IMG/VR virus record: IMGVR_UViG_3300045988_177049
Span: 45,537-109,536 of that record
Reading direction: 5' to 3' (one strand)
Origin: a virus
DNA: 64,000 nt
The notes under the pieces are model-generated. The model saw nothing but the letters and a program-made list of their open reading frames with translations, made no database searches and had not been told where the DNA came from. This document shows, piece after piece, positions 1 to 64,000 of the stretch (position 1 is its first letter; the number at the start of each line of letters is the position of its first letter). The position numbers and the translations under genes are program-made.

Positions 1-1325
1 AGGCTCTCTACACCACGCAATCCGACGTGATCCCGGCTGTAAAAGACGTGCTTGCGGGTAACGCTGGAACAGACCTTCTCCTGGTGTCCTTGGGATGGAC
101 CTTCCACCCACACACCGTGGGGTTCTGGTTCCGTACCAACGCTGAGTTCGATGCGTTCAAGACATGGCTTCAAGGCGAGCTTGCCAAGATTGCGTCCAAT
201 ATCAGCACCCCTGATATGCGGATGTTCCAGCAGTTCGATGCGCTCACGCTCACCGATCTGACCGAATCGCTCATCTTGCGAGCAGATGACTCACAGGCTC
301 TGGATGAGTACTCGTTCGCACGTGTGCTCATGTGGGCGCTCATGACATGGACTCACAACAACGCTCCCCAGGCAGGCGCGCCCCAGACATGTGGCGTTCT
401 CCCATTCAGCATCGCTGAGATGGCTTTGCCCAGGACTCTCGTTCTGGTCAACATTGAAGCTCATGCCAGGACCTCTATGCGCAAGATCATTAACGAGTGG
501 GAACTCATCAACAAGTCACTCCACACACCTGTGAAGCTCGTAACCCCAGGGCAGCTAAGCAAACTCACGGCTCTCGCCCGTGCGCAGCAAAAAGCATCAG
601 CCCAAGCTGCAAACAGCTTGTCCAACGCGCACCAGCAAAAGGGTCGTAGTGGTCGCGTGGTATTCCACAAGCGCCCAACACACCCTGTTGACATCTACAA
701 GTCTGTCATGCGCGTGCTCACTCGTATGTCCAAGGTCAACCAATCGTTGAACTCGATTCGCAATGTGACGACGAGTTTCGTCAGGGCCAACAGGCGTCAA
801 CCTAATGATCCGAACAAGCCAGGTAAGGTCATTTCGCGTAAATACCTACCCGACATTCACATTTACCTTGATACGTCAGGGTCTATCTCCACCGAAAACT
901 ACGAAGATACGATCAAAATGCTCATCACTTTCGCCAAGAAAATGGGCGTTGATCTGTACTTCACGAGCTTCTCACACATCATGTCCACTCCTGTGCGTCT
1001 TCGTATCAAAGACCGCTCGGTAAACCAGGTGTGGAAGCAGTTCGCGGCTGTGCCGAAGGTTTCCGGTGGAACCGACTACGAGCAGATTTACACCTTCATC
1101 AACGAACACCCCACTCTAAGGCGTCGTTTGAACCTGGTGATCACTGACTTTGAATGGTGGCCTGGGTCATACCACATCGATGTCCCAGAAAATCTGTACT
1201 ACGTTCCGATCTCTGTTCCATCTGGGTACTACTCATCGTTGCGTAACAGCGCCATGAGCTTTGTCCGTTCGATGGAAAAGATCGATCCGAGTACGGGGTC
1301 TCGAATCCTTGGTATGACCAACTGA
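1..1325 (+). CDS. von Willebrand factor A (VWA) domain protein, 5'-truncated at the window edge
   Basis: The open frame runs to position 3 with no stop, so the gene starts upstream of the window. A MIDAS-like motif IYLDTSGSIS (DxSxS) is typical of VWA domains. It lies immediately upstream of an AAA+ ATPase gene on the same strand. Confidence 0.55.
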   Translation, partial: ALYTTQSDVIPAVKDVLAGNAGTDLLLVSLGWTFHPHTVGFWFRTNAEFDAFKTWLQGELAKIASNISTPDMRMFQQFDALTLTDLTESLILRADDSQALDEYSFARVLMWALMTWTHNNAPQAGAPQTCGVLPFSIAEMALPRTLVLVNIEAHARTSMRKIINEWELINKSLHTPVKLVTPGQLSKLTALARAQQKASAQAANSLSNAHQQKGRSGRVVFHKRPTHPVDIYKSVMRVLTRMSKVNQSLNSIRNVTTSFVRANRRQPNDPNKPGKVISRKYLPDIHIYLDTSGSISTENYEDTIKMLITFAKKMGVDLYFTSFSHIMSTPVRLRIKDRSVNQVWKQFAAVPKVSGGTDYEQIYTFINEHPTLRRRLNLVITDFEWWPGSYHIDVPENLYYVPISVPSGYYSSLRNSAMSFVRSMEKIDPSTGSRILGMTN

Positions 1326-1427
1326 TTCGAATCACACCAATCTGCTCACCCCTTCCTTCTCTGGGCTAACCACCTGGGGAAGGAAGGGCCTATTCATATC
1401 TCTTTATTCACGTGAAAGGAGGCCCCT

Positions 1428-3269
1428 ATGGGCCTGTCAAACTTTACACCCACAGACATCGGCGGCAACCCCGGCACTGGGGGATCGAACATCCCTCTAT
1501 CGTCCTTGCTCGGCCCACTTCTGACAGGCGGCTCTGACATTAACGATATGCTCATTAACTACAACGAGACGTACAAGAGCGCCACACCTGCTCTTTTCCG
1601 TGATGAGATCGTCACCCAGACCATGAGCATCATCTCGTCCTCTCGCAAGCCGAACGCTCTACTCGTCGGCCCAGCTGGGGTTGGCAAGACGGCGATCGTC
1701 GAAGAGATCGCCAGGCGCATCGCTAATAAAGAGGCTTCTGTGCCCCCGCAGCTCGCAAACACGACGATCTACGAGCTGCCAATTGCAACTCTCGTTGCAG
1801 GCGCTGGCGTAGTCGGTGATCTGGAAAACCGCATCACCGAGATCATCAAGTTTGCACAGGATGCAAACAACGATGCACTGCTGTTCATTGATGAGATCCA
1901 CCTCATTGCAGATAGCAACAACACGACCTACGCCAAGATTGCACAGATCCTCAAACCCGCTATGGCCCGAGGATACATCCGCGTGATCGCCGCAACGACC
2001 ATGGGTGAAGCGAAGAAACTCGATGACGACCCGGCGTTCAAGCGCCGTTTCTCATCCGTCATCGTCGATGAACTCACCCGTGAGCAGACCCGTCAAATCC
2101 TGGACATTGTTCTGCCCGGTATGCTCACCCACTACCAGAACAAGGTCACGGTCGCCCCCGACGTCCTTGACGAAATCGTCATGACAGCCGACCGTCTCAT
2201 GAGTACGGGACACCGCCCTGATACGGCGATTACGCTTCTCGACCGAGCACTGAGTCACTCCGTCATTAGCCACCACGCGGCGATCCAGGAAGCTCTCGCT
2301 TCTGGGAACACGACGAGCGCACAGATGCTCCAGCAGATTACTCATATTCCGTTGACGGCTAAGCGACTGAACACAATCGCCATGCTTCTTGTCACCGGAC
2401 AATCCCAGCCCCCACACCTTGATGTGACAGCTCTCCAAACAGAGCTATCCAGGCTCAGGGGTCAAGAAGAGGTTCTTCCCCGCATCGTCGACGCTTTGCG
2501 CAGACGCGAGCTGAACATCTTCCCGAGCACTCGCCCCACCTCATGGCTTTTCGCCGGGGCATCCGGGGTCGGCAAGTCGGAAACAGCCACGATCATCTCA
2601 TCTATGGTCACTGGGCAAAAGCCCATCATCCTCAACATGGCTGAGTACCATGACTCGGCGTCGATCAATCGCATCATCGGCTCACCAACCGGCTACGTCG
2701 GTTCGGACAGCGCCAAGGAACGACCTTTCGATACCTTGGCATCGAACCCCTACCGCGTGATCGTCCTTGATGAGTTTGAGAAGGCCGATATGTCAGTGCA
2801 GCGACTTTTCCTCTCTGCTCTGGATACCGGCGAGATCCAGATGGCAAACGGTCCAGCCGTTGACCTCTCGCGTTGCATCGTCATTGCAACGACAAACGCT
2901 GGAAGGCAGAAACTCTCTGGCTCCCAGATGGGCTTCGGGGATCATAAGCACTCCATGAGCAAGCAGTCTTTGACCAAAGAACTCCAAAAGAGTTTTGACG
3001 CAGAGCTGCTGGGACGCTTTGATGATCTCATCGCGTTCATGCCTTTGGGTGCCGACGACTACGCACAAATCTTGCGCGATGAATACAATCGCCAAGTAAA
3101 GCGTATTTGCGCCGAGCGCCCAGACCTGAGCTTTGATCCAATTGATGATGACACCATCGCTCAATTGGTCGATGAGACATGGCTCGTTGACCAGGGCGCA
3201 CGCCCGGCCATTCGCGCCATCCGCGCTCTGATTGAAGACATGCTGCTCGCTCAGGTAGCGAACTCATAG
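1428..3269 (+). CDS. Clp/Hsp100-like ATPase with two AAA+ modules (613 aa), intein-free paralog of the 34217..37990 gene
   Basis: The NBD1 P-loop LLVGPAGVGKTAIVEEIARRI resembles ClpB/ClpA NBD1 and the second P-loop is FAGASGVGKSETA. A Walker B-like LLFIDEIH is present. RBS gaaaggagg precedes the ATG. Blocks such as IRVIAATTMGE and LFIDEIH match the extein of the intein-containing ATPase. Confidence 0.75.
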   Translation: MGLSNFTPTDIGGNPGTGGSNIPLSSLLGPLLTGGSDINDMLINYNETYKSATPALFRDEIVTQTMSIISSSRKPNALLVGPAGVGKTAIVEEIARRIANKEASVPPQLANTTIYELPIATLVAGAGVVGDLENRITEIIKFAQDANNDALLFIDEIHLIADSNNTTYAKIAQILKPAMARGYIRVIAATTMGEAKKLDDDPAFKRRFSSVIVDELTREQTRQILDIVLPGMLTHYQNKVTVAPDVLDEIVMTADRLMSTGHRPDTAITLLDRALSHSVISHHAAIQEALASGNTTSAQMLQQITHIPLTAKRLNTIAMLLVTGQSQPPHLDVTALQTELSRLRGQEEVLPRIVDALRRRELNIFPSTRPTSWLFAGASGVGKSETATIISSMVTGQKPIILNMAEYHDSASINRIIGSPTGYVGSDSAKERPFDTLASNPYRVIVLDEFEKADMSVQRLFLSALDTGEIQMANGPAVDLSRCIVIATTNAGRQKLSGSQMGFGDHKHSMSKQSLTKELQKSFDAELLGRFDDLIAFMPLGADDYAQILRDEYNRQVKRICAERPDLSFDPIDDDTIAQLVDETWLVDQGARPAIRAIRALIEDMLLAQVANS

Positions 3270-3278
3270 AGCACATAC

Positions 3279-3315
3279 GGTTCGCCCACGTGAATTCACC
3301 CCTCGTGGGCGAACC
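3279..3315 (+). terminator. 12-bp perfect-stem hairpin after the ATPase gene, candidate terminator or RNA structure with a weak U-tract
   Basis: The arms ggttcgcccacg and cgtgggcgaacc are a perfect inverted repeat 10 nt after the stop. No strong T-run follows. Confidence 0.3.
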
Positions 3316-3351
3316 ACCCATTCATCATCTATTTATCCAAGGAGAACAACC

Positions 3352-4008
3352 ATGTCTACCATGCGTACCGTTCAATACACCCTTCACGAAACCGATGGGT
3401 CTTTGACGACCGTCGTCGCTCACTACGGCATCCGAAATGACCGCGTCAGCGTCATGGGAGAGGTCTATTACAACCGTGAAGATGACCAAACCCCGCTTGC
3501 CAACCTTGATCCCGATAAGTGCGGGCAGGTATGCGATGAGATTAAACAGGCGTTTCCGTGGCTAGAGCCTCTCATGGAACTCCATCTTGCCGACGCTTAC
3601 ACAGGGGCACCGATGTACGCCCTCGATAATGGGTGGTTCTGGCTTCATGAGGATGAAGCTGATGGCCCGCTCATCACCACCGTTAGCCGTCGTCGCGCAG
3701 CCAGGTACCTTCGCACGACACCGGACATGTTAGAGGACGTTCGCACCAAGAACGACCTCGAAGTTCTGATCAACACCGCACTGGCCCCGGCGTGGAAGAA
3801 ACAGATTGACGCTGCATTGGCACTCTACGATCTGTCCACCGGCCATAAGCCACAGGTCAATAAAGACCTTGAGTCTCTCCAGATCATCTACACCGATGAT
3901 AAGGGATGTCTCTACACCCAACCATTGAGCGATTTGTCCGACGTAGGAACCCTCGTCAATCCTGACGAGGACACCGATCTCACCATCGTCGGTTACACAA
4001 TCGCGTAA
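3352..4008 (+). CDS. hypothetical protein (218 aa)
   Basis: Long ORF with RBS aaggagaacaacc before the ATG, same strand and operon context. No recognisable motif. Confidence 0.45.
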   Translation: MSTMRTVQYTLHETDGSLTTVVAHYGIRNDRVSVMGEVYYNREDDQTPLANLDPDKCGQVCDEIKQAFPWLEPLMELHLADAYTGAPMYALDNGWFWLHEDEADGPLITTVSRRRAARYLRTTPDMLEDVRTKNDLEVLINTALAPAWKKQIDAALALYDLSTGHKPQVNKDLESLQIIYTDDKGCLYTQPLSDLSDVGTLVNPDEDTDLTIVGYTIA

Positions 4009-4107
4009 CCGTCTATTCGCTCATCACACCATCGATCGGTCAGTACCGCCACTGGCCGATTGATGGCTTATTCATACACTTATTTATATTCAGAAAGGAA
4101 GGCTTTC

Positions 4108-5985
4108 ATGCCCATCCTCTTGGAAAGCATTGATACCGCAGCCGCTCAGATCAATACCGTTGCTGAGGCGGGTAAAGCCCGCACGATCAAGGCTGTCACT
4201 CCCAAATTCTTCTCGTCCTCTCTGACCGGCCAGGGCAAGAAGCAAGGCGTGCTGAACTCTTCCGTTGTCCCCGGTTTCTACCCTATGGGTCTGAGCCGTG
4301 CAACGATGGGAAGCACCGACATTCGCTATAAGGAACGTCGCACTTCGAACAACGTCACCAGCCACATTATCCCCATCGGCACTGTCGTTCGACGCGCCTA
4401 TGAGCAGGGATACGGCTATATGAAGGTTCCCGTCCCCTCTGAGGCGAACGCATTCTCCGTGCGCTTGACGAGCGATACCGACGACTTCGATATCTACGCA
4501 TCCTGCCACGTACAGGGCCTCGTCATGCGCGAGGATCGTAGCGGACGAGAAATGGTCAAGGACCTTGCCGTCTCGTACCGCACGATGCTCTACGTCGTTC
4601 CGCCCGTAAAGGACGAAGACGTTGACGACCTGGAAGCTCAGATGGACACTCTGTGCGACCAGGATCTCGCCTCTTGCGACATCGATGATCCAGACTTCAT
4701 CGACGCAAGCGACGAGGACATCATGGCTTTGGACGATGAGTCTGTCGATTCACTCGTCCTGAGCGTAGACGATGACTACCGCACTCGTGCCACCCTGCTG
4801 AACATGTCGGCGTCCAACTTCCGCAACCTCTCGTATCGCATGAGTGTCGAAGGCCAAGCCTGGGCCATTGTTGACTGGAGCTATGCTCCCGTCGAAGATT
4901 CCATCGACCTACCGTGGAACGACATCCTGTGCGCCGTAGGTATCGATCCTTCGCGCCAGAACGAGTTCCGTGACACTCTGAATCAGTTCTACGCTGATTA
5001 CAGCGTCTACGAGAACATTACGTACAGTGCGCAGCGGTGGACCAGCAATGGTATCGCTGAGGACATCCGAGACGTTGTTGCCGCTCTTGTACCCAAGACC
5101 CGCACCTACAACGACGATCAGTTGGCTCAGATGGTCTACCAGCTTCGCTACATGGAGCAGTACAGCGTTCCACTGCCTGCCTACCGCGAAGTCTACACGG
5201 CCATCAACACACTCTGTGACCCTCAGACTGCATCGCGTCTGATGAAGCAGAACATGAACCTGCTGATGAACGAGACCTTGCACGAGCTGGGATCTCACCG
5301 CGACGAACTGGAGCGTGCACCTCAGTCGATGGCAACCACTCCGATCCAAGGCCAGCTCTCACCTCAGCAGAAGGCCGCTGTGTGCTCGACTGAGCCTCTC
5401 TCCATCACTCAGGCAGGAGCGGGCGCTGGTAAGAGCACGGTGATCCTTGCTCGTATCAACCAGCTCACGCTGTGCGGGGTCAACCCCTCGGACATCACTG
5501 TGCTGTCGTTTACGAACGCGGCGGCGGACAACATCATCAAAAAGAACCCCAACGTTCGCTCGATGACCATTGCCCGCATGATCCATGATCTCTACATGAC
5601 CTACTTCCCCACCCACGAACTCAGCTCTGTTGAAACGATCGCGAACTCTCTGGGTATCTACATGCCCGGAGACGCTTTCGCGCTTCAATTCTCTCAGCGT
5701 CTTCGTCGGTTGGAAGGTCGTGATGCACAAGGTGCCTACACCTCGCTGAACAACTTCATCGAGGCACACCTTGAGCAAACCGTTGACGCTCTGAACCTCA
5801 TTAAGCAAACGTCCTTGGAACTAGAGATCATCCTCGCGTACCAGACGATTGATCGGATGCCGCTGCCTTCGGGTCTGAACATCCGCCACCTCATCATCGA
5901 CGAGGTACAGGACAACTCCGTCTTTGAGTTCATCTACCTGCTCCGCCTTGTGAGCAAGCTCAAGGCATCACTTTTCATCGTGGGT
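4108..5985 (+). CDS. UvrD/Rep-family SF1 helicase, exon 1 (N-terminal extension, Walker A, motif II)
   Basis: Start chosen at ATG 4108 with RBS gaaaggaagg. Walker A is AGAGAGKST and motif II is HLIIDEVQD. The frame then ends ...SLFIVG exactly where motif III should continue. The exon ends on T at 5985. Confidence 0.65.
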
Positions 5986-7046
5986 AAGCATTGCTCACGT
6001 TAAACCCTACTAATTGCGGGAAACTCATGTTTTCGCGATAACGACCGCGACTATTGAGAAACCAATAGTGCAGCAGATGAGATAACGCTCATCGGATGGT
6101 AACACCGTTATCGTCAATGACAATCCGCAGCCAGCCACCCCAACGTCAAGCCGTGGGTGGAAGGTTCATCGACTATCGAACGCGCTGACACATTATCAGC
6201 AATAAGCCATGAGTAATCCCATGGCGAAGCAAGTAGAGTAGCGACCACACACGCATCATGTGGTACGCGAAATGATGGGCATGTTTGGTATACTCTACCT
6301 AACATGAAGATATAGTCAACCAATTCACGAAACGAGGAAACTGATGCTGTCCTCACCTGACATCAACAGACGACATTCGCTCAACACATACTTTTTCGAC
6401 ACCATCCATAATGAAGCACAAGCTTATTGGCTTGGTTTCTTATGGGCTGATGGATCATGGTCGAAAACCGCTCCACGGTGCAGTGGCCCCAACAGGCTCA
6501 CTCTTAGCCAGAAGCTCTCAGAGATTGATCATCTCCAATTGTTTCTAAACACCCTTGAAGCGGATTACCCCATTCGACGTGTTAACAACGGATACGGACT
6601 AGCCGTCGCCGTACACATTAACAGTCGACCTTTGTGCGTAAGCCTCGAACAATTAGGTTTTGCGCGTAAAGACCAACGTGTTCATATTCCACCGATACCA
6701 TCGCATTTACTACATCACTTTGTTCGTGGATACTTTGATGGGGATGGATGTCTATCTGTCTATCAACAGACAGTTGGTAATGCCGTCATCAATAAGCAGG
6801 AATGGTCCCTCACTGGACACCCCAAATTCATCGCAAACATTCGTCAGCTTATTGAGCAAAACGTTGATGTCTCTCAACGAGTGAAGATCAAGACTTATAA
6901 ACGTACCGATAAAGCTGTCACTTTACGGTACGGCAAAAAGTCCGATATCTCCGCTCTCTATGATTACTTGTACCAAGATGCCACCGTGTATCTTGACTCA
7001 AAGTATCAACGATTCGTAGAGTTCTTCACTCGTGAGAAGAACTAGG
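5986..7046 (+). mobile_element. candidate group I intron (1061 nt) interrupting the helicase between the VG and D of motif III; carries a LAGLIDADG homing endonuclease ORF
   Basis: The upstream exon ends ...LFIVG (ggT) and the downstream frame resumes DASQTLYEFRSANP, which is motif III VGDxxQxIYxFRxA. The last 5' exon base is U and the last intron base is G, as group I splicing requires. The intron is much more AT-rich than the flanks. The three ORF pieces are in different frames, so this is not an intein. Splicing restores a ~1037-aa helicase. Confidence 0.55.
6344..7045 (+). CDS. LAGLIDADG homing endonuclease (double-motif, 233 aa), intron-encoded
   Basis: Two LAGLIDADG-type motifs are present, WLGFLWADGSW and VRGYFDGDGCLSV. 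The ORF is AT-rich and lies inside the non-coding gap between the two helicase exons. RBS gaggaaactg precedes the ATG. Confidence 0.8.
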   Translation: MLSSPDINRRHSLNTYFFDTIHNEAQAYWLGFLWADGSWSKTAPRCSGPNRLTLSQKLSEIDHLQLFLNTLEADYPIRRVNNGYGLAVAVHINSRPLCVSLEQLGFARKDQRVHIPPIPSHLLHHFVRGYFDGDGCLSVYQQTVGNAVINKQEWSLTGHPKFIANIRQLIEQNVDVSQRVKIKTYKRTDKAVTLRYGKKSDISALYDYLYQDATVYLDSKYQRFVEFFTREKN

Positions 7047-8282
7047 GATGCTTCCCAGACGCTCTACGAGTTCCGTTCGGCAAACCCGAAGGCCCTGAAT
7101 GCTCTTGAGGCATCGGGTGTCTTCACCCCCTACAAGCTGGAGACCAACTATCGGTCGAACCAAGAGGTTCTGGACATGGCTAATGTTCACCTTTTGTCCG
7201 AGATCGAAGCCAACCAGCTTGCACAGATCCGCCTTCGTGCAAACTCGCTTGTTCCTGTGACCGCGCAGTCGTTCCAAGACAAGGTTCATGTCGTCCATGA
7301 GCACTACACCTCTGATGCCAAGTTCATTGGCGACCTGCCTAAGCTGCTCTCTCAGCACACCTACACCTATGTTCAGGACTGCCTGAGCCGTGGTGAACAG
7401 GTGGCGTTCTTGGCCTTTACCCGCCGAGAAGCGTTCGCTGTCCAAAAGCGCTTGGAAGAGATGTTCCCAGGCCGTTCCGTCATCTCGATGATCTCGGACA
7501 GGCGTCGCGCGTCGACGTTCTTCTCGGCCTTCATCAAGATGTACTGGTCTGACATCGAGGCCGTGGATCCCGCAAACGCCGCATACGTGTTTGCAAAGGA
7601 AATCATTGCACGAGGCCCCGCCAGCAATGCCCAGGCTCAACAAGCCTTGGCAAAGATGGCGAGCGAGTGGTGGACTGAATCGGGTTCGGCCATCCAGGGA
7701 TGGATCTACGAGTACCAATCCGCCATCATCACCAAGGAGACCTTCTTCGATCGCTTGAAGAAGTGCATCCTTGATTACGAAATCCGGTACAACTCGATTC
7801 GCGATGCTCTCATGCACCGCAACAACGAGGAACGCAAGATTCGTAACCTGGAAACCAACGCTGATCTCATTGTCTCCACTGTTCATGGAGTCAAGGGTCT
7901 TGAATTTGACAACGTTGTTGTCATCTACAAGGATCAGTCCGACATGAGCGAAGAAAAGAAGAGGCTCTATTACGTCGCGTTCACGCGCGCGAAGAACTCT
8001 CTGTTCGTTCTTTCTCATGGCACCACGTTGTCCGCGCGAATCCTCAGCGACTACAACCTCATCGTTGACTCGCTGACCCAGCCCGGTTCTACAGACAATG
8101 AGGACGAGGATACCGCCACCACTGTTACAGTGGTAAACGAAGATGATGTCCCCAGCGAGGAAGATACTCCTTGCTCGGATGCCACCGATACCGATGGCTT
8201 TGCTGCTACACGTGCTCTCGTCGCCAGCATCCAGACCGACCTTCCAGGTCTGTCTGCAACTGACGATGAGGACGACGCGTAG
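7047..8282 (+). CDS. UvrD/Rep-family helicase, exon 2 (motifs III to VI, acidic C-terminus)
   Basis: The frame begins DASQTLYEFRSANPKAL (motif III) and motif VI is VSTVHGVKGLEFDNVVV. It lies in a different frame from exon 1, consistent with splicing rather than an intein. Confidence 0.65.
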   Translation, partial: DASQTLYEFRSANPKALNALEASGVFTPYKLETNYRSNQEVLDMANVHLLSEIEANQLAQIRLRANSLVPVTAQSFQDKVHVVHEHYTSDAKFIGDLPKLLSQHTYTYVQDCLSRGEQVAFLAFTRREAFAVQKRLEEMFPGRSVISMISDRRRASTFFSAFIKMYWSDIEAVDPANAAYVFAKEIIARGPASNAQAQQALAKMASEWWTESGSAIQGWIYEYQSAIITKETFFDRLKKCILDYEIRYNSIRDALMHRNNEERKIRNLETNADLIVSTVHGVKGLEFDNVVVIYKDQSDMSEEKKRLYYVAFTRAKNSLFVLSHGTTLSARILSDYNLIVDSLTQPGSTDNEDEDTATTVTVVNEDDVPSEEDTPCSDATDTDGFAATRALVASIQTDLPGLSATDDEDDA

Positions 8283-8299
8283 TCATCGTCTGTAAAATT

Positions 8300-8337
8300 G
8301 CCCCATGACTCCTGCCTCGTCGTAGGAGTCATGGGGC
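8300..8337 (+). terminator. 14-bp perfect-stem hairpin downstream of the helicase, rho-independent terminator candidate
   Basis: The arms gccccatgactcct and aggagtcatggggc flank a 10-nt loop. A ctctttttttg run follows about 25 nt downstream. Confidence 0.45.
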
Positions 8338-8387
8338 ACCAACACCACAAAGCTCTATACTACTCTCTTTTTTTGAAAGGAGCACTC

Positions 8388-9095
8388 ATGCAAGACATTC
8401 GCCGAGGCGACATCTGGTTCATTCAACCCGCACCTGTCCCAGGAGGCGGAACTGTCGGCAACGAGATGTGGTCAGGAAGGCCGGGCGTCATCGTCAGTAA
8501 CGACACCTTGAACCAACACTCTGGTGTTGTTCAGGTCGTTTACCTTACGTCAAGCGACAAGCGACGCGCGTCTGCTACACACGTGGTCGTTCATGTGAAC
8601 AACCAACGTTCCATCGCCATCTGTAACCAAGTGACGAACATTGATACATCTCGTCTGACCCAATACATCGGACGTGTATCATCTCTTGATCTCTACAACA
8701 TCCAAAACAGCATCGCCTTCGCTCTTGGTTTAGGTGGAGCTAAACCGGGTGAAGCTCTGCATAAATGGGAAAAGCAACTATCAGCTCATGGGATTGATCT
8801 GTTCGAGCAAGAACTCAGTCTCAACGACGATATTAACTACTCTGAGCGCATCGAAGGTTTGAAGAAAACTATTCTCCAAATCGCACGTGAGCGTGACGCC
8901 CTCGCAACAGCGATCCGAGCGCACAGCGAGCACTCGTCGATGTATCAAGAGCTAAATAAAGTTTTTGGTACACCATCGACGCCGCCAATTCAACCTACCC
9001 AGAAAAAGACCAAAAAGAAAAAGAAGAAGGTGCCAAATGGAACCCACACCCACACAGCTCAGGTACATCAAAAGAAACGCCAGAAAAGCCGCTAG
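8388..9095 (+). CDS. MazF/PemK-family toxin-domain protein with a ~115-aa Lys-rich C-terminal extension
   Basis: Start at ATG 8388 after RBS gaaaggag. The N-terminus RGDIWFIQPAPVPGGGTVGNEMWSGRPGVIVSNDTLNQHSGVVQVVYLTS matches the PemK/MazF fold signature RGDIxxxDxxPxxGxExxxxRPxLVVSN. The C-terminal half is unrelated and ends KKTKKKKKK. Confidence 0.6.
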   Translation: MQDIRRGDIWFIQPAPVPGGGTVGNEMWSGRPGVIVSNDTLNQHSGVVQVVYLTSSDKRRASATHVVVHVNNQRSIAICNQVTNIDTSRLTQYIGRVSSLDLYNIQNSIAFALGLGGAKPGEALHKWEKQLSAHGIDLFEQELSLNDDINYSERIEGLKKTILQIARERDALATAIRAHSEHSSMYQELNKVFGTPSTPPIQPTQKKTKKKKKKVPNGTHTHTAQVHQKKRQKSR

Positions 9096-9537
9096 AGACG
9101 TTCTTGCCGCATATGCTGAGCGTTCTCGTATCCCTGTCAAACCTATCGCCATTGCTCGATCAATGGGACTGAGGGTTTTAGAAGCCCCTCTGCCCGGCTA
9201 CGCCTGGGGAATGATCCTCGGTAACCTCGATGGGACGGCACACATCTATTTCGACGAGAATCTCCCACCTGTGCGTGCTCGCTATGCGTGTGCGCACGAG
9301 CTTGGTCATTACGTTGCAAACAACTGTACTCTCGAACCATGTATGGGATATCAATGCGGCAGTGACGAACATCAAGACATGGCTGAAATCTATGCCGACA
9401 CCTTTGCCAAGGAACTGCTTCTTCCCCATCCTGAGATCGACGTATGTATTGAAGATGGACTGAGCATCTTTGAGATCGCACGTACATTTGAAGTACCTGT
9501 TGGTCTCATTACGTATTCGAAGAAGCAAAAACAGTGA
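9037..9537 (+). CDS. ImmA/IrrE-family (COG2856) zinc metallopeptidase
   Basis: HEXXH motif ACAHELGHYV sits in the ImmA-like context. Start chosen at ATG 9037 (MEPTPTQ). It overlaps the 3' end of the MazF-like ORF in the +1 frame across an A-rich tract. Confidence 0.65.
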   Translation: MEPTPTQLRYIKRNARKAARDVLAAYAERSRIPVKPIAIARSMGLRVLEAPLPGYAWGMILGNLDGTAHIYFDENLPPVRARYACAHELGHYVANNCTLEPCMGYQCGSDEHQDMAEIYADTFAKELLLPHPEIDVCIEDGLSIFEIARTFEVPVGLITYSKKQKQ

Positions 9538-9543
9538 AAGGCG

Positions 9544-9834
9544 GTGACCACAATGGCCTCGATTTTTGATGTATCGAAGTATATTCTGGCGCATTTTGAC
9601 CAGCCGATCTCCCCACGCAAGCTCCAAAAGCTGACTTACCTTTCGCAAGGCTGGTCCCTGGCTCTAACGGATAAACCTATCTTCCCTGAAGATTTTGAAG
9701 CATGGAAGCATGGACCCATTAATCGTGAGCTATTCAACGCTCTTCAAGGAATTCATTCCATCGATGGAACGGATGGATCGTCAACACCGTCACCAGACCG
9801 AGCCAAAAGCTTTGGTCTCAGAAACAACGAGTAA
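9544..9834 (+). CDS. Panacea (DUF4065, SocA/PanA-like) domain protein, short or C-terminally truncated (96 aa)
   Basis: KLQKLTYLSQGWSLALTDKPIFPEDFEAWKHGPI matches the Panacea core KLxKLxYxAQxxxLxxxGxPLFxExFxAWxxGPV. The same core occurs in ORF 61276..61731. The C-terminal part of the domain is missing. The start may be the ATG at 9553. Confidence 0.55.
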   Translation: MTTMASIFDVSKYILAHFDQPISPRKLQKLTYLSQGWSLALTDKPIFPEDFEAWKHGPINRELFNALQGIHSIDGTDGSSTPSPDRAKSFGLRNNE

Positions 9835-9848
9835 AGAGGACTCATACT

Positions 9849-10310
9849 ATGCGTATTCGAAACGGTATAGTTACCACGCTCCATGCGTACAGCACTGATA
9901 GTGAGTTCACTAACGTGCTTAAAGGTCGTTACATCACCAATGTGATCAACAATAACGTCATCGTCCTTGACAATGACGTGCATCTTCACATCCAAATTAA
10001 CACTTCCCATACGTTCATTCAGTACATCAACGTTTGGGGTAAGCCTGATGCACGCATCAGATCCGCTTACCTTGAACCTGATGATGAAACAACAGTGAGC
10101 CTTACTTCGTCTTCGCTCGAAACTCTACAGACGTACACATTATTCGTCGACATCAACGGTGTAGAATATCCAGTCTTCAAGATCGTTCAAAACAACGAAT
10201 TGTACACGCCGGATATCTTTACAATCACCGCTTATGCCAATCAAGACGTTTATGTGGAAGCATATGTGGATCGTTACTTACGCGGAGCACAATTTCCATA
10301 TCCTTCGTAA
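9849..10310 (+). CDS. hypothetical protein (153 aa), AT-rich, immediately downstream of the Panacea gene
   Basis: RBS aagagga precedes the ATG. No motif recognised. Its position is what a PanA-associated toxin would occupy. Confidence 0.4.
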   Translation: MRIRNGIVTTLHAYSTDSEFTNVLKGRYITNVINNNVIVLDNDVHLHIQINTSHTFIQYINVWGKPDARIRSAYLEPDDETTVSLTSSSLETLQTYTLFVDINGVEYPVFKIVQNNELYTPDIFTITAYANQDVYVEAYVDRYLRGAQFPYPS

Positions 10311-10342
10311 ACACTTTAATCACGAAAGGCTAAGAACACATC

Positions 10343-11098
10343 ATGTATAGTTCCAACATCGCTGCATGGGTTGTTAACACACTCACTGTAGCAATAGTAG
10401 TGGGAATAGCCGCACCCCTTCTCTCTATTTACACATATGGACCCCACAATTCTGGTCGCATCACACGTATCTGTATATATGTCATGTCCATTACCATCAT
10501 CGGTGCAACCGGCGTATACGGTTATTCCTATGCTCGCTTAGACATTGTGACAAACACTTTGATCACGCAAGATTCCAATAGACCTGTCCAAGTTGAATGG
10601 AACAATAATCTTGGACACGCCACGTATCATCCAACCGATGCTTTAGGTCGAGCAACCGGGGCGGGCGTACATTTCAACGCATGTACGCCTGTGCGAACCC
10701 AGCAAGATGAACCTGTGAATGCTGTTGGTTTGCCTCATAGCGATGAGTGGGTCAGCGCCCCTCTCATCTCATCCCAACTATGGGCTTCAACCAACGCATC
10801 GAACATCGTTCCAATGACAAAAGAGACCCAGAGTTCACTGTATAACGTCATTGAATACGATGCTCTCAAAAGATTCATGAGCAACGCAGGAGGAAATCAC
10901 CCTTTCCCACTGGATGTATGTGCTCATAAATCATTTGATTTCACATACACCATCATCCCGGTATATGAAGGTGACGAACTGATTCCGCGAGAGTTCATCA
11001 TCGACATGTTCGCATCAGATGGATATGCCAAGCACCTCGTTGTATCCAACGGTGTGCCCGGAAAAACCATTGACTATCGCACCGGAGCTATCAACTAG
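10343..11098 (+). CDS. membrane-anchored protein, divergent paralog of the EndA-like nuclease at 62137..62892 and apparently lacking the catalytic RGH motif
   Basis: N-terminal transmembrane helix. Shares TDALGRATGAG against LDSLGRPTCAYG, VYEGDELIPREF against NYNGNELIPRTV, and TIDYRTGAI against TIDYNTAEI with the other 251-aa protein. The two are the same length. Confidence 0.5.
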   Translation: MYSSNIAAWVVNTLTVAIVVGIAAPLLSIYTYGPHNSGRITRICIYVMSITIIGATGVYGYSYARLDIVTNTLITQDSNRPVQVEWNNNLGHATYHPTDALGRATGAGVHFNACTPVRTQQDEPVNAVGLPHSDEWVSAPLISSQLWASTNASNIVPMTKETQSSLYNVIEYDALKRFMSNAGGNHPFPLDVCAHKSFDFTYTIIPVYEGDELIPREFIIDMFASDGYAKHLVVSNGVPGKTIDYRTGAIN

Positions 11099-11133
11099 GC
11101 GCATTTCTACTATTCATCGAAAGGATATTCACC

Positions 11134-11835
11134 ATGGCTAACATTTCTTACGCAGAAGGTGTCATCATCTTCAAAGCACCCAACGAAGCAGCACTTGACG
11201 CGGTTGTCGAAGTCTTTAACACCGCCAGCCACTTCGGTTATGACACCACGTTCAACCCCGACGACATCCAAGTCTCATTAGGCGACAATGGTGACATTGT
11301 TGGTGTCGTGCCCTTCTACGGCTCAGGTCGCTGGACATACGCCACCAATGCTGAGCGTATGATCCCCTGGATCAACGAAAATCTCGACTCTATCGACAAG
11401 GACACTCTCGACGCTGTGACAAACGCCTGGTTCAACGTCACGCTCACCTGGCGCGAGTACGAGTTCGGCCAGAGCTTCGTGGCAAGTGGCTGCGCCTATT
11501 ACCACAAGCACGAGGGCCGAGATTTCGACACCACCACAACGGTTATTGGTGATGAGTCATCCGATGATCTCTCCGTTTCCTCAATGGAAGACTACGGCTT
11601 CGACGCCACGTTCTACACAGATTTCAGCCGCATGGGTATCGAGAACTTCATCAATTACTTCTCGTGGAACGACCCAGATGCAATCGGTGACCTAGCCGAT
11701 TACTCCATTGAGCAGCTCGCAGACGCCATGCGCGGTCACGAGCACGACGTGTTCGCTTCATTGGAGTACCTGAGCGAGGACGAAGAAGGTATCAAGGACT
11801 ACCGCGAGCGTATTCTCAGTCGAGTGCGCCAGTAA
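11134..11835 (+). CDS. hypothetical acidic protein (233 aa)
   Basis: RBS gaaaggat precedes the ATG. It follows the membrane nuclease-like gene. No motif recognised. Confidence 0.4.
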   Translation: MANISYAEGVIIFKAPNEAALDAVVEVFNTASHFGYDTTFNPDDIQVSLGDNGDIVGVVPFYGSGRWTYATNAERMIPWINENLDSIDKDTLDAVTNAWFNVTLTWREYEFGQSFVASGCAYYHKHEGRDFDTTTTVIGDESSDDLSVSSMEDYGFDATFYTDFSRMGIENFINYFSWNDPDAIGDLADYSIEQLADAMRGHEHDVFASLEYLSEDEEGIKDYRERILSRVRQ

Positions 11836-11850
11836 CCGCACCTATCACAC

Positions 11851-11896
11851 AAAAACAATACCCCGAGCACGGTCATGTGCCCGGGGTATTGTTTTT
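11851..11896. terminator. bidirectional rho-independent terminator between convergent genes
   Basis: The 15-bp arms aaaaacaataccccg and cggggtattgttttt form a perfect inverted repeat. A-tracts and T-tracts lie on both sides, so it works on either strand. Confidence 0.6.
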
Positions 11897-11907
11897 GCCG
11901 TATGACT

Positions 11908-12246
11908 CTATTCGTCTGCATCCTCACCGTGATCATCCGATGCGGTGAGCGAACGATTCAGTGTCAGTGACGCCGAAAACTTCAAAACGTCATAATCAGG
12001 CACTCGGCCCGAGCCTGACTTCGTAAACTGCACAGCATGACCATGCTTATGCAACCGATAAAAGCGCCCGAAACCTGTCAGCATGACAGAGCCACCTGAT
12101 CGAACGGTTTCAATAATCTCGTCAATGAGAGCGCCGTACACAGCTCGTACCGTCGCTATATCGACGTGCGTCCGATGAGAGACGCGATGCAAGAGCTTCG
12201 TCTTTGTCAGGCGACCATCCTCTCGATTCCTATGTGTCGAAACCAT
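11908..12246 (-). CDS. HU/IHF-family nucleoid-associated DNA-binding protein
   Basis: LTKTKLLHRVSHRTHVDIATVRAVYGALIDEIIETVRSGGSVMLTGFGRFY aligns with the HU pattern of an N-terminal helix plus the conserved GFGxF arm. Confidence 0.65.
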   Translation of the reverse strand: MVSTHRNREDGRLTKTKLLHRVSHRTHVDIATVRAVYGALIDEIIETVRSGGSVMLTGFGRFYRLHKHGHAVQFTKSGSGRVPDYDVLKFSASLTLNRSLTASDDHGEDADE

Positions 12247-12298
12247 AACTTACCCTCGTTTCAATCCTTCCGTTAAAACTAACGATTACATTCATACA

Positions 12299-12313
12299 CC
12301 AGTATAACATACA
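12299..12313 (-). promoter_or_regulatory. 15-nt motif tCATACACCAGTATA, identical to 17042..17056; its minus-strand reading TATACTGGTGTATGA contains a -10-like TATACT
   Basis: An exact 15/15 repeat lies in two intergenic regions, each upstream of a minus-strand gene. Here it is about 53 nt before the HU start. Confidence 0.3.
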
Positions 12314-12369
12314 GTAATAGCCCCATAAAGCTGTAAGCTCCGTGGGGCTATTACAGTGCGCTTCGAGCC

Positions 12370-12705
12370 TTAGAACCCGTAGGTAGGCGAATCCTGTGCT
12401 GCATCCATCTCAGGATCGACGTTGTGAGACTGAGTGCGCGTAACAGTCGTTGTCGTCGTCTCCGTTTTCTTACTCATCGTGCCGCGCTGCTCTTCGATGT
12501 AAGCAGCTCGCATCTGTGAGGTGATACCTGTCGCGCCAATGTTGTACATGGCCGAGGCTGCACGATTGAGCACCCCAAGCGACGGAGCACTTTGTCGCTG
12601 ACGCTCAAGACGCCTCTGTCGCTCTTGGTTCCATGCATCACGATCTTCTGGCTTCACGCCAAAAAGATCACCCATCAACCCATCATCTGTTGGAAAACCG
12701 AGCAT
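12370..12705 (-). CDS. hypothetical protein (111 aa)
   Basis: RBS aagggag precedes the start. It sits in the operon between the 553-aa protein and the HU gene. Confidence 0.4.
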   Translation of the reverse strand: MLGFPTDDGLMGDLFGVKPEDRDAWNQERQRRLERQRQSAPSLGVLNRAASAMYNIGATGITSQMRAAYIEEQRGTMSKKTETTTTTVTRTQSHNVDPEMDAAQDSPTYGF

Positions 12706-12754
12706 TGCTCGCTCCCTTCTCTTACGTTTCTTTCACTAACCACGTGTATCAATC

Positions 12755-14416
12755 TTAACCGAGTGACGGCTCATCACCATCCTCTCGTTTAAATTGATCG
12801 GACTCACCCATCTCGAACCCATCGTCAACATCATTGAGTTCGAAATCAGTCTCAGCCGTGAATGCCGACGTCTCATGCTCGTTGTACTCCTGGTTGTCAC
12901 GAGCACGGTTGTACGCATGACGACGGCGTTCCTTATCGCTCCTCATCCGCTCCGTGTGTGCATCTGCATGAGCGTTATCATGCCCTGGCGACTCGCGTGG
13001 ATCAGAGTAGAACTCACCCCGCTGCCACCTGTTGTAGGTTTCCTCGGGGCTTGCGGCGAAATCCCGCATCTCCGACCTCCACTGCGAACCATACTGTTGT
13101 GCCCAGTGGCGTTCGATATCAGGATGCGCCTTCGCGACCAATTCCATTGCATGGACGAACGACGTCGAATAGACATCACGCTGGAGATCTCGACCAAAAC
13201 CGTCAAACTCCATGGCTTCAAGCCCACGCTGAGCGCGACGAATCTTTTCACCCATTTGACCTGGGATCGCTTGGGTGTCGAGAGCCTTGTCTCGAACAAA
13301 CCATGCCGAGCCATACGCCATCAACGTCTCATTAAGATCGACAAGGTTACCGTTCAAAGCAGCACGTTCCATCTCACGAGCCATAGTCACGCTGAGCGAC
13401 ATCTCATGCTGCATATCCGACTGCGGGGGTCGCACGGTAAAGGCTCCACTGATAACAGACTCGCCCGCACGTGTCGACCACTTGCCCGACCATGTACGAC
13501 CCAGCTCACCTGTTCGCGGATCAATCTGCTCGGTCATATCCATATCGACCTCGCCATGGGCCGTCTCGACAAAGCGATAGGCCCACTCAGGCTCATACGC
13601 CATACGCTGACCGACGAACATGCGACTAAGCGCACTCACGCGGTCTACATCCAACCCATCGAGCCGAACATCGTCCCAGAAACGCTCCATGAGGCGGTCA
13701 TAGTTCTCTTGCACCTCAGCTGGATCGGCCCCAGGAGCGCGCATTTGCTCAAACGCTGCTTCACTCAGGCCAATATGGGTCAGCGCAGCACTCATCTCGT
13801 TAAACGGAAGACGGTCGCCTCGCTCACTCGCCTCGATACGCTCCAAGCGACGCTTGAGCGACCACGGCAGTTCCCCGCCGTGCTTCTCCTTATGCTCTTG
13901 GATGTCGCGGTTCACCTGCTCACGCTGGTGTTTCCGCCTGGCATTAGCCATGTCTTCAATCGCCATACGAGCATCGCGCGTGAACGACCCTACCTGCTGA
14001 CGAAAGTTCGGCGACAATAGCCACATCGTCACGCCCATACCGAGTGACTCAGCAACAGCTGACATCGATACGCCGTCTTTGAGAGGCACCAAGGCGCTGA
14101 GCACCATCATGGACGCATACGCCTTGTGCTTACCTTTCAGATCGTTGGCGCGAGAGGCGAGATCGGCCTTGCGCCTCTCCCCTTTCAGATTCACTTGCTT
14201 CAACGCGTGTAAATACCCATCAGCGTGGCTACGCATCTCACGGCGAAGCTGTTGTCCCCAGTCCAGACGTGGAACACCTTGAACAGGGGTAGGCTCAGGC
14301 TCCGGCTCAATCACCGGATCAATGACGATCGTCTCCGTCACGTTCTCGTCAACTGCTGGCTTGCGAGGTTCTCCGCCATAGCGGGGTGCTGGAAGCTCAC
14401 GGGGTGGCCGACTCAT
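12755..14416 (-). CDS. hypothetical protein (553 aa) with an acidic C-terminus containing TDFEL and DDGFEM
   Basis: Long ORF translationally coupled to the upstream gene, with 14 nt between its start and the preceding TAG. The C-terminal acidic FEL-like motifs are shared with three upstream proteins. Confidence 0.5.
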   Translation of the reverse strand: MSRPPRELPAPRYGGEPRKPAVDENVTETIVIDPVIEPEPEPTPVQGVPRLDWGQQLRREMRSHADGYLHALKQVNLKGERRKADLASRANDLKGKHKAYASMMVLSALVPLKDGVSMSAVAESLGMGVTMWLLSPNFRQQVGSFTRDARMAIEDMANARRKHQREQVNRDIQEHKEKHGGELPWSLKRRLERIEASERGDRLPFNEMSAALTHIGLSEAAFEQMRAPGADPAEVQENYDRLMERFWDDVRLDGLDVDRVSALSRMFVGQRMAYEPEWAYRFVETAHGEVDMDMTEQIDPRTGELGRTWSGKWSTRAGESVISGAFTVRPPQSDMQHEMSLSVTMAREMERAALNGNLVDLNETLMAYGSAWFVRDKALDTQAIPGQMGEKIRRAQRGLEAMEFDGFGRDLQRDVYSTSFVHAMELVAKAHPDIERHWAQQYGSQWRSEMRDFAASPEETYNRWQRGEFYSDPRESPGHDNAHADAHTERMRSDKERRRHAYNRARDNQEYNEHETSAFTAETDFELNDVDDGFEMGESDQFKREDGDEPSLG

Positions 14417-14430
14417 CTCATTCTCCTTTT

Positions 14431-15594
14431 CTACAGCTCGAAACTCGCCTCGTCCCGACGCGCCTGCTGTGGAGCAGGAGCACCCATGCGACGAGTAGTC
14501 GAAGGAACACGCGGAGCAGAGCCAACCTTTATGCTGCTCCCTGGCAGTGCAGCCTGAATCGTTCCTGAAGTCTTCTGAGACTCAGGTGACGGAGCAAGAG
14601 GTCGGCCATCTACATCGCGACCCATTGACGCCATCCATTGCTTGGCAACGTCACCCACACGCACAGGCTGACCTGGGCCGCGCTGAGCACGAACGCTTGC
14701 CGCTGGCACTGAAGCCTGGGCAGGCTGAGAACTCACATTTTCATGCTGGCTCTGCTGCATCTGAGCCATGTTCTGACGATAATATGCGCGTGCATTATTC
14801 AGATCATGGAGCTGCGCATAATCTTGCACCATCGTGTCTTTGCCATAAGGCCGAACATAGTCATGTTCAATCTTACTGATCTCCGCCATGGCTTCATCAT
14901 CGATGAGGATCCCGCTCCAGGCAGCTTCCATAGCAGCGCCATAGAGCTTGTCGCCCTGATCGTTTACGCACGGCTCTAACCATCCCGACCGCGTATAGTC
15001 GGCTTCATAGTACTGAATCTTTTCGCCAGTACGGATAGCTCCATCACGAAGCAAAGCATTAACATGTTCATCCCTCTGTGGCTCGTTCTTATTGATCACA
15101 GTCCTGACCTTATCGGCCAATGATCCTGTCCATTCGTGGGGATCAAGACCGTAGTACTGCTTAATTTCAGCCTCTGTAGGCTGAGGGAATCGCATATCGA
15201 GCCTGAGATCAGCGAGCTTTGCATCATCGACCTGATGAACCGCATAATACGTACGACCAAGAGACTCGGCACCAACAGGAAGGACATACTGATCATCGGC
15301 ATCTTGAATAGCGATCATGGTTGGATCATCAATGATGACACCACCCCATGTCGCCTGGGAGATCGCATCGCGCAACTCGTTATCCACACGACCTTCATAC
15401 TCGTCAAGCTCCATTTCCCGCTCAAAGGCTTTCACGCCATCTCGCAACAGAGCATTCGCATATACGTCTCGATCCGGCATGTCTTTACCGACAATCGCTG
15501 CCATAGTGCCATCGAGCGTGCTGGACCACTCGTATGGTTCAAGACCATAACGCTGCTTGATCTCATCGTTCGTGAGATCTCGATTCATCAACAT
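14431..15594 (-). CDS. internally repeated protein, paralog of 15776..16987, C-terminus ...RRDEASFEL
   Basis: Two ~120-aa internal repeats, EIKQRYGLEPYEW...NALLRDG and EIKQYYGLDPHEWTGSL...NALLRDG. RBS aaggag precedes the start. The C-terminal ~40 aa, LPGSSIKVGSAPRVPST...FEL, is shared with the paralog and with the RNAP-like protein. Confidence 0.55.
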   Translation of the reverse strand: MLMNRDLTNDEIKQRYGLEPYEWSSTLDGTMAAIVGKDMPDRDVYANALLRDGVKAFEREMELDEYEGRVDNELRDAISQATWGGVIIDDPTMIAIQDADDQYVLPVGAESLGRTYYAVHQVDDAKLADLRLDMRFPQPTEAEIKQYYGLDPHEWTGSLADKVRTVINKNEPQRDEHVNALLRDGAIRTGEKIQYYEADYTRSGWLEPCVNDQGDKLYGAAMEAAWSGILIDDEAMAEISKIEHDYVRPYGKDTMVQDYAQLHDLNNARAYYRQNMAQMQQSQHENVSSQPAQASVPAASVRAQRGPGQPVRVGDVAKQWMASMGRDVDGRPLAPSPESQKTSGTIQAALPGSSIKVGSAPRVPSTTRRMGAPAPQQARRDEASFEL

Positions 15595-15775
15595 AGTTGT
15601 CTCCTTTTCGGAAAATAGTACATGTCATCCACCTACTATTGTACCGTATAGACGGACTAATAACGAGACGAATCCCCTGAAAACTCACACAAAACGAGCA
15701 TAAAGAAGCAGGCCATGCTCAGCCCTTGATACAAGAGCATGAGCATGACCCGCTTGCGTGAGTCGCTACAGGACC

Positions 15776-16987
15776 TTACAGTTCAAAACCGCCATCGGCT
15801 TCATACGAATCCGACCTCTGTGGCGCTAACGTGTGAGACACAGACGTTGACCGTACACGAGGTGCCTGACGACCAACAGTGATACTGCTACCAGGAAGCA
15901 CTGCCGCAATAGACCCCTGACGGGAACCTTGAGATGGGGTGGACGAAGATACAGGTTGACCATCAGTGTCACGCCCCATTGAGCGCGTCCATTGCTCCAA
16001 AGCATTAGCGAGCCGAACCTGCTCTTTACCATGAGCACTTCCACCTGTGATTACCGAAAAATCAGCAATTTCCTGAGCCGCTTGTCTCGATAACCCAGGC
16101 TTCTTCTCAGCATGAGACGAAACAAGCGTTGGTGCAGTCTCACGATAATACTTTCGTGCATCATTAAGTTCACGCAACTCGTCATATTGGCGCGTCAACA
16201 ATTCAGGAGCATAGGGAGTCACGTAGTTATGCTCCACCCTCTTGATAGCGTTCATCGTTTCAGCATTGATCAAAATACCATTCTCTACGGCGTCCTTGAT
16301 TGAATCACGCAGATCATAACCATAGACACAAGCATCCGCTCCCATATCATTATATGTTGCGTTCTCGGCCTCAAGCTTCTCCATACCAATCTCGAAAACA
16401 GCCACCTGATCACGCAAGAAACAGTTGACCTGATGTTCCTTATTCGGTGCGTCCTTATTGATAATCGTCCTCACATCGACTGATGTACCCGTCCATTCAT
16501 CAGGTTCAAGACCATAAATCGTCTCGATATACCAATCTGAGGGCCTTTGGTACTGCTCACGCAAAGACTGACGGTAATAAATCTGCAAGGGCTTATTGTA
16601 ATAAACCTCTAAACAAGAACTGAGTAGCGATTCCCCATCACTATGAACCACGTATTCATTATCCACATCATTGATGAACAAATAAGTTTCATCGTTGATA
16701 GAAACACCATTTTCGACAACGCGAGACACAGCATCCCGGAATTCAACGTCATCAGTGAATTCTTCGCCTGGTTCCAACGGAGTGTGCATACTTCGCTTAA
16801 AAAAGTCTGCACTGTCATACAGCAACGCATTGACCTGATCTTCTCGTGCGAGGTCATTCTTATTGATAATCGCTATCACTCGATCAGAAAGCGAACCAGC
16901 CCACTCATGAGCCTCAAGACCATAACGACTCTTGACCTCATCCTGTGGAACTGTTGCCATCCACTCTGACATAACTGACACAGACAT
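15776..16987 (-). CDS. internally repeated protein, paralog of 14431..15594, C-terminus ...EADGGFEL
   Basis: It carries the same YGLExxEWxGS...INKN...VNALL repeat module twice. Start chosen at ATG 16987 after RBS gagagga; the ORF-track start is a TTG. Confidence 0.55.
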   Translation of the reverse strand: MSVSVMSEWMATVPQDEVKSRYGLEAHEWAGSLSDRVIAIINKNDLAREDQVNALLYDSADFFKRSMHTPLEPGEEFTDDVEFRDAVSRVVENGVSINDETYLFINDVDNEYVVHSDGESLLSSCLEVYYNKPLQIYYRQSLREQYQRPSDWYIETIYGLEPDEWTGTSVDVRTIINKDAPNKEHQVNCFLRDQVAVFEIGMEKLEAENATYNDMGADACVYGYDLRDSIKDAVENGILINAETMNAIKRVEHNYVTPYAPELLTRQYDELRELNDARKYYRETAPTLVSSHAEKKPGLSRQAAQEIADFSVITGGSAHGKEQVRLANALEQWTRSMGRDTDGQPVSSSTPSQGSRQGSIAAVLPGSSITVGRQAPRVRSTSVSHTLAPQRSDSYEADGGFEL

Positions 16988-17041
16988 GATACATATTTCC
17001 TCTCTCAAAGCGGGTTTTCAACTCATACACCAGTATATCGT

Positions 17042-17056
17042 ACTATCTCTGCCATA
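17042..17056 (-). promoter_or_regulatory. second copy of the 15-nt motif tCATACACCAGTATA, ~34 nt upstream of the gene starting at 16987
   Basis: Exact repeat of 12299..12313. A hairpin (ggaagcgggttg ... caacccgcttcc) lies just upstream at ~17085..17125, between the RNAP-like gene and this motif. Confidence 0.3.
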
Positions 17057-17131
17057 TTGAGATACACCGGCTCATAAAGAGGAAGCGGGTTGCTCCAATC
17101 ATGAAACAACCCGCTTCCCACGACTGATGAC

Positions 17132-20100
17132 TCACAGCTCGAAGCCATCGTCCTCACTCTCGACAGCAACAGGCGCTGGCACCCGGTACTGAGCTGTCGT
17201 ACTTCTGCTCACATGTGCCGTGCCCGTCTTCGAGCGAACAGGAACAGCCCATGACGTCGACTTGCGTCGTCCGATGGTTTCCTCTACCTCAACGCGAGCC
17301 ACAGTGTCGTCCATCGCGATGACAGGAGCCTCGACTTGCGTCTCCACATCAGCCTGGAGCACCTCTCGCACGCGAGCAGGAGCAAAGCTCTCGTTCCACT
17401 TTCCTTCGAACAAACCGGCTCGCTCATGAGCCAACGTCTGCATCGTCGTGAAATCCCCACCGTACGCCAGGCGATCCATCGGTGAGGCCAACTTTTCGAT
17501 GACCTTCTCATCTTCCAAGTTGAGCATGATGCCGTTGCTATCACTGAGAGCCGTGGCAACCTTCTCGATGTTCTCAGCGTTCACGGTAACGCCCAAACCG
17601 TCGTCACCATAGAACCGAGAGAACGCCTCAACCCACTGCTCCTTCGTCGCTTGAACCGGCTTGTGATCAGCATCCAGAACAGTGTTCCACACGCCATCGT
17701 TTCCCTGAGCGATCATCTGTCCGCGCCACAAACTTCGAGCAGGCCCCATGAGCAGCTCATAACGATGACGTGCATCTACCGGATCATGCTTGGCCTGCAA
17801 AATGCTCTGGGTCACCGGGTAGGTCAACTCCAAAACAGCTTTCAGTTCCTCGTTACGCAGCGCTCGAACGCCGCGCTGAGAGAAGGTTCCAGCAACCCCT
17901 GTACCAAACGATTTCACAGCCGTTGCGTACATGGTACCCTTCTGATCATCGCGCGTGACCTGAGTGGTCGTCAGATCCACATGTGTCTCAGGGTCATATC
18001 CGATGTACTTGGCGTAATCAAGCATCTTCTTGGGCGAACCCTTTGCTCCAGTCTCGATACATGCCTTCTCAACAGAAGCCATGTGCTCGTGAACCGACCC
18101 AAAGGAAAGCACAGCTTCACCATACTGATGACGCAGTGCATCGTGATACATCCGTGATGCAGCAGCGCTCACCTCACGGCTCGTCTCCAAGAACCGCTCA
18201 CGACTAGACTCACCTTCGACGAAATCGTAGTATGCGTTGTTTGCCATCTGGTGAACCTCAGCCATATCTTCCGCATAAAGCGAGTCATAGTGCTGAGACA
18301 CCTTCACGTCCAGCGCATCATGCATCGCCAGAGGGTAGCAACCCTCGTCATCCATGCCTTGACCCAAATCAAGGAGATTCGCCTCAACACTCAGCCTCTC
18401 CATGGCTTGCTCGTGAGCAGCCCCGTGACCCAGGTTGACGACTGCCACCGAGTCACCATCAAAGTCGCCATCGAAACACTTGACCATGTTCGGATTCACG
18501 CTCACACCCGTGAGACGCTCGTCAATGCTCACTCGCATGTAACGAACGCCCGCATCACGGAGCACGGGATCACGCCAGATCAAAGCGTAGTCACCATCAC
18601 GTAAGCGCAGTTTTTTCGCCAGCTCTGGACCAACACCAACTTGATCAATATCAAGCCTGGGGTCCCCTGTCCACACAGCGGTTGCCGAGCGTGGCAAACG
18701 AGAAGCCATCAAGCCTTCCTTGACGACGTTATGTTTACCCGTAAAACGGCGGCGCATGATGTCCTGGGCAATACCGTCGTAAGCCGTCTGTGCGCGGTGC
18801 ATAGCCTCAGCCATCGTTTGACGAGCATCGGCCAAGTCCTTACCCGTCAGCTCACCCGAGGCAGCGCGGTCAGCCGCGTGCTTGTAACGCAGCGCCCACT
18901 CACGGATCGTCAAATAGCGATACGTGTAGTCATGGACCGTTGACGACCCATCATCCAGGTCTTGACCCGAGCGCAAGTGCGAACTCAGCACCGGCACACG
19001 CCACGTGGTATCCGTTGCGTGTAGGGTGCGCTCCCCCGTTGGCATCGTCAATGGGAATGGAATCTCCATATCACCACCAGCGTCACCAATGAGCGCAGCA
19101 AAATCACTCCGAACCTTGCGCACGTCAAACGACCCGCGTTCGGTCACAGGAACCTCACCCATCTCGATGAGACGGCGCGCACCACCAACAGCAAGATCGT
19201 CATGGCCCTCACGCAGCGTCCCATCGGGTTCGATGTCAAGACCGCACACCAGAGCCATCTCACGAAGCTGAGCGAGAGCTTGCAGATTACCACCGTAGAT
19301 CTGCTCCAGCACCTTGTCGCATCCCTGAGACTGCAACGCCCAAGCAAGCTGAGACGAGGCTTTACGTCCCTGACCAGCACGAATAGCAGCGTCATCGTAT
19401 GCAGCAGTCTTTGCATCAACCGTCATATGGGTACCAATGAAGGACACCTGACCGATACCGTTTTCAACAACCTCGCCGTTTGGCAGGTACAACGGAGCGG
19501 TACTCTGCATCGCTTCACGAGCGCTACCACCGTTGAAACGAGACACCGCGCTAAAGGGTGCCATCACGACGTCCAGATCCGGGTTTTGCCTAAACAGATC
19601 CATCATGTCAGTCGATCCATACAGATCTTCGATCTCCGAAGACGTCAATGAGGCATCACGGTCAACAATGAGTGAAATGACACCCTTGTTGCCGTGCATG
19701 TCGGAAATCTTGTCGCCGACAATGAGATCACGCATCTCGCCATCGGTTCCACGAACGCGATATGTACGCGCGAAATCAGCCGAAACAACGATGGAGTCTT
19801 CCATCGTCCATCCACCAGCCGTCATAAACGCCGTGCCCACAGGCTTCGTCACAGACGAGGCATTCATGAGATTCGATGTTGTCATCTGTTGACGATCGAA
19901 AGGATCATAGCTCATGAACTCAGCTTGTTTCGTCAGCATGAGCGGAGCACGATCACCCTTGTCTGAGGGAACAATCGACCCATCGACGTTCACCTGAGCA
20001 CCAGAAACCAGATAACGAGTCACGCCTTGGTTGACACCGCTCGATGTCATGATCGGATCAAAGTAGCCATCGGCTTCCTCACTGAGCAACGACATATTAC

Positions 20101-22585
20101 GACCGCCCGTGAGCACCCACGGATCCATCGTCGTGTCGTTGGCGGGATCGCCGCTAAAACCCTGTTCCCGTGCGCGAGATGCACGGAAATCCGCATCAAT
20201 GGTTGATCCATCACGCAGTGCATTCGGATAGCGCACGCGGCGCGCTTCGGTGGCAAGAATTGCATCGAGAATCTCTCGATCCATACCCTCTTCAAGGGCA
20301 CGCTCATAGTGATCTGCTCGATGGCGCGTATCAGTCAGCCTACGATACACACCGTTAAGGGAGGCAGGCTCACCGACGCGAGACCGGCCTGTGAGCACGT
20401 CAGCTTGAACCCGATAGCGAATCGCATCACTCATCTGCTGTTCGTAACCGATCAGCCGAGTGCGCTCTTCGAGAGACTTCTTTTCTCCGGGTTTTTGACT
20501 GACGACGCGCGCCTCAAAGCCTGGCACGATCATGAGATCGTTACCGGAGTTGAAACGAGTGATGATCTCTCCATTCTCACCGCGAGCGAAGATCTGTCCG
20601 ATCGTTCCGCTCACAGGCTCTTCTCGACCTGTTTGGGAACGCATGATTGAGCCGGTCCACTCCACGACACCGTTTGCATCGACGCGGATCGATCCAGGAG
20701 TAACCGCGCACGATTCAAGCGTGTCTGACACGACTTGAAGCATCGATGTGGTGAACTCATCGTCCACAACGTCCATTGACAACGCCGTGGACTCGTCGAA
20801 AGTGATCAATCGATCCCTAAATGCGTTGGAATAGAAAGATTCTCCAACGATCTTTTCCTTCGGCAAACGCGCGGTACGCATTGCAGCCACAAGATCATCG
20901 TTGTTACGCCACTGACCGTATTCACTGGTCATGTAACGAGCAGTACGCACGGGATCAAAGACAAACTCATCCGACTCAATCGGTGCATCCACACCGATTT
21001 GAGTATCGAGTAGATCACGCAGGTGCGCACGAACGCGCTCTTCTGGACTTCCCGTGTAAGCCACAGAACCGGCCAACATGTCGTGAACACCAGACAGATC
21101 GCTGTCTTGGTCCATCTCATCGAGCAACCCTGTTGCTTCGGCGTACTCAGACCTAGTTGCATCAGGCTTGAGCAATGTGGTCTCTGCTCCGCGCAGAACG
21201 TCCCAATACGCGCGCCCAACGGCTGCAAGATCAGGATCGCCAGACAACACAGGAACATACGTCCCCTCGCGTGCAGCGTCTTCATGCTCGCTGAGCTGAC
21301 GGATCAAACCGTCAACATCGAGCTGCTGCTCCACATTGATGCGAGCACTACGAACAGCATCGGTGATAAACGTCGATGCCTGGGTTCGACCTTCGGGCGT
21401 ATCAACGAAGAACCGAGACGAGGCAGAACGCTCCTTCATCTGACGACGGATGACCACCTGCTCACCGTTTGCTCCCGGCATGTCCTTATACGCACTCGTG
21501 AGCGTGTCTGTGGACAAATACGACTCTTGAAGCGTCTTATTCTTGCTCTGACGCTGACCAACGTGGCCGACAAGACCTTTACCGTCCTTGCGCTCCACGG
21601 GGCGTCCCAAGGCGACGCGCACAAGGTCGCACACCTCATCAACAGTGGGTGTGTACGCCACCTGCTTGTTATCTCGACGAGCAGTCGTGGAGAAGTACAG
21701 CGTTGCACCGTTGTCATAGACACGACCCACCCACTGCTCTTTGTCTCGGGTATCGGTCAGACGCACCGTCATATTCGTTCCCGTGAGTCGAGCACGAATC
21801 TGACCGGGACGCAAGTCCTTTTCAATCGTGTAGGGAATACCTTCTTCGGCCAACATATCGAGCACAGCTCGGGAGCGAGCAAGTGCGTCGGTACTCATGA
21901 ACTGACGGGCGTTATAGCGTCCCGTCTCAGGGTTACGTGCACCATCAAGTACCCACTGACGAACATCGTTGTACTCAGCCGTCGTCATGCGACCCATGAG
22001 TTCAGTCAGGCCCGAGATATCATCGAGGCTGAGTGCCCGGCCTGCTTCTTTCGCATCGCCGTCTTCGTTCAGACGATAGAGCTTGAGTTCCGAGGATGTG
22101 ACCTTTTCCAGACTACTCGGCTTGCCATCGGCAAATGCAGCAATGTCATCATCGAGAATATACAAAATCGATGAACCAGCTTGCTTGACGCTTCGGCGGG
22201 TTCCCCACCGAGGATCATAAGGAGAGATCGGCAAACGAGGTCCAGCAGCTCCTGTAGATCCGCTCAGACCAATCGTCGCCGTAAAGTCTTTGTACAACGC
22301 CTTGTAGCCCTTACTTGATGTATCGGCAGGCTGGAACAAGGCTTTGTATCCTGGGACGTTCTCACTCATGACGCTTTGAATAGCGTCGAGTGCTTCGGGG
22401 ACGCCTAAGTCCCCATCGTTAAACGAACGTCCATTTTCATTAAGCTTGGCTTCCATGAGATCTCGCAAGTGCCGACCCTGTGAAACCAGGATCGGAGAAC
22501 CAATCAACTCACTCGTTCGATTGATCGTACGGGCGATCATGTACTCATACATGTACCGACGCAAACCAGCATTACGCGTTTGCAT
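17132..22585 (-). CDS. single-polypeptide two-barrel RNA polymerase-like protein (1817 aa) carrying both the beta-subunit and beta-prime-subunit catalytic motifs of multisubunit RNAPs
   Basis: LIVGDKISDMHGNKGVISLIV matches the beta DPBB signature GDKxAGRHGNKGVVS. About 350 aa downstream, VKCFDGDFDGDSVAVVNL matches the beta-prime Mg-binding NADFDGD signature. RBS aaggag precedes the start. The C-terminal tail ...VAVESEDDGFEL resembles those of the two downstream paralogs. Confidence 0.7.
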   Translation of the reverse strand: MQTRNAGLRRYMYEYMIARTINRTSELIGSPILVSQGRHLRDLMEAKLNENGRSFNDGDLGVPEALDAIQSVMSENVPGYKALFQPADTSSKGYKALYKDFTATIGLSGSTGAAGPRLPISPYDPRWGTRRSVKQAGSSILYILDDDIAAFADGKPSSLEKVTSSELKLYRLNEDGDAKEAGRALSLDDISGLTELMGRMTTAEYNDVRQWVLDGARNPETGRYNARQFMSTDALARSRAVLDMLAEEGIPYTIEKDLRPGQIRARLTGTNMTVRLTDTRDKEQWVGRVYDNGATLYFSTTARRDNKQVAYTPTVDEVCDLVRVALGRPVERKDGKGLVGHVGQRQSKNKTLQESYLSTDTLTSAYKDMPGANGEQVVIRRQMKERSASSRFFVDTPEGRTQASTFITDAVRSARINVEQQLDVDGLIRQLSEHEDAAREGTYVPVLSGDPDLAAVGRAYWDVLRGAETTLLKPDATRSEYAEATGLLDEMDQDSDLSGVHDMLAGSVAYTGSPEERVRAHLRDLLDTQIGVDAPIESDEFVFDPVRTARYMTSEYGQWRNNDDLVAAMRTARLPKEKIVGESFYSNAFRDRLITFDESTALSMDVVDDEFTTSMLQVVSDTLESCAVTPGSIRVDANGVVEWTGSIMRSQTGREEPVSGTIGQIFARGENGEIITRFNSGNDLMIVPGFEARVVSQKPGEKKSLEERTRLIGYEQQMSDAIRYRVQADVLTGRSRVGEPASLNGVYRRLTDTRHRADHYERALEEGMDREILDAILATEARRVRYPNALRDGSTIDADFRASRAREQGFSGDPANDTTMDPWVLTGGRNMSLLSEEADGYFDPIMTSSGVNQGVTRYLVSGAQVNVDGSIVPSDKGDRAPLMLTKQAEFMSYDPFDRQQMTTSNLMNASSVTKPVGTAFMTAGGWTMEDSIVVSADFARTYRVRGTDGEMRDLIVGDKISDMHGNKGVISLIVDRDASLTSSEIEDLYGSTDMMDLFRQNPDLDVVMAPFSAVSRFNGGSAREAMQSTAPLYLPNGEVVENGIGQVSFIGTHMTVDAKTAAYDDAAIRAGQGRKASSQLAWALQSQGCDKVLEQIYGGNLQALAQLREMALVCGLDIEPDGTLREGHDDLAVGGARRLIEMGEVPVTERGSFDVRKVRSDFAALIGDAGGDMEIPFPLTMPTGERTLHATDTTWRVPVLSSHLRSGQDLDDGSSTVHDYTYRYLTIREWALRYKHAADRAASGELTGKDLADARQTMAEAMHRAQTAYDGIAQDIMRRRFTGKHNVVKEGLMASRLPRSATAVWTGDPRLDIDQVGVGPELAKKLRLRDGDYALIWRDPVLRDAGVRYMRVSIDERLTGVSVNPNMVKCFDGDFDGDSVAVVNLGHGAAHEQAMERLSVEANLLDLGQGMDDEGCYPLAMHDALDVKVSQHYDSLYAEDMAEVHQMANNAYYDFVEGESSRERFLETSREVSAAASRMYHDALRHQYGEAVLSFGSVHEHMASVEKACIETGAKGSPKKMLDYAKYIGYDPETHVDLTTTQVTRDDQKGTMYATAVKSFGTGVAGTFSQRGVRALRNEELKAVLELTYPVTQSILQAKHDPVDARHRYELLMGPARSLWRGQMIAQGNDGVWNTVLDADHKPVQATKEQWVEAFSRFYGDDGLGVTVNAENIEKVATALSDSNGIMLNLEDEKVIEKLASPMDRLAYGGDFTTMQTLAHERAGLFEGKWNESFAPARVREVLQADVETQVEAPVIAMDDTVARVEVEETIGRRKSTSWAVPVRSKTGTAHVSRSTTAQYRVPAPVAVESEDDGFEL

Positions 22586-22821
22586 AACATTCTCCTTTTC
22601 AGGTTCGGCCCAGTCGGACCGATCGGGTGATTACCCTTACATATTACCTGAAAAACCCACGCTTTTCAACGGAAACACTGTCGAAACGCTTTTGTATCGA
22701 GTACGATAAATACGTAGATGTCATATCGCAAACCCCGGTGTCACGGACAAACATTTTCCGTGTGTAACATCCGACAAGCCATATGACCATCTCTCAACAC
22801 ACAACAGAAAGGACACTCACC

Positions 22822-24213
22822 ATGTCACATGAACAAGTAAAAGGTACTCTGCTCACCGTTGGAGCAACAGCGGCATCAACCGCCCTTCTCGTCGGCGGTT
22901 TTATCGGATACAACCACATACAAGCCATGTCCTCAGCCGATGAACAAGCCGTCATCTTTAACGAGACGCACTCCGCCAGCGGAGCCACAGACGCTCTCAC
23001 CGGAACAACCGGAGAATTCAGTGATCATTGCACCGTTATGCGCGAAGGTTTGCAATTCACTGTAGGCCCCATGAATTATACGACCTCAAACACGTCATTG
23101 CGCGGCACACCTGTTCCACCCACGCGATCTACAACCGGCTTTGATTGGCAATGGGTAAACAAGGATCGCGTATCACCCACCGGAGTACGCGCCGATGTTC
23201 CCGATGTCGTCGGAACGACCCCAGAGAACGTCTCCACTCCAGAAGGTCGCACACAGGCGAACCTCAATGCGTGGTATCAGCAAATCTGGGACAGCAACTT
23301 CCGTGTTGGAAACGTTGAGATCGGTTATCACCCAGGCGGTCAACCTAACCCCGCCATTCCGCAGGTTCTCGCAGCCCACTGCGAGTGGGATGTCAAAGTT
23401 TCGAGTAATGCTGACACAAATAGTGAAGGTTCTACTCTTAATGACGACGTAACACTTGGCGCTGTTCCCGTTTGGGACCTCGCAGAAGGGGAAACTGCCC
23501 CGTGGCTCACGGTAGACGGCAAAAAAGCCCAAGTAACGGTTCACGGTCGCGCCTACCACACGGCAGACAAGCCCATTAAAGACAATGACATTCCGGCAAA
23601 CGCTCAGCTCATCGGGGAAACAACCCTTGACTTCACTGCCTCGGGAACTAAGACCGCAACCATCAACAAGCCATCCAACCTTAACGGAGGTTACGTCACA
23701 TGGGTGTGGAGCGTTGATAAGAATAATCAGCCCGGCGATTGGGGTAAGTACCTCATGAACGACAATGTTTCTGACGGGTGGGCCGCAGAAAACGAGGTCG
23801 TTGAACTCCCCAAGAACCCTGAGCCTACGCCAAGCGTAGCTGCTCCCACCGTTGAGCCGAGTGCAGCGCCGACACCTAGTGCCACGGAACCTACCCCTAC
23901 ACCAAGCATTACCACTCCTACATCTGAACCTACGCCAAACACGACACCTTCCACTCCGGTTTCAAAAACCACGCCTTCGGCAACCCCGACTCCAGATGGG
24001 AATGAGACCCCTGCACCAACACCGAGTGATCCGACTGGTTCAACCCCGTCAGCACCGGGTACTCCGGGTACTGTCACCCCACAAACGTCACACGAGACAC
24101 CATATGCAAGTCTTGCTCACACTGGTTCACCAGCGCTCCCGCTGATTGAATTAGGTGTCATCTCGTTGGCTGGTGGTTTGACTCTGGCTCTCAGGAAGCG
24201 TAACGTGGGTTAA
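22822..24213 (+). CDS. cell-wall-anchored surface protein with a Pro/Thr-rich stalk and an LAxTG-type sortase signal
   Basis: Start at ATG 22822 after RBS gaaagga. N-terminal signal/TM LLTVGATAASTALLVGGFIG. The C-terminus has a PT-rich linker, then LAHTG, a hydrophobic stretch and RKRNVG, the classic sorting-signal architecture. LAxTG is the class E sortase variant. Confidence 0.65.
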   Translation: MSHEQVKGTLLTVGATAASTALLVGGFIGYNHIQAMSSADEQAVIFNETHSASGATDALTGTTGEFSDHCTVMREGLQFTVGPMNYTTSNTSLRGTPVPPTRSTTGFDWQWVNKDRVSPTGVRADVPDVVGTTPENVSTPEGRTQANLNAWYQQIWDSNFRVGNVEIGYHPGGQPNPAIPQVLAAHCEWDVKVSSNADTNSEGSTLNDDVTLGAVPVWDLAEGETAPWLTVDGKKAQVTVHGRAYHTADKPIKDNDIPANAQLIGETTLDFTASGTKTATINKPSNLNGGYVTWVWSVDKNNQPGDWGKYLMNDNVSDGWAAENEVVELPKNPEPTPSVAAPTVEPSAAPTPSATEPTPTPSITTPTSEPTPNTTPSTPVSKTTPSATPTPDGNETPAPTPSDPTGSTPSAPGTPGTVTPQTSHETPYASLAHTGSPALPLIELGVISLAGGLTLALRKRNVG

Positions 24214-24306
24214 TACCTCACACAGGGCGCGAGTAGCGGCGGTTCGTATGACACATGTTGTGCGAGCCGCCGCTTCCTTTTGCACCACACCGACAAAGGA
24301 GTAACC

Positions 24307-24828
24307 ATGGCTTCCAATACCGTTCTGGCCGAACAACACCACTACAAACGACACATGCCCTCGGTTGCGACAGTCGTCAAGTACTGGCGTACACATCCCC
24401 AACTATGGATGAAAGGCGTAGTTATTGGTTGGAACATTCCGTTTTGTTTCGCGTGCGGCTGGATCCCGCCTGTGAAGATTCACAACGGTTTCAAATGGAA
24501 GGGCGCGAGCCGTTTTCTTGAACGTGCTCACCTGCAAAATCATTGCGTGCGCGGAAACGATAAACCATCGAACATCGTCCTTCTATGCCCACTATGCCAC
24601 AGTGCAATGCCACGGTTTCAATCACGCAAAGAAGCGCTGCACTGGGTATCCAAACAGTACTCTTACCGTATGCGAACCACCAGCACAGCGCTCCATGATG
24701 CCTCTTGGCAGCTCTACACCAACACGCACCCGTGTTGTGATCAAGACGATATCCGCGAGCTGTACAGACTGTTTTTGATCAGCGTCATGCTTCAGGCTCA
24801 AGAGGTGGCACACCTAATGCATCCATAA
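24307..24828 (+). CDS. HNH (His-Me finger) endonuclease
   Basis: RBS aaggag precedes ATG 24307. The segment ERAHLQNHCVRGNDKPSNIVLLCPLCH matches the H-N-H pattern with its Cys pairs. Confidence 0.55.
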   Translation: MASNTVLAEQHHYKRHMPSVATVVKYWRTHPQLWMKGVVIGWNIPFCFACGWIPPVKIHNGFKWKGASRFLERAHLQNHCVRGNDKPSNIVLLCPLCHSAMPRFQSRKEALHWVSKQYSYRMRTTSTALHDASWQLYTNTHPCCDQDDIRELYRLFLISVMLQAQEVAHLMHP

Positions 24829-25036
24829 GCGCATCACACGCATCATTGAGGGAAAGAACGTAGTCCTTTTCAACGACCATGAAATCAAAAAACTCATCCA
24901 AAAACGCTGTAACACGTTTTTCTAAAGTTTTTGACTCGGATACATCTCCAATCAATTCTTCCAATCTTTCAGCAGTCGTAATGAGATTATCTCGCTTATC
25001 CAAAAAATCCGAAACGACCGTTTCCAAATTTGCCAT
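24785..25036 (-). CDS. small acidic hypothetical protein (~83 aa), AT-rich
   Basis: RBS aaaggaaagg precedes ATG 25036 (MANLETVV). It overlaps the HNH gene tail on the opposite strand, so the call is low confidence. Confidence 0.3.
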   Translation of the reverse strand: MANLETVVSDFLDKRDNLITTAERLEELIGDVSESKTLEKRVTAFLDEFFDFMVVEKDYVLSLNDACDALMDALGVPPLEPEA

Positions 25037-25092
25037 TTCCAACACCTTTCCTTTCATACATCAATGGATACTTTTACGTAAATAACAATCAA

Positions 25093-25581
25093 TCACAACG
25101 ATTGATAAATCGCCTTCCGTAACTCATCATTTCCATATTCATAAAGCAGCCACTCCGGTTGAGCCAAGCAAACATACCGGCGACCGCACTCACGATCACG
25201 GTCATGATCACGCAAGTACCACATATTGTGCTTGACCATAGCCAATTCTTCCTTCGTGAATTGAGCCAGGCTCGCTTCAACTTCTTTTGCACCCATCCAA
25301 TCATCAAGTATGCTAAACGAACCTTCTCGATCCTCATTCCAGAGATTCCATTCAGTTGCAGTATTTGGATCGAGCTTCTTGTAATATAAACCGCCATCAG
25401 AAAGGCTCTCAAAGACGGCAAGAACGGGCATCATGCCGCTCAGCGCACTAAGTCTATGACTTTTGCACTCTAAACCTGCAACGTCCCATAACGATTTCGC
25501 CAAATCGAACGGACTAGTTGCTGACATAATACTTCTGCACAATAGCGTCTTTGCTGTAGCTAAACGATCGACGTCATTCAT
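25093..25581 (-). CDS. hypothetical protein (~162 aa), AT-rich islet
   Basis: RBS gaaagga precedes ATG 25581 (MNDVDRL). No motif recognised. Confidence 0.4.
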   Translation of the reverse strand: MNDVDRLATAKTLLCRSIMSATSPFDLAKSLWDVAGLECKSHRLSALSGMMPVLAVFESLSDGGLYYKKLDPNTATEWNLWNEDREGSFSILDDWMGAKEVEASLAQFTKEELAMVKHNMWYLRDHDRDRECGRRYVCLAQPEWLLYEYGNDELRKAIYQSL

Positions 25582-25699
25582 ATTTTGTCCTTTCGCATAG
25601 AGATTCTGCTCGTAACTCAGTCTAACACAATGATACGTATAACGCATCTATGTTACAATGGATAATATAAACCACTTCTAGTAGAAAGCCGCGCACACC

Positions 25700-27484
25700 A
25701 TGCCACGAAAACCTTCCCAAACCCTTGAACAATTCAGCTCCGCCCTGGCTGATCAGCTTGTTGATCAATCCCTACGATCCATTGCTCGTGGATCAGACAC
25801 AAGAGTCCAATGGCGCTGTCCCATTGACCCTCGCCATATATGGTGGGCAAGCCCAATGAACCGCACTAATGCGAAAAATCCAACCGGATGCAGCGTATGT
25901 AACGGCAAGACTGTCATCCCCGGTGTCAATGACGTCGCCACAACCCATCCCGACGTGGCTGCTCTCATGGTTGATCAAAGCCTCACCACGAAGCTCACCG
26001 GCTCTTCTAATAAGAGAGTCGAGTTCTGGTGTGGTAATCCCGCACACAACCACTGGGTTGCACCGCTCAGTAACGTCGCGCGCCAAGGAACGCGCTGCCC
26101 TCAGTGCTCAGGTCGTAAACCCGTTTCAGGCCAGAGCGATCTAGCGACCACTCATCCCGACCTAGTTTCCGAACTTGTTGATCAGTCTCTCGCTACCACC
26201 CTCAAAGCAGGGTCAAACACCTCTGTGCTCTGGCAATGCTCGGTGAATCCCGATCACACGTGGAAGGCAACGCCATACTCACGTACAACTAAAAAGACCG
26301 GGTGCCCGTATTGCTCAGGTAGGATCATCGTCCCTGGTGTCAATGATCTTGCAACCACACACCCCGATCTGGCTATACAGCTCGTGGATCAGTCCTTAGC
26401 GACAGCCACGAGCAAGGGTGGGACTACACCTGTGCTTTGGCAGTGCCAAGTCAACCCGGAGCACACATGGCTCGCAGCCCCAAGTAACCGTGTGAAGCCC
26501 TCGGGATGCCCCATGTGCTACAGGCTTCATACCAACCCATCTCAAACACTTTTAACCGAGATGATCCGCTCTCTTGTTCCCACGAGCACAGTCCTCGGTG
26601 ACGACCATACGATTCTCCCCTCGGGTAAAGAACTTGATATCGTCGTGCCTGACCACCGTCTCGCCATCGAGTTCAACGGTGTGTTCTGGCACTCTGAGGC
26701 CGCATCTGTCGAAACGCACTGCAAGCCCCATCCTCACGGCTATCACGCTGAGAAAACACGTGAAGCACGCGAGCAGGGCTACCAACTCGTTCACGTGTGG
26801 GAGGATGACTGGGTGCATCGACACGAGCTTGTTATGCGCGCTCTTGCTCATAAGCTACACGCGACAGACCGCCTGCCGGAGATTCTGCCAGACATCAACC
26901 CGCTGGCCTATGAGCGTCTCTACGCGCGCAGCCTCACAGTGAAAACTGTTCCTGGTGATGTTGCAAGACGTTTCTGGCAAGACAACCATCTCCAAGGCCC
27001 GGTGAACTGCTCTGTCAACATCGGTCTCTATGATCAAAACCATGTTTTACGCGCTCTGCTCGGTGTGGGGCGCAAGAACCATGGTTCACGTGTCTCGCTG
27101 CCAGATGGAACCTGGGATATCCAGCGCTACGCAACACTAGGCATTGTCGTTGGTGGCTTCACCCGTCTCCTTGCCCACGCTGAGACACTTCTGCCCGTCC
27201 ACGCGTGGACGTCATGGAGCGACAACGACATCTCTGATGGTGGGATGTACCAAGCAGCAGGCTTCACCCCGGATAAGCGTCAAGGAGCGAGCTACAGCTA
27301 CGTCGGACGCACAACCAGGTGGGAACGTGTTCATCGCTCCACGTACACGAAGCAGCGTTTCATTGACGATCCTGATCTCGTCTACGAGCCTGGTCAAACT
27401 GAGCACGAGGCGGCTTTAGCTAATAGGCTCTACCGCATCTACGACGCAGGTAAGACCCGGTGGATCAAACACGTGGAACGCTAG
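25700..27484 (+). CDS. protein with four tandem zinc-ribbon modules followed by a Vsr/DUF559-like PD-(D/E)xK endonuclease domain (homing-endonuclease-like)
   Basis: The unit WxCxxxPxHxWxAxxxxRxxxxxGCPxCxGxxxxxGxNDLATTHP is repeated four times. After it, ELDIVVPDHRLAIEFNGVFWHS is typical of Vsr-like restriction-endonuclease-fold nucleases. Confidence 0.55.
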   Translation: MPRKPSQTLEQFSSALADQLVDQSLRSIARGSDTRVQWRCPIDPRHIWWASPMNRTNAKNPTGCSVCNGKTVIPGVNDVATTHPDVAALMVDQSLTTKLTGSSNKRVEFWCGNPAHNHWVAPLSNVARQGTRCPQCSGRKPVSGQSDLATTHPDLVSELVDQSLATTLKAGSNTSVLWQCSVNPDHTWKATPYSRTTKKTGCPYCSGRIIVPGVNDLATTHPDLAIQLVDQSLATATSKGGTTPVLWQCQVNPEHTWLAAPSNRVKPSGCPMCYRLHTNPSQTLLTEMIRSLVPTSTVLGDDHTILPSGKELDIVVPDHRLAIEFNGVFWHSEAASVETHCKPHPHGYHAEKTREAREQGYQLVHVWEDDWVHRHELVMRALAHKLHATDRLPEILPDINPLAYERLYARSLTVKTVPGDVARRFWQDNHLQGPVNCSVNIGLYDQNHVLRALLGVGRKNHGSRVSLPDGTWDIQRYATLGIVVGGFTRLLAHAETLLPVHAWTSWSDNDISDGGMYQAAGFTPDKRQGASYSYVGRTTRWERVHRSTYTKQRFIDDPDLVYEPGQTEHEAALANRLYRIYDAGKTRWIKHVER

Positions 27485-27587
27485 AGTGCAGACAACAAAA
27501 GTGAGGTGGTGATCCTTATGGACCGCCACCTCACTTCGTAGTATCCCAGCACCTCCGCGCACCGGGGCTTATATCATACCACGAGAA

Positions 27588-30500
27588 TCACTCGTTCTCT
27601 CGGCGCTCATGGATACGAGCCATAGCTCGATCAAAAGCACCGTTACCGAGATCTTCCCACGATTCACAGCTGTTCAAGAACTTATAGAACGCGTCGTGAA
27701 CCTGCCACGAGCCAAGCTCAGCAGCATTCATGATCGACTCATCGTCACCATACACACCTTGGGTGGCATCAGACGATGCATCCTGGATCGCGCGCAGCTC
27801 AGAGCTTGACAAGCCCTGGCTGATGTACACCCGACCTTCAAGCGAGCACAGTGACCCGTTCGCGTCCACTCTAAAGAACCGGGCGTCTCCTGCAAGTTCA
27901 CGCTTGGTCTCACGGTACGCAGCGATGATCTCATCATCAAGACTATGGATCACACTTCCGTTGTCACCGATAAAATCAGCACGGCTGATCTGACCTTCGG
28001 CATACCGCTTCTTCTTCCGATCATCCATAATCTTCTGCTGCACGGCCATTTCTTGCTGAACGTCCTCATTGATCACGTCATCTTGACTAAAGACATCATA
28101 ACCCGCTCCCACGAAAGCACGATACGCGTCCTCACTCATCATGTCGTATTCTTCGGACTCATCACTTTGACCTTGGCGTTCTGCCTCAATGGATGCAATG
28201 AGATCCATGACCTCAGCCGAGTACACGTCTGGGTCCAAAATCGAGATGCCGTAATCATCCAGGTTATAAGCATCTTGGTACAGATTCATTGCCTCAGCAG
28301 CGTTTGCAGCCTGTTCAATACGCTTGTCCAGCATCTTGACAAAGTCAGGCTGGTTCAAGCGCACATCGAACTCAAGTGCAGACGAAAGGGTTGGAATCGT
28401 CTGGAGCGAATACGTGTGTCCTGGATGCTGAATCGTGTCTTTGAACAAACGCCACGACATCGGCAGGATCTCTGCATTGCGGTTCCAGATCGGTGAGATA
28501 CCAGCGGAGAAGATGATTGAATTACGCTCCGGCAAAAATGCCAAGTCATTGTACCCAATCACAGACTCTTCCTTCGCACTGATCGTGTACGAGACCTTGC
28601 CCTCAACATTCAAACCTTCGATGAGACGCTCGGTATCCTGAGTCACCGTCTTCGAGTCTCGCACCGCGCGGTGGCGCGTACCTGACATCTTCGCCAATGT
28701 CTCAATCATCGTATCGTCCGTCGATTTCAGAAACACAATATTGGCAACGTTTCCTTGGATGATCTTATCTACCGAGTCGCCATAGACGTCTCTAGCCTGC
28801 TGCAACGTTTGAAGAATCAACGTAAATTGCTGCTCCTGGCCCAAACCAATCGACAACATGGTTTCGAACCCGGCGATACCGTGGCCCTCAGACTGCAAGT
28901 TACCCAACTCGTCAAGCATGAAGCGCGTCTTGTACAACGGCTTCTGGCTCGACTTGGTCATGTAAGACTTATCAAAGTTCAAGTCCACCAATTGCTTCAC
29001 GAGGATCAGCACGAGTTTCGCGTACTTCATCAAGTGCGGTGGCGTCACCAGGAACACAGCCTTGGGTTGTTCCGAGTACCGCACCGACGACAAGATAATG
29101 GCAGGCACGCTCTCTCGCACCGTCTGAGGCTTCCCAGCCTTATCGAGAAGACGAGTCGTGGGGTAGTTCAGATGACCTGGAACAAGTTTTCCATCCGGCC
29201 CCTTCACCATCTCCACGAGAACACCATTACGGATGATCTTGCTTCCCGTCACAGGGTCTTTGACGAACTTACGACCATTCAGGGACAACTGGTACCCCTT
29301 CGTGAACTGAAAATAGAACGTCTTCAAGAGCACGCCGGTATGCGGATTAAACAAGCGCAGTCGCAAGTATGCGACATCGTGAGGGAACTTCCCATCGAAG
29401 TAGTAACGCGCCCAACCTTCTCGCACAACTGTGTCTTCGTGCTCAAAGTCTTTCCCGAGGTTGTGTGTCAACTCGGGATCATCAAAGGCATCCCACTTCG
29501 CCTGAGCACCAATGAGACCGTCTCGCTTAGTGAAGTTTTGTGCGAAACGGACACCGAAACGACGAGGGAACGACAACCCGCCCAAGTCAGTGTTCTGGGA
29601 GGGCGTACCAGAAGTCAGTGTCGAGATCGTCGGATCAGTAAAGAAGCTCATTGCGGTGATCGCAATACCGTAGACAGACGCAAGCATCTTCTCAGCTCCC
29701 GCCATTGCACGAAGCGCATTGTTGGCGTTGGCAATGAGCGTGCGCATCGTCGACTGAGGTAGAGCCTCGGTCGCGTTAAAGAACAAGGTGAGCAGGTCCA
29801 GCTCAGGCTTGTCTTCCCACAAGAACTCAATACGCTCGGCTTGTGCCTGGTCGTGATTGATCGCTTCCTGACGTTCGTCCTCGTCCTGAATCTGGTCGTA
29901 ATACCCACCCTTGAGACGCTCGTTCATCTGAGTCATGGGCGACTTGCGCTTCTTCGAGGTGAGCTGCACAAAAAGCTGGTAGCAGTTATAGAGCGTGACT
30001 TTACCCCACATGGCATCGAGCTTTTGTTCCAAAACCTTTTGATCCATGCCATGTCGCATCGCATACTGACGCAACTGGTGCTCTTCTTCCAGGTAGTAGT
30101 CGATCAAGCCGTATGCTGCACGCTTGAACGCGTTGTTTGCAGCGTTCGGCCACACCGGGTCTTCTGCACCATCGACTGGGAAGAACACGTCTGCGATGTT
30201 TTCAACGTAGAGAGCACACTTGGTCTGGTCACCTTCGCGTGCTGCCTCAGCAGCCATCCCAAGCGGATTGTAAATGTCCGTTTTCATGGCATTGATGAGG
30301 TTAAACTGCACAACCTGGAACCCGCGCATGGTGGCACGGACGTAATTTTTCACCAAAAGTTCGCCCTTGGGGTCATTGATGACCATGTTGTCCGGGCGCT
30401 TTTGGCGCATCCAGATATCGAGCATCGGTTCAATGTAGGTCTGACCTTTACCAGCACGAGTCATAGCAAGGATCATGGTGTTGGCAGGGGCTGTATCAAC

Positions 30501-31628
30501 GTAATACACACCAGCCGGGCGCTGAGGCTCATACGTAGGCAGCTCCCACTCCCCATTCACCAGATCGGCGAGCGTGGCAAAACCTTTGAGCTTATCTCGG
30601 CTCGCGTTCCCGGGGTTGTAAGGAACAGTGCTGGGGTCGAGACGCCGACGCAGTTTATCGTTGTCAGGCAGACCCGAGGCGTCCCACAAAGCCGTTCCAA
30701 AGGCTTCATCGAACATCGGAACCATGTCAGTGATCGGGGTTCCGTGTTCATCGGTGAGAACCTCGCCCTTGAACAAAGTCACGTCGTCATCTTCATCAAG
30801 AATGTCTGTCTCAGCACGCTTGGCAAACGCCACCGGCTTAATACCCTTATTCGCCACCATCGAGTGTGAAATGAGCGTTGTCGCACTGACCCCTGTGTGT
30901 GCTCCAACATCGGGAACAACGTCGAAACGCTCGCGCACCTCTTCGGGCAAGGCCACGTGCTGATCGTTCTTGTACTGGTTAATATCCGTGGTGTCACGCA
31001 TGAGGTTCTGAGCCTTAAGATTGCGCATCAAGACCAGACGCAGCGCCCCCCATGCTGCTCCACCAGCGAAGGCGGAGACGAAAAACTTGATCCAACCGAG
31101 TGAGAAGATCCACCCCAGAGCACTCCCAGGTTGATCAGCCATCTGAGCATCCCGCTCGGCCTTTTCTGCTGCCACAGCGTCCTTATGCCACTGTGGTTCA
31201 GGAACGTCCTTGGCTGACTCGTAACACGTCTCATCAGATGGGTCAGGCGACCCATCCTCTAGAGCCGGAGAATAACACACCTCGCTGATCACAGAACGGT
31301 GCAAAGCTTTGGTAAGATCCCTGTTCTCAACCGAATAGCTCGGTACAGACGAGTGCCACAGCGAGTCTTTCACCGCTGCAATGCCCATCGAACCAAACGA
31401 AATGATCACCCAGACGGAAATGAAAACAAGTATGCCGACCGCTGCTGAGGCGATCTCACGAGAGCGAGGAGAGAGCTTTGCTTCAATCTCACTACGCTCA
31501 AGCTGCTGATCCCCGTGAACATCCTGGTACGCCAAGGAGTCCAGCTCGTCTTGCTGACCGAGCTGTGCCCACGCTTGGCTCCCCTTTTCACGAGGGGCCT
31601 GCCCTCTGGCTTTTCGACGCCAACCCAT
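27588..31628 (-). CDS. type IV secretion coupling protein (VirD4/TraG family), unusually long at 1346 aa
   Basis: Two N-terminal TM helices. The Walker A-like AMTRAGKGQT matches VirD4 PTRSGKG, and VINDPKGEL matches the T4CP DPKGE motif. About 700 aa of extra C-terminal sequence follows. Confidence 0.7.
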   Translation of the reverse strand: MGWRRKARGQAPREKGSQAWAQLGQQDELDSLAYQDVHGDQQLERSEIEAKLSPRSREIASAAVGILVFISVWVIISFGSMGIAAVKDSLWHSSVPSYSVENRDLTKALHRSVISEVCYSPALEDGSPDPSDETCYESAKDVPEPQWHKDAVAAEKAERDAQMADQPGSALGWIFSLGWIKFFVSAFAGGAAWGALRLVLMRNLKAQNLMRDTTDINQYKNDQHVALPEEVRERFDVVPDVGAHTGVSATTLISHSMVANKGIKPVAFAKRAETDILDEDDDVTLFKGEVLTDEHGTPITDMVPMFDEAFGTALWDASGLPDNDKLRRRLDPSTVPYNPGNASRDKLKGFATLADLVNGEWELPTYEPQRPAGVYYVDTAPANTMILAMTRAGKGQTYIEPMLDIWMRQKRPDNMVINDPKGELLVKNYVRATMRGFQVVQFNLINAMKTDIYNPLGMAAEAAREGDQTKCALYVENIADVFFPVDGAEDPVWPNAANNAFKRAAYGLIDYYLEEEHQLRQYAMRHGMDQKVLEQKLDAMWGKVTLYNCYQLFVQLTSKKRKSPMTQMNERLKGGYYDQIQDEDERQEAINHDQAQAERIEFLWEDKPELDLLTLFFNATEALPQSTMRTLIANANNALRAMAGAEKMLASVYGIAITAMSFFTDPTISTLTSGTPSQNTDLGGLSFPRRFGVRFAQNFTKRDGLIGAQAKWDAFDDPELTHNLGKDFEHEDTVVREGWARYYFDGKFPHDVAYLRLRLFNPHTGVLLKTFYFQFTKGYQLSLNGRKFVKDPVTGSKIIRNGVLVEMVKGPDGKLVPGHLNYPTTRLLDKAGKPQTVRESVPAIILSSVRYSEQPKAVFLVTPPHLMKYAKLVLILVKQLVDLNFDKSYMTKSSQKPLYKTRFMLDELGNLQSEGHGIAGFETMLSIGLGQEQQFTLILQTLQQARDVYGDSVDKIIQGNVANIVFLKSTDDTMIETLAKMSGTRHRAVRDSKTVTQDTERLIEGLNVEGKVSYTISAKEESVIGYNDLAFLPERNSIIFSAGISPIWNRNAEILPMSWRLFKDTIQHPGHTYSLQTIPTLSSALEFDVRLNQPDFVKMLDKRIEQAANAAEAMNLYQDAYNLDDYGISILDPDVYSAEVMDLIASIEAERQGQSDESEEYDMMSEDAYRAFVGAGYDVFSQDDVINEDVQQEMAVQQKIMDDRKKKRYAEGQISRADFIGDNGSVIHSLDDEIIAAYRETKRELAGDARFFRVDANGSLCSLEGRVYISQGLSSSELRAIQDASSDATQGVYGDDESIMNAAELGSWQVHDAFYKFLNSCESWEDLGNGAFDRAMARIHERRENE

Positions 31629-31775
31629 ATCGTCACCTTCCTTTTAATTCGTTTGGTACACCAATACAATCATATCAGATATACACAGGTTGTATCAAAG
31701 ACAAAAAGAGGGGATACGGCCCAGGTTTCCCAGACCGTATCCCCTTCTTACGCTACCAAGTGGCGCACGGGTATC

Positions 31776-34064
31776 TTAGACACCCAATGTACCACCACCA
31801 GCAGCATTATTCATCACCCATGACATCATCGAAGCAGCGTGTGCGCTCGAACCTGCCCCGCCATGAACGAGCATTCCAATGATCACGCCCAGTGCGAGGA
31901 ACGCCAGAGCGACCAAAACCGCCAGCGCGATGTAGAGTCGGTTGGCTCGCTTGGCGACAAGGTTCTCGCGATCCATCTGATCCATGAGCAGCTGCTTGTC
32001 GGTTTGCAACGACTCGACCTGGCTCTGGAACTGCCGTGCGATCTCATCACGAACAACGCCAACGCGCTCGGCTTCTTCCTTCACGCGCTCGTTCGCACGC
32101 TGAACCTCTGCGCGAGCCTGAGCGAGCTGTGCATCATTTTCCTGGCGCATACGCTCCAAGACCTTGTTCGCTTCGTCCTGAGCCGCTAGAACGCGCTTGT
32201 GGGCTTCATCGCGTTCACGTGCGATCTGCTCGTGCAGCTCCTGTTCACGAGCTGCAAATTCAGCGCTCTTTTCCTCAACGATGTTCTGACGCGAGAGCTG
32301 TTCCTGGAGAGCCTGGGTACGAGCAATGTCTTCCTTACGATTCTCATCAAGGAAGTCATTCATCTCGACGCGGAACTTCTCGATCAGTTCAGCTTCACGC
32401 TGCACCTGCTCAGCGCGCTTTTCAATGAGGTGATCCATCACCTTAGTGATGGCCGCATCGAACGCACCCTGTGCCGAGGTCTTGCGAGCACGCAAAATCT
32501 CATAGCGGCGTGCCTCGTAGTCGGATTCGATGTCCAAGCGAATCGATACTTCCAAGTCGTCCATCTGGCGAGTTAGAGCGGGCTTGTGACGCTCGTCGTA
32601 ACGCACGCGCTCTTCCCCGATTCGAGCCTGGATAAAGGCTTCACGTTCCTGCTGGTACCGATCGGCGAGTACAGCCTTCTCCTTCTCAGAAATCTCAATC
32701 AAATCGGCAAGAGCCTTTGTCTCATTACCATTGACCTCAGCCATGGTCTTGGCCCACGTGTTCTCGGCGTCTTCGTCAATGCTCATCTGAGACGAGATCT
32801 CATCTCCCGTACGTGAGACGAGCGAGAAGAACAGGTTACGCAGTTCCTCGATATCACGACGACGCTGGTCAGCAAGAACAGTGTTCGCCTGCTGAGAGAG
32901 CATCTTGATCTGACCATCAAGCCAGTTGGTGCTGTCCAGATGATCCAGAGAGAACTGAGCCGGGGTATCAACCTCGTAGCCCAGCAGGGTCTCGAAAGGC
33001 GTCATATCAACGGCGAAATCCAGGCTGTCATCAAGGAAGCGACGAGCAACGGCTGTGCGAACAGCGTCTTTATTAAAGACACGCTCGTCCACCGGAGCAA
33101 CCTCAGGTGCGACCTCTACCTCTTCGGTCTGAGTCGGTACATGCAGAGCAGGGGCGGGAGCCTCTTCGATGTCATCGAAGGGGTTCTCATCCTCATCGTC
33201 CTCGTCATACAGACCCTCATCCGAAGGCAGCTCATCAACCATCGATTCATCCGGGATGTCATCGGGGTCGAAGTGAGGCAGGTTTTCAACAGCCTCAACA
33301 GACTCACTCTGAGCAGCGGTAGGCGGAAGGGTCGGAGCAGCCGGTGCTGCTTCCTCATGCACCTCTTCGGGTGCCACTTCTTCTACAGCTTCCTCTTCAA
33401 CCCCGTCTCCACCGAGACGCTTCCACAGCGTCGGGATGAGCGATGCCAAGGTGATAGTACCCGCTGCAATCTCCTGAGCCTGAGCCAGGGTGACAGTATC
33501 GATGTCTCCATCAGGAACCTCAATGAGACCCGTTGCTTCATCGAAATGAACAGGAACGGTTTCAAGAGTTCCATCGGCGGCAGGGGTCACCGACGTGAGC
33601 AAGAACTTCGCACGGTCGAACAGGGTGTACTCCCCCATGCCATCAGGTCCAAGGGAAGCAGGGGTGGGGATCACGCCCAAAATATTGTGACGAAGCATGT
33701 CTTCGGTCGCACACACCTGGATCTTATCGTCAGCGATCCGCTGAAGGATCGACCCCTTGTCTTCATTGCCCTTGGACGAGACCTTACCGAGGCCCCCGAT
33801 ACCGCCGTCTTCGATCGAGGCGTCAACAGGGAGCGCAAGAATCACGCCAATACCGTTTGGCAGAAGCCATTCGGTGTTCTGGCGAATAATATCAAGGGCA
33901 GCGCCGGGTTCAGTCTCATCGATGACCAAAGTCAGCGAGTCCTTCGCAGCACGTGCATCAACGGCTGGTGCCTTCGTTTCGGTCTGAGCAGGAGCGGCTG
34001 CCTGAGCTTCTTCAATTGCGCCGCCGCCATCGGCAGCAGCCTTGTCTTTCTTGCCAAACAACAT
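31776..34064 (-). CDS. hypothetical coiled-coil protein with an acidic central region and a C-terminal TM anchor (762 aa)
   Basis: Long Glu/Arg/Ala-rich heptad-like segments. The C-terminal hydrophobic helix is LYIALAVLVALAFLALGVIIGMLV. It sits inside the conjugation operon. Confidence 0.45.
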   Translation of the reverse strand: MLFGKKDKAAADGGGAIEEAQAAAPAQTETKAPAVDARAAKDSLTLVIDETEPGAALDIIRQNTEWLLPNGIGVILALPVDASIEDGGIGGLGKVSSKGNEDKGSILQRIADDKIQVCATEDMLRHNILGVIPTPASLGPDGMGEYTLFDRAKFLLTSVTPAADGTLETVPVHFDEATGLIEVPDGDIDTVTLAQAQEIAAGTITLASLIPTLWKRLGGDGVEEEAVEEVAPEEVHEEAAPAAPTLPPTAAQSESVEAVENLPHFDPDDIPDESMVDELPSDEGLYDEDDEDENPFDDIEEAPAPALHVPTQTEEVEVAPEVAPVDERVFNKDAVRTAVARRFLDDSLDFAVDMTPFETLLGYEVDTPAQFSLDHLDSTNWLDGQIKMLSQQANTVLADQRRRDIEELRNLFFSLVSRTGDEISSQMSIDEDAENTWAKTMAEVNGNETKALADLIEISEKEKAVLADRYQQEREAFIQARIGEERVRYDERHKPALTRQMDDLEVSIRLDIESDYEARRYEILRARKTSAQGAFDAAITKVMDHLIEKRAEQVQREAELIEKFRVEMNDFLDENRKEDIARTQALQEQLSRQNIVEEKSAEFAAREQELHEQIARERDEAHKRVLAAQDEANKVLERMRQENDAQLAQARAEVQRANERVKEEAERVGVVRDEIARQFQSQVESLQTDKQLLMDQMDRENLVAKRANRLYIALAVLVALAFLALGVIIGMLVHGGAGSSAHAASMMSWVMNNAAGGGTLGV

Positions 34065-34216
34065 TGAAATCCTTTCGTTTGATCAAATGGGTGATGGAGC
34101 CGGTACCACCACCCAACCACGGTAATGAATGGTACCGGCATCGCGAGGTTTACACTCGTGTATCAGCATATCACACTTTTATGCACCGATGTTGATACAC
34201 GAGCATATTCGCACTA

Positions 34217-37200
34217 TTACGCGAGAACAGCATCATAAGGTTGGACCACAACACGCGCATCCGACTTCAAAATCGACACGTCTTCACTACGCAATGTGCC
34301 TTCAATTCTGACGGCAATATTACGTTCATGTGGATGTTCATTGATAAACGCGGCGATTTCCGTTGTCACAAATCGCTGCATCCGTCGCACCATGTCACGA
34401 GCACCACCAGAGTCCGAGTCGCTCCGCGCCTCATCTTCCACGAGAAACTCCAACACACGCCCATCGACGGTGACATGGATACCGTGCTTACGCTTGACGT
34501 CTGTGATCATTTCAGCGAGCTTCTTCGTCATGATCTTGCGCAGCGTGGCACGAGACAGAGGCTGGAACGGGACGATGGCATCGATACGACCCAAGAGTTC
34601 CGGTGGGAACTTTCCACCGTCTTCGCTCTTGATCGAGGTCTCGATGATCTTCTCGTAATCTCGCATCGTCTCTTCGCTCCCGTGGTCATCGGCGTTGTAT
34701 TCACCAATGGTGCGATAGATCTCAGAGCCAGCGTTCGTGGTCAACACGATGTACGTGTTCAGGAACGAGACCTGGCGACCATCTTTATCGGACAGACGAC
34801 CGTCATCGAGCACCTGAAGCAGCAGGCGCACAACGAGCGGTGACGCCTTCTCGATCTCATCGAAAAGCAGCACGCAGTGGCTCGTTGCCCACACGTGACG
34901 AGCGAGGTCTTCACGGAAGAGATCAACGCTGTCATCCCTGCCCCATTCCGACATGTCGAAACGCACAAGGTGGCGCTGATCGTCGCCAAACAGGATCTTT
35001 GCAAGCTGCTTCGTGACCTCAGTGTTGTGCGTAACGATGAAGTCACCTGCTTGGTACAGGTGCTCGTCATCGGCAACGTAAATACACGAAGAGGACTCTC
35101 GATACGGAAGTTTCTCGATCTTGGTGATACCGACCATATCGAACTTCTTGACACGTTGACGACCCTTGGTTGCGACCTTTGCTTCCTCAGCAATGGCACG
35201 CTTACGCTCCAACCAAAAGAAACGAGTCTTATCGTCATTGCTGGACTTGACGTAAATCGTATACTCCGTTGACACACGACCATCATCATCGGTGCGCATA
35301 TACGTATTCATAGTGTTAGACACACCGAGCGAAAACAGCAGTTCGCGTACATCCTCAGCCAGGCCCTGAGAAGATGTCGAATAACTGACATCATAACGAT
35401 CCTTAACGATGCTACCGTCAGTATCGAAAAGCCCGCGCACTAGCTCCCAACGTTGTCCAACGGATGCCGCCATATACTGTTGTGGGATACGACGCTCAGT
35501 AGAATATACACCGATTAACTCAGGAACCTTAGCAAAGATATCTTTCGTCTGAACGAGACTATCCCTATGCCCAAATTTCTCACCAGTTTTAAATAGCCAG
35601 CAATAATGTGCGTTATCTTCCTTAAACTCAAAACCGATGGTCTCACTGATACGACGTACAACATCAATATCATCAGAAGATAGCCTCAGTGGCTTTCTCG
35701 TCAAACACCCATTTCCGATAAACACCCCAACCACATAAGGATCTACCGGCAAATGAGCATCAGGCCACTGCACAGCCTCATTCATCGGGATGAAAAACTT
35801 CATGCGTTTCGCCCCACTCTTTGGATGAATGTTCAATACACCCGACTCCAACATATCCATCGTTGTCATCACACGAGGCTGAACATCGAGGCCCCCACGC
35901 TTACGCTCCCGCATAGACCGAGTGTACACACTCCATAAATGCGGCCCACCAACATCAAGGTGTCGACCATCCCACGTGTGAACACGATAAATGTCCTGCT
36001 TCCCTTGAGGGAACACAGCGAGAACCTCTTCCGGTGAGCCATCGCGTTTAAACACACGATCACCAGGAACGAGATCACCGTGACGTTTCCACGCCACAGA
36101 ACCATCCTCAGAAAAGACTGGTACACGAGTAGAGTCTGTACACAGCTTGCCCACGCCTGAGCTGCCCGTCAGCAACAGCGATGCCATAGGTTTACTCGGG
36201 TCATTCAACCCGGCCACACACAGCTGCAAACGCCGTGCAATCGACGTCGTGGCAAAGTCTTGGCTAAAGACGCGCTTGTCCAGCTCGGCTTTAATCGCCG
36301 TAGCATCGACGTTAATCTCGACTTCGACACCGAACTCGACTTTCAACACTGTTGCGAGCAGTTTCTTATCCATCGGCTCACCGAGGTACCTGTGGCGACC
36401 CACCATGGCATCGAGCACACGGATCGACTTACGCGGCTGTACGGAGGCAGGCACGTAGCGGTTCGTGTAGTCAAAGATCTGCTCGTAGAGCGACTCGCTG
36501 ATCATGCCCTGATCGACGCCATACTTTTGCGCCATGGCCTTGAGAATCTCGATAGTCACCCTTCGATTCGTCTGAGGGATGTTGATACGCGCAAGGCGTT
36601 CAACCAAAGGCAGGTTCGAGGCAATATGAGCATCGAACTCGTCATAGGTCGTTGCCGCAATAACCTTGATCCCACGCGATCCAGAAGCCGCGAGCAAAGG
36701 CTTGAGCGCTTCCACAGCAGCAGCGGAGAGCTGAACCACCTGGTGAAACTCGTCGATGAACAGCACGACTTCCCGGCCCTCGGCCTTAGAAAAAGCCTCG
36801 GCTTCGTCGAACAGAGCCTTGAGGCGTGCAGCCATTTCCTCGGGGTTCGACAGGTCAGAGATCATCTTCGCCATGTCAACTTCGAGGTAAATACGAGCCG
36901 GATCATCTTCCATGCACGACTGTACGAGCACAGTGTTGTGCGTGACGATGTGACCCCGACCCACCTGGTACAGGTGAGTGTCCGAGTCCACCATGATGCA
37001 CGTCATCTCTGTTTCACGGTTATTGTCAATAACCTCAGCGATCAAGCCACCGATTCGACCCAGAGAACACTCCAGCTCGTGCATGTCGATATCGACCTTC
37101 CAGATGAAAGGCGAGGACACATCTCGATACGACTCACTTTCTCGCAAGGCTCGTACCATCTCTTGACGATCATGAACGCTACTCGTCATGTACAGACGCG

Positions 37201-37990
37201 GGATGCGACGCTGTTCCTCATCCTTCACGATCAAACCTGTAAATGCTGGATGCGTCATCACCTGTGGGCCTTCGACGCGCTTACCTGTCCCCTCGTGGAT
37301 AAAAATCGATCGGGAACTCTCGCGCTGTCGCTTCCATCCCATGTGCTCTTCGATCGCTGCAAAAACCTCATCGGGAGCCTCATTCGGCATACTGACGTAC
37401 CCACGCTCGTCAATGCGTACACCCCAGCCGAGAAACGCTCCGCACACATAAGGATCAACCGGGAGCAAACGGCTCTGTCGCACCAGTGCTCCAGATGCAG
37501 GCAGCTCCCATACCAAAGACCTGTCCTGGGGATCCACCAAGCCCTGGTCCATAATCTCTCGCAGCGACAATGTCTGCCACTCGTGAGTTCCACAGCGACG
37601 CACAGTCCACAGGTGCTCATCGTTGCAGCGTACTCGATCCCCTCGATTCGTGACCATCTCATATTCGCGCCGCATCCCCTGTGGGAACACGCCTGTGACA
37701 GTGACAGGGTCTCCGTGTTCATCAAAGACGCGATCCCCCACCTTGAGCATCCCAATACGCACGTACCCACGTTCGTCTGCAACCGGAATCAACTCATCGT
37801 TTGGATGAGCCTTGCCGGTGCCTGGCGGGGCAAGCAGAATCGCGTTACACATCTCGGGGCGAGCCAGAGCACTCATCAATGAGACCTTCTCCTTTTCACG
37901 GCCCACAACTTCACGCGCGGGTTTGCCCAGACGAGACGCAAAATCTCGCAGCATGGGATAAGCCTCATTCAGACGATCATTGTCGAACAC
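34217..37990 (-). CDS. Clp/Hsp100-like double-AAA+ ATPase interrupted by two inteins (precursor 1257 aa, extein ~592 aa)
   Basis: The N-extein ILLAPPGTGK is followed by A...IVTHN (292 aa), then TVLVQSCMED, which restores GTGK-T. The second P-loop GSSGVGKL is followed by CTDS...FIVTHN (373 aa), then TEVTKQLAKILFG. Both inserts end in HN followed by Thr and carry LAGLIDADG-like blocks, PVDPYVCGAFLGWG and PVDPYVVGVFIGNGCL plus WELVRGLFDTDGSI. The extein is paralogous to ORF 1428..3269. Confidence 0.75.
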   Translation of the reverse strand: MFDNDRLNEAYPMLRDFASRLGKPAREVVGREKEKVSLMSALARPEMCNAILLAPPGTGKAHPNDELIPVADERGYVRIGMLKVGDRVFDEHGDPVTVTGVFPQGMRREYEMVTNRGDRVRCNDEHLWTVRRCGTHEWQTLSLREIMDQGLVDPQDRSLVWELPASGALVRQSRLLPVDPYVCGAFLGWGVRIDERGYVSMPNEAPDEVFAAIEEHMGWKRQRESSRSIFIHEGTGKRVEGPQVMTHPAFTGLIVKDEEQRRIPRLYMTSSVHDRQEMVRALRESESYRDVSSPFIWKVDIDMHELECSLGRIGGLIAEVIDNNRETEMTCIMVDSDTHLYQVGRGHIVTHNTVLVQSCMEDDPARIYLEVDMAKMISDLSNPEEMAARLKALFDEAEAFSKAEGREVVLFIDEFHQVVQLSAAAVEALKPLLAASGSRGIKVIAATTYDEFDAHIASNLPLVERLARINIPQTNRRVTIEILKAMAQKYGVDQGMISESLYEQIFDYTNRYVPASVQPRKSIRVLDAMVGRHRYLGEPMDKKLLATVLKVEFGVEVEINVDATAIKAELDKRVFSQDFATTSIARRLQLCVAGLNDPSKPMASLLLTGSSGVGKLCTDSTRVPVFSEDGSVAWKRHGDLVPGDRVFKRDGSPEEVLAVFPQGKQDIYRVHTWDGRHLDVGGPHLWSVYTRSMRERKRGGLDVQPRVMTTMDMLESGVLNIHPKSGAKRMKFFIPMNEAVQWPDAHLPVDPYVVGVFIGNGCLTRKPLRLSSDDIDVVRRISETIGFEFKEDNAHYCWLFKTGEKFGHRDSLVQTKDIFAKVPELIGVYSTERRIPQQYMAASVGQRWELVRGLFDTDGSIVKDRYDVSYSTSSQGLAEDVRELLFSLGVSNTMNTYMRTDDDGRVSTEYTIYVKSSNDDKTRFFWLERKRAIAEEAKVATKGRQRVKKFDMVGITKIEKLPYRESSSCIYVADDEHLYQAGDFIVTHNTEVTKQLAKILFGDDQRHLVRFDMSEWGRDDSVDLFREDLARHVWATSHCVLLFDEIEKASPLVVRLLLQVLDDGRLSDKDGRQVSFLNTYIVLTTNAGSEIYRTIGEYNADDHGSEETMRDYEKIIETSIKSEDGGKFPPELLGRIDAIVPFQPLSRATLRKIMTKKLAEMITDVKRKHGIHVTVDGRVLEFLVEDEARSDSDSGGARDMVRRMQRFVTTEIAAFINEHPHERNIAVRIEGTLRSEDVSILKSDARVVVQPYDAVLA
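35024..36142 (-). mobile_element. intein 2 (373 aa) inserted at the NBD2 P-loop; Cys1 ... HN/T; contains a LAGLIDADG homing endonuclease domain
   Basis: It spans residues 617..989. Block A is CTDSTRVPVF...GDRVF. The LAGLIDADG blocks are DPYVVGVFIGNGCL and LVRGLFDTDGSI. It ends DFIVTHN followed by T. Confidence 0.6.
36935..37810 (-). mobile_element. intein 1 (292 aa) inserted between the Lys and Thr of the NBD1 Walker A GKT; Ala1, ...THN/T junction
   Basis: It spans residues 61..352 of the precursor. The first residue is Ala, which is non-nucleophilic. Trp (EHLW), Cys (EMTCIM) and the penultimate-block Thr (VTHN) are retained, a class-3-like WCT pattern. It also has a degenerate LAGLIDADG region. 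Confidence 0.55.
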
Positions 37991-38117
37991 ATTAACACTC
38001 CGTTCAATCGATTAACTTGGTATACCAGCATTCTAGCACAATCACTCGACAATAAAAAATCACCCTCGCCAGATTTCTCCAGCGAGGGTGAAACGGAGGT
38101 GTAAACCTACCAAACGA

Positions 38118-38669
38118 TCAGAACTCCGGTTCGTCGTTCTCGATCTCAGCAACCTCTTCAACCTGCGCCTCGGCGCTAACCTCGGCTTCTGCGTCCTTCT
38201 GAGCAGCCTTGCGAGCTTCATTAGCTTCCTTAGCTGCCTTCGAAGCTGCACGCAGCTCATCGAAGATCTTATCGTCGATCGCCAACTCCGAAGGCTCAAG
38301 AGTCTTCGTGTTGATGACAAGACCAGTCTGCTTACCAGATGCAGGCATCACGTCTGCCTTCACCGCGTAAACGCGAGGTCCCGGATGACCGTCACGCTCA
38401 GGCATCTGAACGAAGTTATCGCCAGCCGCAGCAACAATAGCATCTCGCTGAGACACACTGTAACCGGCCTGGTGATCATACACCGTTCGACCATCCAATT
38501 CACGCTTCTTCGACACCAGGTGAGGAACTTGCTGGGGTGCAACACCCTCAACAGGACGCACCTGTGCATCCAGGAAGAAACGATCGCCAGCCTTTGAGTG
38601 TGCGTTGGGGTATTCGACAACCACCAGCTCGACACCACTCATTGAACCCTTACCACGTAGAATAGCCAT
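38118..38669 (-). CDS. hypothetical protein with a Lys/Ala/Glu-rich acidic tail ending ...ENDEPEF
   Basis: ORF of 183 aa directly downstream of the relaxase gene on the same strand. The C-terminal EPEF is shared with ORF 41205..42308. Confidence 0.45.
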   Translation of the reverse strand: MAILRGKGSMSGVELVVVEYPNAHSKAGDRFFLDAQVRPVEGVAPQQVPHLVSKKRELDGRTVYDHQAGYSVSQRDAIVAAAGDNFVQMPERDGHPGPRVYAVKADVMPASGKQTGLVINTKTLEPSELAIDDKIFDELRAASKAAKEANEARKAAQKDAEAEVSAEAQVEEVAEIENDEPEF

Positions 38670-38804
38670 TGCGCCATCCTCCTTCCATATCCCGCTCCGC
38701 AGAGCGTCAGTCGAGGGTTAATCAGCCCTCTCATATACACGGGTCCCTCCCGTGCAACGCTCTTTCATCATAATACGAGAAAACACTGAGTGTCAAGTCA
38801 AACA

Positions 38805-41129
38805 TCAACCAAGTTCAATATCGTCGGATGCATCCATGATGTCATTCTCAGGCGTGTCCAGAACAGCCTCAATCTGAGGCACCAAGTCTGCCGTCTCGCG
38901 CCATGTGCTTATCCGAACGATGCCAGCCAGACCCTCGTCAAAACTGACTGTTGCACTCCGGCGCACCCCCTTTTTCATCGGAACCACATCGCTGAGCGCG
39001 CTTGTGAGAACCAGATCGCCACTCTTGTGGCTCATCTGCTTCTCCAGATCATCAGCCACCTTATTCATCCGGCGCACATCACCCAGGGGCAACACGGCGT
39101 CAACGATGGTGCTCTGGCCTGATTGCTCCAAATAGGTTCGAGCCTCATCAACCAGACGTTGCCGCCTTCGTGCCCACTGAACGAAGCCCTGGGCCGTGTG
39201 GCGTCCCAGGGCCATATCCACCACCGTGTCCGACCTAACGTCGTGAAGATCCATACCCTTGGTTTCAGACAATGTCCAGCGTTCCCCTTGCACCACAGTG
39301 AGGGCGTTCTCGCCACCTGCTGTCTGATCCTTTTGATCCGAGTCCTCATCGCCCACAGCCTTGATGACAAGACCTTGACCCGACAGGGTGGACACAAGAT
39401 CGTTCATACGGGTTTTGAGCGTCTCACGCGCCTTCTCTAGGCGGCGGCGCAAAGTCTGACGCCCCGCTGAGCCACCGGCCACCAGCAAACGTCCACCGCT
39501 CACGCCATGAGAGACCACCCCTAAGCGCTCGGCTTCATTCGCATCCTTCATCTTCGGGATGGAACGGTCCCCCAGCAACCCCTCTAGGCCAAAAACACCC
39601 GTGCGTGCCTGATCGACAGCATACAACGCCTCTTTCCACGTCTCATCGCTACTCTCACCATCAACGCCTGTAGCCAGCGGCCCCAGCAGCGAGCGATATT
39701 TACTCACGCACCGGGCATGATACTCTTCCTCTTCGAGATAGAGCCTATGCATCGGCTCAGAGGTTGACGAGACGACCCCTGCTTGGAAACCAGACTCCCA
39801 TTCTGAGGCACGCTGACGCCACATCTCACGTTGAGCGTTATGTTCCCGCATCCTTGTTCCATACGAGCGTAGTCGCAATGAGAAGCCCACAAGATCATCC
39901 TCGGCGCTCACGCCCCCAGCTCGGGTCTTGATCTGCTGAGCGTGAGTAGCCATCAGGGTCTCCACGTCTTGGCTCATCACGTCCAGAGTCGGCGTACGTA
40001 CATGTGTCATCTCTGGCGGCAACGAGGCAAGAACTTGGTACAAACCGTTAACACCTCGCTCCATAATGGTCTGATACCCACGCTGAACCAATGCCTTGCG
40101 CGCCTGCTCACTCAAACCTTCTCGCTGTGCCCTACGGCCAGCGTAGGTCTCGACAGCGAGCATGGCAGAAGCCATCGGTGAGCCTTCTTGTTCAAGCAGC
40201 TCACTCACCAGCTCTGTGGCAACGCTATTGGCACGTCGCATCTCGCTCCGGTTTGATCCGTAACGCCACAAAGTCTTGTCAGCAGGCAGGCACGCGAGCA
40301 GCAGCTGTGGAAGCGACTCTTCGAGCACCTTCTTATGCGCCCATCGCTTAACAAACGCTGCGACATTAAGTCGTTCATACCCCACAGCGCTCGACATATG
40401 AGCCACGTGCTGGTTCTCGTCTAACCACGAGTCCACCCCTCGGCGGAGCACAGAGATGTCGGTGCTCGTCAGTTTACCTTTCTGCTGGACGCCTTTCCCG
40501 GTGCGCACTCTCCGACCGCGCCCGGCATCAACCATTGCGAGATGGCAGTGAACATGCAGGGTATCCACCTGGATCACGCCCACGTAGCGCAGGTCATCGA
40601 AACGATGCCCCATACGCTCCAGTCCATGCATAATCGCCATGCGCAGGCGCATCTGGTCGATATGGCCTCGGTAATCGCCTTTGTTCTGTGCCACGAAACC
40701 CTTGGGAACCACACCCATCTCTTGCAGATACTCAGGGCTAAAAGACAACACAGTTTTCATGACTGTGTGACCTTCATCGAACAGACGTTGAATGTCAGCG
40801 CTGGCTCGGCGTACACCTTCATCAGAGAGCGAGGGTTGGCCGTAGCCAAAGGCAACGCCGCCCAGCCCAGAGACATGGAGCACGCTCTCTTTAACCTCGT
40901 AGCGCGAATGAGCCTTCTCCGTTGCGCTCTCACGGGCCATGTAACGAAGAATAAAGTCTTCCGTATCGCGCTTGCGGATCGGCGTGACAGGTTCGGTTGC
41001 CCCTTTGCGAGCCATATAGCGCATGACGTAGGTACCGGGGGTACCACCACGTGATCCACCTTTGCCAGACCCTGGGGTGGGCACGCTGAACTCGTTGACG
41101 ACAACGATGCTGCTCTTAAGGCTCACCAT
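38805..41129 (-). CDS. MobP-type (RP4 TraI-like) conjugative relaxase with a large C-terminal extension
   Basis: The three-histidine motif VIQVDTLHVHCHLAMVD matches relaxase motif III HxDxxxLHxHxxxN of RP4 TraI. RBS gaaagg precedes the start. It is embedded among T4SS genes. Confidence 0.6.
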   Translation of the reverse strand: MVSLKSSIVVVNEFSVPTPGSGKGGSRGGTPGTYVMRYMARKGATEPVTPIRKRDTEDFILRYMARESATEKAHSRYEVKESVLHVSGLGGVAFGYGQPSLSDEGVRRASADIQRLFDEGHTVMKTVLSFSPEYLQEMGVVPKGFVAQNKGDYRGHIDQMRLRMAIMHGLERMGHRFDDLRYVGVIQVDTLHVHCHLAMVDAGRGRRVRTGKGVQQKGKLTSTDISVLRRGVDSWLDENQHVAHMSSAVGYERLNVAAFVKRWAHKKVLEESLPQLLLACLPADKTLWRYGSNRSEMRRANSVATELVSELLEQEGSPMASAMLAVETYAGRRAQREGLSEQARKALVQRGYQTIMERGVNGLYQVLASLPPEMTHVRTPTLDVMSQDVETLMATHAQQIKTRAGGVSAEDDLVGFSLRLRSYGTRMREHNAQREMWRQRASEWESGFQAGVVSSTSEPMHRLYLEEEEYHARCVSKYRSLLGPLATGVDGESSDETWKEALYAVDQARTGVFGLEGLLGDRSIPKMKDANEAERLGVVSHGVSGGRLLVAGGSAGRQTLRRRLEKARETLKTRMNDLVSTLSGQGLVIKAVGDEDSDQKDQTAGGENALTVVQGERWTLSETKGMDLHDVRSDTVVDMALGRHTAQGFVQWARRRQRLVDEARTYLEQSGQSTIVDAVLPLGDVRRMNKVADDLEKQMSHKSGDLVLTSALSDVVPMKKGVRRSATVSFDEGLAGIVRISTWRETADLVPQIEAVLDTPENDIMDASDDIELG

Positions 41130-41139
41130 TCAACCTTTC

Positions 41140-41204
41140 TGTAACGTCTGAATACAAGCAACAGGGGCGGCGCAATCCCACCGCCCCTGCCGCATTGCGA
41201 CATC
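41140..41204 (-). promoter_or_regulatory. candidate oriT or terminator: nested inverted repeats immediately upstream of the relaxase gene
   Basis: caggggcgg-N10-ccgcccctg is a 9-bp perfect inverted repeat and contains the nested pair cgcaat / attgcg. It lies between the stop of 41205..42308 and the relaxase start. No nic-site consensus could be confirmed by eye. Confidence 0.25.
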
Positions 41205-42308
41205 TTAGAACTCGGGTTCCTCGTCCTCGATGTCAAGGTCAAGAGCGTTAATCGTCTTGTCTCCCGCGCTCGTGTCCTTCTCGTCGCTCTCATCCGCGAC
41301 AGGCATCTTTTCACGCAGACGTGCTTCGACCTCTTCACGGATCGAGTCATCGTTCAAAGCCTCGGTGACAGCAGGGCTGTTCTCGGCAATCTGAGAGGCG
41401 ACAAAGTCGCCGAGCACAGACTTGAACGTCGAGTCCAGGGTGCTCTCCTTGGCAGACTCCACGCTCGGTTTGTCCTCGCGCGTCTCTTCTGCTTCGACCT
41501 CGGCCTCATCCTGGGCGGCTGCCTTGTTTTGAGCGTTGCGCATCAGCGCATCGAACAGAGGCGATTCCATGACAGGCAGAGAAGTCGCAGAAGCGCCGCT
41601 CAGAGCCTGAGAAATCGACGCACCTTCTGCCTCGCTGACTCGACCTTCTGAGCCGTCCTCGTCATACTCAGACAGATCCATACCGGCGAACATGTCGTTC
41701 ACCTGAGAGGTTCGCTCCATGCTCCGATCCGCAGACAGGCTGTTTTCACTCTCACGAGAGCGAATCTCACTGAGGTAATCCGGGAAGTAGTCGGACAGAT
41801 CAAGGCCGGAGTTCTCGGAGTCAATGACAAGTCCGTCTCGGTCCACAACGTCAAGGAACACCAGTGGTGCTTCCGTTTCGTTTCGAGGTGCAATTGCAAT
41901 GCCCTTGTAGTGAGCCGGAAGCTGCCACACTTGGTTGAGCAGATCGGCAGGGGGTTCGAAACCTTCGTTGAAGAAACCCTTTTGAACAAGGGCGACAAGC
42001 TGCTCATCGGAGAATTCATAGAATGCATCGACCGTTGAGTCACCGCCATCCATGTTCCGATCAAAAGCCACCTCGGTCACGCCGTAGGCGATCTCGGGTG
42101 AGTCATAGGGGACCAGTCCAACAAGGCGACCACGAACATGGAGAACGGGTCGGTAGTTAGAGGCTGGTCCATGGTTGGTGAAATACAAGGTGTCCACAAG
42201 AACCTTGATGTCGGCTTCGCCTTCAACCTCACGCGTTTCAACGTCTCGCATCGACAGGGCGCGTTGTACCCAGCGATTCGAGCGACGCATTCCGGTAACG
42301 GTACTCAT
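41205..42308 (-). CDS. highly acidic hypothetical protein (367 aa), C-terminus ...DIEDEEPEF
   Basis: Long ORF upstream of the relaxase. It is extremely Asp/Glu/Ser-rich and ends in EPEF like ORF 38118..38669. Confidence 0.45.
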   Translation of the reverse strand: MSTVTGMRRSNRWVQRALSMRDVETREVEGEADIKVLVDTLYFTNHGPASNYRPVLHVRGRLVGLVPYDSPEIAYGVTEVAFDRNMDGGDSTVDAFYEFSDEQLVALVQKGFFNEGFEPPADLLNQVWQLPAHYKGIAIAPRNETEAPLVFLDVVDRDGLVIDSENSGLDLSDYFPDYLSEIRSRESENSLSADRSMERTSQVNDMFAGMDLSEYDEDGSEGRVSEAEGASISQALSGASATSLPVMESPLFDALMRNAQNKAAAQDEAEVEAEETREDKPSVESAKESTLDSTFKSVLGDFVASQIAENSPAVTEALNDDSIREEVEARLREKMPVADESDEKDTSAGDKTINALDLDIEDEEPEF

Positions 42309-42347
42309 ATATTCTCTCTTTCCTTTAGTAGGGGTAGAACCATCGGC

Positions 42348-42842
42348 TCAGCGCCGACGCGACTTCTTCTTCTTTCGGTCTGGTTCAGGGGTTTCGACAC
42401 GCTTTGCACGGCCCATTGGTTCAGAGGCGTGGTGCACACCTTCTGTCCACTCGCCCATGCCCCCTGCTCGATCAACCCATAGTCTCATCGAGTCAAAACC
42501 TCGGTTCATGACGCGCCACATCCATGCGCACAGCGCGATCACACCAGCGGAGATCACCAAGGTTGTGAGCAGCATCGGAGCAACCCAGTACGTGATGAAC
42601 GATTCACTGCTCGGCGCGTTTGCACTCGTCACACCCAATGCATTTTGAATGAGTGATCCCATGTTTGGAACAACTTTCAGCGCTCCCCACATCGTGATCC
42701 ACAGGCTGATAAACAGCCATAGGACAAAGCCGATGACGCGGGCAACAACGTAGAGGCCCATACGGGCACTTCGCTTGATTGCACCCTTTTCATCGTCAGT
42801 CATGGGAGTGCGGGAGGTCTTAACCAAAGAAGTCAGGTTCAT
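42348..42842 (-). CDS. small polytopic membrane protein with a basic C-terminal tail (RKKKKSRRR), candidate T4SS component
   Basis: Three to four predicted TM helices. It lies within the conjugation gene block. Confidence 0.4.
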   Translation of the reverse strand: MNLTSLVKTSRTPMTDDEKGAIKRSARMGLYVVARVIGFVLWLFISLWITMWGALKVVPNMGSLIQNALGVTSANAPSSESFITYWVAPMLLTTLVISAGVIALCAWMWRVMNRGFDSMRLWVDRAGGMGEWTEGVHHASEPMGRAKRVETPEPDRKKKKSRRR

Positions 42843-42899
42843 TCGAGATTTCCTTTCAGATTATTTCAATAAAACAATGACATGTGGGACTGCACATGC

Positions 42900-43625
42900 T
42901 TAGTACGTCCGATCGTGACCAGGAGAACCGGCCCAACCGATGAGATCAGTAACGTTTCCATCACTATCCACGGTGTAACTCATCGTAGAGTACGAGGTGC
43001 TGGTTGCCTTACCGTCAACGCTTCGTGTTTTGATACCGACCACGGCAAAGTAGGAGTACTTCGTGCCGTTAATGTTCGTCACAGCGCTCGTGAACGAATC
43101 GAGAGTCGAGTTCGCGCCTTCATAAGCAAAGTACGTCTTTCCAGACGAGTCTGTGCGCCACGCACCTGCATCTTCACCCGGCATAAACACCTTGAGGAAC
43201 TGAGAGTTCTCATCGAGATGCCAACGATCGATGAGCGCCTTTCGTGCATCAATGTACTGTTGCCCGCTTGACCACGTAAGCGCCTGCTTCATAATGGCTT
43301 CAACAGTCTCGTCATCCTTGGCCTTACGAGCCGGGGACATGCCAGTGGTCTCGGTCGAGACATTCTCTTGCGCGGTCGCACTTGATGCCTGGGTCGAGCC
43401 AAGCTGAGAGCGCAACTGCTGGACGTAGGCTTCCGTGCGTGCGTTCTCGGCGCTCACGGTGTTTCCGTGAACAGCCGCAACACCGATACCACCGCACAGA
43501 ATCGCACCACCTGCAATGAGTGCTCCGAAACGTACAACCCACGAGGGCTTATTCTCTTGTGTCATCTCAACCAACTCCGTTCGCGTGTGCCGTGTCATCA
43601 CTAATGAGCAAGCGTGCTCCAGCAC
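42900..43625 (-). CDS. membrane-anchored or secreted hypothetical protein (241 aa)
   Basis: N-terminal TM FGALIAGGAILCGGIGVAAVHG followed by a Thr/Ser-rich extracytoplasmic region. Confidence 0.4.
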   Translation of the reverse strand: MLEHACSLVMTRHTRTELVEMTQENKPSWVVRFGALIAGGAILCGGIGVAAVHGNTVSAENARTEAYVQQLRSQLGSTQASSATAQENVSTETTGMSPARKAKDDETVEAIMKQALTWSSGQQYIDARKALIDRWHLDENSQFLKVFMPGEDAGAWRTDSSGKTYFAYEGANSTLDSFTSAVTNINGTKYSYFAVVGIKTRSVDGKATSTSYSTMSYTVDSDGNVTDLIGWAGSPGHDRTY

Positions 43626-44343
43626 TCGTCACGCCAGTATGCAGCTTGGAGAACGTTCCAGACCCAGCATCATACGTGGCTGTCGTCCATGCGAGCAACG
43701 TACCGTCGCTCCCCTTGCACAACCATGCGATCGGCAGAGCGGACGTGTCTGTCACATCGTAGGTGACAACCGATTCCCACTTGTACTGATCGGCGGGCAT
43801 CGGATTTGCCCCGCCAGACCCGTCCTTAACCAAAGGCGAGAACCACCTGCCAGCAGCCTTGCTCGGAACCAACTGAGCCAACGCCTCATACAGTGCCTTG
43901 GACTTTTGTGCATCCTGCTGTGCCTGTGCAGCAGCAGTGCTCGGTTGCCAACCCCTGTATTCGTTTTGGAGATCGGCAACCTTCTGGCTCTTTTCTTGCA
44001 GGGCGCTCACAGCCTTCTTCGCCACGTTCGCATCAGGAACAGCCTGCTCGGTGTGCTGTGCGCTAGAGATCTGAGCGTTCAGATCGTTAATCTCAGCCGT
44101 GCGGTCCACAGGCTTGGTCTGCATCCCAAACGCTGCAATACCAATACCAAGAGCTGCAAGACCCATGCTTGCACCCACCTTGAGGCCAGTGCGAGAGCGA
44201 GTGTTCTCACCGGAACCCTGCTCCTTTTCAGCGCGACGACGCTCCCATTCTTCGGCAACGTCGATGCGAGTTGTGCGCTTCGGCTTTTCAGTCGGGGTGC
44301 GCGACCATTCAATCAAGTCATCAAGTTTCGACACGGCTATCAC
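43567..44343 (-). CDS. membrane protein (258 aa) with one TM and a Gln/Ala-rich extracellular part
   Basis: TM helix GASMGLAALGIGIAAFG. Its 3' end overlaps the next ORF by 59 nt, so the boundaries are uncertain. Confidence 0.35.
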   Translation of the reverse strand: MIAVSKLDDLIEWSRTPTEKPKRTTRIDVAEEWERRRAEKEQGSGENTRSRTGLKVGASMGLAALGIGIAAFGMQTKPVDRTAEINDLNAQISSAQHTEQAVPDANVAKKAVSALQEKSQKVADLQNEYRGWQPSTAAAQAQQDAQKSKALYEALAQLVPSKAAGRWFSPLVKDGSGGANPMPADQYKWESVVTYDVTDTSALPIAWLCKGSDGTLLAWTTATYDAGSGTFSKLHTGVTSAGARLLISDDTAHANGVG

Positions 44344-44455
44344 TTCCTTTCGTTTGACGCGATTTCACTCGTGTATCAATATAATTATTGTAGCACAAAA
44401 CCCCGCACTAGATGCAATATCTAGCACGGGGCCTGTGATCAATCCATGCAACAAC

Positions 44456-46351
44456 TCACGGTCCAGGGGTCAGGCGCGTACCCTTATCCCCCTGCCCCTT
44501 CTGCATAGAGGACGGGACAGTAACAGACGTGAACTTCGAAGACTGCTCCTTCGTCACGTTACGGAACGCCAAGTAATCCGTATCGAGACCCGTTGAACCA
44601 GTGTAGAACTGACCAACTGTTGGCGAACGGTCGTTGAGCGAACCAGAAACAATCTCGCCATGAGACTCGTAGTTTCCTTCGCCCCAAACTTCCTTCACCG
44701 AGTCTTCACCCACGTACATGACTGTGTGCGAAACGCCGCCAGTTGTGCGCAAAAGGATATCTCCCGGTTGCAGCTTGGACTTGTCACCGTTGTAATCAAC
44801 CGGCTTCCACTTCGAACTGCCTTCACCTTGGAGATAGGCGAGCTGGTTCGATACACCACCAGCGGGATAGCTATCGTCTGTTCCAGACCAGCGCACAGCG
44901 GTTGCAACCGTACGGTCACATGAAGCAAAGAAATGATCCGACTCACCAAGTACTTCCTTATGAAGATACTTGTACAGATCGGTGCCGTCGTTGCCCTTAC
45001 CCTCATCGTTGTACGGCCATGCGTAGGACAGCGCAGCCTTGACCAGCGACGAGTTATCAACGTGTCCAGCAAAAGACTTACACTGACTTGCCGCCTGAGC
45101 AACAGAAGCGTTGTTCGCTCCTGTCACTGCACTACCTGACTGAGCAAGAATCGAGTCAGCGAGCGACTGATTCTTCGACCAGCCACCCATCTTGGCAAAC
45201 CACGTGCCAGCAGCAGCTTCACGGGTTGGCAGCGTTCCATCATTGATGCCTTCCCACTTCGTAAGGAAGTACGAGGTTGCAGCAGACACGCTTCCACCCT
45301 CAGAGTTATTGATGAGAGCCTTCACCTGACCCACACGGGTTGGATCATCCTTGGAGACCATGAAACCAAGCTGAGTTTCCAGCGTGTACCACGGCTTATT
45401 GATCGACTTTGCATACTCGGTGAGCAGCGTGTTACGGCCATTCGTCCACTGTCCAAGGCCAATACCCATGAGGTCAATCGCAGGGAAACGAGCAGCGTAA
45501 GCCGGATCAACCTGAGCCATCTTAAAGTTCTTAAGTTGAGCATCCGTTTTGCGCGGCCCAATCGTGAACTTCTCGTCAAAGATTGTTTCAACGCTCGTTG
45601 GATCGATACCTGACTCATGCGACCAGTTGCCAAGGATGCCAGCGATATTCTCATTCGACATTCCCCATGCCGAGAGCACGGAGTAAATCGTCTTGGCGTT
45701 TTCTTCTGTTTGAGCCGAGAAATCGCCCTGAGCGCCCTCAGATGCTTTCACAGCGTTGTTCACTTCAACAGTGCATGAGGGGAGCAATCCATCGCGAGAG
45801 GCGGTGTCGCCATCGCGCATCGCAAGAGCACCACCAACCACGCCGACAGCTCCAACCGCTAGAGCCGCAAACGAAGCAACGCCCGCTGTTGCAGCTGAAA
45901 CCATGCCACCCATCGCACTTGAAATTGAAGTACCAAGACCAGCAAAGAACCCGACGACCGACTTACCAGCAGCGACGAGAGCGCCTGCTGCCATAGACCA
46001 CAGTGACTGAGCAGCAGCAACGGCTGTCATCATCACAGTTTTCAGCCAGTTAAGAAACGTCGCTAGAGCAGCAGCTTGCGCAGCAACCGGAGCAGCAGCA
46101 CCAGCGGCCATACCTGCCGCAGCCTTGCCGCCCTTACCCGCGCCAGGAACGCCACCGATACCAGAGGGCGCTCCACCAGGAGCCGCGCCACCCGATCCCA
46201 TCACATCGGTACCATTAGCGCCTGTATCAACCTTTTCAGGCACATCACTTTGAGATGCGGAACGATCAGGCTTGTCAATCGTCTCAGGGGTAGAAGCGTC
46301 GCCCTTCAATGGGTCTAGCCCACCAGCTACGCCTTTACTCACTGTCATCAC
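44456..46351 (-). CDS. CwlT-like bifunctional cell-wall hydrolase: lysozyme-like muramidase domain plus C-terminal NlpC/P60 or CHAP peptidase
   Basis: N-terminal Gly/Ala-rich TM region. ENIAGILGNWSHESGIDP resembles the phage-tail-lysozyme or CwlT N-domain. The C-terminus has a Cys...His papain-like NlpC/P60 arrangement in ...FFASCD...GDILLRTTGGVSHTVMYVG. Confidence 0.6.
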   Translation of the reverse strand: MMTVSKGVAGGLDPLKGDASTPETIDKPDRSASQSDVPEKVDTGANGTDVMGSGGAAPGGAPSGIGGVPGAGKGGKAAAGMAAGAAAPVAAQAAALATFLNWLKTVMMTAVAAAQSLWSMAAGALVAAGKSVVGFFAGLGTSISSAMGGMVSAATAGVASFAALAVGAVGVVGGALAMRDGDTASRDGLLPSCTVEVNNAVKASEGAQGDFSAQTEENAKTIYSVLSAWGMSNENIAGILGNWSHESGIDPTSVETIFDEKFTIGPRKTDAQLKNFKMAQVDPAYAARFPAIDLMGIGLGQWTNGRNTLLTEYAKSINKPWYTLETQLGFMVSKDDPTRVGQVKALINNSEGGSVSAATSYFLTKWEGINDGTLPTREAAAGTWFAKMGGWSKNQSLADSILAQSGSAVTGANNASVAQAASQCKSFAGHVDNSSLVKAALSYAWPYNDEGKGNDGTDLYKYLHKEVLGESDHFFASCDRTVATAVRWSGTDDSYPAGGVSNQLAYLQGEGSSKWKPVDYNGDKSKLQPGDILLRTTGGVSHTVMYVGEDSVKEVWGEGNYESHGEIVSGSLNDRSPTVGQFYTGSTGLDTDYLAFRNVTKEQSSKFTSVTVPSSMQKGQGDKGTRLTPGP

Positions 46352-46364
46352 AAATCTCCTTCTC

Positions 46365-47846
46365 TCAGTACAGTGTCAAAACGTTCGCGTTCGTGTTCTG
46401 AGTCGTATTTGAACGGACGTTACGCAACTCAATCTCTAGGTTGAGCAAGTCGGAATACGACGTCACCTGATACTCCTTCTTGTGCTCGTAATATGTCTGC
46501 CATGAGGCAATAAGATTACTCCGCAAGTCAAGCAACGGCTTGATAAAAGTATCCCGATTGGTATAAACGCTGAGTGGCGTTCCGTTATTCAACGTAAACT
46601 CGACTTTATCCCAGACGGGCGCAGGAGCGGTGAGTTTTGACTGAGCCTTCATAAAGTCCACATAGCTCATACCCTTGGGAACAATCCGATCGAGGTACCC
46701 CTCGCTGACGTTGCCCTTGCGCCAGTCAAAGTCGTAACCACCGGGAACAACCTTCTTGGACACAAGTGCCAGCGTCGATTGTCCCGTCTTGCTGCTCTTA
46801 GCGTCTTGACCCGTCACCTGATCGCCCGCAATAATCTCCGGCGCAGGCGGATCGTTCAACTTCAAGATGTTTCCACGGTCATTGACAGTGGTCGTTGCAA
46901 TCTGGGAATTGTACTGATCAATCTTCGCCAGATCAGCTTGCATCTGAAGCAATTGACCATCCATCTTGTCACGCAACTTTTGCTCAGCATCGCGGGTCAC
47001 AGCCTCGTGATAGACGTTACCGGCGTTGAAATCACTTCCGGCAACACCCAGATTCATCTCGGTAGACCCAGTTGCCACAGGGTTAAACGCGATCCTGATC
47101 TGATCGTACCTCTCAAACGACTTACCTTTGGTGTTTGAATTCTGTGTTGAATCCGACGACGGCCCAGCCTGAGCGCCAGAACCATCACCCGTGTCCTTAT
47201 ACGAAACCTCACGGTTAATACGCACGATCATATCGAGAATGCGCAGATCGAACTTATTCGGGTTATCAAGCACGACACCCATGTATTTCGCATTATTTCC
47301 AAAGGTCACATAGCGTGCCGTAATTGGCTGGCCTTTGAGCGAGTAATGGTTCATCTCGGTGTCAGTGCCGGTGAGGAAGACCTGGTAATCATCAGCGCTT
47401 GAAGGAAGACGGTTATCGTCCTTAACCGAGAGCAAGACCATCGTGCGCGTCTTTGACGGATCGGTGTACACGCCCATAACAGAGCCGCCCACCTGAGTAC
47501 GCGAGGTGGTAAACGACTGAGTATAAAGAGCTGTTGCTCCGAGCTTTTCTTGTCCGTTTGCATACGAGGACACACCTGCTCCTGCAAAAAGAGCAATACC
47601 AGTGAAGCCAAAGATGGCAACAGCTACACCAAAACGTTCAATCGCATGGTGGGAATCAAACTTATACTTCGTCTGAAATTGTTTGAGTTTGTGGGAAAAA
47701 CCTGACGGAACTCCCTCACCACCAATGCTTTCTACTGTGCCAGGCTGGGTAGATTCTCCCTGAGCTTTCTTTCGACGATTCCACGCCATAATAGGATCCT
47801 TTCGCATAAATAAACCGAGATTAAGGGACGCACATAAAAACAACAA
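46365..47846 (-). CDS. conjugation-associated bitopic membrane protein (493 aa), ConB/TcpC/VirB8-like by position
   Basis: A single N-terminal TM, FGVAVAIFGFTGIALFAGAGV, followed by a large extracytoplasmic domain. It sits between the hydrolase and VirB6-like genes. Confidence 0.4.
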   Translation of the reverse strand: MLFLCASLNLGLFMRKDPIMAWNRRKKAQGESTQPGTVESIGGEGVPSGFSHKLKQFQTKYKFDSHHAIERFGVAVAIFGFTGIALFAGAGVSSYANGQEKLGATALYTQSFTTSRTQVGGSVMGVYTDPSKTRTMVLLSVKDDNRLPSSADDYQVFLTGTDTEMNHYSLKGQPITARYVTFGNNAKYMGVVLDNPNKFDLRILDMIVRINREVSYKDTGDGSGAQAGPSSDSTQNSNTKGKSFERYDQIRIAFNPVATGSTEMNLGVAGSDFNAGNVYHEAVTRDAEQKLRDKMDGQLLQMQADLAKIDQYNSQIATTTVNDRGNILKLNDPPAPEIIAGDQVTGQDAKSSKTGQSTLALVSKKVVPGGYDFDWRKGNVSEGYLDRIVPKGMSYVDFMKAQSKLTAPAPVWDKVEFTLNNGTPLSVYTNRDTFIKPLLDLRSNLIASWQTYYEHKKEYQVTSYSDLLNLEIELRNVRSNTTQNTNANVLTLY

Positions 47847-47903
47847 CAGCCGAAGCCGGTTCCCCGGCCCCGGCTGTGTTGATGGGTTGTGACTTGGTCG
47901 CTC

Positions 47904-48269
47904 TTACGGCAAGAAAGTCAACGCATAGGGCAGAATCATTCCGCCGCCAAGTTCTTCGAATGATTCCTTTGCACCCTGTGCAATATTCATCACCATCGAA
48001 ACCCCACCGAACAGGAGCAAGCCACCGAACATGAATGCCAGAAGGATCATGAACCACGAGGTTTGCTGCGAACCCTGGGTCTGCATGAACTTACCAACAA
48101 GTTTGAAGATTGACCAGCCGATCAAGACCAGGCCAAAAATTCCAAGAGCCAGACCGAGATAGGTCTTTCCTTCACTGAACATCTTTTCCAAGAGAGTCTT
48201 TGCACTCCACCCGGATGCAGGCACCATAAGACGAGTCATCGCCTCAGATGCAAGAACGTTGAGAGACAT
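47904..48269 (-). CDS. small two-TM membrane protein (121 aa), VirB3/TcpE-like by position
   Basis: Two hydrophobic helices. It is adjacent to the VirB6-like gene. Confidence 0.4.
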   Translation of the reverse strand: MSLNVLASEAMTRLMVPASGWSAKTLLEKMFSEGKTYLGLALGIFGLVLIGWSIFKLVGKFMQTQGSQQTSWFMILLAFMFGGLLLFGGVSMVMNIAQGAKESFEELGGGMILPYALTFLP

Positions 48270-48460
48270 AATATTAAGTCTCCTTTCTCATCAATCGTAC
48301 GTACGTATCTTTGACGGCCAGAGCATCATCTGGTTGTCAGATACATCCACTCATGACCTACAACCATTGTACACAAAGTGTCTATAACGAGCAAGTGAAA
48401 CGCCCTCGATCATGTTGGTTATCCAACACAACCGAGGGCGTTGCGTGTGTCACACCACCG

Positions 48461-51400
48461 TCACTTCTTGATCGGTGGGATAGACGGGCCACCGCCAGGC
48501 TTCATCCCTGTCCCACCTCGTGGAGCAGTCGGAGGCAGGTGAGGTGACGCAGGTGCCTGTGGACTAGATGGCTGAGCCGCCAGACGTGGTGCACGACCAC
48601 GAGCCGGTGCAGCGGGCTGCGTAGGTGCGGGCCTTGGAGCAGGAGCCTGAGCAGGAGCACTGCTCTGCTGTGGTTGCTGCACCCGGCGCACAGGACGCGG
48701 AGCCTCGGCCACCTGACGGTGAGCCTTTGCTTCCTGACCCTTGCTACGAGCTTGCTGGAGATCACCAACAGCCTTGCTGCCATCCTGTGCCGCACCAGCC
48801 ACGTCACCAACAGATGCGCGAGCCGCTGCCTTACCACCGTGATACACAGCCTTCACACCCGAGGTCAGCTGGGAGCGACGGGCCTTGTCAGCCTTGCTAT
48901 GAGCGTCCATGGTTTCCCGGATCGATCCGGTGAACGCGCTCACGCCATCACCTTCACCGTTTGCCACAGTGCTCGATGCAGCAGCGTCCTTTGTATCAGC
49001 CTTCGGACCAGCTTCGAGACGGGGCGGTTCAGACAGACCGCCACGGCTATCCACCTCACGAGCGAGCTGACGATCCGATGCGGAGGTTGTCAGTGCTGTG
49101 GAAGGACCACCAGCAGACAATCCCTCATCACGAGAGGCAATACCACCGCTGCCATCACTGAGCAGCAGACCACCGCCGCCGCTTCCGCCTGGGCTGCTGG
49201 GTCCAGCACCCAATGCACCCGGTCCTGCTTCGTCTGGGTTATCCGTACCGTTGATCGACGAACCGCCAGCAGCGGCTCCACCTGCAACCCCCAGGCCACG
49301 CGCGATGCCATCACGAGCAGCAGAAGTGGAACCAAGGCCCCCACGACCGCTCATCAAACGGTTCGCAGCAGCGCTGCCTACGCCTGCACCAACACCGCTC
49401 ATCAACGGCATACCCTTGACGCCCCCACCCGGTGGCAAAACGTTCACATCAAGGAACTTATCGACAATCTTCGTCACAGCCTCATTCAGACCCTTGACGA
49501 AAGCGCCCCTGAAGTGCATCATCTTCACGGTCAAAAGGAGCAGAACAACAGTTGTCACAATCGCTGTAAACAACGTGACATAACCACTATTGCGCAGATA
49601 ATCACCGAATCCACCGAGAGAGTTGTACATATGTTCCAAACCACCCTCAAAGATGCTGGGAACCGAGACGATGAACTCTTGAACCAGTCGATAGATGAAC
49701 ATGGTACCGATGATCTCAGTGATCATCGTAAAGGTGTAGATCAACACCTTAGCGATAGCCGCTAAAGAACCAAGAGTTGCAAACGGAACCGCCGTAATGA
49801 TACGCAATGTGTTTCTCACAGCTCCTGTGAGCATACCCAGGGCGTAGCCCAGACCGAGCACGACGAAGCAGAAAAGCGTCGTCGATGCATTGAGCCAGTA
49901 GAGCCAGTTCACACCAGAGGATCCCACAAGGTTCACCGATGCGTGATACTCACGAGTTGCTTGTGACACAGCATTGCTCGACGAGTACACAGTCAATGCG
50001 TTCTTATCGAACGAAGTGTTCAGATAGTTGTACATCGACAGAGCTGACAAGTTGGCATTAACGCGTTCTCCACCCTTAACAACACGAGCGCCTGGTGAAT
50101 CACTTCCCCCTGGGGTCGTAAACGTATAAACGCTACCTGTTTCGCCAAGATCCGCCTTAAGACCAGAACCAGGCGCAACCGTCAATACAGGGTTATCAGA
50201 AGCCTTGAGCTTGTCACACTTCTGATTATCGCCAGACTCTCCAGCCTTCGTCGAACCGTCAGTTTGGACACCAAACCATGTCGTTGCACAACTTTTAACC
50301 AGTGTGCCGTTATCCGAATTAGACGCCGCAGCTTGTCCAAGCGTACCCTTAACAGCCGTCTCAAAATCCGAGGCTTCATAGCGTTGAGCTGTTGCATAGC
50401 GCAGCAACATACCCATTGTTGCGCCATACGTCTTATAGTTCACACCACTGTCTTGCGATTCATCTGCTTTCGCAGCTTCGATGGTGATTGAACCAAGACT
50501 AGAAACACCCAAACTAGAAACATCCTTAAATGCCTCATGCTGTGCAAGACCATTGATAGCAGCCGTCGTCTGACGGAGCTTATTCACAGAATAGCCTGTA
50601 GGCGCTTGGGTCAAACCATCCCATGCCAACGTCGCACCTTGAGGTACAGCAAGACGACTATTCTTCGCCCAATTCTCAAAGTCAACAAACGTTGAAACAA
50701 CAACGCGAGTCGCACCCATACCGGCTCCAGCCGATGCGTCCTTCATAGTTGAAAGTGTCGCTGTGTACAGTGATCCAATAAGAGGCAAGCCGAACGCAAG
50801 AAATACCACACGTACCAGTAGCTTCTTCAAACCACTAAGAGCCTGTCCCTTCTTCCACAAAAAAGCGGAAGTAACGAACGTAACCAAAAACAACGGCATG
50901 AGTACTGTCCACGACATATTGACGAGAACTTGATACCAGTCGCTTACCCATGTACTTAGACTCTGCATCCATACAGGAACGCCTTGCCCATCCGTCATTC
51001 CGTCAGCCAGAGAAGCACTCGATGCAGACACGGCTTGAAAGAACATCCTAAACGGATTGAGCAGGTCAAGAATCCACACAACAGCCGAGAAGATCGTATC
51101 AATGCCGCCAGCAAGAAGATAAAGCAACATCATGACAAAGCCAAATATCATGTTCTCCAAATGGAGTCCAATACCTGTCGATGTTGAATCTAGGCCCATA
51201 GCATTAAGCAACGACCCATACTGAGCATACCCAAGGGCACCTTGAAGCGAAGTCTTGTTACCATCGGAATCGCTACTAATGGCGCGCAATGAATCATAAC
51301 CGACAGTATTCGATGCGCCTGTAGTCTTAGAGACTAACCAACCTGTAAAGCTGGAGATATTATCATCGCCGTAACCAAGAAAATCCCCACCTTCGCTTGC

Positions 51401-51709
51401 GTTTTGAGCAATCGTTGTCCACCCTTCATCCTTAGATAGACCCGTTTTTGCCCCCGGCTTCACGGCATCGGAGAAATACGCAGTGACATTCGATGACAAG
51501 GTATAAAAGTCATACTTTTCCGTCTTACCCGGATCAGCGTGAGTACTCCCGCCAATCATTGTCACACCAAAGGCTAGAACAAGAGCGGCGACCATCAGTG
51601 TGATCACGCGGGTAAACCCTGTGAGCACACGTACGCTCCCGCGCACGTGAGCGTCCATCCCCTTCCGATGTCCCATCAACAATCCTTTCCTATCCTTTGT
51701 TCTCATCAT
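48461..51709 (-). CDS. VirB6/ConG/TcpH-like polytopic T4SS channel protein with a Gly/Pro-rich C-terminal region (1082 aa)
   Basis: More than eight predicted TM helices across the central ~500 aa. Long extracytoplasmic N-terminal and low-complexity Gly/Ala/Pro C-terminal regions. Its start overlaps the upstream gene by 4 nt. Confidence 0.5.
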   Translation of the reverse strand: MMRTKDRKGLLMGHRKGMDAHVRGSVRVLTGFTRVITLMVAALVLAFGVTMIGGSTHADPGKTEKYDFYTLSSNVTAYFSDAVKPGAKTGLSKDEGWTTIAQNASEGGDFLGYGDDNISSFTGWLVSKTTGASNTVGYDSLRAISSDSDGNKTSLQGALGYAQYGSLLNAMGLDSTSTGIGLHLENMIFGFVMMLLYLLAGGIDTIFSAVVWILDLLNPFRMFFQAVSASSASLADGMTDGQGVPVWMQSLSTWVSDWYQVLVNMSWTVLMPLFLVTFVTSAFLWKKGQALSGLKKLLVRVVFLAFGLPLIGSLYTATLSTMKDASAGAGMGATRVVVSTFVDFENWAKNSRLAVPQGATLAWDGLTQAPTGYSVNKLRQTTAAINGLAQHEAFKDVSSLGVSSLGSITIEAAKADESQDSGVNYKTYGATMGMLLRYATAQRYEASDFETAVKGTLGQAAASNSDNGTLVKSCATTWFGVQTDGSTKAGESGDNQKCDKLKASDNPVLTVAPGSGLKADLGETGSVYTFTTPGGSDSPGARVVKGGERVNANLSALSMYNYLNTSFDKNALTVYSSSNAVSQATREYHASVNLVGSSGVNWLYWLNASTTLFCFVVLGLGYALGMLTGAVRNTLRIITAVPFATLGSLAAIAKVLIYTFTMITEIIGTMFIYRLVQEFIVSVPSIFEGGLEHMYNSLGGFGDYLRNSGYVTLFTAIVTTVVLLLLTVKMMHFRGAFVKGLNEAVTKIVDKFLDVNVLPPGGGVKGMPLMSGVGAGVGSAAANRLMSGRGGLGSTSAARDGIARGLGVAGGAAAGGSSINGTDNPDEAGPGALGAGPSSPGGSGGGGLLLSDGSGGIASRDEGLSAGGPSTALTTSASDRQLAREVDSRGGLSEPPRLEAGPKADTKDAAASSTVANGEGDGVSAFTGSIRETMDAHSKADKARRSQLTSGVKAVYHGGKAAARASVGDVAGAAQDGSKAVGDLQQARSKGQEAKAHRQVAEAPRPVRRVQQPQQSSAPAQAPAPRPAPTQPAAPARGRAPRLAAQPSSPQAPASPHLPPTAPRGGTGMKPGGGPSIPPIKK

Positions 51710-53835
51710 TTTTGACCACCTGCGCGTTTCTTCATCACAGCACCACGATTACGGCCAGGTGCAACCGATCCATCATACGTAGTCCCTCGCACATGAGCAT
51801 TGACCCCGAGAGCAAGATCGCGCTTAAACACCACGTTAACAGTCCCGCGTCGCAAAAAGGTCAGTCCCTCGCCTCGGCGAGTAATGACCTTCGTCATATC
51901 AACAGGGATCCGCTTGGCGAGCTTCTTCTCGTAGACCGGAACCAGAGCATCACTCATGGCTCCCAGGGCCGTCCAATCGGCTTCGTCAAAGTGGTTGAAC
52001 TCCGAGTCATCGAGCATCGCCTTCACGCCGTTATAGCACAGGGCCACACGTGCGTTACGGCGGTACAGTCGCTCGAACTGATCAGTGACGTAGGGCTTGA
52101 CGCCCTCGTCGATCAGTTCTGCTCCGTGAACGATAAGCGTGTCGCCTTCACCGAGCGCAGAAGCCGCAAACGCCAACACGTTAACGAGCTGAGCCATCGC
52201 CACACCCTTACCACGGTTGATCAGAGAGGAAAAGTCATAGATCACGCGACGAGCATGTTGCGCTCCGTCAATCGCATCTTTCGTCACAACATTGAACAGA
52301 TCACCGTTCGCGTCGAGCATGTCTTTAAAGACAGCAGAGAGCACGGAGTATGCGTGCAACAGCTCATCGTCACGGTTCGACTTACCAGTCAGCGCCTTAT
52401 AGCGCTGATCCAAGTAAGTAACGAACAACTTGAGCTGAGGAACTTGGTCATGAGGGATCCCCACAAGACGCAAGCGATCGACATTGTGCTTCGCGTTTCG
52501 AACCCACATGTCCTGATCGACATAGAACTGAGTGAGCGTATCTTTGAGCGAAGCTCGGATGATTGAACGATCTGCATCGGTTGGTTCATACGCCTGCTCA
52601 GTCATGAGCACGAGCTTCTCCAAGTGCGTCGAAAACAGCGACAGCTGATCCTTACGCTCACCAAACACCTCAAAGGGGTTGACATCGCCTTGAGACATAT
52701 CAATGCGAGCAGTGATCGTCTCCATACGAGGTCCAAGAACGCCGGTGAGATCAGCACCATCAAGAATGATATGAACCACGCGCTTGTTATTGATAAGTGC
52801 TGCCTGGGAAATCTTCGATGCCCACATATCAGCAACCTGAGCATTCCCCATAGCTTGAGCACGAGACTTATCATCGTCAGCAACCACGACGTGGTGCTTG
52901 TACATGTCCACGTCCATGAGCACACCGGAGTTATTGACGTCGCCCACCATGTAGCCGACGAACTCACCGCCCCGGTCGTTCAAACCGTTGGTGACGAGGT
53001 TGAAAGCACCAGCCAGTTCAGTTGAGGTGAAGTGGAAGCCTTTACCCTTCTTCGAGGCGTTCGGGGAAAAGAGAGTCGCAAGCTCCTGGCGCTGGAGACC
53101 GTGGTGACCAGCGATCGACAGATTGCCCACAGCGTCGATGTACTTGCGTCGCAAGTCATCGATCACGTCATCGAGCACCTCTAGGGAGGGAGCCTTGAGC
53201 AAGATACGGTAATGCACAGATAGGTACGCGGCCCCGTCTTGGATCTCGGCAATCACCTGTTCAATGTCAGCAGAGACCTTCGACGCCTTACGACGCGTTG
53301 ACTTTGTTCCATTCTCACTCTGCTCTTGGTTATCGAGGCGATCAAGACGTTCGGACTCTTTGATCTTGTTCGTCAGCCACGATTCAGTCACGCGAGAGAT
53401 TTGTTCCAGGAGAATAGCCGTCACGTTCTGAGGAAGATACGGGATCAGATTCACACCCCAAAACGGCGGTAGTTCATCGCGAGCACTCTCGTCATGGAAA
53501 TAGCTCAGAATACATCCGACTTCACCGTCAATCTCGAAATAGTCGGAATGGAACACGTAGCCCTGTCTGGGCTTAACGGCCAGAAGATGAGCATAGTCCC
53601 TCACCTGTCCATTATTTGCCCGTGAAAAGAACGCCCGACGCTCCTTACGCGACATGCCCTTCAAGGCACGCTCGCTCGACTCGGCCCTATCGCGCGCCTC
53701 GGATGCTGCATGAGTTTCGCTCACTTCGCGTACACGCTGTGTAGCCCCACCCCATACTGAGGTATCAACCGCCCCAGTCTGTACAGCTTGCGCTTTACCC
53801 TTCGCCATGCCACTCCTTTCCCTCGTATTGAACAA
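51706..53835 (-). CDS. 709-aa conjugation protein in the position of a VirB4/TcpF/ConE ATPase, but with no canonical Walker A
   Basis: Its size and operon position match the T4SS ATPase, and it is translationally coupled to the VirB6-like gene. No GxxGxGK[ST] was found by eye, so the assignment is tentative. Confidence 0.3.
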   Translation of the reverse strand: MFNTRERSGMAKGKAQAVQTGAVDTSVWGGATQRVREVSETHAASEARDRAESSERALKGMSRKERRAFFSRANNGQVRDYAHLLAVKPRQGYVFHSDYFEIDGEVGCILSYFHDESARDELPPFWGVNLIPYLPQNVTAILLEQISRVTESWLTNKIKESERLDRLDNQEQSENGTKSTRRKASKVSADIEQVIAEIQDGAAYLSVHYRILLKAPSLEVLDDVIDDLRRKYIDAVGNLSIAGHHGLQRQELATLFSPNASKKGKGFHFTSTELAGAFNLVTNGLNDRGGEFVGYMVGDVNNSGVLMDVDMYKHHVVVADDDKSRAQAMGNAQVADMWASKISQAALINNKRVVHIILDGADLTGVLGPRMETITARIDMSQGDVNPFEVFGERKDQLSLFSTHLEKLVLMTEQAYEPTDADRSIIRASLKDTLTQFYVDQDMWVRNAKHNVDRLRLVGIPHDQVPQLKLFVTYLDQRYKALTGKSNRDDELLHAYSVLSAVFKDMLDANGDLFNVVTKDAIDGAQHARRVIYDFSSLINRGKGVAMAQLVNVLAFAASALGEGDTLIVHGAELIDEGVKPYVTDQFERLYRRNARVALCYNGVKAMLDDSEFNHFDEADWTALGAMSDALVPVYEKKLAKRIPVDMTKVITRRGEGLTFLRRGTVNVVFKRDLALGVNAHVRGTTYDGSVAPGRNRGAVMKKRAGGQK

Positions 53836-53936
53836 CTCGATTATAGTGGTTACTCAATATATTCTACACGAGAACCAAAAGAAACGCACCCCTGAACACT
53901 GTCATTCAGGGGTGCACCAGGTAACAATTCACGTGA

Positions 53937-54821
53937 TTATTTCGTCATCGCTACCGGCCCATAGTGAGTTGCAAGAAGATCGATCGTCTCATCATAGGTG
54001 AGCATCGACACCTGCTTAAACATCAGCGACGAGTCCGCCGCCTCTGAGTCGAGCAGGTTGTGCGCCTTACGCAACTCTTCCTCGTTTCGAGCGATGAGGA
54101 TCAGGTACTGATGGATGCTGAAAAAGCTCGATCCAACGTATGAGCGCAGTGACTCATACTGCTCATCCATCAGTGCGACCAGCTCAGGATCCCGTGCCTC
54201 TAAAGGCAGGGCCTGGTTACGCTTTTCAAGCGCAGCCACCTGAGCATACACGCGTTGCGGTTCCTTCGTGGTGATGAACACCCATTCCACACCCGGTTCC
54301 AACTTACGGTAGAACCGATCGTTACGGTTCAAGATCGCATCACGATCTTGATCAAAGAGCAGGCGCGAGGCTGATCCAACGACGCTATAGGCTTGTCCAA
54401 CCATGCCATCAACGTACGTGATCAGACCTGTATCCTGATCAACATCCTTAATGCCGACGATGGACAAAAATGGTCCCGTGCGAGAATCCGACCGAGTGAC
54501 CACCCGGCGTGACGTCTTCGGGAGATAGTCGAACAAAGCGGAAAGTTGGCTCCCTCGCATCTCCTTCGTCTTCGAGTATGCGGCGAAATAGACTGTCGCC
54601 GCAATCCACCACAAGGTGATGAGCGCGAGCAATCCAAAGTTCGCACCCTTAAGCGGTGTACTCGTCAATACCCACATGAGCACGATCGCGCTTCCCAGGT
54701 AGGTAAAGATCACCTTCATGGGCAAGGGTTTGACCTGAAACGACTTGTTCGACAGGTTAATCTCATGATCAAGAATCGACCGATCAAGCGACACAGGTAC
54801 TGAGTACCGATCTTTCGCCAT
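53937..54821 (-). CDS. two-TM membrane protein (294 aa) with a cytoplasmic C-terminal domain, T4SS-associated by position
   Basis: TM helices VIFTYLGSAIVLMWVL and LLALITLWWIAATVYFAAY. Confidence 0.35.
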   Translation of the reverse strand: MAKDRYSVPVSLDRSILDHEINLSNKSFQVKPLPMKVIFTYLGSAIVLMWVLTSTPLKGANFGLLALITLWWIAATVYFAAYSKTKEMRGSQLSALFDYLPKTSRRVVTRSDSRTGPFLSIVGIKDVDQDTGLITYVDGMVGQAYSVVGSASRLLFDQDRDAILNRNDRFYRKLEPGVEWVFITTKEPQRVYAQVAALEKRNQALPLEARDPELVALMDEQYESLRSYVGSSFFSIHQYLILIARNEEELRKAHNLLDSEAADSSLMFKQVSMLTYDETIDLLATHYGPVAMTK

Positions 54822-54855
54822 ACGTCGCGCTCTCCTTTCTCACACCTAAATCGAC

Positions 54856-57069
54856 TCACGCATCAAACGAGAACGCGATTCCGCGAGTGCCATCCGGCTT
54901 ATCCTCAAGGAACAAGTAGGCGTCAAAGTTCTTACCAGACTTCTTGGACTTCATACCCTTGACCAAGACCTTTTCCCCAGCTTCGATCTTTGCTCGCTGT
55001 TCATCAGTGAGCTTGACACCGAGCATCGACTTGGGGGCAACACCGCGCTTTGCAGCCGAGGTCGGCTTGGTGAAATCAGGGGTGAAACCAACGAAGGTGC
55101 GGCCCTGGTACTCCCCTTCACCCAGCGCGCCGATCACCGTGAAATCATCCCCAGTCTTCTTGGACTGAGCGGTGATTTCAATGTCTTTACCCGCCAAGAG
55201 ATCCATGCACTCCTGATCCGTGAAACGGTGCCCGCTCCACGTACGGTTGAACCGCACATGCTCACCCGTCTTCTCCCAGGTTCCCTCGAAATATTCCTTT
55301 TCCACGTAGTCGCCCATTCCTAAATCCTTTCTCATGGTTTGAGCATTCACCGTCATCACGGCAATATCATCGGTTACGAGCCTAGCCACCTCAGCCAGGA
55401 CATCATCTGCTTGCTTTTCTCCCTTCGCCACGGCCTTCATGTCCGAGAACACGCGTTCTGTGATCGCCAAATCACCAATATGCGTACCCGGAAGCAGGCG
55501 GTAGCTGATCTCGCCTGTTTCGGTGAGATCAATCTTGCCCCTCGTCTCGCTCATAAGTGGATAACGAGACTTAGAACTCGACACCTCAGCAAAAGTGCTG
55601 GTACGAGTCGCGCCAGTACCTACATCGCGCCGCTCCAGTTGCTTCATGAGCCACTTGACAGTCGGTGCGACAGGTTGAGACGGCACACCTTCATGAACAA
55701 ACGGCTTGGCCTGGGTGCCCAGACCTGCTCCGTTGTTCTCGTCCACGTCATCGTCCGCCATTGATGCACCGCCGAGCACGGCCTTCCAGCCCTGCTTCTT
55801 AGGAACGGAGCATGATCCGACATATGCGGGGAAATCAGTGACGTGACCCTTCTGGGCCTCGTACTCGTAATCTTCCGCGAGCACAGCCAGAGCCGAACGA
55901 GCGAGCAGCTCATAGATCATAGCGCCGGTCTTACCGTACTTGTTCTCCACTTCTGCGAGAGAAGACGGAATGTTCGGACCAGGCCGGTTCGCACCGTGTG
56001 CACCTGAGTCCTTCACATGGGTGGAACGAGCGGCGGTGTGCGTAAGCAACGAGGGGTCGATACCAACAGCTCGCGCAATGGCTGGAGCATTGCGCACAAG
56101 CTCAGCGAATTGCTCCTTGGTGACGTGCTTGTCGTCTGTGCGGGGGTACGATACTACCTGAGATTCGTACATTTTTTGATAGATTCCCAGCACCTCAGCT
56201 GCCTTCACACCTTTGGCGCTCAGCAGTGCTGACAGACCTGCAAGATCCAGCATCCGAGGCGGGCCAGAACGTTTCATGGTCTTAGAATCCACCGTCACGC
56301 TCGACGCGTGCAAACCGCTGAGATCCACGTCGCTCTCGTGTGCAAACCTCTGAGCATCGGAATCAATGTACATGACGCCGTTCTCATCGCGGAAGCGAGG
56401 CTCGTAGAACGGAACTTTCTTCCATTCGTTATGTGCCTTAAGCTGATCCCCAACGAGCACAATCATGGCCGACTTAAGTCGCCCCTGACGAACGATCGCA
56501 CGCTTATCAACAAGCTCAGAAGCAATACGCGTCCATTGCATGGAGAGGAAATCCCACCGGGAACGCAACCATGCCATACGGTACTCATCATGGTCTTCCA
56601 TCGAAGTCAAACGTTTGCGAGAGACGAACGCCTTTTTGATCGACGCAGGAGACTCATCAGTAAAGTACATACGTGAAATCGGCTTATGATCAAGCCCTAA
56701 TTCAGAAATAATCTCCCAAGCAAGCAGGCCACCCTCACCTGAAACATCTGAGTCTGTGGCAATCGCCAGTTCATCGCAAGAACCAAGCGTTTTCTTGATA
56801 TCAGCGAGTAATTTCGAGGTATCCTTCTTCTTTTCACGCTCAAATGCGAAGTCGTTCACATCCCACGGAAGCTCACTCAGTGACCACGAAGCGTACTTTG
56901 CACGCTTCGACGGATCCACCTGATCCACAGGTTGTTTCAGCTCAAACAGATGGCCACGTGCGAAAGCGATGACATAACTTTCACCGTTACAGGTACCACT
57001 TTGACCACCAAGCGCTTTGGCAAAGTTACGCGCAGCACTCGGTTTCTCAGTCAAAATACCGACTGTCAT
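54856..57069 (-). CDS. topB: type IA DNA topoisomerase (topoisomerase III-like)
   Basis: Start at ATG 57069 (MTVGILTEKPSAARNFAKALGG) after RBS aggagg. This matches the Toprim start MxLxIAEKPSxAxxIAxxL. The active-site region is VVSYPRTDDKHV (SYPRTD with the catalytic Tyr). Confidence 0.7.
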   Translation of the reverse strand: MTVGILTEKPSAARNFAKALGGQSGTCNGESYVIAFARGHLFELKQPVDQVDPSKRAKYASWSLSELPWDVNDFAFEREKKKDTSKLLADIKKTLGSCDELAIATDSDVSGEGGLLAWEIISELGLDHKPISRMYFTDESPASIKKAFVSRKRLTSMEDHDEYRMAWLRSRWDFLSMQWTRIASELVDKRAIVRQGRLKSAMIVLVGDQLKAHNEWKKVPFYEPRFRDENGVMYIDSDAQRFAHESDVDLSGLHASSVTVDSKTMKRSGPPRMLDLAGLSALLSAKGVKAAEVLGIYQKMYESQVVSYPRTDDKHVTKEQFAELVRNAPAIARAVGIDPSLLTHTAARSTHVKDSGAHGANRPGPNIPSSLAEVENKYGKTGAMIYELLARSALAVLAEDYEYEAQKGHVTDFPAYVGSCSVPKKQGWKAVLGGASMADDDVDENNGAGLGTQAKPFVHEGVPSQPVAPTVKWLMKQLERRDVGTGATRTSTFAEVSSSKSRYPLMSETRGKIDLTETGEISYRLLPGTHIGDLAITERVFSDMKAVAKGEKQADDVLAEVARLVTDDIAVMTVNAQTMRKDLGMGDYVEKEYFEGTWEKTGEHVRFNRTWSGHRFTDQECMDLLAGKDIEITAQSKKTGDDFTVIGALGEGEYQGRTFVGFTPDFTKPTSAAKRGVAPKSMLGVKLTDEQRAKIEAGEKVLVKGMKSKKSGKNFDAYLFLEDKPDGTRGIAFSFDA

Positions 57070-57118
57070 AAATCCTCCTAATCGTCGAAAACGTTCGTAT
57101 ACGAATATAACAAGTATA

Positions 57119-59362
57119 TCAGAGTCGCTCAAAAACTACCATCGTTTCACCGCGATGCGTCTGACGCGAACGAGAACGTTGGAAATGGTTACGGGAAGCA
57201 GATGCATCAATCTCATCCACACAACGCCACCCATCACCGAGAACGCTGTGCACTACCGTGCTCATACGCTCGCGCCACAACTCGCTGATCTGGAAGGCGA
57301 AAACACGGGTCGTTGGTGCAACGCTCATGGTGACAACCCGCTTCCACCACCCCAAGAACGCCTCATCATCCAGATTCTCGGCTCCATTCTCAGTGTAAAC
57401 TTCAGTGTTACCATACGGCGGACAGGTCAACACCATCTCATGCGTTCCACCGCGCATATCACGGGTAGCACTGTCCCCGAGCGTCACGTCAGCATGAGTC
57501 AAACCAAGACGATCAATCAGGCTCTGGTGAGCCTGAACCACTGCCTCAGAAATGTCCGTACCTGTGTACGTCACACCGCGTTGCGCGCACGTGAGCATAC
57601 GCTCACCCCACCCGCTGCACGGGTCATACAAACTCGTCGGCTTGTACTGATCGAGAACAGCCGTCATCGCCGTGTTAATGAAGGTCGAGTACGACCGGAT
57701 CTCACCGCTGATCGCCAAACCTCGCACCACCTCTAGAGCCGACTCAGGGAACCTACCGAGATAGTGCAATCGGTTGGCAAGCAAACGTGCTCGTAGACGA
57801 CCCCATTTACGATGATGCACCTCGTCGTCGTTCCACATCTGCAACTCGCGAGCATAGAACGTCTCCCACACCGCACTTCGAGCCAGCCAGGAGATCTGCC
57901 TCGAACCAGCTTCTGTGACATCAATATCAACCCACTGCTCGATCTGCTCTGACAAACCGACCGTGAGGTCATTGAGCCATTCAGGAAGATCAAGCCAGGA
58001 GTACTCACGTTCCCAATCCCGGCCATCTGGTGCCCCTAGAGCAAACCACAGATGAGCATCAAACAAGGACTCAAGACCATCCCACAGCGTGACATAGTTC
58101 AGCTGTGCTTTGCGAGCCGCTTCACGCTTGCGTACGTCTCGCTTGATCCATGTCTCCAAAGCAACACGATAGTACTTAGACTTTTTACCCTTCTTGAGCC
58201 ACGTCTGTACTGTCCGCTGATCCATCTCACGATCAGCCTCATACCAGTGTCCGCCATGCGACCATGAGCCATTGAGTTCGATGAACAGATCACGCTCAGG
58301 AATATAAAAATCAACAGCAAAAGGATAGCGCTTCTCGTCACGATACTGTCGCACCACGGTCATACCATGCTGGTTAACGTATTCAACAAGTAGTTTATAG
58401 AGAACATCTTCTGACAATGACGTATTGAACGTACCATTTTCACGCTTTGCGCGCGAAATACGACGCTGATGCGACGGGTCGCTCATTCGACGCGATTGCT
58501 CCTGGCGATGCTCAGGTAGCTGCGTAAAATAAGCAACACCGTACCGCTCCTGATTAGTGGTAACGGTTCTTGCTCGTATACGTCGTTGGTTCTCAGGATC
58601 AGTCATGTACTGCGACACGCTCTGTCTAAACGAAGCGCGTTGAGAAGGATGGTCCACACCATAACGAGATTGCGAGGTCGCAATACGACGTTCATTTGCC
58701 ACGACCTTTTCCTCATCAGTCAAAGTACGACGATGGTAACCATGCAGGGCGCGCTCACGTTGACGTTCCTCGCGTTCGCGCTTTTTACGAGCTAAAGTTC
58801 GTTCACGCTTAGCTCGACGTATAGGCTCTAACGACTCTTGACCCTTCTTCCGAGCCTCATCAGCGAAAACTGATCCATCCGCAAGCGTGTAACGAGCACC
58901 GTAACGTTCCTCACGTGTCTGAGCGGCCTTCTCTTGAAAATCCTCTAGCTTAAACGGGTTGTCCGTACCGTACTGAGCAACCATACCTGCACGCATCGTA
59001 CTACGGCGCGCGCGACGATCCGCATCCTTGAACTCATCGCCTAGACCCAATCCTGTGAACAAGTCGGCGAGCTTGATCAGATTCACAGCGTCGTGCAACC
59101 CAAGCTGCTCCAAGACACCAGCCTTGTCCAGCTCACACGTTGCAAATCGCTCCACCAGATCTCGTGCCACCGGCAATCCAACACGCTGCTTCACGTGCTC
59201 GATCTTATAGGCGTGTCGATCCACACCTTTCAGCTCAGTCTTCACCGAGGCGTTGTGGTAGCCGGGGTCAATACCGGTGCGCTCTAAAACACGCTCACGG
59301 GACCACCCACGGCACACCAGGTCGTTGACACTACCTTCGGGAAACAGTTTCAATTCGTTCAT
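57119..59362 (-). CDS. multidomain protein: N-terminal repeated YG modules, a Vsr/DUF559-like PD-(D/E)xK nuclease domain and a C-terminal DNA methyltransferase-like domain
   Basis: Four repeats of the type (Q/R)YG(V/T)DxPxQ. FAVDFYIPERDLFIELNGSWSHGG is a Vsr-like nuclease core. The C-terminal part has motif I-like LYDPCSGWG and motif IV-like LTCPPYG, as in N6A or N4C methyltransferases. Confidence 0.5.
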   Translation of the reverse strand: MNELKLFPEGSVNDLVCRGWSRERVLERTGIDPGYHNASVKTELKGVDRHAYKIEHVKQRVGLPVARDLVERFATCELDKAGVLEQLGLHDAVNLIKLADLFTGLGLGDEFKDADRRARRSTMRAGMVAQYGTDNPFKLEDFQEKAAQTREERYGARYTLADGSVFADEARKKGQESLEPIRRAKRERTLARKKREREERQRERALHGYHRRTLTDEEKVVANERRIATSQSRYGVDHPSQRASFRQSVSQYMTDPENQRRIRARTVTTNQERYGVAYFTQLPEHRQEQSRRMSDPSHQRRISRAKRENGTFNTSLSEDVLYKLLVEYVNQHGMTVVRQYRDEKRYPFAVDFYIPERDLFIELNGSWSHGGHWYEADREMDQRTVQTWLKKGKKSKYYRVALETWIKRDVRKREAARKAQLNYVTLWDGLESLFDAHLWFALGAPDGRDWEREYSWLDLPEWLNDLTVGLSEQIEQWVDIDVTEAGSRQISWLARSAVWETFYARELQMWNDDEVHHRKWGRLRARLLANRLHYLGRFPESALEVVRGLAISGEIRSYSTFINTAMTAVLDQYKPTSLYDPCSGWGERMLTCAQRGVTYTGTDISEAVVQAHQSLIDRLGLTHADVTLGDSATRDMRGGTHEMVLTCPPYGNTEVYTENGAENLDDEAFLGWWKRVVTMSVAPTTRVFAFQISELWRERMSTVVHSVLGDGWRCVDEIDASASRNHFQRSRSRQTHRGETMVVFERL

Positions 59363-59399
59363 GAGACGATTCTATCATTGTTTCAAGGGTAGCACAACA

Positions 59400-60341
59400 T
59401 CATTCGACGATCTGCCCACGTCCACGTTGCACCGACTCAGCTCGATCCAACTCGCGAGCCTTCTCTCGAAGACGCGCCCGTGCGTCAAGCACAGTCTTGT
59501 TCGTCAGATCGATCGCGGAAGATGTCACCTGGTTGAACAAAAGCGGTTCAGTCTTATCGACGAGCAACCACGTGAGCATGAGTTCCAGCTCATAGAGCTG
59601 TTTCTCAGCGCTGAGCGCCCGCCTCGTCATCGCATCGAGATCTTTTTGAGCGCGCTTCTGGTTATCCAACACCTGCTCCACCTTCATTTCGATGGCGGCA
59701 ACGCGCCCCTGCCCCGTGCGCAAGACCTCAGCGGCGCGACGAGTGTTCTCGTCCACCCCTGGGATCTCGATATCCAAAGAACTCATTGCAAGCGCCGTGA
59801 TCAGAGACGCAAACGACAGAGCCTTACTCTGGGTTGATGCTGTCAGCGCCGCACCTAGTGCCGGTGCCCCAAGCCTCGTCAACTCGTCTCGAATAGCTTG
59901 ATCGATCACAGCAGGCATGTCACGTGGTCGCTTCTTCTCGCCATCAAAGGTAAACGAGGCGTCGCCCTCGATCGTCACCGGGATCTCGCTGCCATCGCGA
60001 TGACGCAAAGTCATCGGCACCGTCTCATGACTTGGCTCATCAATCCCCTTCTGAGGCTCACCACTGGGGGTCTCACTCTCACGAGCAGACGAGTTAACAC
60101 CCTCTGCTTCCGTGATCGCATCCCCCGGCTCATCGCGCTGAGGCTGTGGCGGGGTCGCACCGATACCAGACGTGGCCCCAGGAGCAGCGCTACTGTGACC
60201 ACCGCTGCCACCGTGCTGTCCACGCGCCGAGACCACAACAGGCCGATCGCTATGACCTCGCTCGCGCAACTGCTTCTTAATGGCAGCGCGAGGATCAAAA
60301 ATCTCAGGCGCTCTACCGTCGTAATCGTACTCAGGCATCAT
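59400..60341 (-). CDS. hypothetical protein (313 aa) with a Gly/Ser-rich N-terminal region and a coiled-coil C-terminal half
   Basis: ORF overlapping the upstream ribbon-helix-helix gene by 4 nt (ATGA). Confidence 0.4.
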   Translation of the reverse strand: MMPEYDYDGRAPEIFDPRAAIKKQLRERGHSDRPVVVSARGQHGGSGGHSSAAPGATSGIGATPPQPQRDEPGDAITEAEGVNSSARESETPSGEPQKGIDEPSHETVPMTLRHRDGSEIPVTIEGDASFTFDGEKKRPRDMPAVIDQAIRDELTRLGAPALGAALTASTQSKALSFASLITALAMSSLDIEIPGVDENTRRAAEVLRTGQGRVAAIEMKVEQVLDNQKRAQKDLDAMTRRALSAEKQLYELELMLTWLLVDKTEPLLFNQVTSSAIDLTNKTVLDARARLREKARELDRAESVQRGRGQIVE

Positions 60342-60673
60342 TCTTCTCCGTCCTCGTCATCGAGCAGGTAACTGTCTCCTCGGGTGAGACCAATGATGGT
60401 ACCCGCCATTGATTCAACCATCTTATGAAGGTTGGCGACGTTACTCGCAAGAACAACCTGTGCATCAACGAGTTGAGCCAGGCGCGCTTGCTCCAAAGTC
60501 GGCAGATCGTAATCGCCATTGGCACGCGCGATATGCCCCTCGATGCACTCAATGATGAAATCATTAGCGCTCAAATTCTCTTTCTCAGCCCAATACGCAA
60601 CCTTGTCGCGTATGCTTTGTGGCATACGGACATTGAGCCTGACCATCGGCTCGCCTGCCTCGCGTTCGCTCAC
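60338..60673 (-). CDS. ribbon-helix-helix (CopG/Arc/MetJ-like) DNA-binding protein
   Basis: MVRLNVRMPQSIRDKVAYWAEKENLSANDFIIECIE fits the beta-strand and two-helix RHH pattern. It has an acidic C-terminus. Confidence 0.5.
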   Translation of the reverse strand: MSEREAGEPMVRLNVRMPQSIRDKVAYWAEKENLSANDFIIECIEGHIARANGDYDLPTLEQARLAQLVDAQVVLASNVANLHKMVESMAGTIIGLTRGDSYLLDDEDGEE

Positions 60674-60809
60674 CGTTAAGTTCTCCTTTCAAAGCCTTAT
60701 GGCTCTACGTTTCCGTTGATACTTAAGTATAACATAGTTCTGTGGCACACTGGTGTGTGCCGATAATTATACAGATTCTTATTTCCTTCTTTTTCTTTGG
60801 AGCACCCCT

Positions 60810-61250
60810 ATGTCACGCTTGCTCATCACAGGTTCTCGCGCTCATCAATGGACACCATATGATTCACACGCTCTACTCATCGCCGTGCGAGAAATCCTCG
60901 AAAAGACCCACACTCTTCCCACTCTCGTCCATGGCGGCGCAACCGGAGCAGACACCGAAGCTGCTCGTGCAGGACAGCGCCTGCTGGGTCTCCCGATTGA
61001 GGTTCATCGAGCCGACTGGAACACCTACGGCAGAGCCGCTGGCCCCATCCGTAACAAAGAGATGGTGAATCTTGGAGCCGACCTCTGCCTGGCCTTCCCT
61101 GACCACCCCAAGGGACAAGGTTCGCGCGGCACATGGGGATGCATCGACCTCGCGCACCAAGCCGGTATCCCCGTTTACGTGGTATGGAACCGTCGCATAT
61201 GGGTCTACAACCCATCGCATCCCGATCATGGGACCGCATACATCCTGTAA
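60810..61250 (+). CDS. SLOG-superfamily (DUF2493/YAcAr-like) Rossmann-fold nucleotide-binding protein
   Basis: Start at ATG 60810 after RBS ggag. LITGSRAHQW...LVHGGATGADTEAARAGQRL...GPIRNKEM matches the GGAxGADxxA...RN signature of DprA/LOG-like SLOG domains. Confidence 0.5.
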   Translation: MSRLLITGSRAHQWTPYDSHALLIAVREILEKTHTLPTLVHGGATGADTEAARAGQRLLGLPIEVHRADWNTYGRAAGPIRNKEMVNLGADLCLAFPDHPKGQGSRGTWGCIDLAHQAGIPVYVVWNRRIWVYNPSHPDHGTAYIL

Positions 61251-61275
61251 AACAGCTCGTAGAAAGGACTCATCT

Positions 61276-61731
61276 ATGACCCAATCCATCACCGACGTTG
61301 CAGCATTTATCCTGAACCGCACCGGAATTATCACGACAATGAAGCTCCACAAACTCGCGTACTACGCTCAGGCAGCACATATCGTCGCGCATGGCGGCAC
61401 ACCGCTGTTCCCAGAGGACTTCTACGCTTGGCGCTCTGGCCCTGTGGCCCCACTTCTGTTCATTTTGCACCGACACAAATTCCTCATCCGTCCCGGTGAG
61501 CTTCCACAAGGCGATCCCGATCGGCTCAGCGACGAGGAAAAGAACCTCATCATTCGCATCTGCACCCTCATGGGTAACATGACTGGTGCTGAACTCAGTG
61601 AACGCGTATGCTCAGAAGACCCGTGGTTGCACGCACGGGGCAACCAAAAGGCCTGTGATACAGGTGGCGATACACTGATCCCCAAGATCACAATGGGTGT
61701 CTACTACTTTGAGCACCCAATCCTTCACTAG
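61276..61731 (+). CDS. Panacea (DUF4065) domain protein, full length (151 aa)
   Basis: MKLHKLAYYAQAAHIVAHGGTPLFPEDFYAWRSGPVAPLLF matches the Panacea core. Start at ATG 61276 after RBS aaagga, 26 nt after the SLOG gene stop. Confidence 0.65.
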   Translation: MTQSITDVAAFILNRTGIITTMKLHKLAYYAQAAHIVAHGGTPLFPEDFYAWRSGPVAPLLFILHRHKFLIRPGELPQGDPDRLSDEEKNLIIRICTLMGNMTGAELSERVCSEDPWLHARGNQKACDTGGDTLIPKITMGVYYFEHPILH

Positions 61732-61798
61732 AGCAGAGTAGGAGTGAGTGTGGCGCACTAATGTGCGCCGAAAATTATAACGACTCTCTTTCTCTCCC

Positions 61799-61845
61799 GA
61801 CCCTCTCCCACCTTCCGTTACGGAGAGGGTCTCTTTTCTTCTCTT
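61799..61845 (+). terminator. rho-independent terminator after the SLOG-Panacea pair
   Basis: A 10-bp stem gaccctctcc / ggagagggtc is followed by tcttttcttctctt. An additional hairpin ggcgcac-TAA-gtgcgcc lies at 61752..61769. Confidence 0.6.
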
Positions 61846-61872
61846 ATCAACACAGCGAAAGGCCCCATCACC

Positions 61873-62121
61873 ATGGCTATTGACATCCATTATGTGACCA
61901 GCGAGAACGCCCACAAAGCGTTCTTGAACCGAGTCATTGATCGCTTCTGCCAGATCAATCCGACGATCGAGCCAGAACGCATGGAACCCTACATCGGGTA
62001 CCTTTTCGACTACACGATCGCAGATCTTGATATTCTTGCCTCGATTCTCATCGTTGACGTCGAATGGTTGCTCACCGGCCATGGCTACTGCCCGCCCGTT
62101 TCGCACAAATACCGCCACTGA
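61873..62121 (+). CDS. small hypothetical protein (82 aa), possible HTH-like C-terminal segment
   Basis: ORF with ...IADLDILASILIVDVEWLLTGHG, which is reminiscent of XRE or CI-type helix-3 endings. Confidence 0.3.
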   Translation: MAIDIHYVTSENAHKAFLNRVIDRFCQINPTIEPERMEPYIGYLFDYTIADLDILASILIVDVEWLLTGHGYCPPVSHKYRH

Positions 62122-62136
62122 TTAAGGACAATTCTC

Positions 62137-62892
62137 ATGTCAAAGAAACACCTCGGGTTGATTGGGATCATCACCCTCGCACTTGTCATCTGTGCGACTA
62201 TGATTGCCGGATACATCGCCTTTGCATACAAGCTGCACAATACCACTCCCCAGCCACAGCAAACGCAGCAGACTCAGCCCACGCCGCGCATCACGTACAA
62301 CGCTGATTACTATCAGGTTGACGGGCAGGCGCAGCGCTCATACAAGGACGCAAAGAAAGGTCAGATCACCTACTGTGATCTTGACTCTCTGGGCAGGCCC
62401 ACCTGTGCCTACGGCTTGCTCACCACTGATATGCGCAAAGCTGCTAAAGCCCGTGGTCGTCAGCATATTGACGTGAACCCCACAGGTTGGCCGAAGCACA
62501 ACCAGAAGGTCACGATCACCGATGGCTCGCAGTCATACACAGGGTGGTTCTGGAACCGCTCGCACATGATCGCTGATTCTCTCGGTGGCGACCCGGTGAA
62601 GGAGAACCTTGTCACCGGAACTCGCACCCAAAACGTTGGCATCAGCTCTGCTCATAACGGCGGCATGGCATACTCCGAGACCAAGGCGCGCTCGTACCTG
62701 GATAACCAAGCCCACGCATCGTGCCCGCTCTACTACGCAGTCACGCCCAATTACAACGGTAATGAGCTGATCCCTCGCACCGTGACTGTTGACATCGAAT
62801 CATGCGACAAGTCGATCTCCGAGCACATCACTGTGCCCAACACCGCAAATGGCTACACCATCGACTACAACACCGCTGAGATCAGCCACTAA
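62137..62892 (+). CDS. membrane-anchored DNA/RNA non-specific endonuclease (EndA/NucA-like, 251 aa)
   Basis: N-terminal TM LIGIITLALVICATMIAGYIAF. WFWNRSHMIADSLGG matches the (D/N)RGH active-site motif of EndA-type nucleases. RBS aaggacaa precedes the start. It is a paralog of 10343..11098. Confidence 0.55.
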   Translation: MSKKHLGLIGIITLALVICATMIAGYIAFAYKLHNTTPQPQQTQQTQPTPRITYNADYYQVDGQAQRSYKDAKKGQITYCDLDSLGRPTCAYGLLTTDMRKAAKARGRQHIDVNPTGWPKHNQKVTITDGSQSYTGWFWNRSHMIADSLGGDPVKENLVTGTRTQNVGISSAHNGGMAYSETKARSYLDNQAHASCPLYYAVTPNYNGNELIPRTVTVDIESCDKSISEHITVPNTANGYTIDYNTAEISH

Positions 62893-62918
62893 ACCCAAAG
62901 TTCGAAAAGGATTACACC

Positions 62919-63482
62919 ATGACTAACCGTCAAAAATTCATAGGTAACGCAGAAGCTCTCATTGAACTTCTCAACGACATTCTCAACGATGCTTTTTCCG
63001 ATGAAATCTCTGAAGAAAATGAATCCGACTTCGATGTCAAGACCGATCTCGACTACGCTCTTGATTGCTTCTGCGACATCTTCAACATCGACATTGATAA
63101 GTCTCTTATCACCGATAGGGATAATGGGGATAATCCCATTGATACTTCCGAAAAGGCTGAAAAAGCAATGACAGAAGATGAGAGCGAGCCAGAAAAGCTC
63201 ACTGGCGACATGTTCGAAGCCGAAGGTCCTGACGGTACTCGTCATATCTTCAAGGCGAGTAGTTTCTCCGCCGGTACGATCATTGATCCACCGGGGTGTA
63301 ATACGTTCTATCACATTCATCGACCACACAACCCCAATGAACCTTTTTGCGTTTGGGTGGACCCATGGGGCAATCATTACACTAATGATGATCTCGCAGA
63401 AATTGTTCGACGTTGTAATGCCGCACATAACCCCGATACTACAATGATCATCTCGCGCGCAAGAGATATAGCGAACAACTGA
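62919..63482 (+). CDS. hypothetical acidic cytoplasmic protein (187 aa), AT-rich, candidate partner or immunity protein for the upstream nuclease
   Basis: RBS aaaagga precedes the ATG, 26 nt after the nuclease stop. Very acidic N-terminal half. No motif recognised. Confidence 0.4.
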   Translation: MTNRQKFIGNAEALIELLNDILNDAFSDEISEENESDFDVKTDLDYALDCFCDIFNIDIDKSLITDRDNGDNPIDTSEKAEKAMTEDESEPEKLTGDMFEAEGPDGTRHIFKASSFSAGTIIDPPGCNTFYHIHRPHNPNEPFCVWVDPWGNHYTNDDLAEIVRRCNAAHNPDTTMIISRARDIANN

Positions 63483-63516
63483 CACATGGTATATAATACT
63501 GATATACCAATCAAAA

Positions 63517-63603
63517 TCCCTCGTGGCGAAACAGGCAGACGCGTCTGATTCAAAATCAGATGTCCACAAGGACGTGTGGGTTCAACTCCCACCGAGGGAA
63601 CCA
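63517..63603 (+). tRNA. tRNA-Leu (anticodon CAA), type II with a long variable arm, CCA encoded
   Basis: The acceptor strands tccctcg / cgaggga are perfectly complementary, followed by a discriminator A and CCA. D-arm gcgaaacaggcagacgc. Anticodon stem tctga / tcaga with loop ttCAAaa. Variable arm gtccacaaggac. T-arm gtggg-ttcaact-cccac. The overall layout parallels E. coli tRNA-Leu(CAA). Confidence 0.75.
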
Positions 63604-63926
63604 CCCAGCGGTTGGATAATGCTGGATGAATAGAAGAGGGATAGCTACCCTCTCCTGCCATTGAACTTTCCTTGCCTCGGTTCCATGGCTAGACCAACCG
63701 CCGTGATCGGGGGATCACGTATGGGGTCGCACCCCAGACGAGCACATAATTTAATATAGTGTGTGTTTCTGTCGGCTCGCCAAACAGCATCCCCCACCAC
63801 AAACCACCTCTCCCAGAGGTAGCGGAACGCTGATGGAATCACCTTCCTCAACGTAGACCGCATCCGGTGTGCTCTTTGTTCTATTAACAGAGGTAATCTG
63901 AGAACAAAGGGCACACCCGCCAGCAA

Positions 63927-63999
63927 CGGAATGTGGCGCAGTTGGTAGCGCACCTGGTTTGGGACCAGGGGGTCGTGAGTTCGAGTCTCACCATTCCGA
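63927..63999 (+). tRNA. tRNA-Pro (anticodon TGG)
   Basis: Acceptor strands cggaatg / cattccg. D-arm gcgcagttggtagcgc. Anticodon stem cctgg / ccagg with loop ttTGGga. T-arm ggtcg-tgagttcgagtctcacc. Discriminator A at 63999. Confidence 0.75.
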
Positions 64000-64000
64000 C

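Follow-up and report, generated by a model that had tools for sequence, protein, structure and literature searches.

The window, a stretch of 64,000 nucleotides, belongs to an element of ~109 kb from the human mouth and carries a conjugation-linked gene in which two inserts interrupt a Clp-like ATPase. Its open reading frame starts with GTG, has GGAG upstream and encodes, in this order, an N-extein, intein 1, a middle extein, intein 2 and a C-extein. The parts of this precursor and the other genes considered here are:

34217..37990, minus strand: precursor ORF, 1257 aa plus stop, 142.4 kDa
37811..37990, minus strand: N-extein, aa 1-60, of which the last residues are the D1 Walker A (...APPGTGK60)
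36935..37810, minus strand: intein 1 (site a), aa 61-352, 292 aa, 33.5 kDa, class 3 type
36998..37000, minus strand: Cys331 codon, block F:4, predicted initiating nucleophile of intein 1
36146..36934, minus strand: middle extein, aa 353-615
35024..36145, minus strand: intein 2 (site b), aa 616-989, 374 aa, 42.8 kDa, class 3 type
35084..35086, minus strand: Cys969 codon, block F:4, predicted initiating nucleophile of intein 2
34217..35023, minus strand: C-extein, aa 990-1257 plus stop
38805..41129, minus strand: MobL-family relaxase, 774 aa, conserved neighbour upstream of the ATPase in the same orientation
38118..38669, minus strand: ORF of no assigned function, 183 aa, between relaxase and ATPase
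31776..34064, minus strand: ORF of 762 aa without family match, between ATPase and coupling protein
27588..31628, minus strand: type IV coupling protein (VirD4/TraG-like), 1346 aa
1428..3269, plus strand: intein-free double-AAA+ Clp-like protein, 613 aa

Pfam matches in the precursor comprise AAA, AAA_2, ClpB_D2-small and LAGLIDADG_3. Thr353, first residue of the middle extein and +1 residue of intein 1, completes GTGK-T; further along, this segment has the D1 Walker B (LFIDEFH), and its last residues are the D2 Walker A (...GSSGVGK615). Thr990, likewise a +1 residue, opens the C-extein and completes GVGK-T, and this part holds the D2 Walker B LLFDEIEKA together with the ClpB_D2-small domain. 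Joined, the exteins make up a double AAA+ Clp-like ATPase of 591 aa (not ~592 aa, as first counted) and 66 kDa. Only when both inteins are removed does the protein show tandem AAA+ modules in which Walker A and Walker B are intact, together with a D2-small domain. The spliced extein aligns colinearly with ClpC across both joins (E 1e-55) and its AF2 model (pLDDT 93.2) shows a TM of ~0.8 to the ClpC, ClpB and ClpA protomers, hence the structural model recovers the continuous double AAA+ fold that the preliminary description had expected upon removal of the inserts. Residues G57, G59, K60, D121, E122, G322, K323 and T324 are invariant in 56 intein-free homologs. With a dN/dS of 0.02-0.06 for the exteins, the host protein is strongly constrained.

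Intein 1 lies, as originally placed, between GTGK and T with a length of 292 aa. Its key residues are Ala61 (residue 1), His126 (B:10) and Trp128 (B:12), which belong to the H-x-W motif His126-Leu-Trp128, Cys331 (F:4), and the C-terminal Thr350-His351-Asn352 (G:5-7), followed by Thr353. The Ala start and the Trp, Cys and Thr positions for which it had been called class-3-like were hence all recovered, and Cys is found at the position of Cys331 in 120 of 120 close homologs. Comparison with known inteins, as proposed at the outset, gave clear matches: a profile of site-a inteins hits gp41-1_WCT (2.6e-16), PI-SceI (1e-12) and the class 3 inteins MchDnaB1 and MsmDnaBi1 (both ~1e-10), and with the AF2 model of intein 1 (pLDDT 91.5) the 50 best Foldseek matches were all inteins or related HINT domains. 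A HINT splicing domain with blocks A, B, F and G is thereby identified by profile and fold matches for intein 1, and via homology to intein 1 and matches to intein-containing NCBIfam models for intein 2; phmmer gave matches as well.

Intein 2 required a correction of its boundary. It had been taken to start at Cys617 (nt 36142, 373 aa), which left a Leu following GK and hence a non-canonical second P-loop. A natural allele with exteins 99% identical to ours (P0121) has an empty site b that reads GSSGVGK|TEITKQ, and DNA comparison with relative L005 places the insertion at gene nt 1846..2967, a length of exactly 374 codons, of which CTG (Leu) is the first and AAC (Asn) the last. The start is therefore Leu616, a non-nucleophilic residue 1, and the second P-loop is a canonical GVGKT once spliced. 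The further key residues are His684, Trp686, Cys969 (F:4) and Thr987-His988-Asn989. One could still read intein 2 as a standard class 1 intein starting at Cys617, since the window encodes a Cys there and permits a C...HN|T reading; the mature protein would then keep Leu after GK and its second P-loop might be inactive. Besides the empty-site allele and the inserted Leu codon, the homologs speak against this: among the 120 closest listed, GxGK at site b is followed by C, A, Q, R, L, S, G or D and then by C, T or V, such that Cys617 is not conserved and many have Thr or Val instead (AT, QV, ST and GT starts). In addition, every intein-free homolog has GKT, ClpC aligns as GVGKTE at the second P-loop and intein 2 contains a WCT triplet of its own. 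We consider the probability of this class 1 reading practically negligible.

The WCT triplets consist of W128, C331 and T350 in intein 1 and of W686, C969 and T987 in intein 2, with the Trp and Cys positions aligning with W65 and C107 of gp41-1_WCT. The class 3 character that had been noted for intein 1 therefore stands, but is not limited to it. Both C-junctions read IVTHN|T and are invariant in homologs. In essentially all 120 close homologs the inteins, otherwise only 62-85% identical, keep H-x-W, the block F Cys and the (V/I)VTHN|T end, and the splicing residues appear as invariant columns in the site-a alignment. Residue 1 in contrast varies across the family (A, L, G, S, M, Q, D, F, P, N, R or C), with at least 12 amino acids at site b. 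In ~20 close homologs intein 2 starts with Cys, hence these could splice by the class 1 route. Class 3 inteins, their mechanism and their bias towards P-loops have been described (PMC2807308, PMC7664689) and insertion between Lys and Thr of the P-loop, as seen for both inteins, is considered classic (PMC5050341). By these motifs both inserts are putative class 3 inteins, and it is from the same motifs that we infer splicing itself. The triplet is however no guarantee of activity by itself, as a class 1 intein given WCT by grafting failed to splice efficiently (PMC7664689).

The known class 3 P-loop inteins of mycobacteriophage Bethlehem DnaB, M. smegmatis DnaB (DnaBi1, 6bs8), M. chimaera DnaB (DnaB-1, 6rix) and mycobacteriophage TerL1-a resemble ours by sequence profile and fold match. 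They share WCT, a non-nucleophilic residue 1, Thr+1, the C-terminal His-Asn, the HINT fold and the site between the Walker A Lys and Thr/Ser. M. smegmatis DnaB also has two inteins in one protein (PMC6195587). The hosts differ, with helicases or a terminase for the known inteins and a plasmid Clp-like tandem AAA+ ATPase here, and what sets our system apart is that both inteins are of class 3, one in each Walker A of a single polypeptide, as well as the residue-1 variety at site b. The bipartite architecture of HINT plus LAGLIDADG is that of PI-SceI/VMA-type inteins. Intein 1 finds its best full-length structural match in PI-SceI (TMq 0.59-0.69), which also matches intein 2 in sequence but is itself a class 1 intein (Cys1) with two catalytic Asp residues. 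In the literature searched, inteins had not been reported for this family of plasmid Clp-like ATPases. The kind of intein is well known; its host protein is new.

Each Walker A motif is cut in two by its intein, with the invariant Lys on one side and the Mg-coordinating Thr on the other, which leaves both ATP sites incomplete for as long as the inteins remain in the precursor. The following scheme is borrowed from the class 3 paradigm. The block F Cys (Cys331/Cys969), activated by the block B His and Trp, would attack the peptide bond of Lys(-1), with no nucleophilic part for residue 1 (Ala61/Leu616). Thr+1 (Thr353/Thr990) would then receive the N-extein, the terminal Asn (Asn352/Asn989) would cyclise and an O-to-N acyl shift would link Lys to Thr, restoring GTGK-T and GVGK-T. 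Predicted products are the 591-aa, 66-kDa ATPase and free inteins of 33.5 and 42.8 kDa.

The plus-strand protein at 1428..3269 has Walker A motifs GVGKT and GVGKS and retains the D2 GYVG pore loop. It is indeed an intein-free double-AAA+ protein as first described, but its likeness to the spliced extein, of which it had been called a paralog, is limited to 24% identity (E 1e-23). The presence of this second Clp-like gene in the element, together with the degenerate endonuclease motifs of the inserts, might suggest that the inserts are dead relics in an unspliced precursor, that the interrupted gene is non-functional and that its role is covered by the gene at 1428..3269. We regard this as highly improbable. 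Selection on the exteins is strong, both Walker A halves and Walker B are intact, 120 homologs show next to no variation in the splicing residues and the ORF is open in all relatives examined, whereas the gene at 1428..3269 has a different neighbourhood in addition to its low identity.

Like the class I Hsp100/Clp proteins ClpC, ClpB and ClpA, the spliced ATPase has two AAA+ modules, Walker A and B motifs and a D2-small domain. It lacks an N domain and an M domain, its 591-aa core beginning ~25 residues before D1, and also lacks the ClpP-docking (L/I)GF loop. The D1 pore loop, KYRGEFE in class I Clp proteins, reads SNPEEMA without an aromatic residue. Across the whole ATPase family both the D1 pore-loop Tyr and the D2 GYVG are absent, the GYVG segment being deleted, although a conserved Phe359 remains. 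The missing pore-loop Tyr and GYVG make a threading mechanism doubtful, and a role as unfoldase, including the earlier suggestion of unfolding the RNAP, is speculative. With 204 bits against a ClpA cut-off of 993, the NCBIfam score lies far under every equivalog cut-off. Identity with ClpI was considered and rejected, as ClpI has N and M domains (PMC10149685).

The setting among conjugation genes, with the MobL relaxase and the T4SS coupling protein as neighbours, was recognized from the start and holds. The module order of MobL relaxase, small ORF, ATPase, ~700-aa ORF and coupling protein is found in the window, in relatives L005 and L006, and in Streptomyces, Gordonia and S. aureus plasmids, although in the Gordonia plasmid mobL and the ATPase gene have several ORFs between them and the S. 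aureus record stops short of the genes downstream of the ATPase. The place of the 183-aa ORF is taken by one of about the same length in the close relatives L005, L010 and L011 as well as in the plasmids from Streptomyces and S. aureus, and relatives have an ORF of 660-870 aa at the position of the 762-aa ORF. As read from its sequence, the N-terminal half of the latter is acidic and of low complexity, and a stretch towards its C-terminus is hydrophobic. Orthologous exteins with 32-58% identity are encoded by Gordonia pGKT2 (WP_238553847.1), Streptomyces NZ_CP109461 (WP_329142712.1) and S. aureus NZ_CP150776 (WP_269909093.1). In the Streptomyces and S. aureus plasmids the ATPase gene directly follows mobL and the small ORF, and in the Streptomyces and Gordonia records the ~700-aa ORF and the coupling protein gene come after it. 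Two class 3 inteins are likewise present in the Streptomyces protein, that at site a being of a second type (LLPL...FVPTHN), whereas the Gordonia and Staphylococcus genes are intein-free. All three records carry only the label "AAA family ATPase", with inteins and function unannotated. Synteny with MobL and coupling protein, kept across phyla in plasmids of Actinomycetota and Staphylococcus, suggests that MobL-type conjugation modules have this ATPase as a conserved accessory. The mature protein would most likely be a hexameric ATP-driven remodeller in the relaxosome or in substrate processing. In all, the gene very probably encodes a 142-kDa precursor of a plasmid Clp-like double-ring ATPase, accessory to conjugation, of which both Walker A motifs are split by class 3 inteins.

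The two inserts had been described as sharing near-identical blocks, from which ectopic homing between the P-loops was judged probable. The blocks match at 10/14 positions and the inteins are homologous (blastp 30% identity, E 3e-20); a recent origin by such homing within the element is not supported. Across the family, the nearest relative of site-a inteins is a site-a intein in 49/49 cases and that of site-b inteins a site-b intein in 57/60; cross-site nearest neighbours exist but are rare (2/60). Inteins 1 and 2 come from old lineages, each largely confined to one site, and with ~30% identity between them are not the result of a recent duplication. Nor is the double-intein ATPase unusual, as had been stated, within its family: 78 of the best 150 representatives at 50% identity carry an intein (32 at both sites, 29 at site b only, 17 at site a only) and ~70 are without large insert, giving all four occupancy states, while all 120 closest 90%-identity clusters listed have both.

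A LAGLIDADG domain in intein 2, claimed previously, was confirmed (Pfam LAGLIDADG_3). Its motif 1 (GNG) has Asn760 in place of the catalytic Asp, aligning with D218 of PI-SceI, and motif 2 (DTDG) keeps Asp858, aligning with D326. In the LAGLIDADG-derived central domain of intein 1 both motifs are lost (GWG and RESESY). Neither intein therefore has two motifs that each end in a catalytic Asp/Glu, and the endonuclease domains look degenerate in intein 1 and half-degenerate in intein 2. Both catalytic Asp residues are kept in ~10/109 family inteins. The inteins are probably selfish elements and belong to the P-loop class 3 inteins, which form a widespread family.

A different view is that, with both ATP sites dependent on splicing and a Cys thiol as initiating nucleophile, they are domesticated switches by which the redox or metal state of the donor gates ATPase maturation and hence plasmid transfer. 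The class 3 P-loop intein DnaBi1 provides a precedent, being reversibly blocked by oxidation via the catalytic Cys and by zinc (PMC6195587, PMC7360933). Occupancy of both sites in all 120 closest clusters listed, the lost or half-lost endonuclease residues and purifying selection throughout both inteins (dN/dS 0.11-0.25), including the degenerate middle domain of intein 1, would fit. Purifying selection would however be seen with any intein that inactivates its host protein when it does not splice. Site b is empty in one allele, many orthologs have no intein at all, and synonymous divergence in the inteins is ~3x that of the backbone, which suggests selfish-allele exchange rather than fixation for function. 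We consider such domestication unlikely. In its specific form, equally a long shot, the inteins would constitute a double thiol lock, where both ATP sites mature only with the block F Cys reduced and metal-free, and residue-1 variety tunes the rate. If true, the lock would couple plasmid transfer in oral Actinomycetota to donor-cell physiology, and the at least 12 residue-1 types at site b would set the splicing rate per plasmid lineage.

Class 3 P-loop inteins hereby gain a host family and two insertion sites, the D1 and D2 Walker A, and attention is drawn to a Clp-like ATPase which is conserved in MobL-type conjugation systems and uncharacterised. The large family with its four occupancy states forms a natural series for intein gain and loss and for residue-1 tolerance in class 3 splicing, and can be used to ask whether splicing limits conjugation. 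Conjugative plasmids could carry inteins among phage, plasmid and chromosome ATPases. Related inteins were also observed in the P-loops of a DnaB-like and a RecD-like helicase from Bacillota genomes.

The precursor gene has a GTG start with GGAG eight bases upstream and contains the following features, with Pfam domains given in precursor residues:

34217..37990, minus strand: precursor ORF, 1257 codons open
36935..37810: intein 1, at the Walker A motif of the first AAA+ module (D1; site a)
35024..36145, minus strand: intein 2, residues 616-989, corrected by homologs, an empty allele, DNA alignment and spliced-extein alignment, at the Walker A motif of the second module (D2; site b)
Residues 369-455: AAA
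Residues 850-913: LAGLIDADG_3
Residues 989-1139: AAA_2
Residues 1145-1227: ClpB_D2-small

Several "intein-containing" NCBIfam models match precursor residues 750-990, and the ClpA, ClpB and ClpV models match piecemeal, with about 200 bits versus cut-offs near 1000.

The preliminary description placed intein 1 correctly (36935..37810, 292 aa, between GTGK and T). For intein 2 its 3' end (35024) was right but its 5' start was off by one codon. Four independent results concur on the corrected limits. First, among the 120 closest homologs (77-100% identity, each 1190-1278 aa) the second GxGK is followed by C, A, Q, R, L, S, G or D and then by C, T or V, so the Cys proposed earlier as residue 1 is unconserved; the C-terminal junction (V/I)VTHN/T (slashes mark junctions) is invariant. 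Second, P0121, a natural allele of 894 aa from the related locus L005 with 99% identical exteins, contains intein 1, and its second site is unoccupied: LLLTGSSGVGK/TEITKQLAKILFGDD. Third, the intein-less site-b DNA of L005 reads GGCGTGGGCAAG/ACTGAG..., and since the window gene aligns to the L005 allele as two blocks, 1..1845 and 2964..3774, the insertion corresponds to gene nt 1846..2967, a length of exactly 374 codons that begins with CTG (Leu616) and ends with AAC (Asn989). Fourth, cutting out both inserts at K/T yields a 591 aa extein with an unbroken, colinear ClpC alignment (E 1e-55) that crosses both joins ("...appgtgktvlv..." and "...gssgvgktevtkqlakilfgdd..."), and G57, G59, K60, G322, K323 and T324 are common to 56 of 56 intein-free homologs. 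Predicted intein 2 is therefore residues 616-989, one codon longer than first read. A class 1 intein starting at Cys617 is ruled out by the homolog residues, the empty site of P0121 and the 374-codon insertion. The second P-loop, described earlier as non-canonical with Leu following GK, is canonical: the empty allele has GVGK/T and all 56 intein-free homologs share K323-T324.

Class 3 inteins have a non-nucleophilic residue 1, the triplet Trp(B:12), Cys(F:4) and Thr(G:5), and Thr or Ser at position +1; they usually reside in P-loops, the "classic" site lying between the invariant Lys and Thr (PMC2807308, PMC5050341). The corresponding residues are:

Residue 1: Ala61 in intein 1, Leu616 in intein 2
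Block B His-Leu-Trp: His126-Leu-Trp128 in intein 1, His684-Leu-Trp686 in intein 2
Block F Cys: Cys331 in intein 1, Cys969 in intein 2
C-terminal junction: Thr350-His-Asn352/Thr353 in intein 1, Thr987-His-Asn989/Thr990 in intein 2

The 120 closest homologs hardly vary at these key residues; their mean identity to the reference is 85% for the remainder of intein 1, 62% for the remainder of intein 2 and about 97% for the exteins. The site-a intein profile matches gp41-1_WCT (2.6e-16), PI-SceI (1e-12) and the class 3 DnaB inteins 6rix and 6bs8 (both about 1e-10). Structure 6riz is gp41-1 engineered to WCT, and the class 3 triad of MchDnaB1 is Cys124-His65-Thr143, plus Trp67 (PMC7664689). In a Foldseek search of the PDB with the AF2 model of intein 1 (pLDDT 91.5, pTM 0.87), every one of the 50 matches listed is an intein or a related HINT domain; PI-SceI and VMA inteins cover the model end to end, and class 3 mini-inteins cover the HINT part only. 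On this sequence signature, both inserts are class 3 inteins.

Upon alignment with PI-SceI, Asn760 of intein 2 falls on catalytic Asp218 and Asp858 on Asp326. Motif 1 of intein 2 is (G/A)NG wherever kept and is deleted in about 13 of the 120 close homologs, 15 of which have deletions within the endonuclease region. At the equivalent LAGLIDADG positions, intein 1 reads GWG and RESESY. GDG and DTDG are both kept in about 10 of 109 wider-family inteins according to a regex survey that missed many inteins, for which reason positive counts alone were used. Presumably intein 1 has a dead endonuclease and intein 2 at best a nickase.

Selection was estimated by pairwise Nei-Gojobori comparison of the window gene with three relatives that carry it (L005, L001 and L002). 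The dN/dS is 0.02-0.06 for exteins and 0.11-0.25 for intein segments, the degenerate middle domain of intein 1 included. By these estimates the host ATPase is under strong constraint; with its P-loops split, this implies obligatory splicing of the inteins. Unexpectedly, in the two closer comparisons (L001, L005) dS is roughly threefold higher within inteins (0.86-1.04) than in exteins (0.33). DNA identity falls steeply at the intein borders; over the surrounding 20 kb it is uniform at about 91-93%. On the simplest reading of the excess, divergent intein alleles may have been swapped between plasmid lineages.

The AF2 model of the 591 aa product (pLDDT 93.2, pTM 0.88) has a continuous AAA+ fold with both joins modelled confidently, in line with the excision of two inteins envisaged in the preliminary description. 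Its top PDB matches are ClpC, ClpC1, ClpB and ClpA protomers (TM about 0.8). Unlike named Clp families, the spliced protein has neither N nor M domain, its D1 pore loop reads SNPEEMA instead of KYRGEFE, the D2 segment GAPPGYVG is deleted, as in the whole extein family, with the conserved Phe359 retained, and the (L/I)GF loop for ClpP is absent. Judged by these features it belongs to no named Clp family; ClpI of Actinomycetota was ruled out as its family since ClpI has N and M domains. As N and M domains, pore-loop motifs and ClpP loop are all missing, the earlier label "unfoldase" is speculative. The intein-free Clp-like protein at 1428..3269 shows only 24% identity to the extein (E 1e-23) and keeps GYVG, whereas the extein does not.

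The spliced extein was used as HMMER query against 1.84 billion representatives, which gave 5219 matches below 1e-30, and occupancy was scored on the best 150 of these:

No large insert: 70 of 150
Both inteins: 32 of 150
Site b only: 29 of 150
Site a only: 17 of 150
Insert at another position: 2 of 150

Every site-a and site-b intein among these 150 looks class 3, with block F Cys and (V/P)THN/T. Residue 1 is mostly Ala at site a and one of 12 residue types at site b; some lineages have a second intein type at site a (LLPL...GKCIQVD...FVPTHN). The preliminary description proposed that one intein arose by ectopic homing into the other P-loop. Such jumps do occur in the family, two site-b inteins having a site-a intein as nearest relative. 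However, the nearest relative occupies the same site for 49 of 49 site-a and 57 of 60 site-b inteins, and the two inteins of the window gene share 30% identity and hence diverged long ago. Site-specific lineages and low identity tell against recent duplication, and cross-site jumps do not explain the window pair as a recent event. A tblastn search of the window with 111 family inteins recovered no further related inteins. Related class 3 inteins were found in the Walker A motif of a DnaB-like helicase (Ezakiella MAG, L003 9329..11971) and of a RecD-like helicase (Waltera intestinalis, L004 3579..5738), both Bacillota genomes, with CNDEHLWT ... IVTHN/T and Ala as residue 1.

The window derives from a human oral metagenome, with 109.5 kb contigs from independent assemblies. 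Among GTDB species-representative genomes, two contigs binned to an uncultured Actinomyces have genes closely related to this one (87% and 71% identity), a weak hint at the host. Upstream of the gene lie a relaxase of the MobL family and a 183-aa ORF, downstream a 762-aa ORF and a 1346-aa VirD4-like coupling protein. Gene order is equal or much alike at L006, which has an intein-free ortholog, on a Streptomyces plasmid (NZ_CP109461), with a 1431-aa ortholog containing two class 3 inteins, and on Gordonia pGKT2, intein-free and with several extra ORFs separating mobL from the ATPase. A Staphylococcus aureus plasmid, also intein-free, has the upstream half (mobL, small ORF, ATPase) up to the record's end. 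Given this recurring order, the ATPase is a conserved accessory of conjugation modules of the MobL type, with a role predicted from position only. The Streptomyces ortholog (WP_329142712.1, L007 7522..11817, Streptomyces sp. NBC_01454), annotated "AAA family ATPase", comes from a cultured isolate and is a ready experimental system; its site a holds the different intein type (GSGK/LLPLGT...GKCIQVD...FVPTHN/T) and its site-b intein starts with Phe.

Megablast with window positions 30000-42000 found nothing in collections of plasmids and phages. PHROGs matched only one of 10 neighbouring proteins, and on that basis a phage identity was rejected notwithstanding the public label "DNA packaging protein [Herellevi...]". 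The match is a lysozyme-domain protein upstream of the relaxase module, kept in L005 and L006, which is probably a cell-wall hydrolase of the transfer apparatus and not a phage gene:

44456..46351, minus strand: lysozyme-domain protein, 631 aa, Phage_lysozyme2 (E 3.6e-32)

Class 3 inteins in P-loops are well known, as are proteins with several inteins: M. smegmatis DnaB has both a class 3 P-loop intein and another intein (PMC6195587). New are the Clp-like host family, class 3 inteins in both Walker A motifs of a single tandem AAA+ polypeptide, and the plasmid and conjugation setting. Literature on inteins in Clp/AAA+ chaperone-type or conjugation ATPases yielded nothing relevant within an incomplete coverage, so an earlier description is possible. 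That the two inteins would act as a double lock on conjugation, with splicing sensitive to redox state or metals, has a precedent in DnaBi1 but seems improbable.

The window probably contains a third self-splicing element, a group I intron with homing endonuclease, in a helicase gene:

4060..8282, plus strand: UvrD-like helicase gene, interrupted in motif III by an insert at 5965..7046

The break reads ...SLFIVG / (G)DASQTLYEFRSANP. The insert of about 1.06 kb holds a LAGLIDADG ORF at 6344..7045 (Pfam LAGLIDADG_3, E 5.7e-7), it ends in G with the upstream exon ending in T, and a local search matched Rfam Intron_gpI at 5965..6339 with 47.1 bits versus a gathering score of 50 (E 1.3e-10).

An 1817-aa ORF (17132..22585, minus strand) has weak, above-threshold Pfam matches to RNA_pol_Rpb2_6 (950-976) and RNA_pol_Rpb1_2 (1328-1382) and resembles a beta/beta'-like RNA polymerase made as a single polypeptide. 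In L005 this 1817-aa gene likewise comes after the conjugation module, and the Streptomyces plasmid has a large unannotated gene at that position. An ORF of 594 aa (25092..27484), which contains four DUF4379 treble-clef zinc-finger repeats, occupies a variable spot, where L005 has a 214-aa DUF4379 ORF and DNA identity goes down to 82%. The 265-aa product of an ORF at 8298..9095 (plus strand) contains a PemK/MazF toxin domain (E 3.7e-18), and the window's right end has two tRNA genes (63517..63600 and 63927..63999, plus strand).
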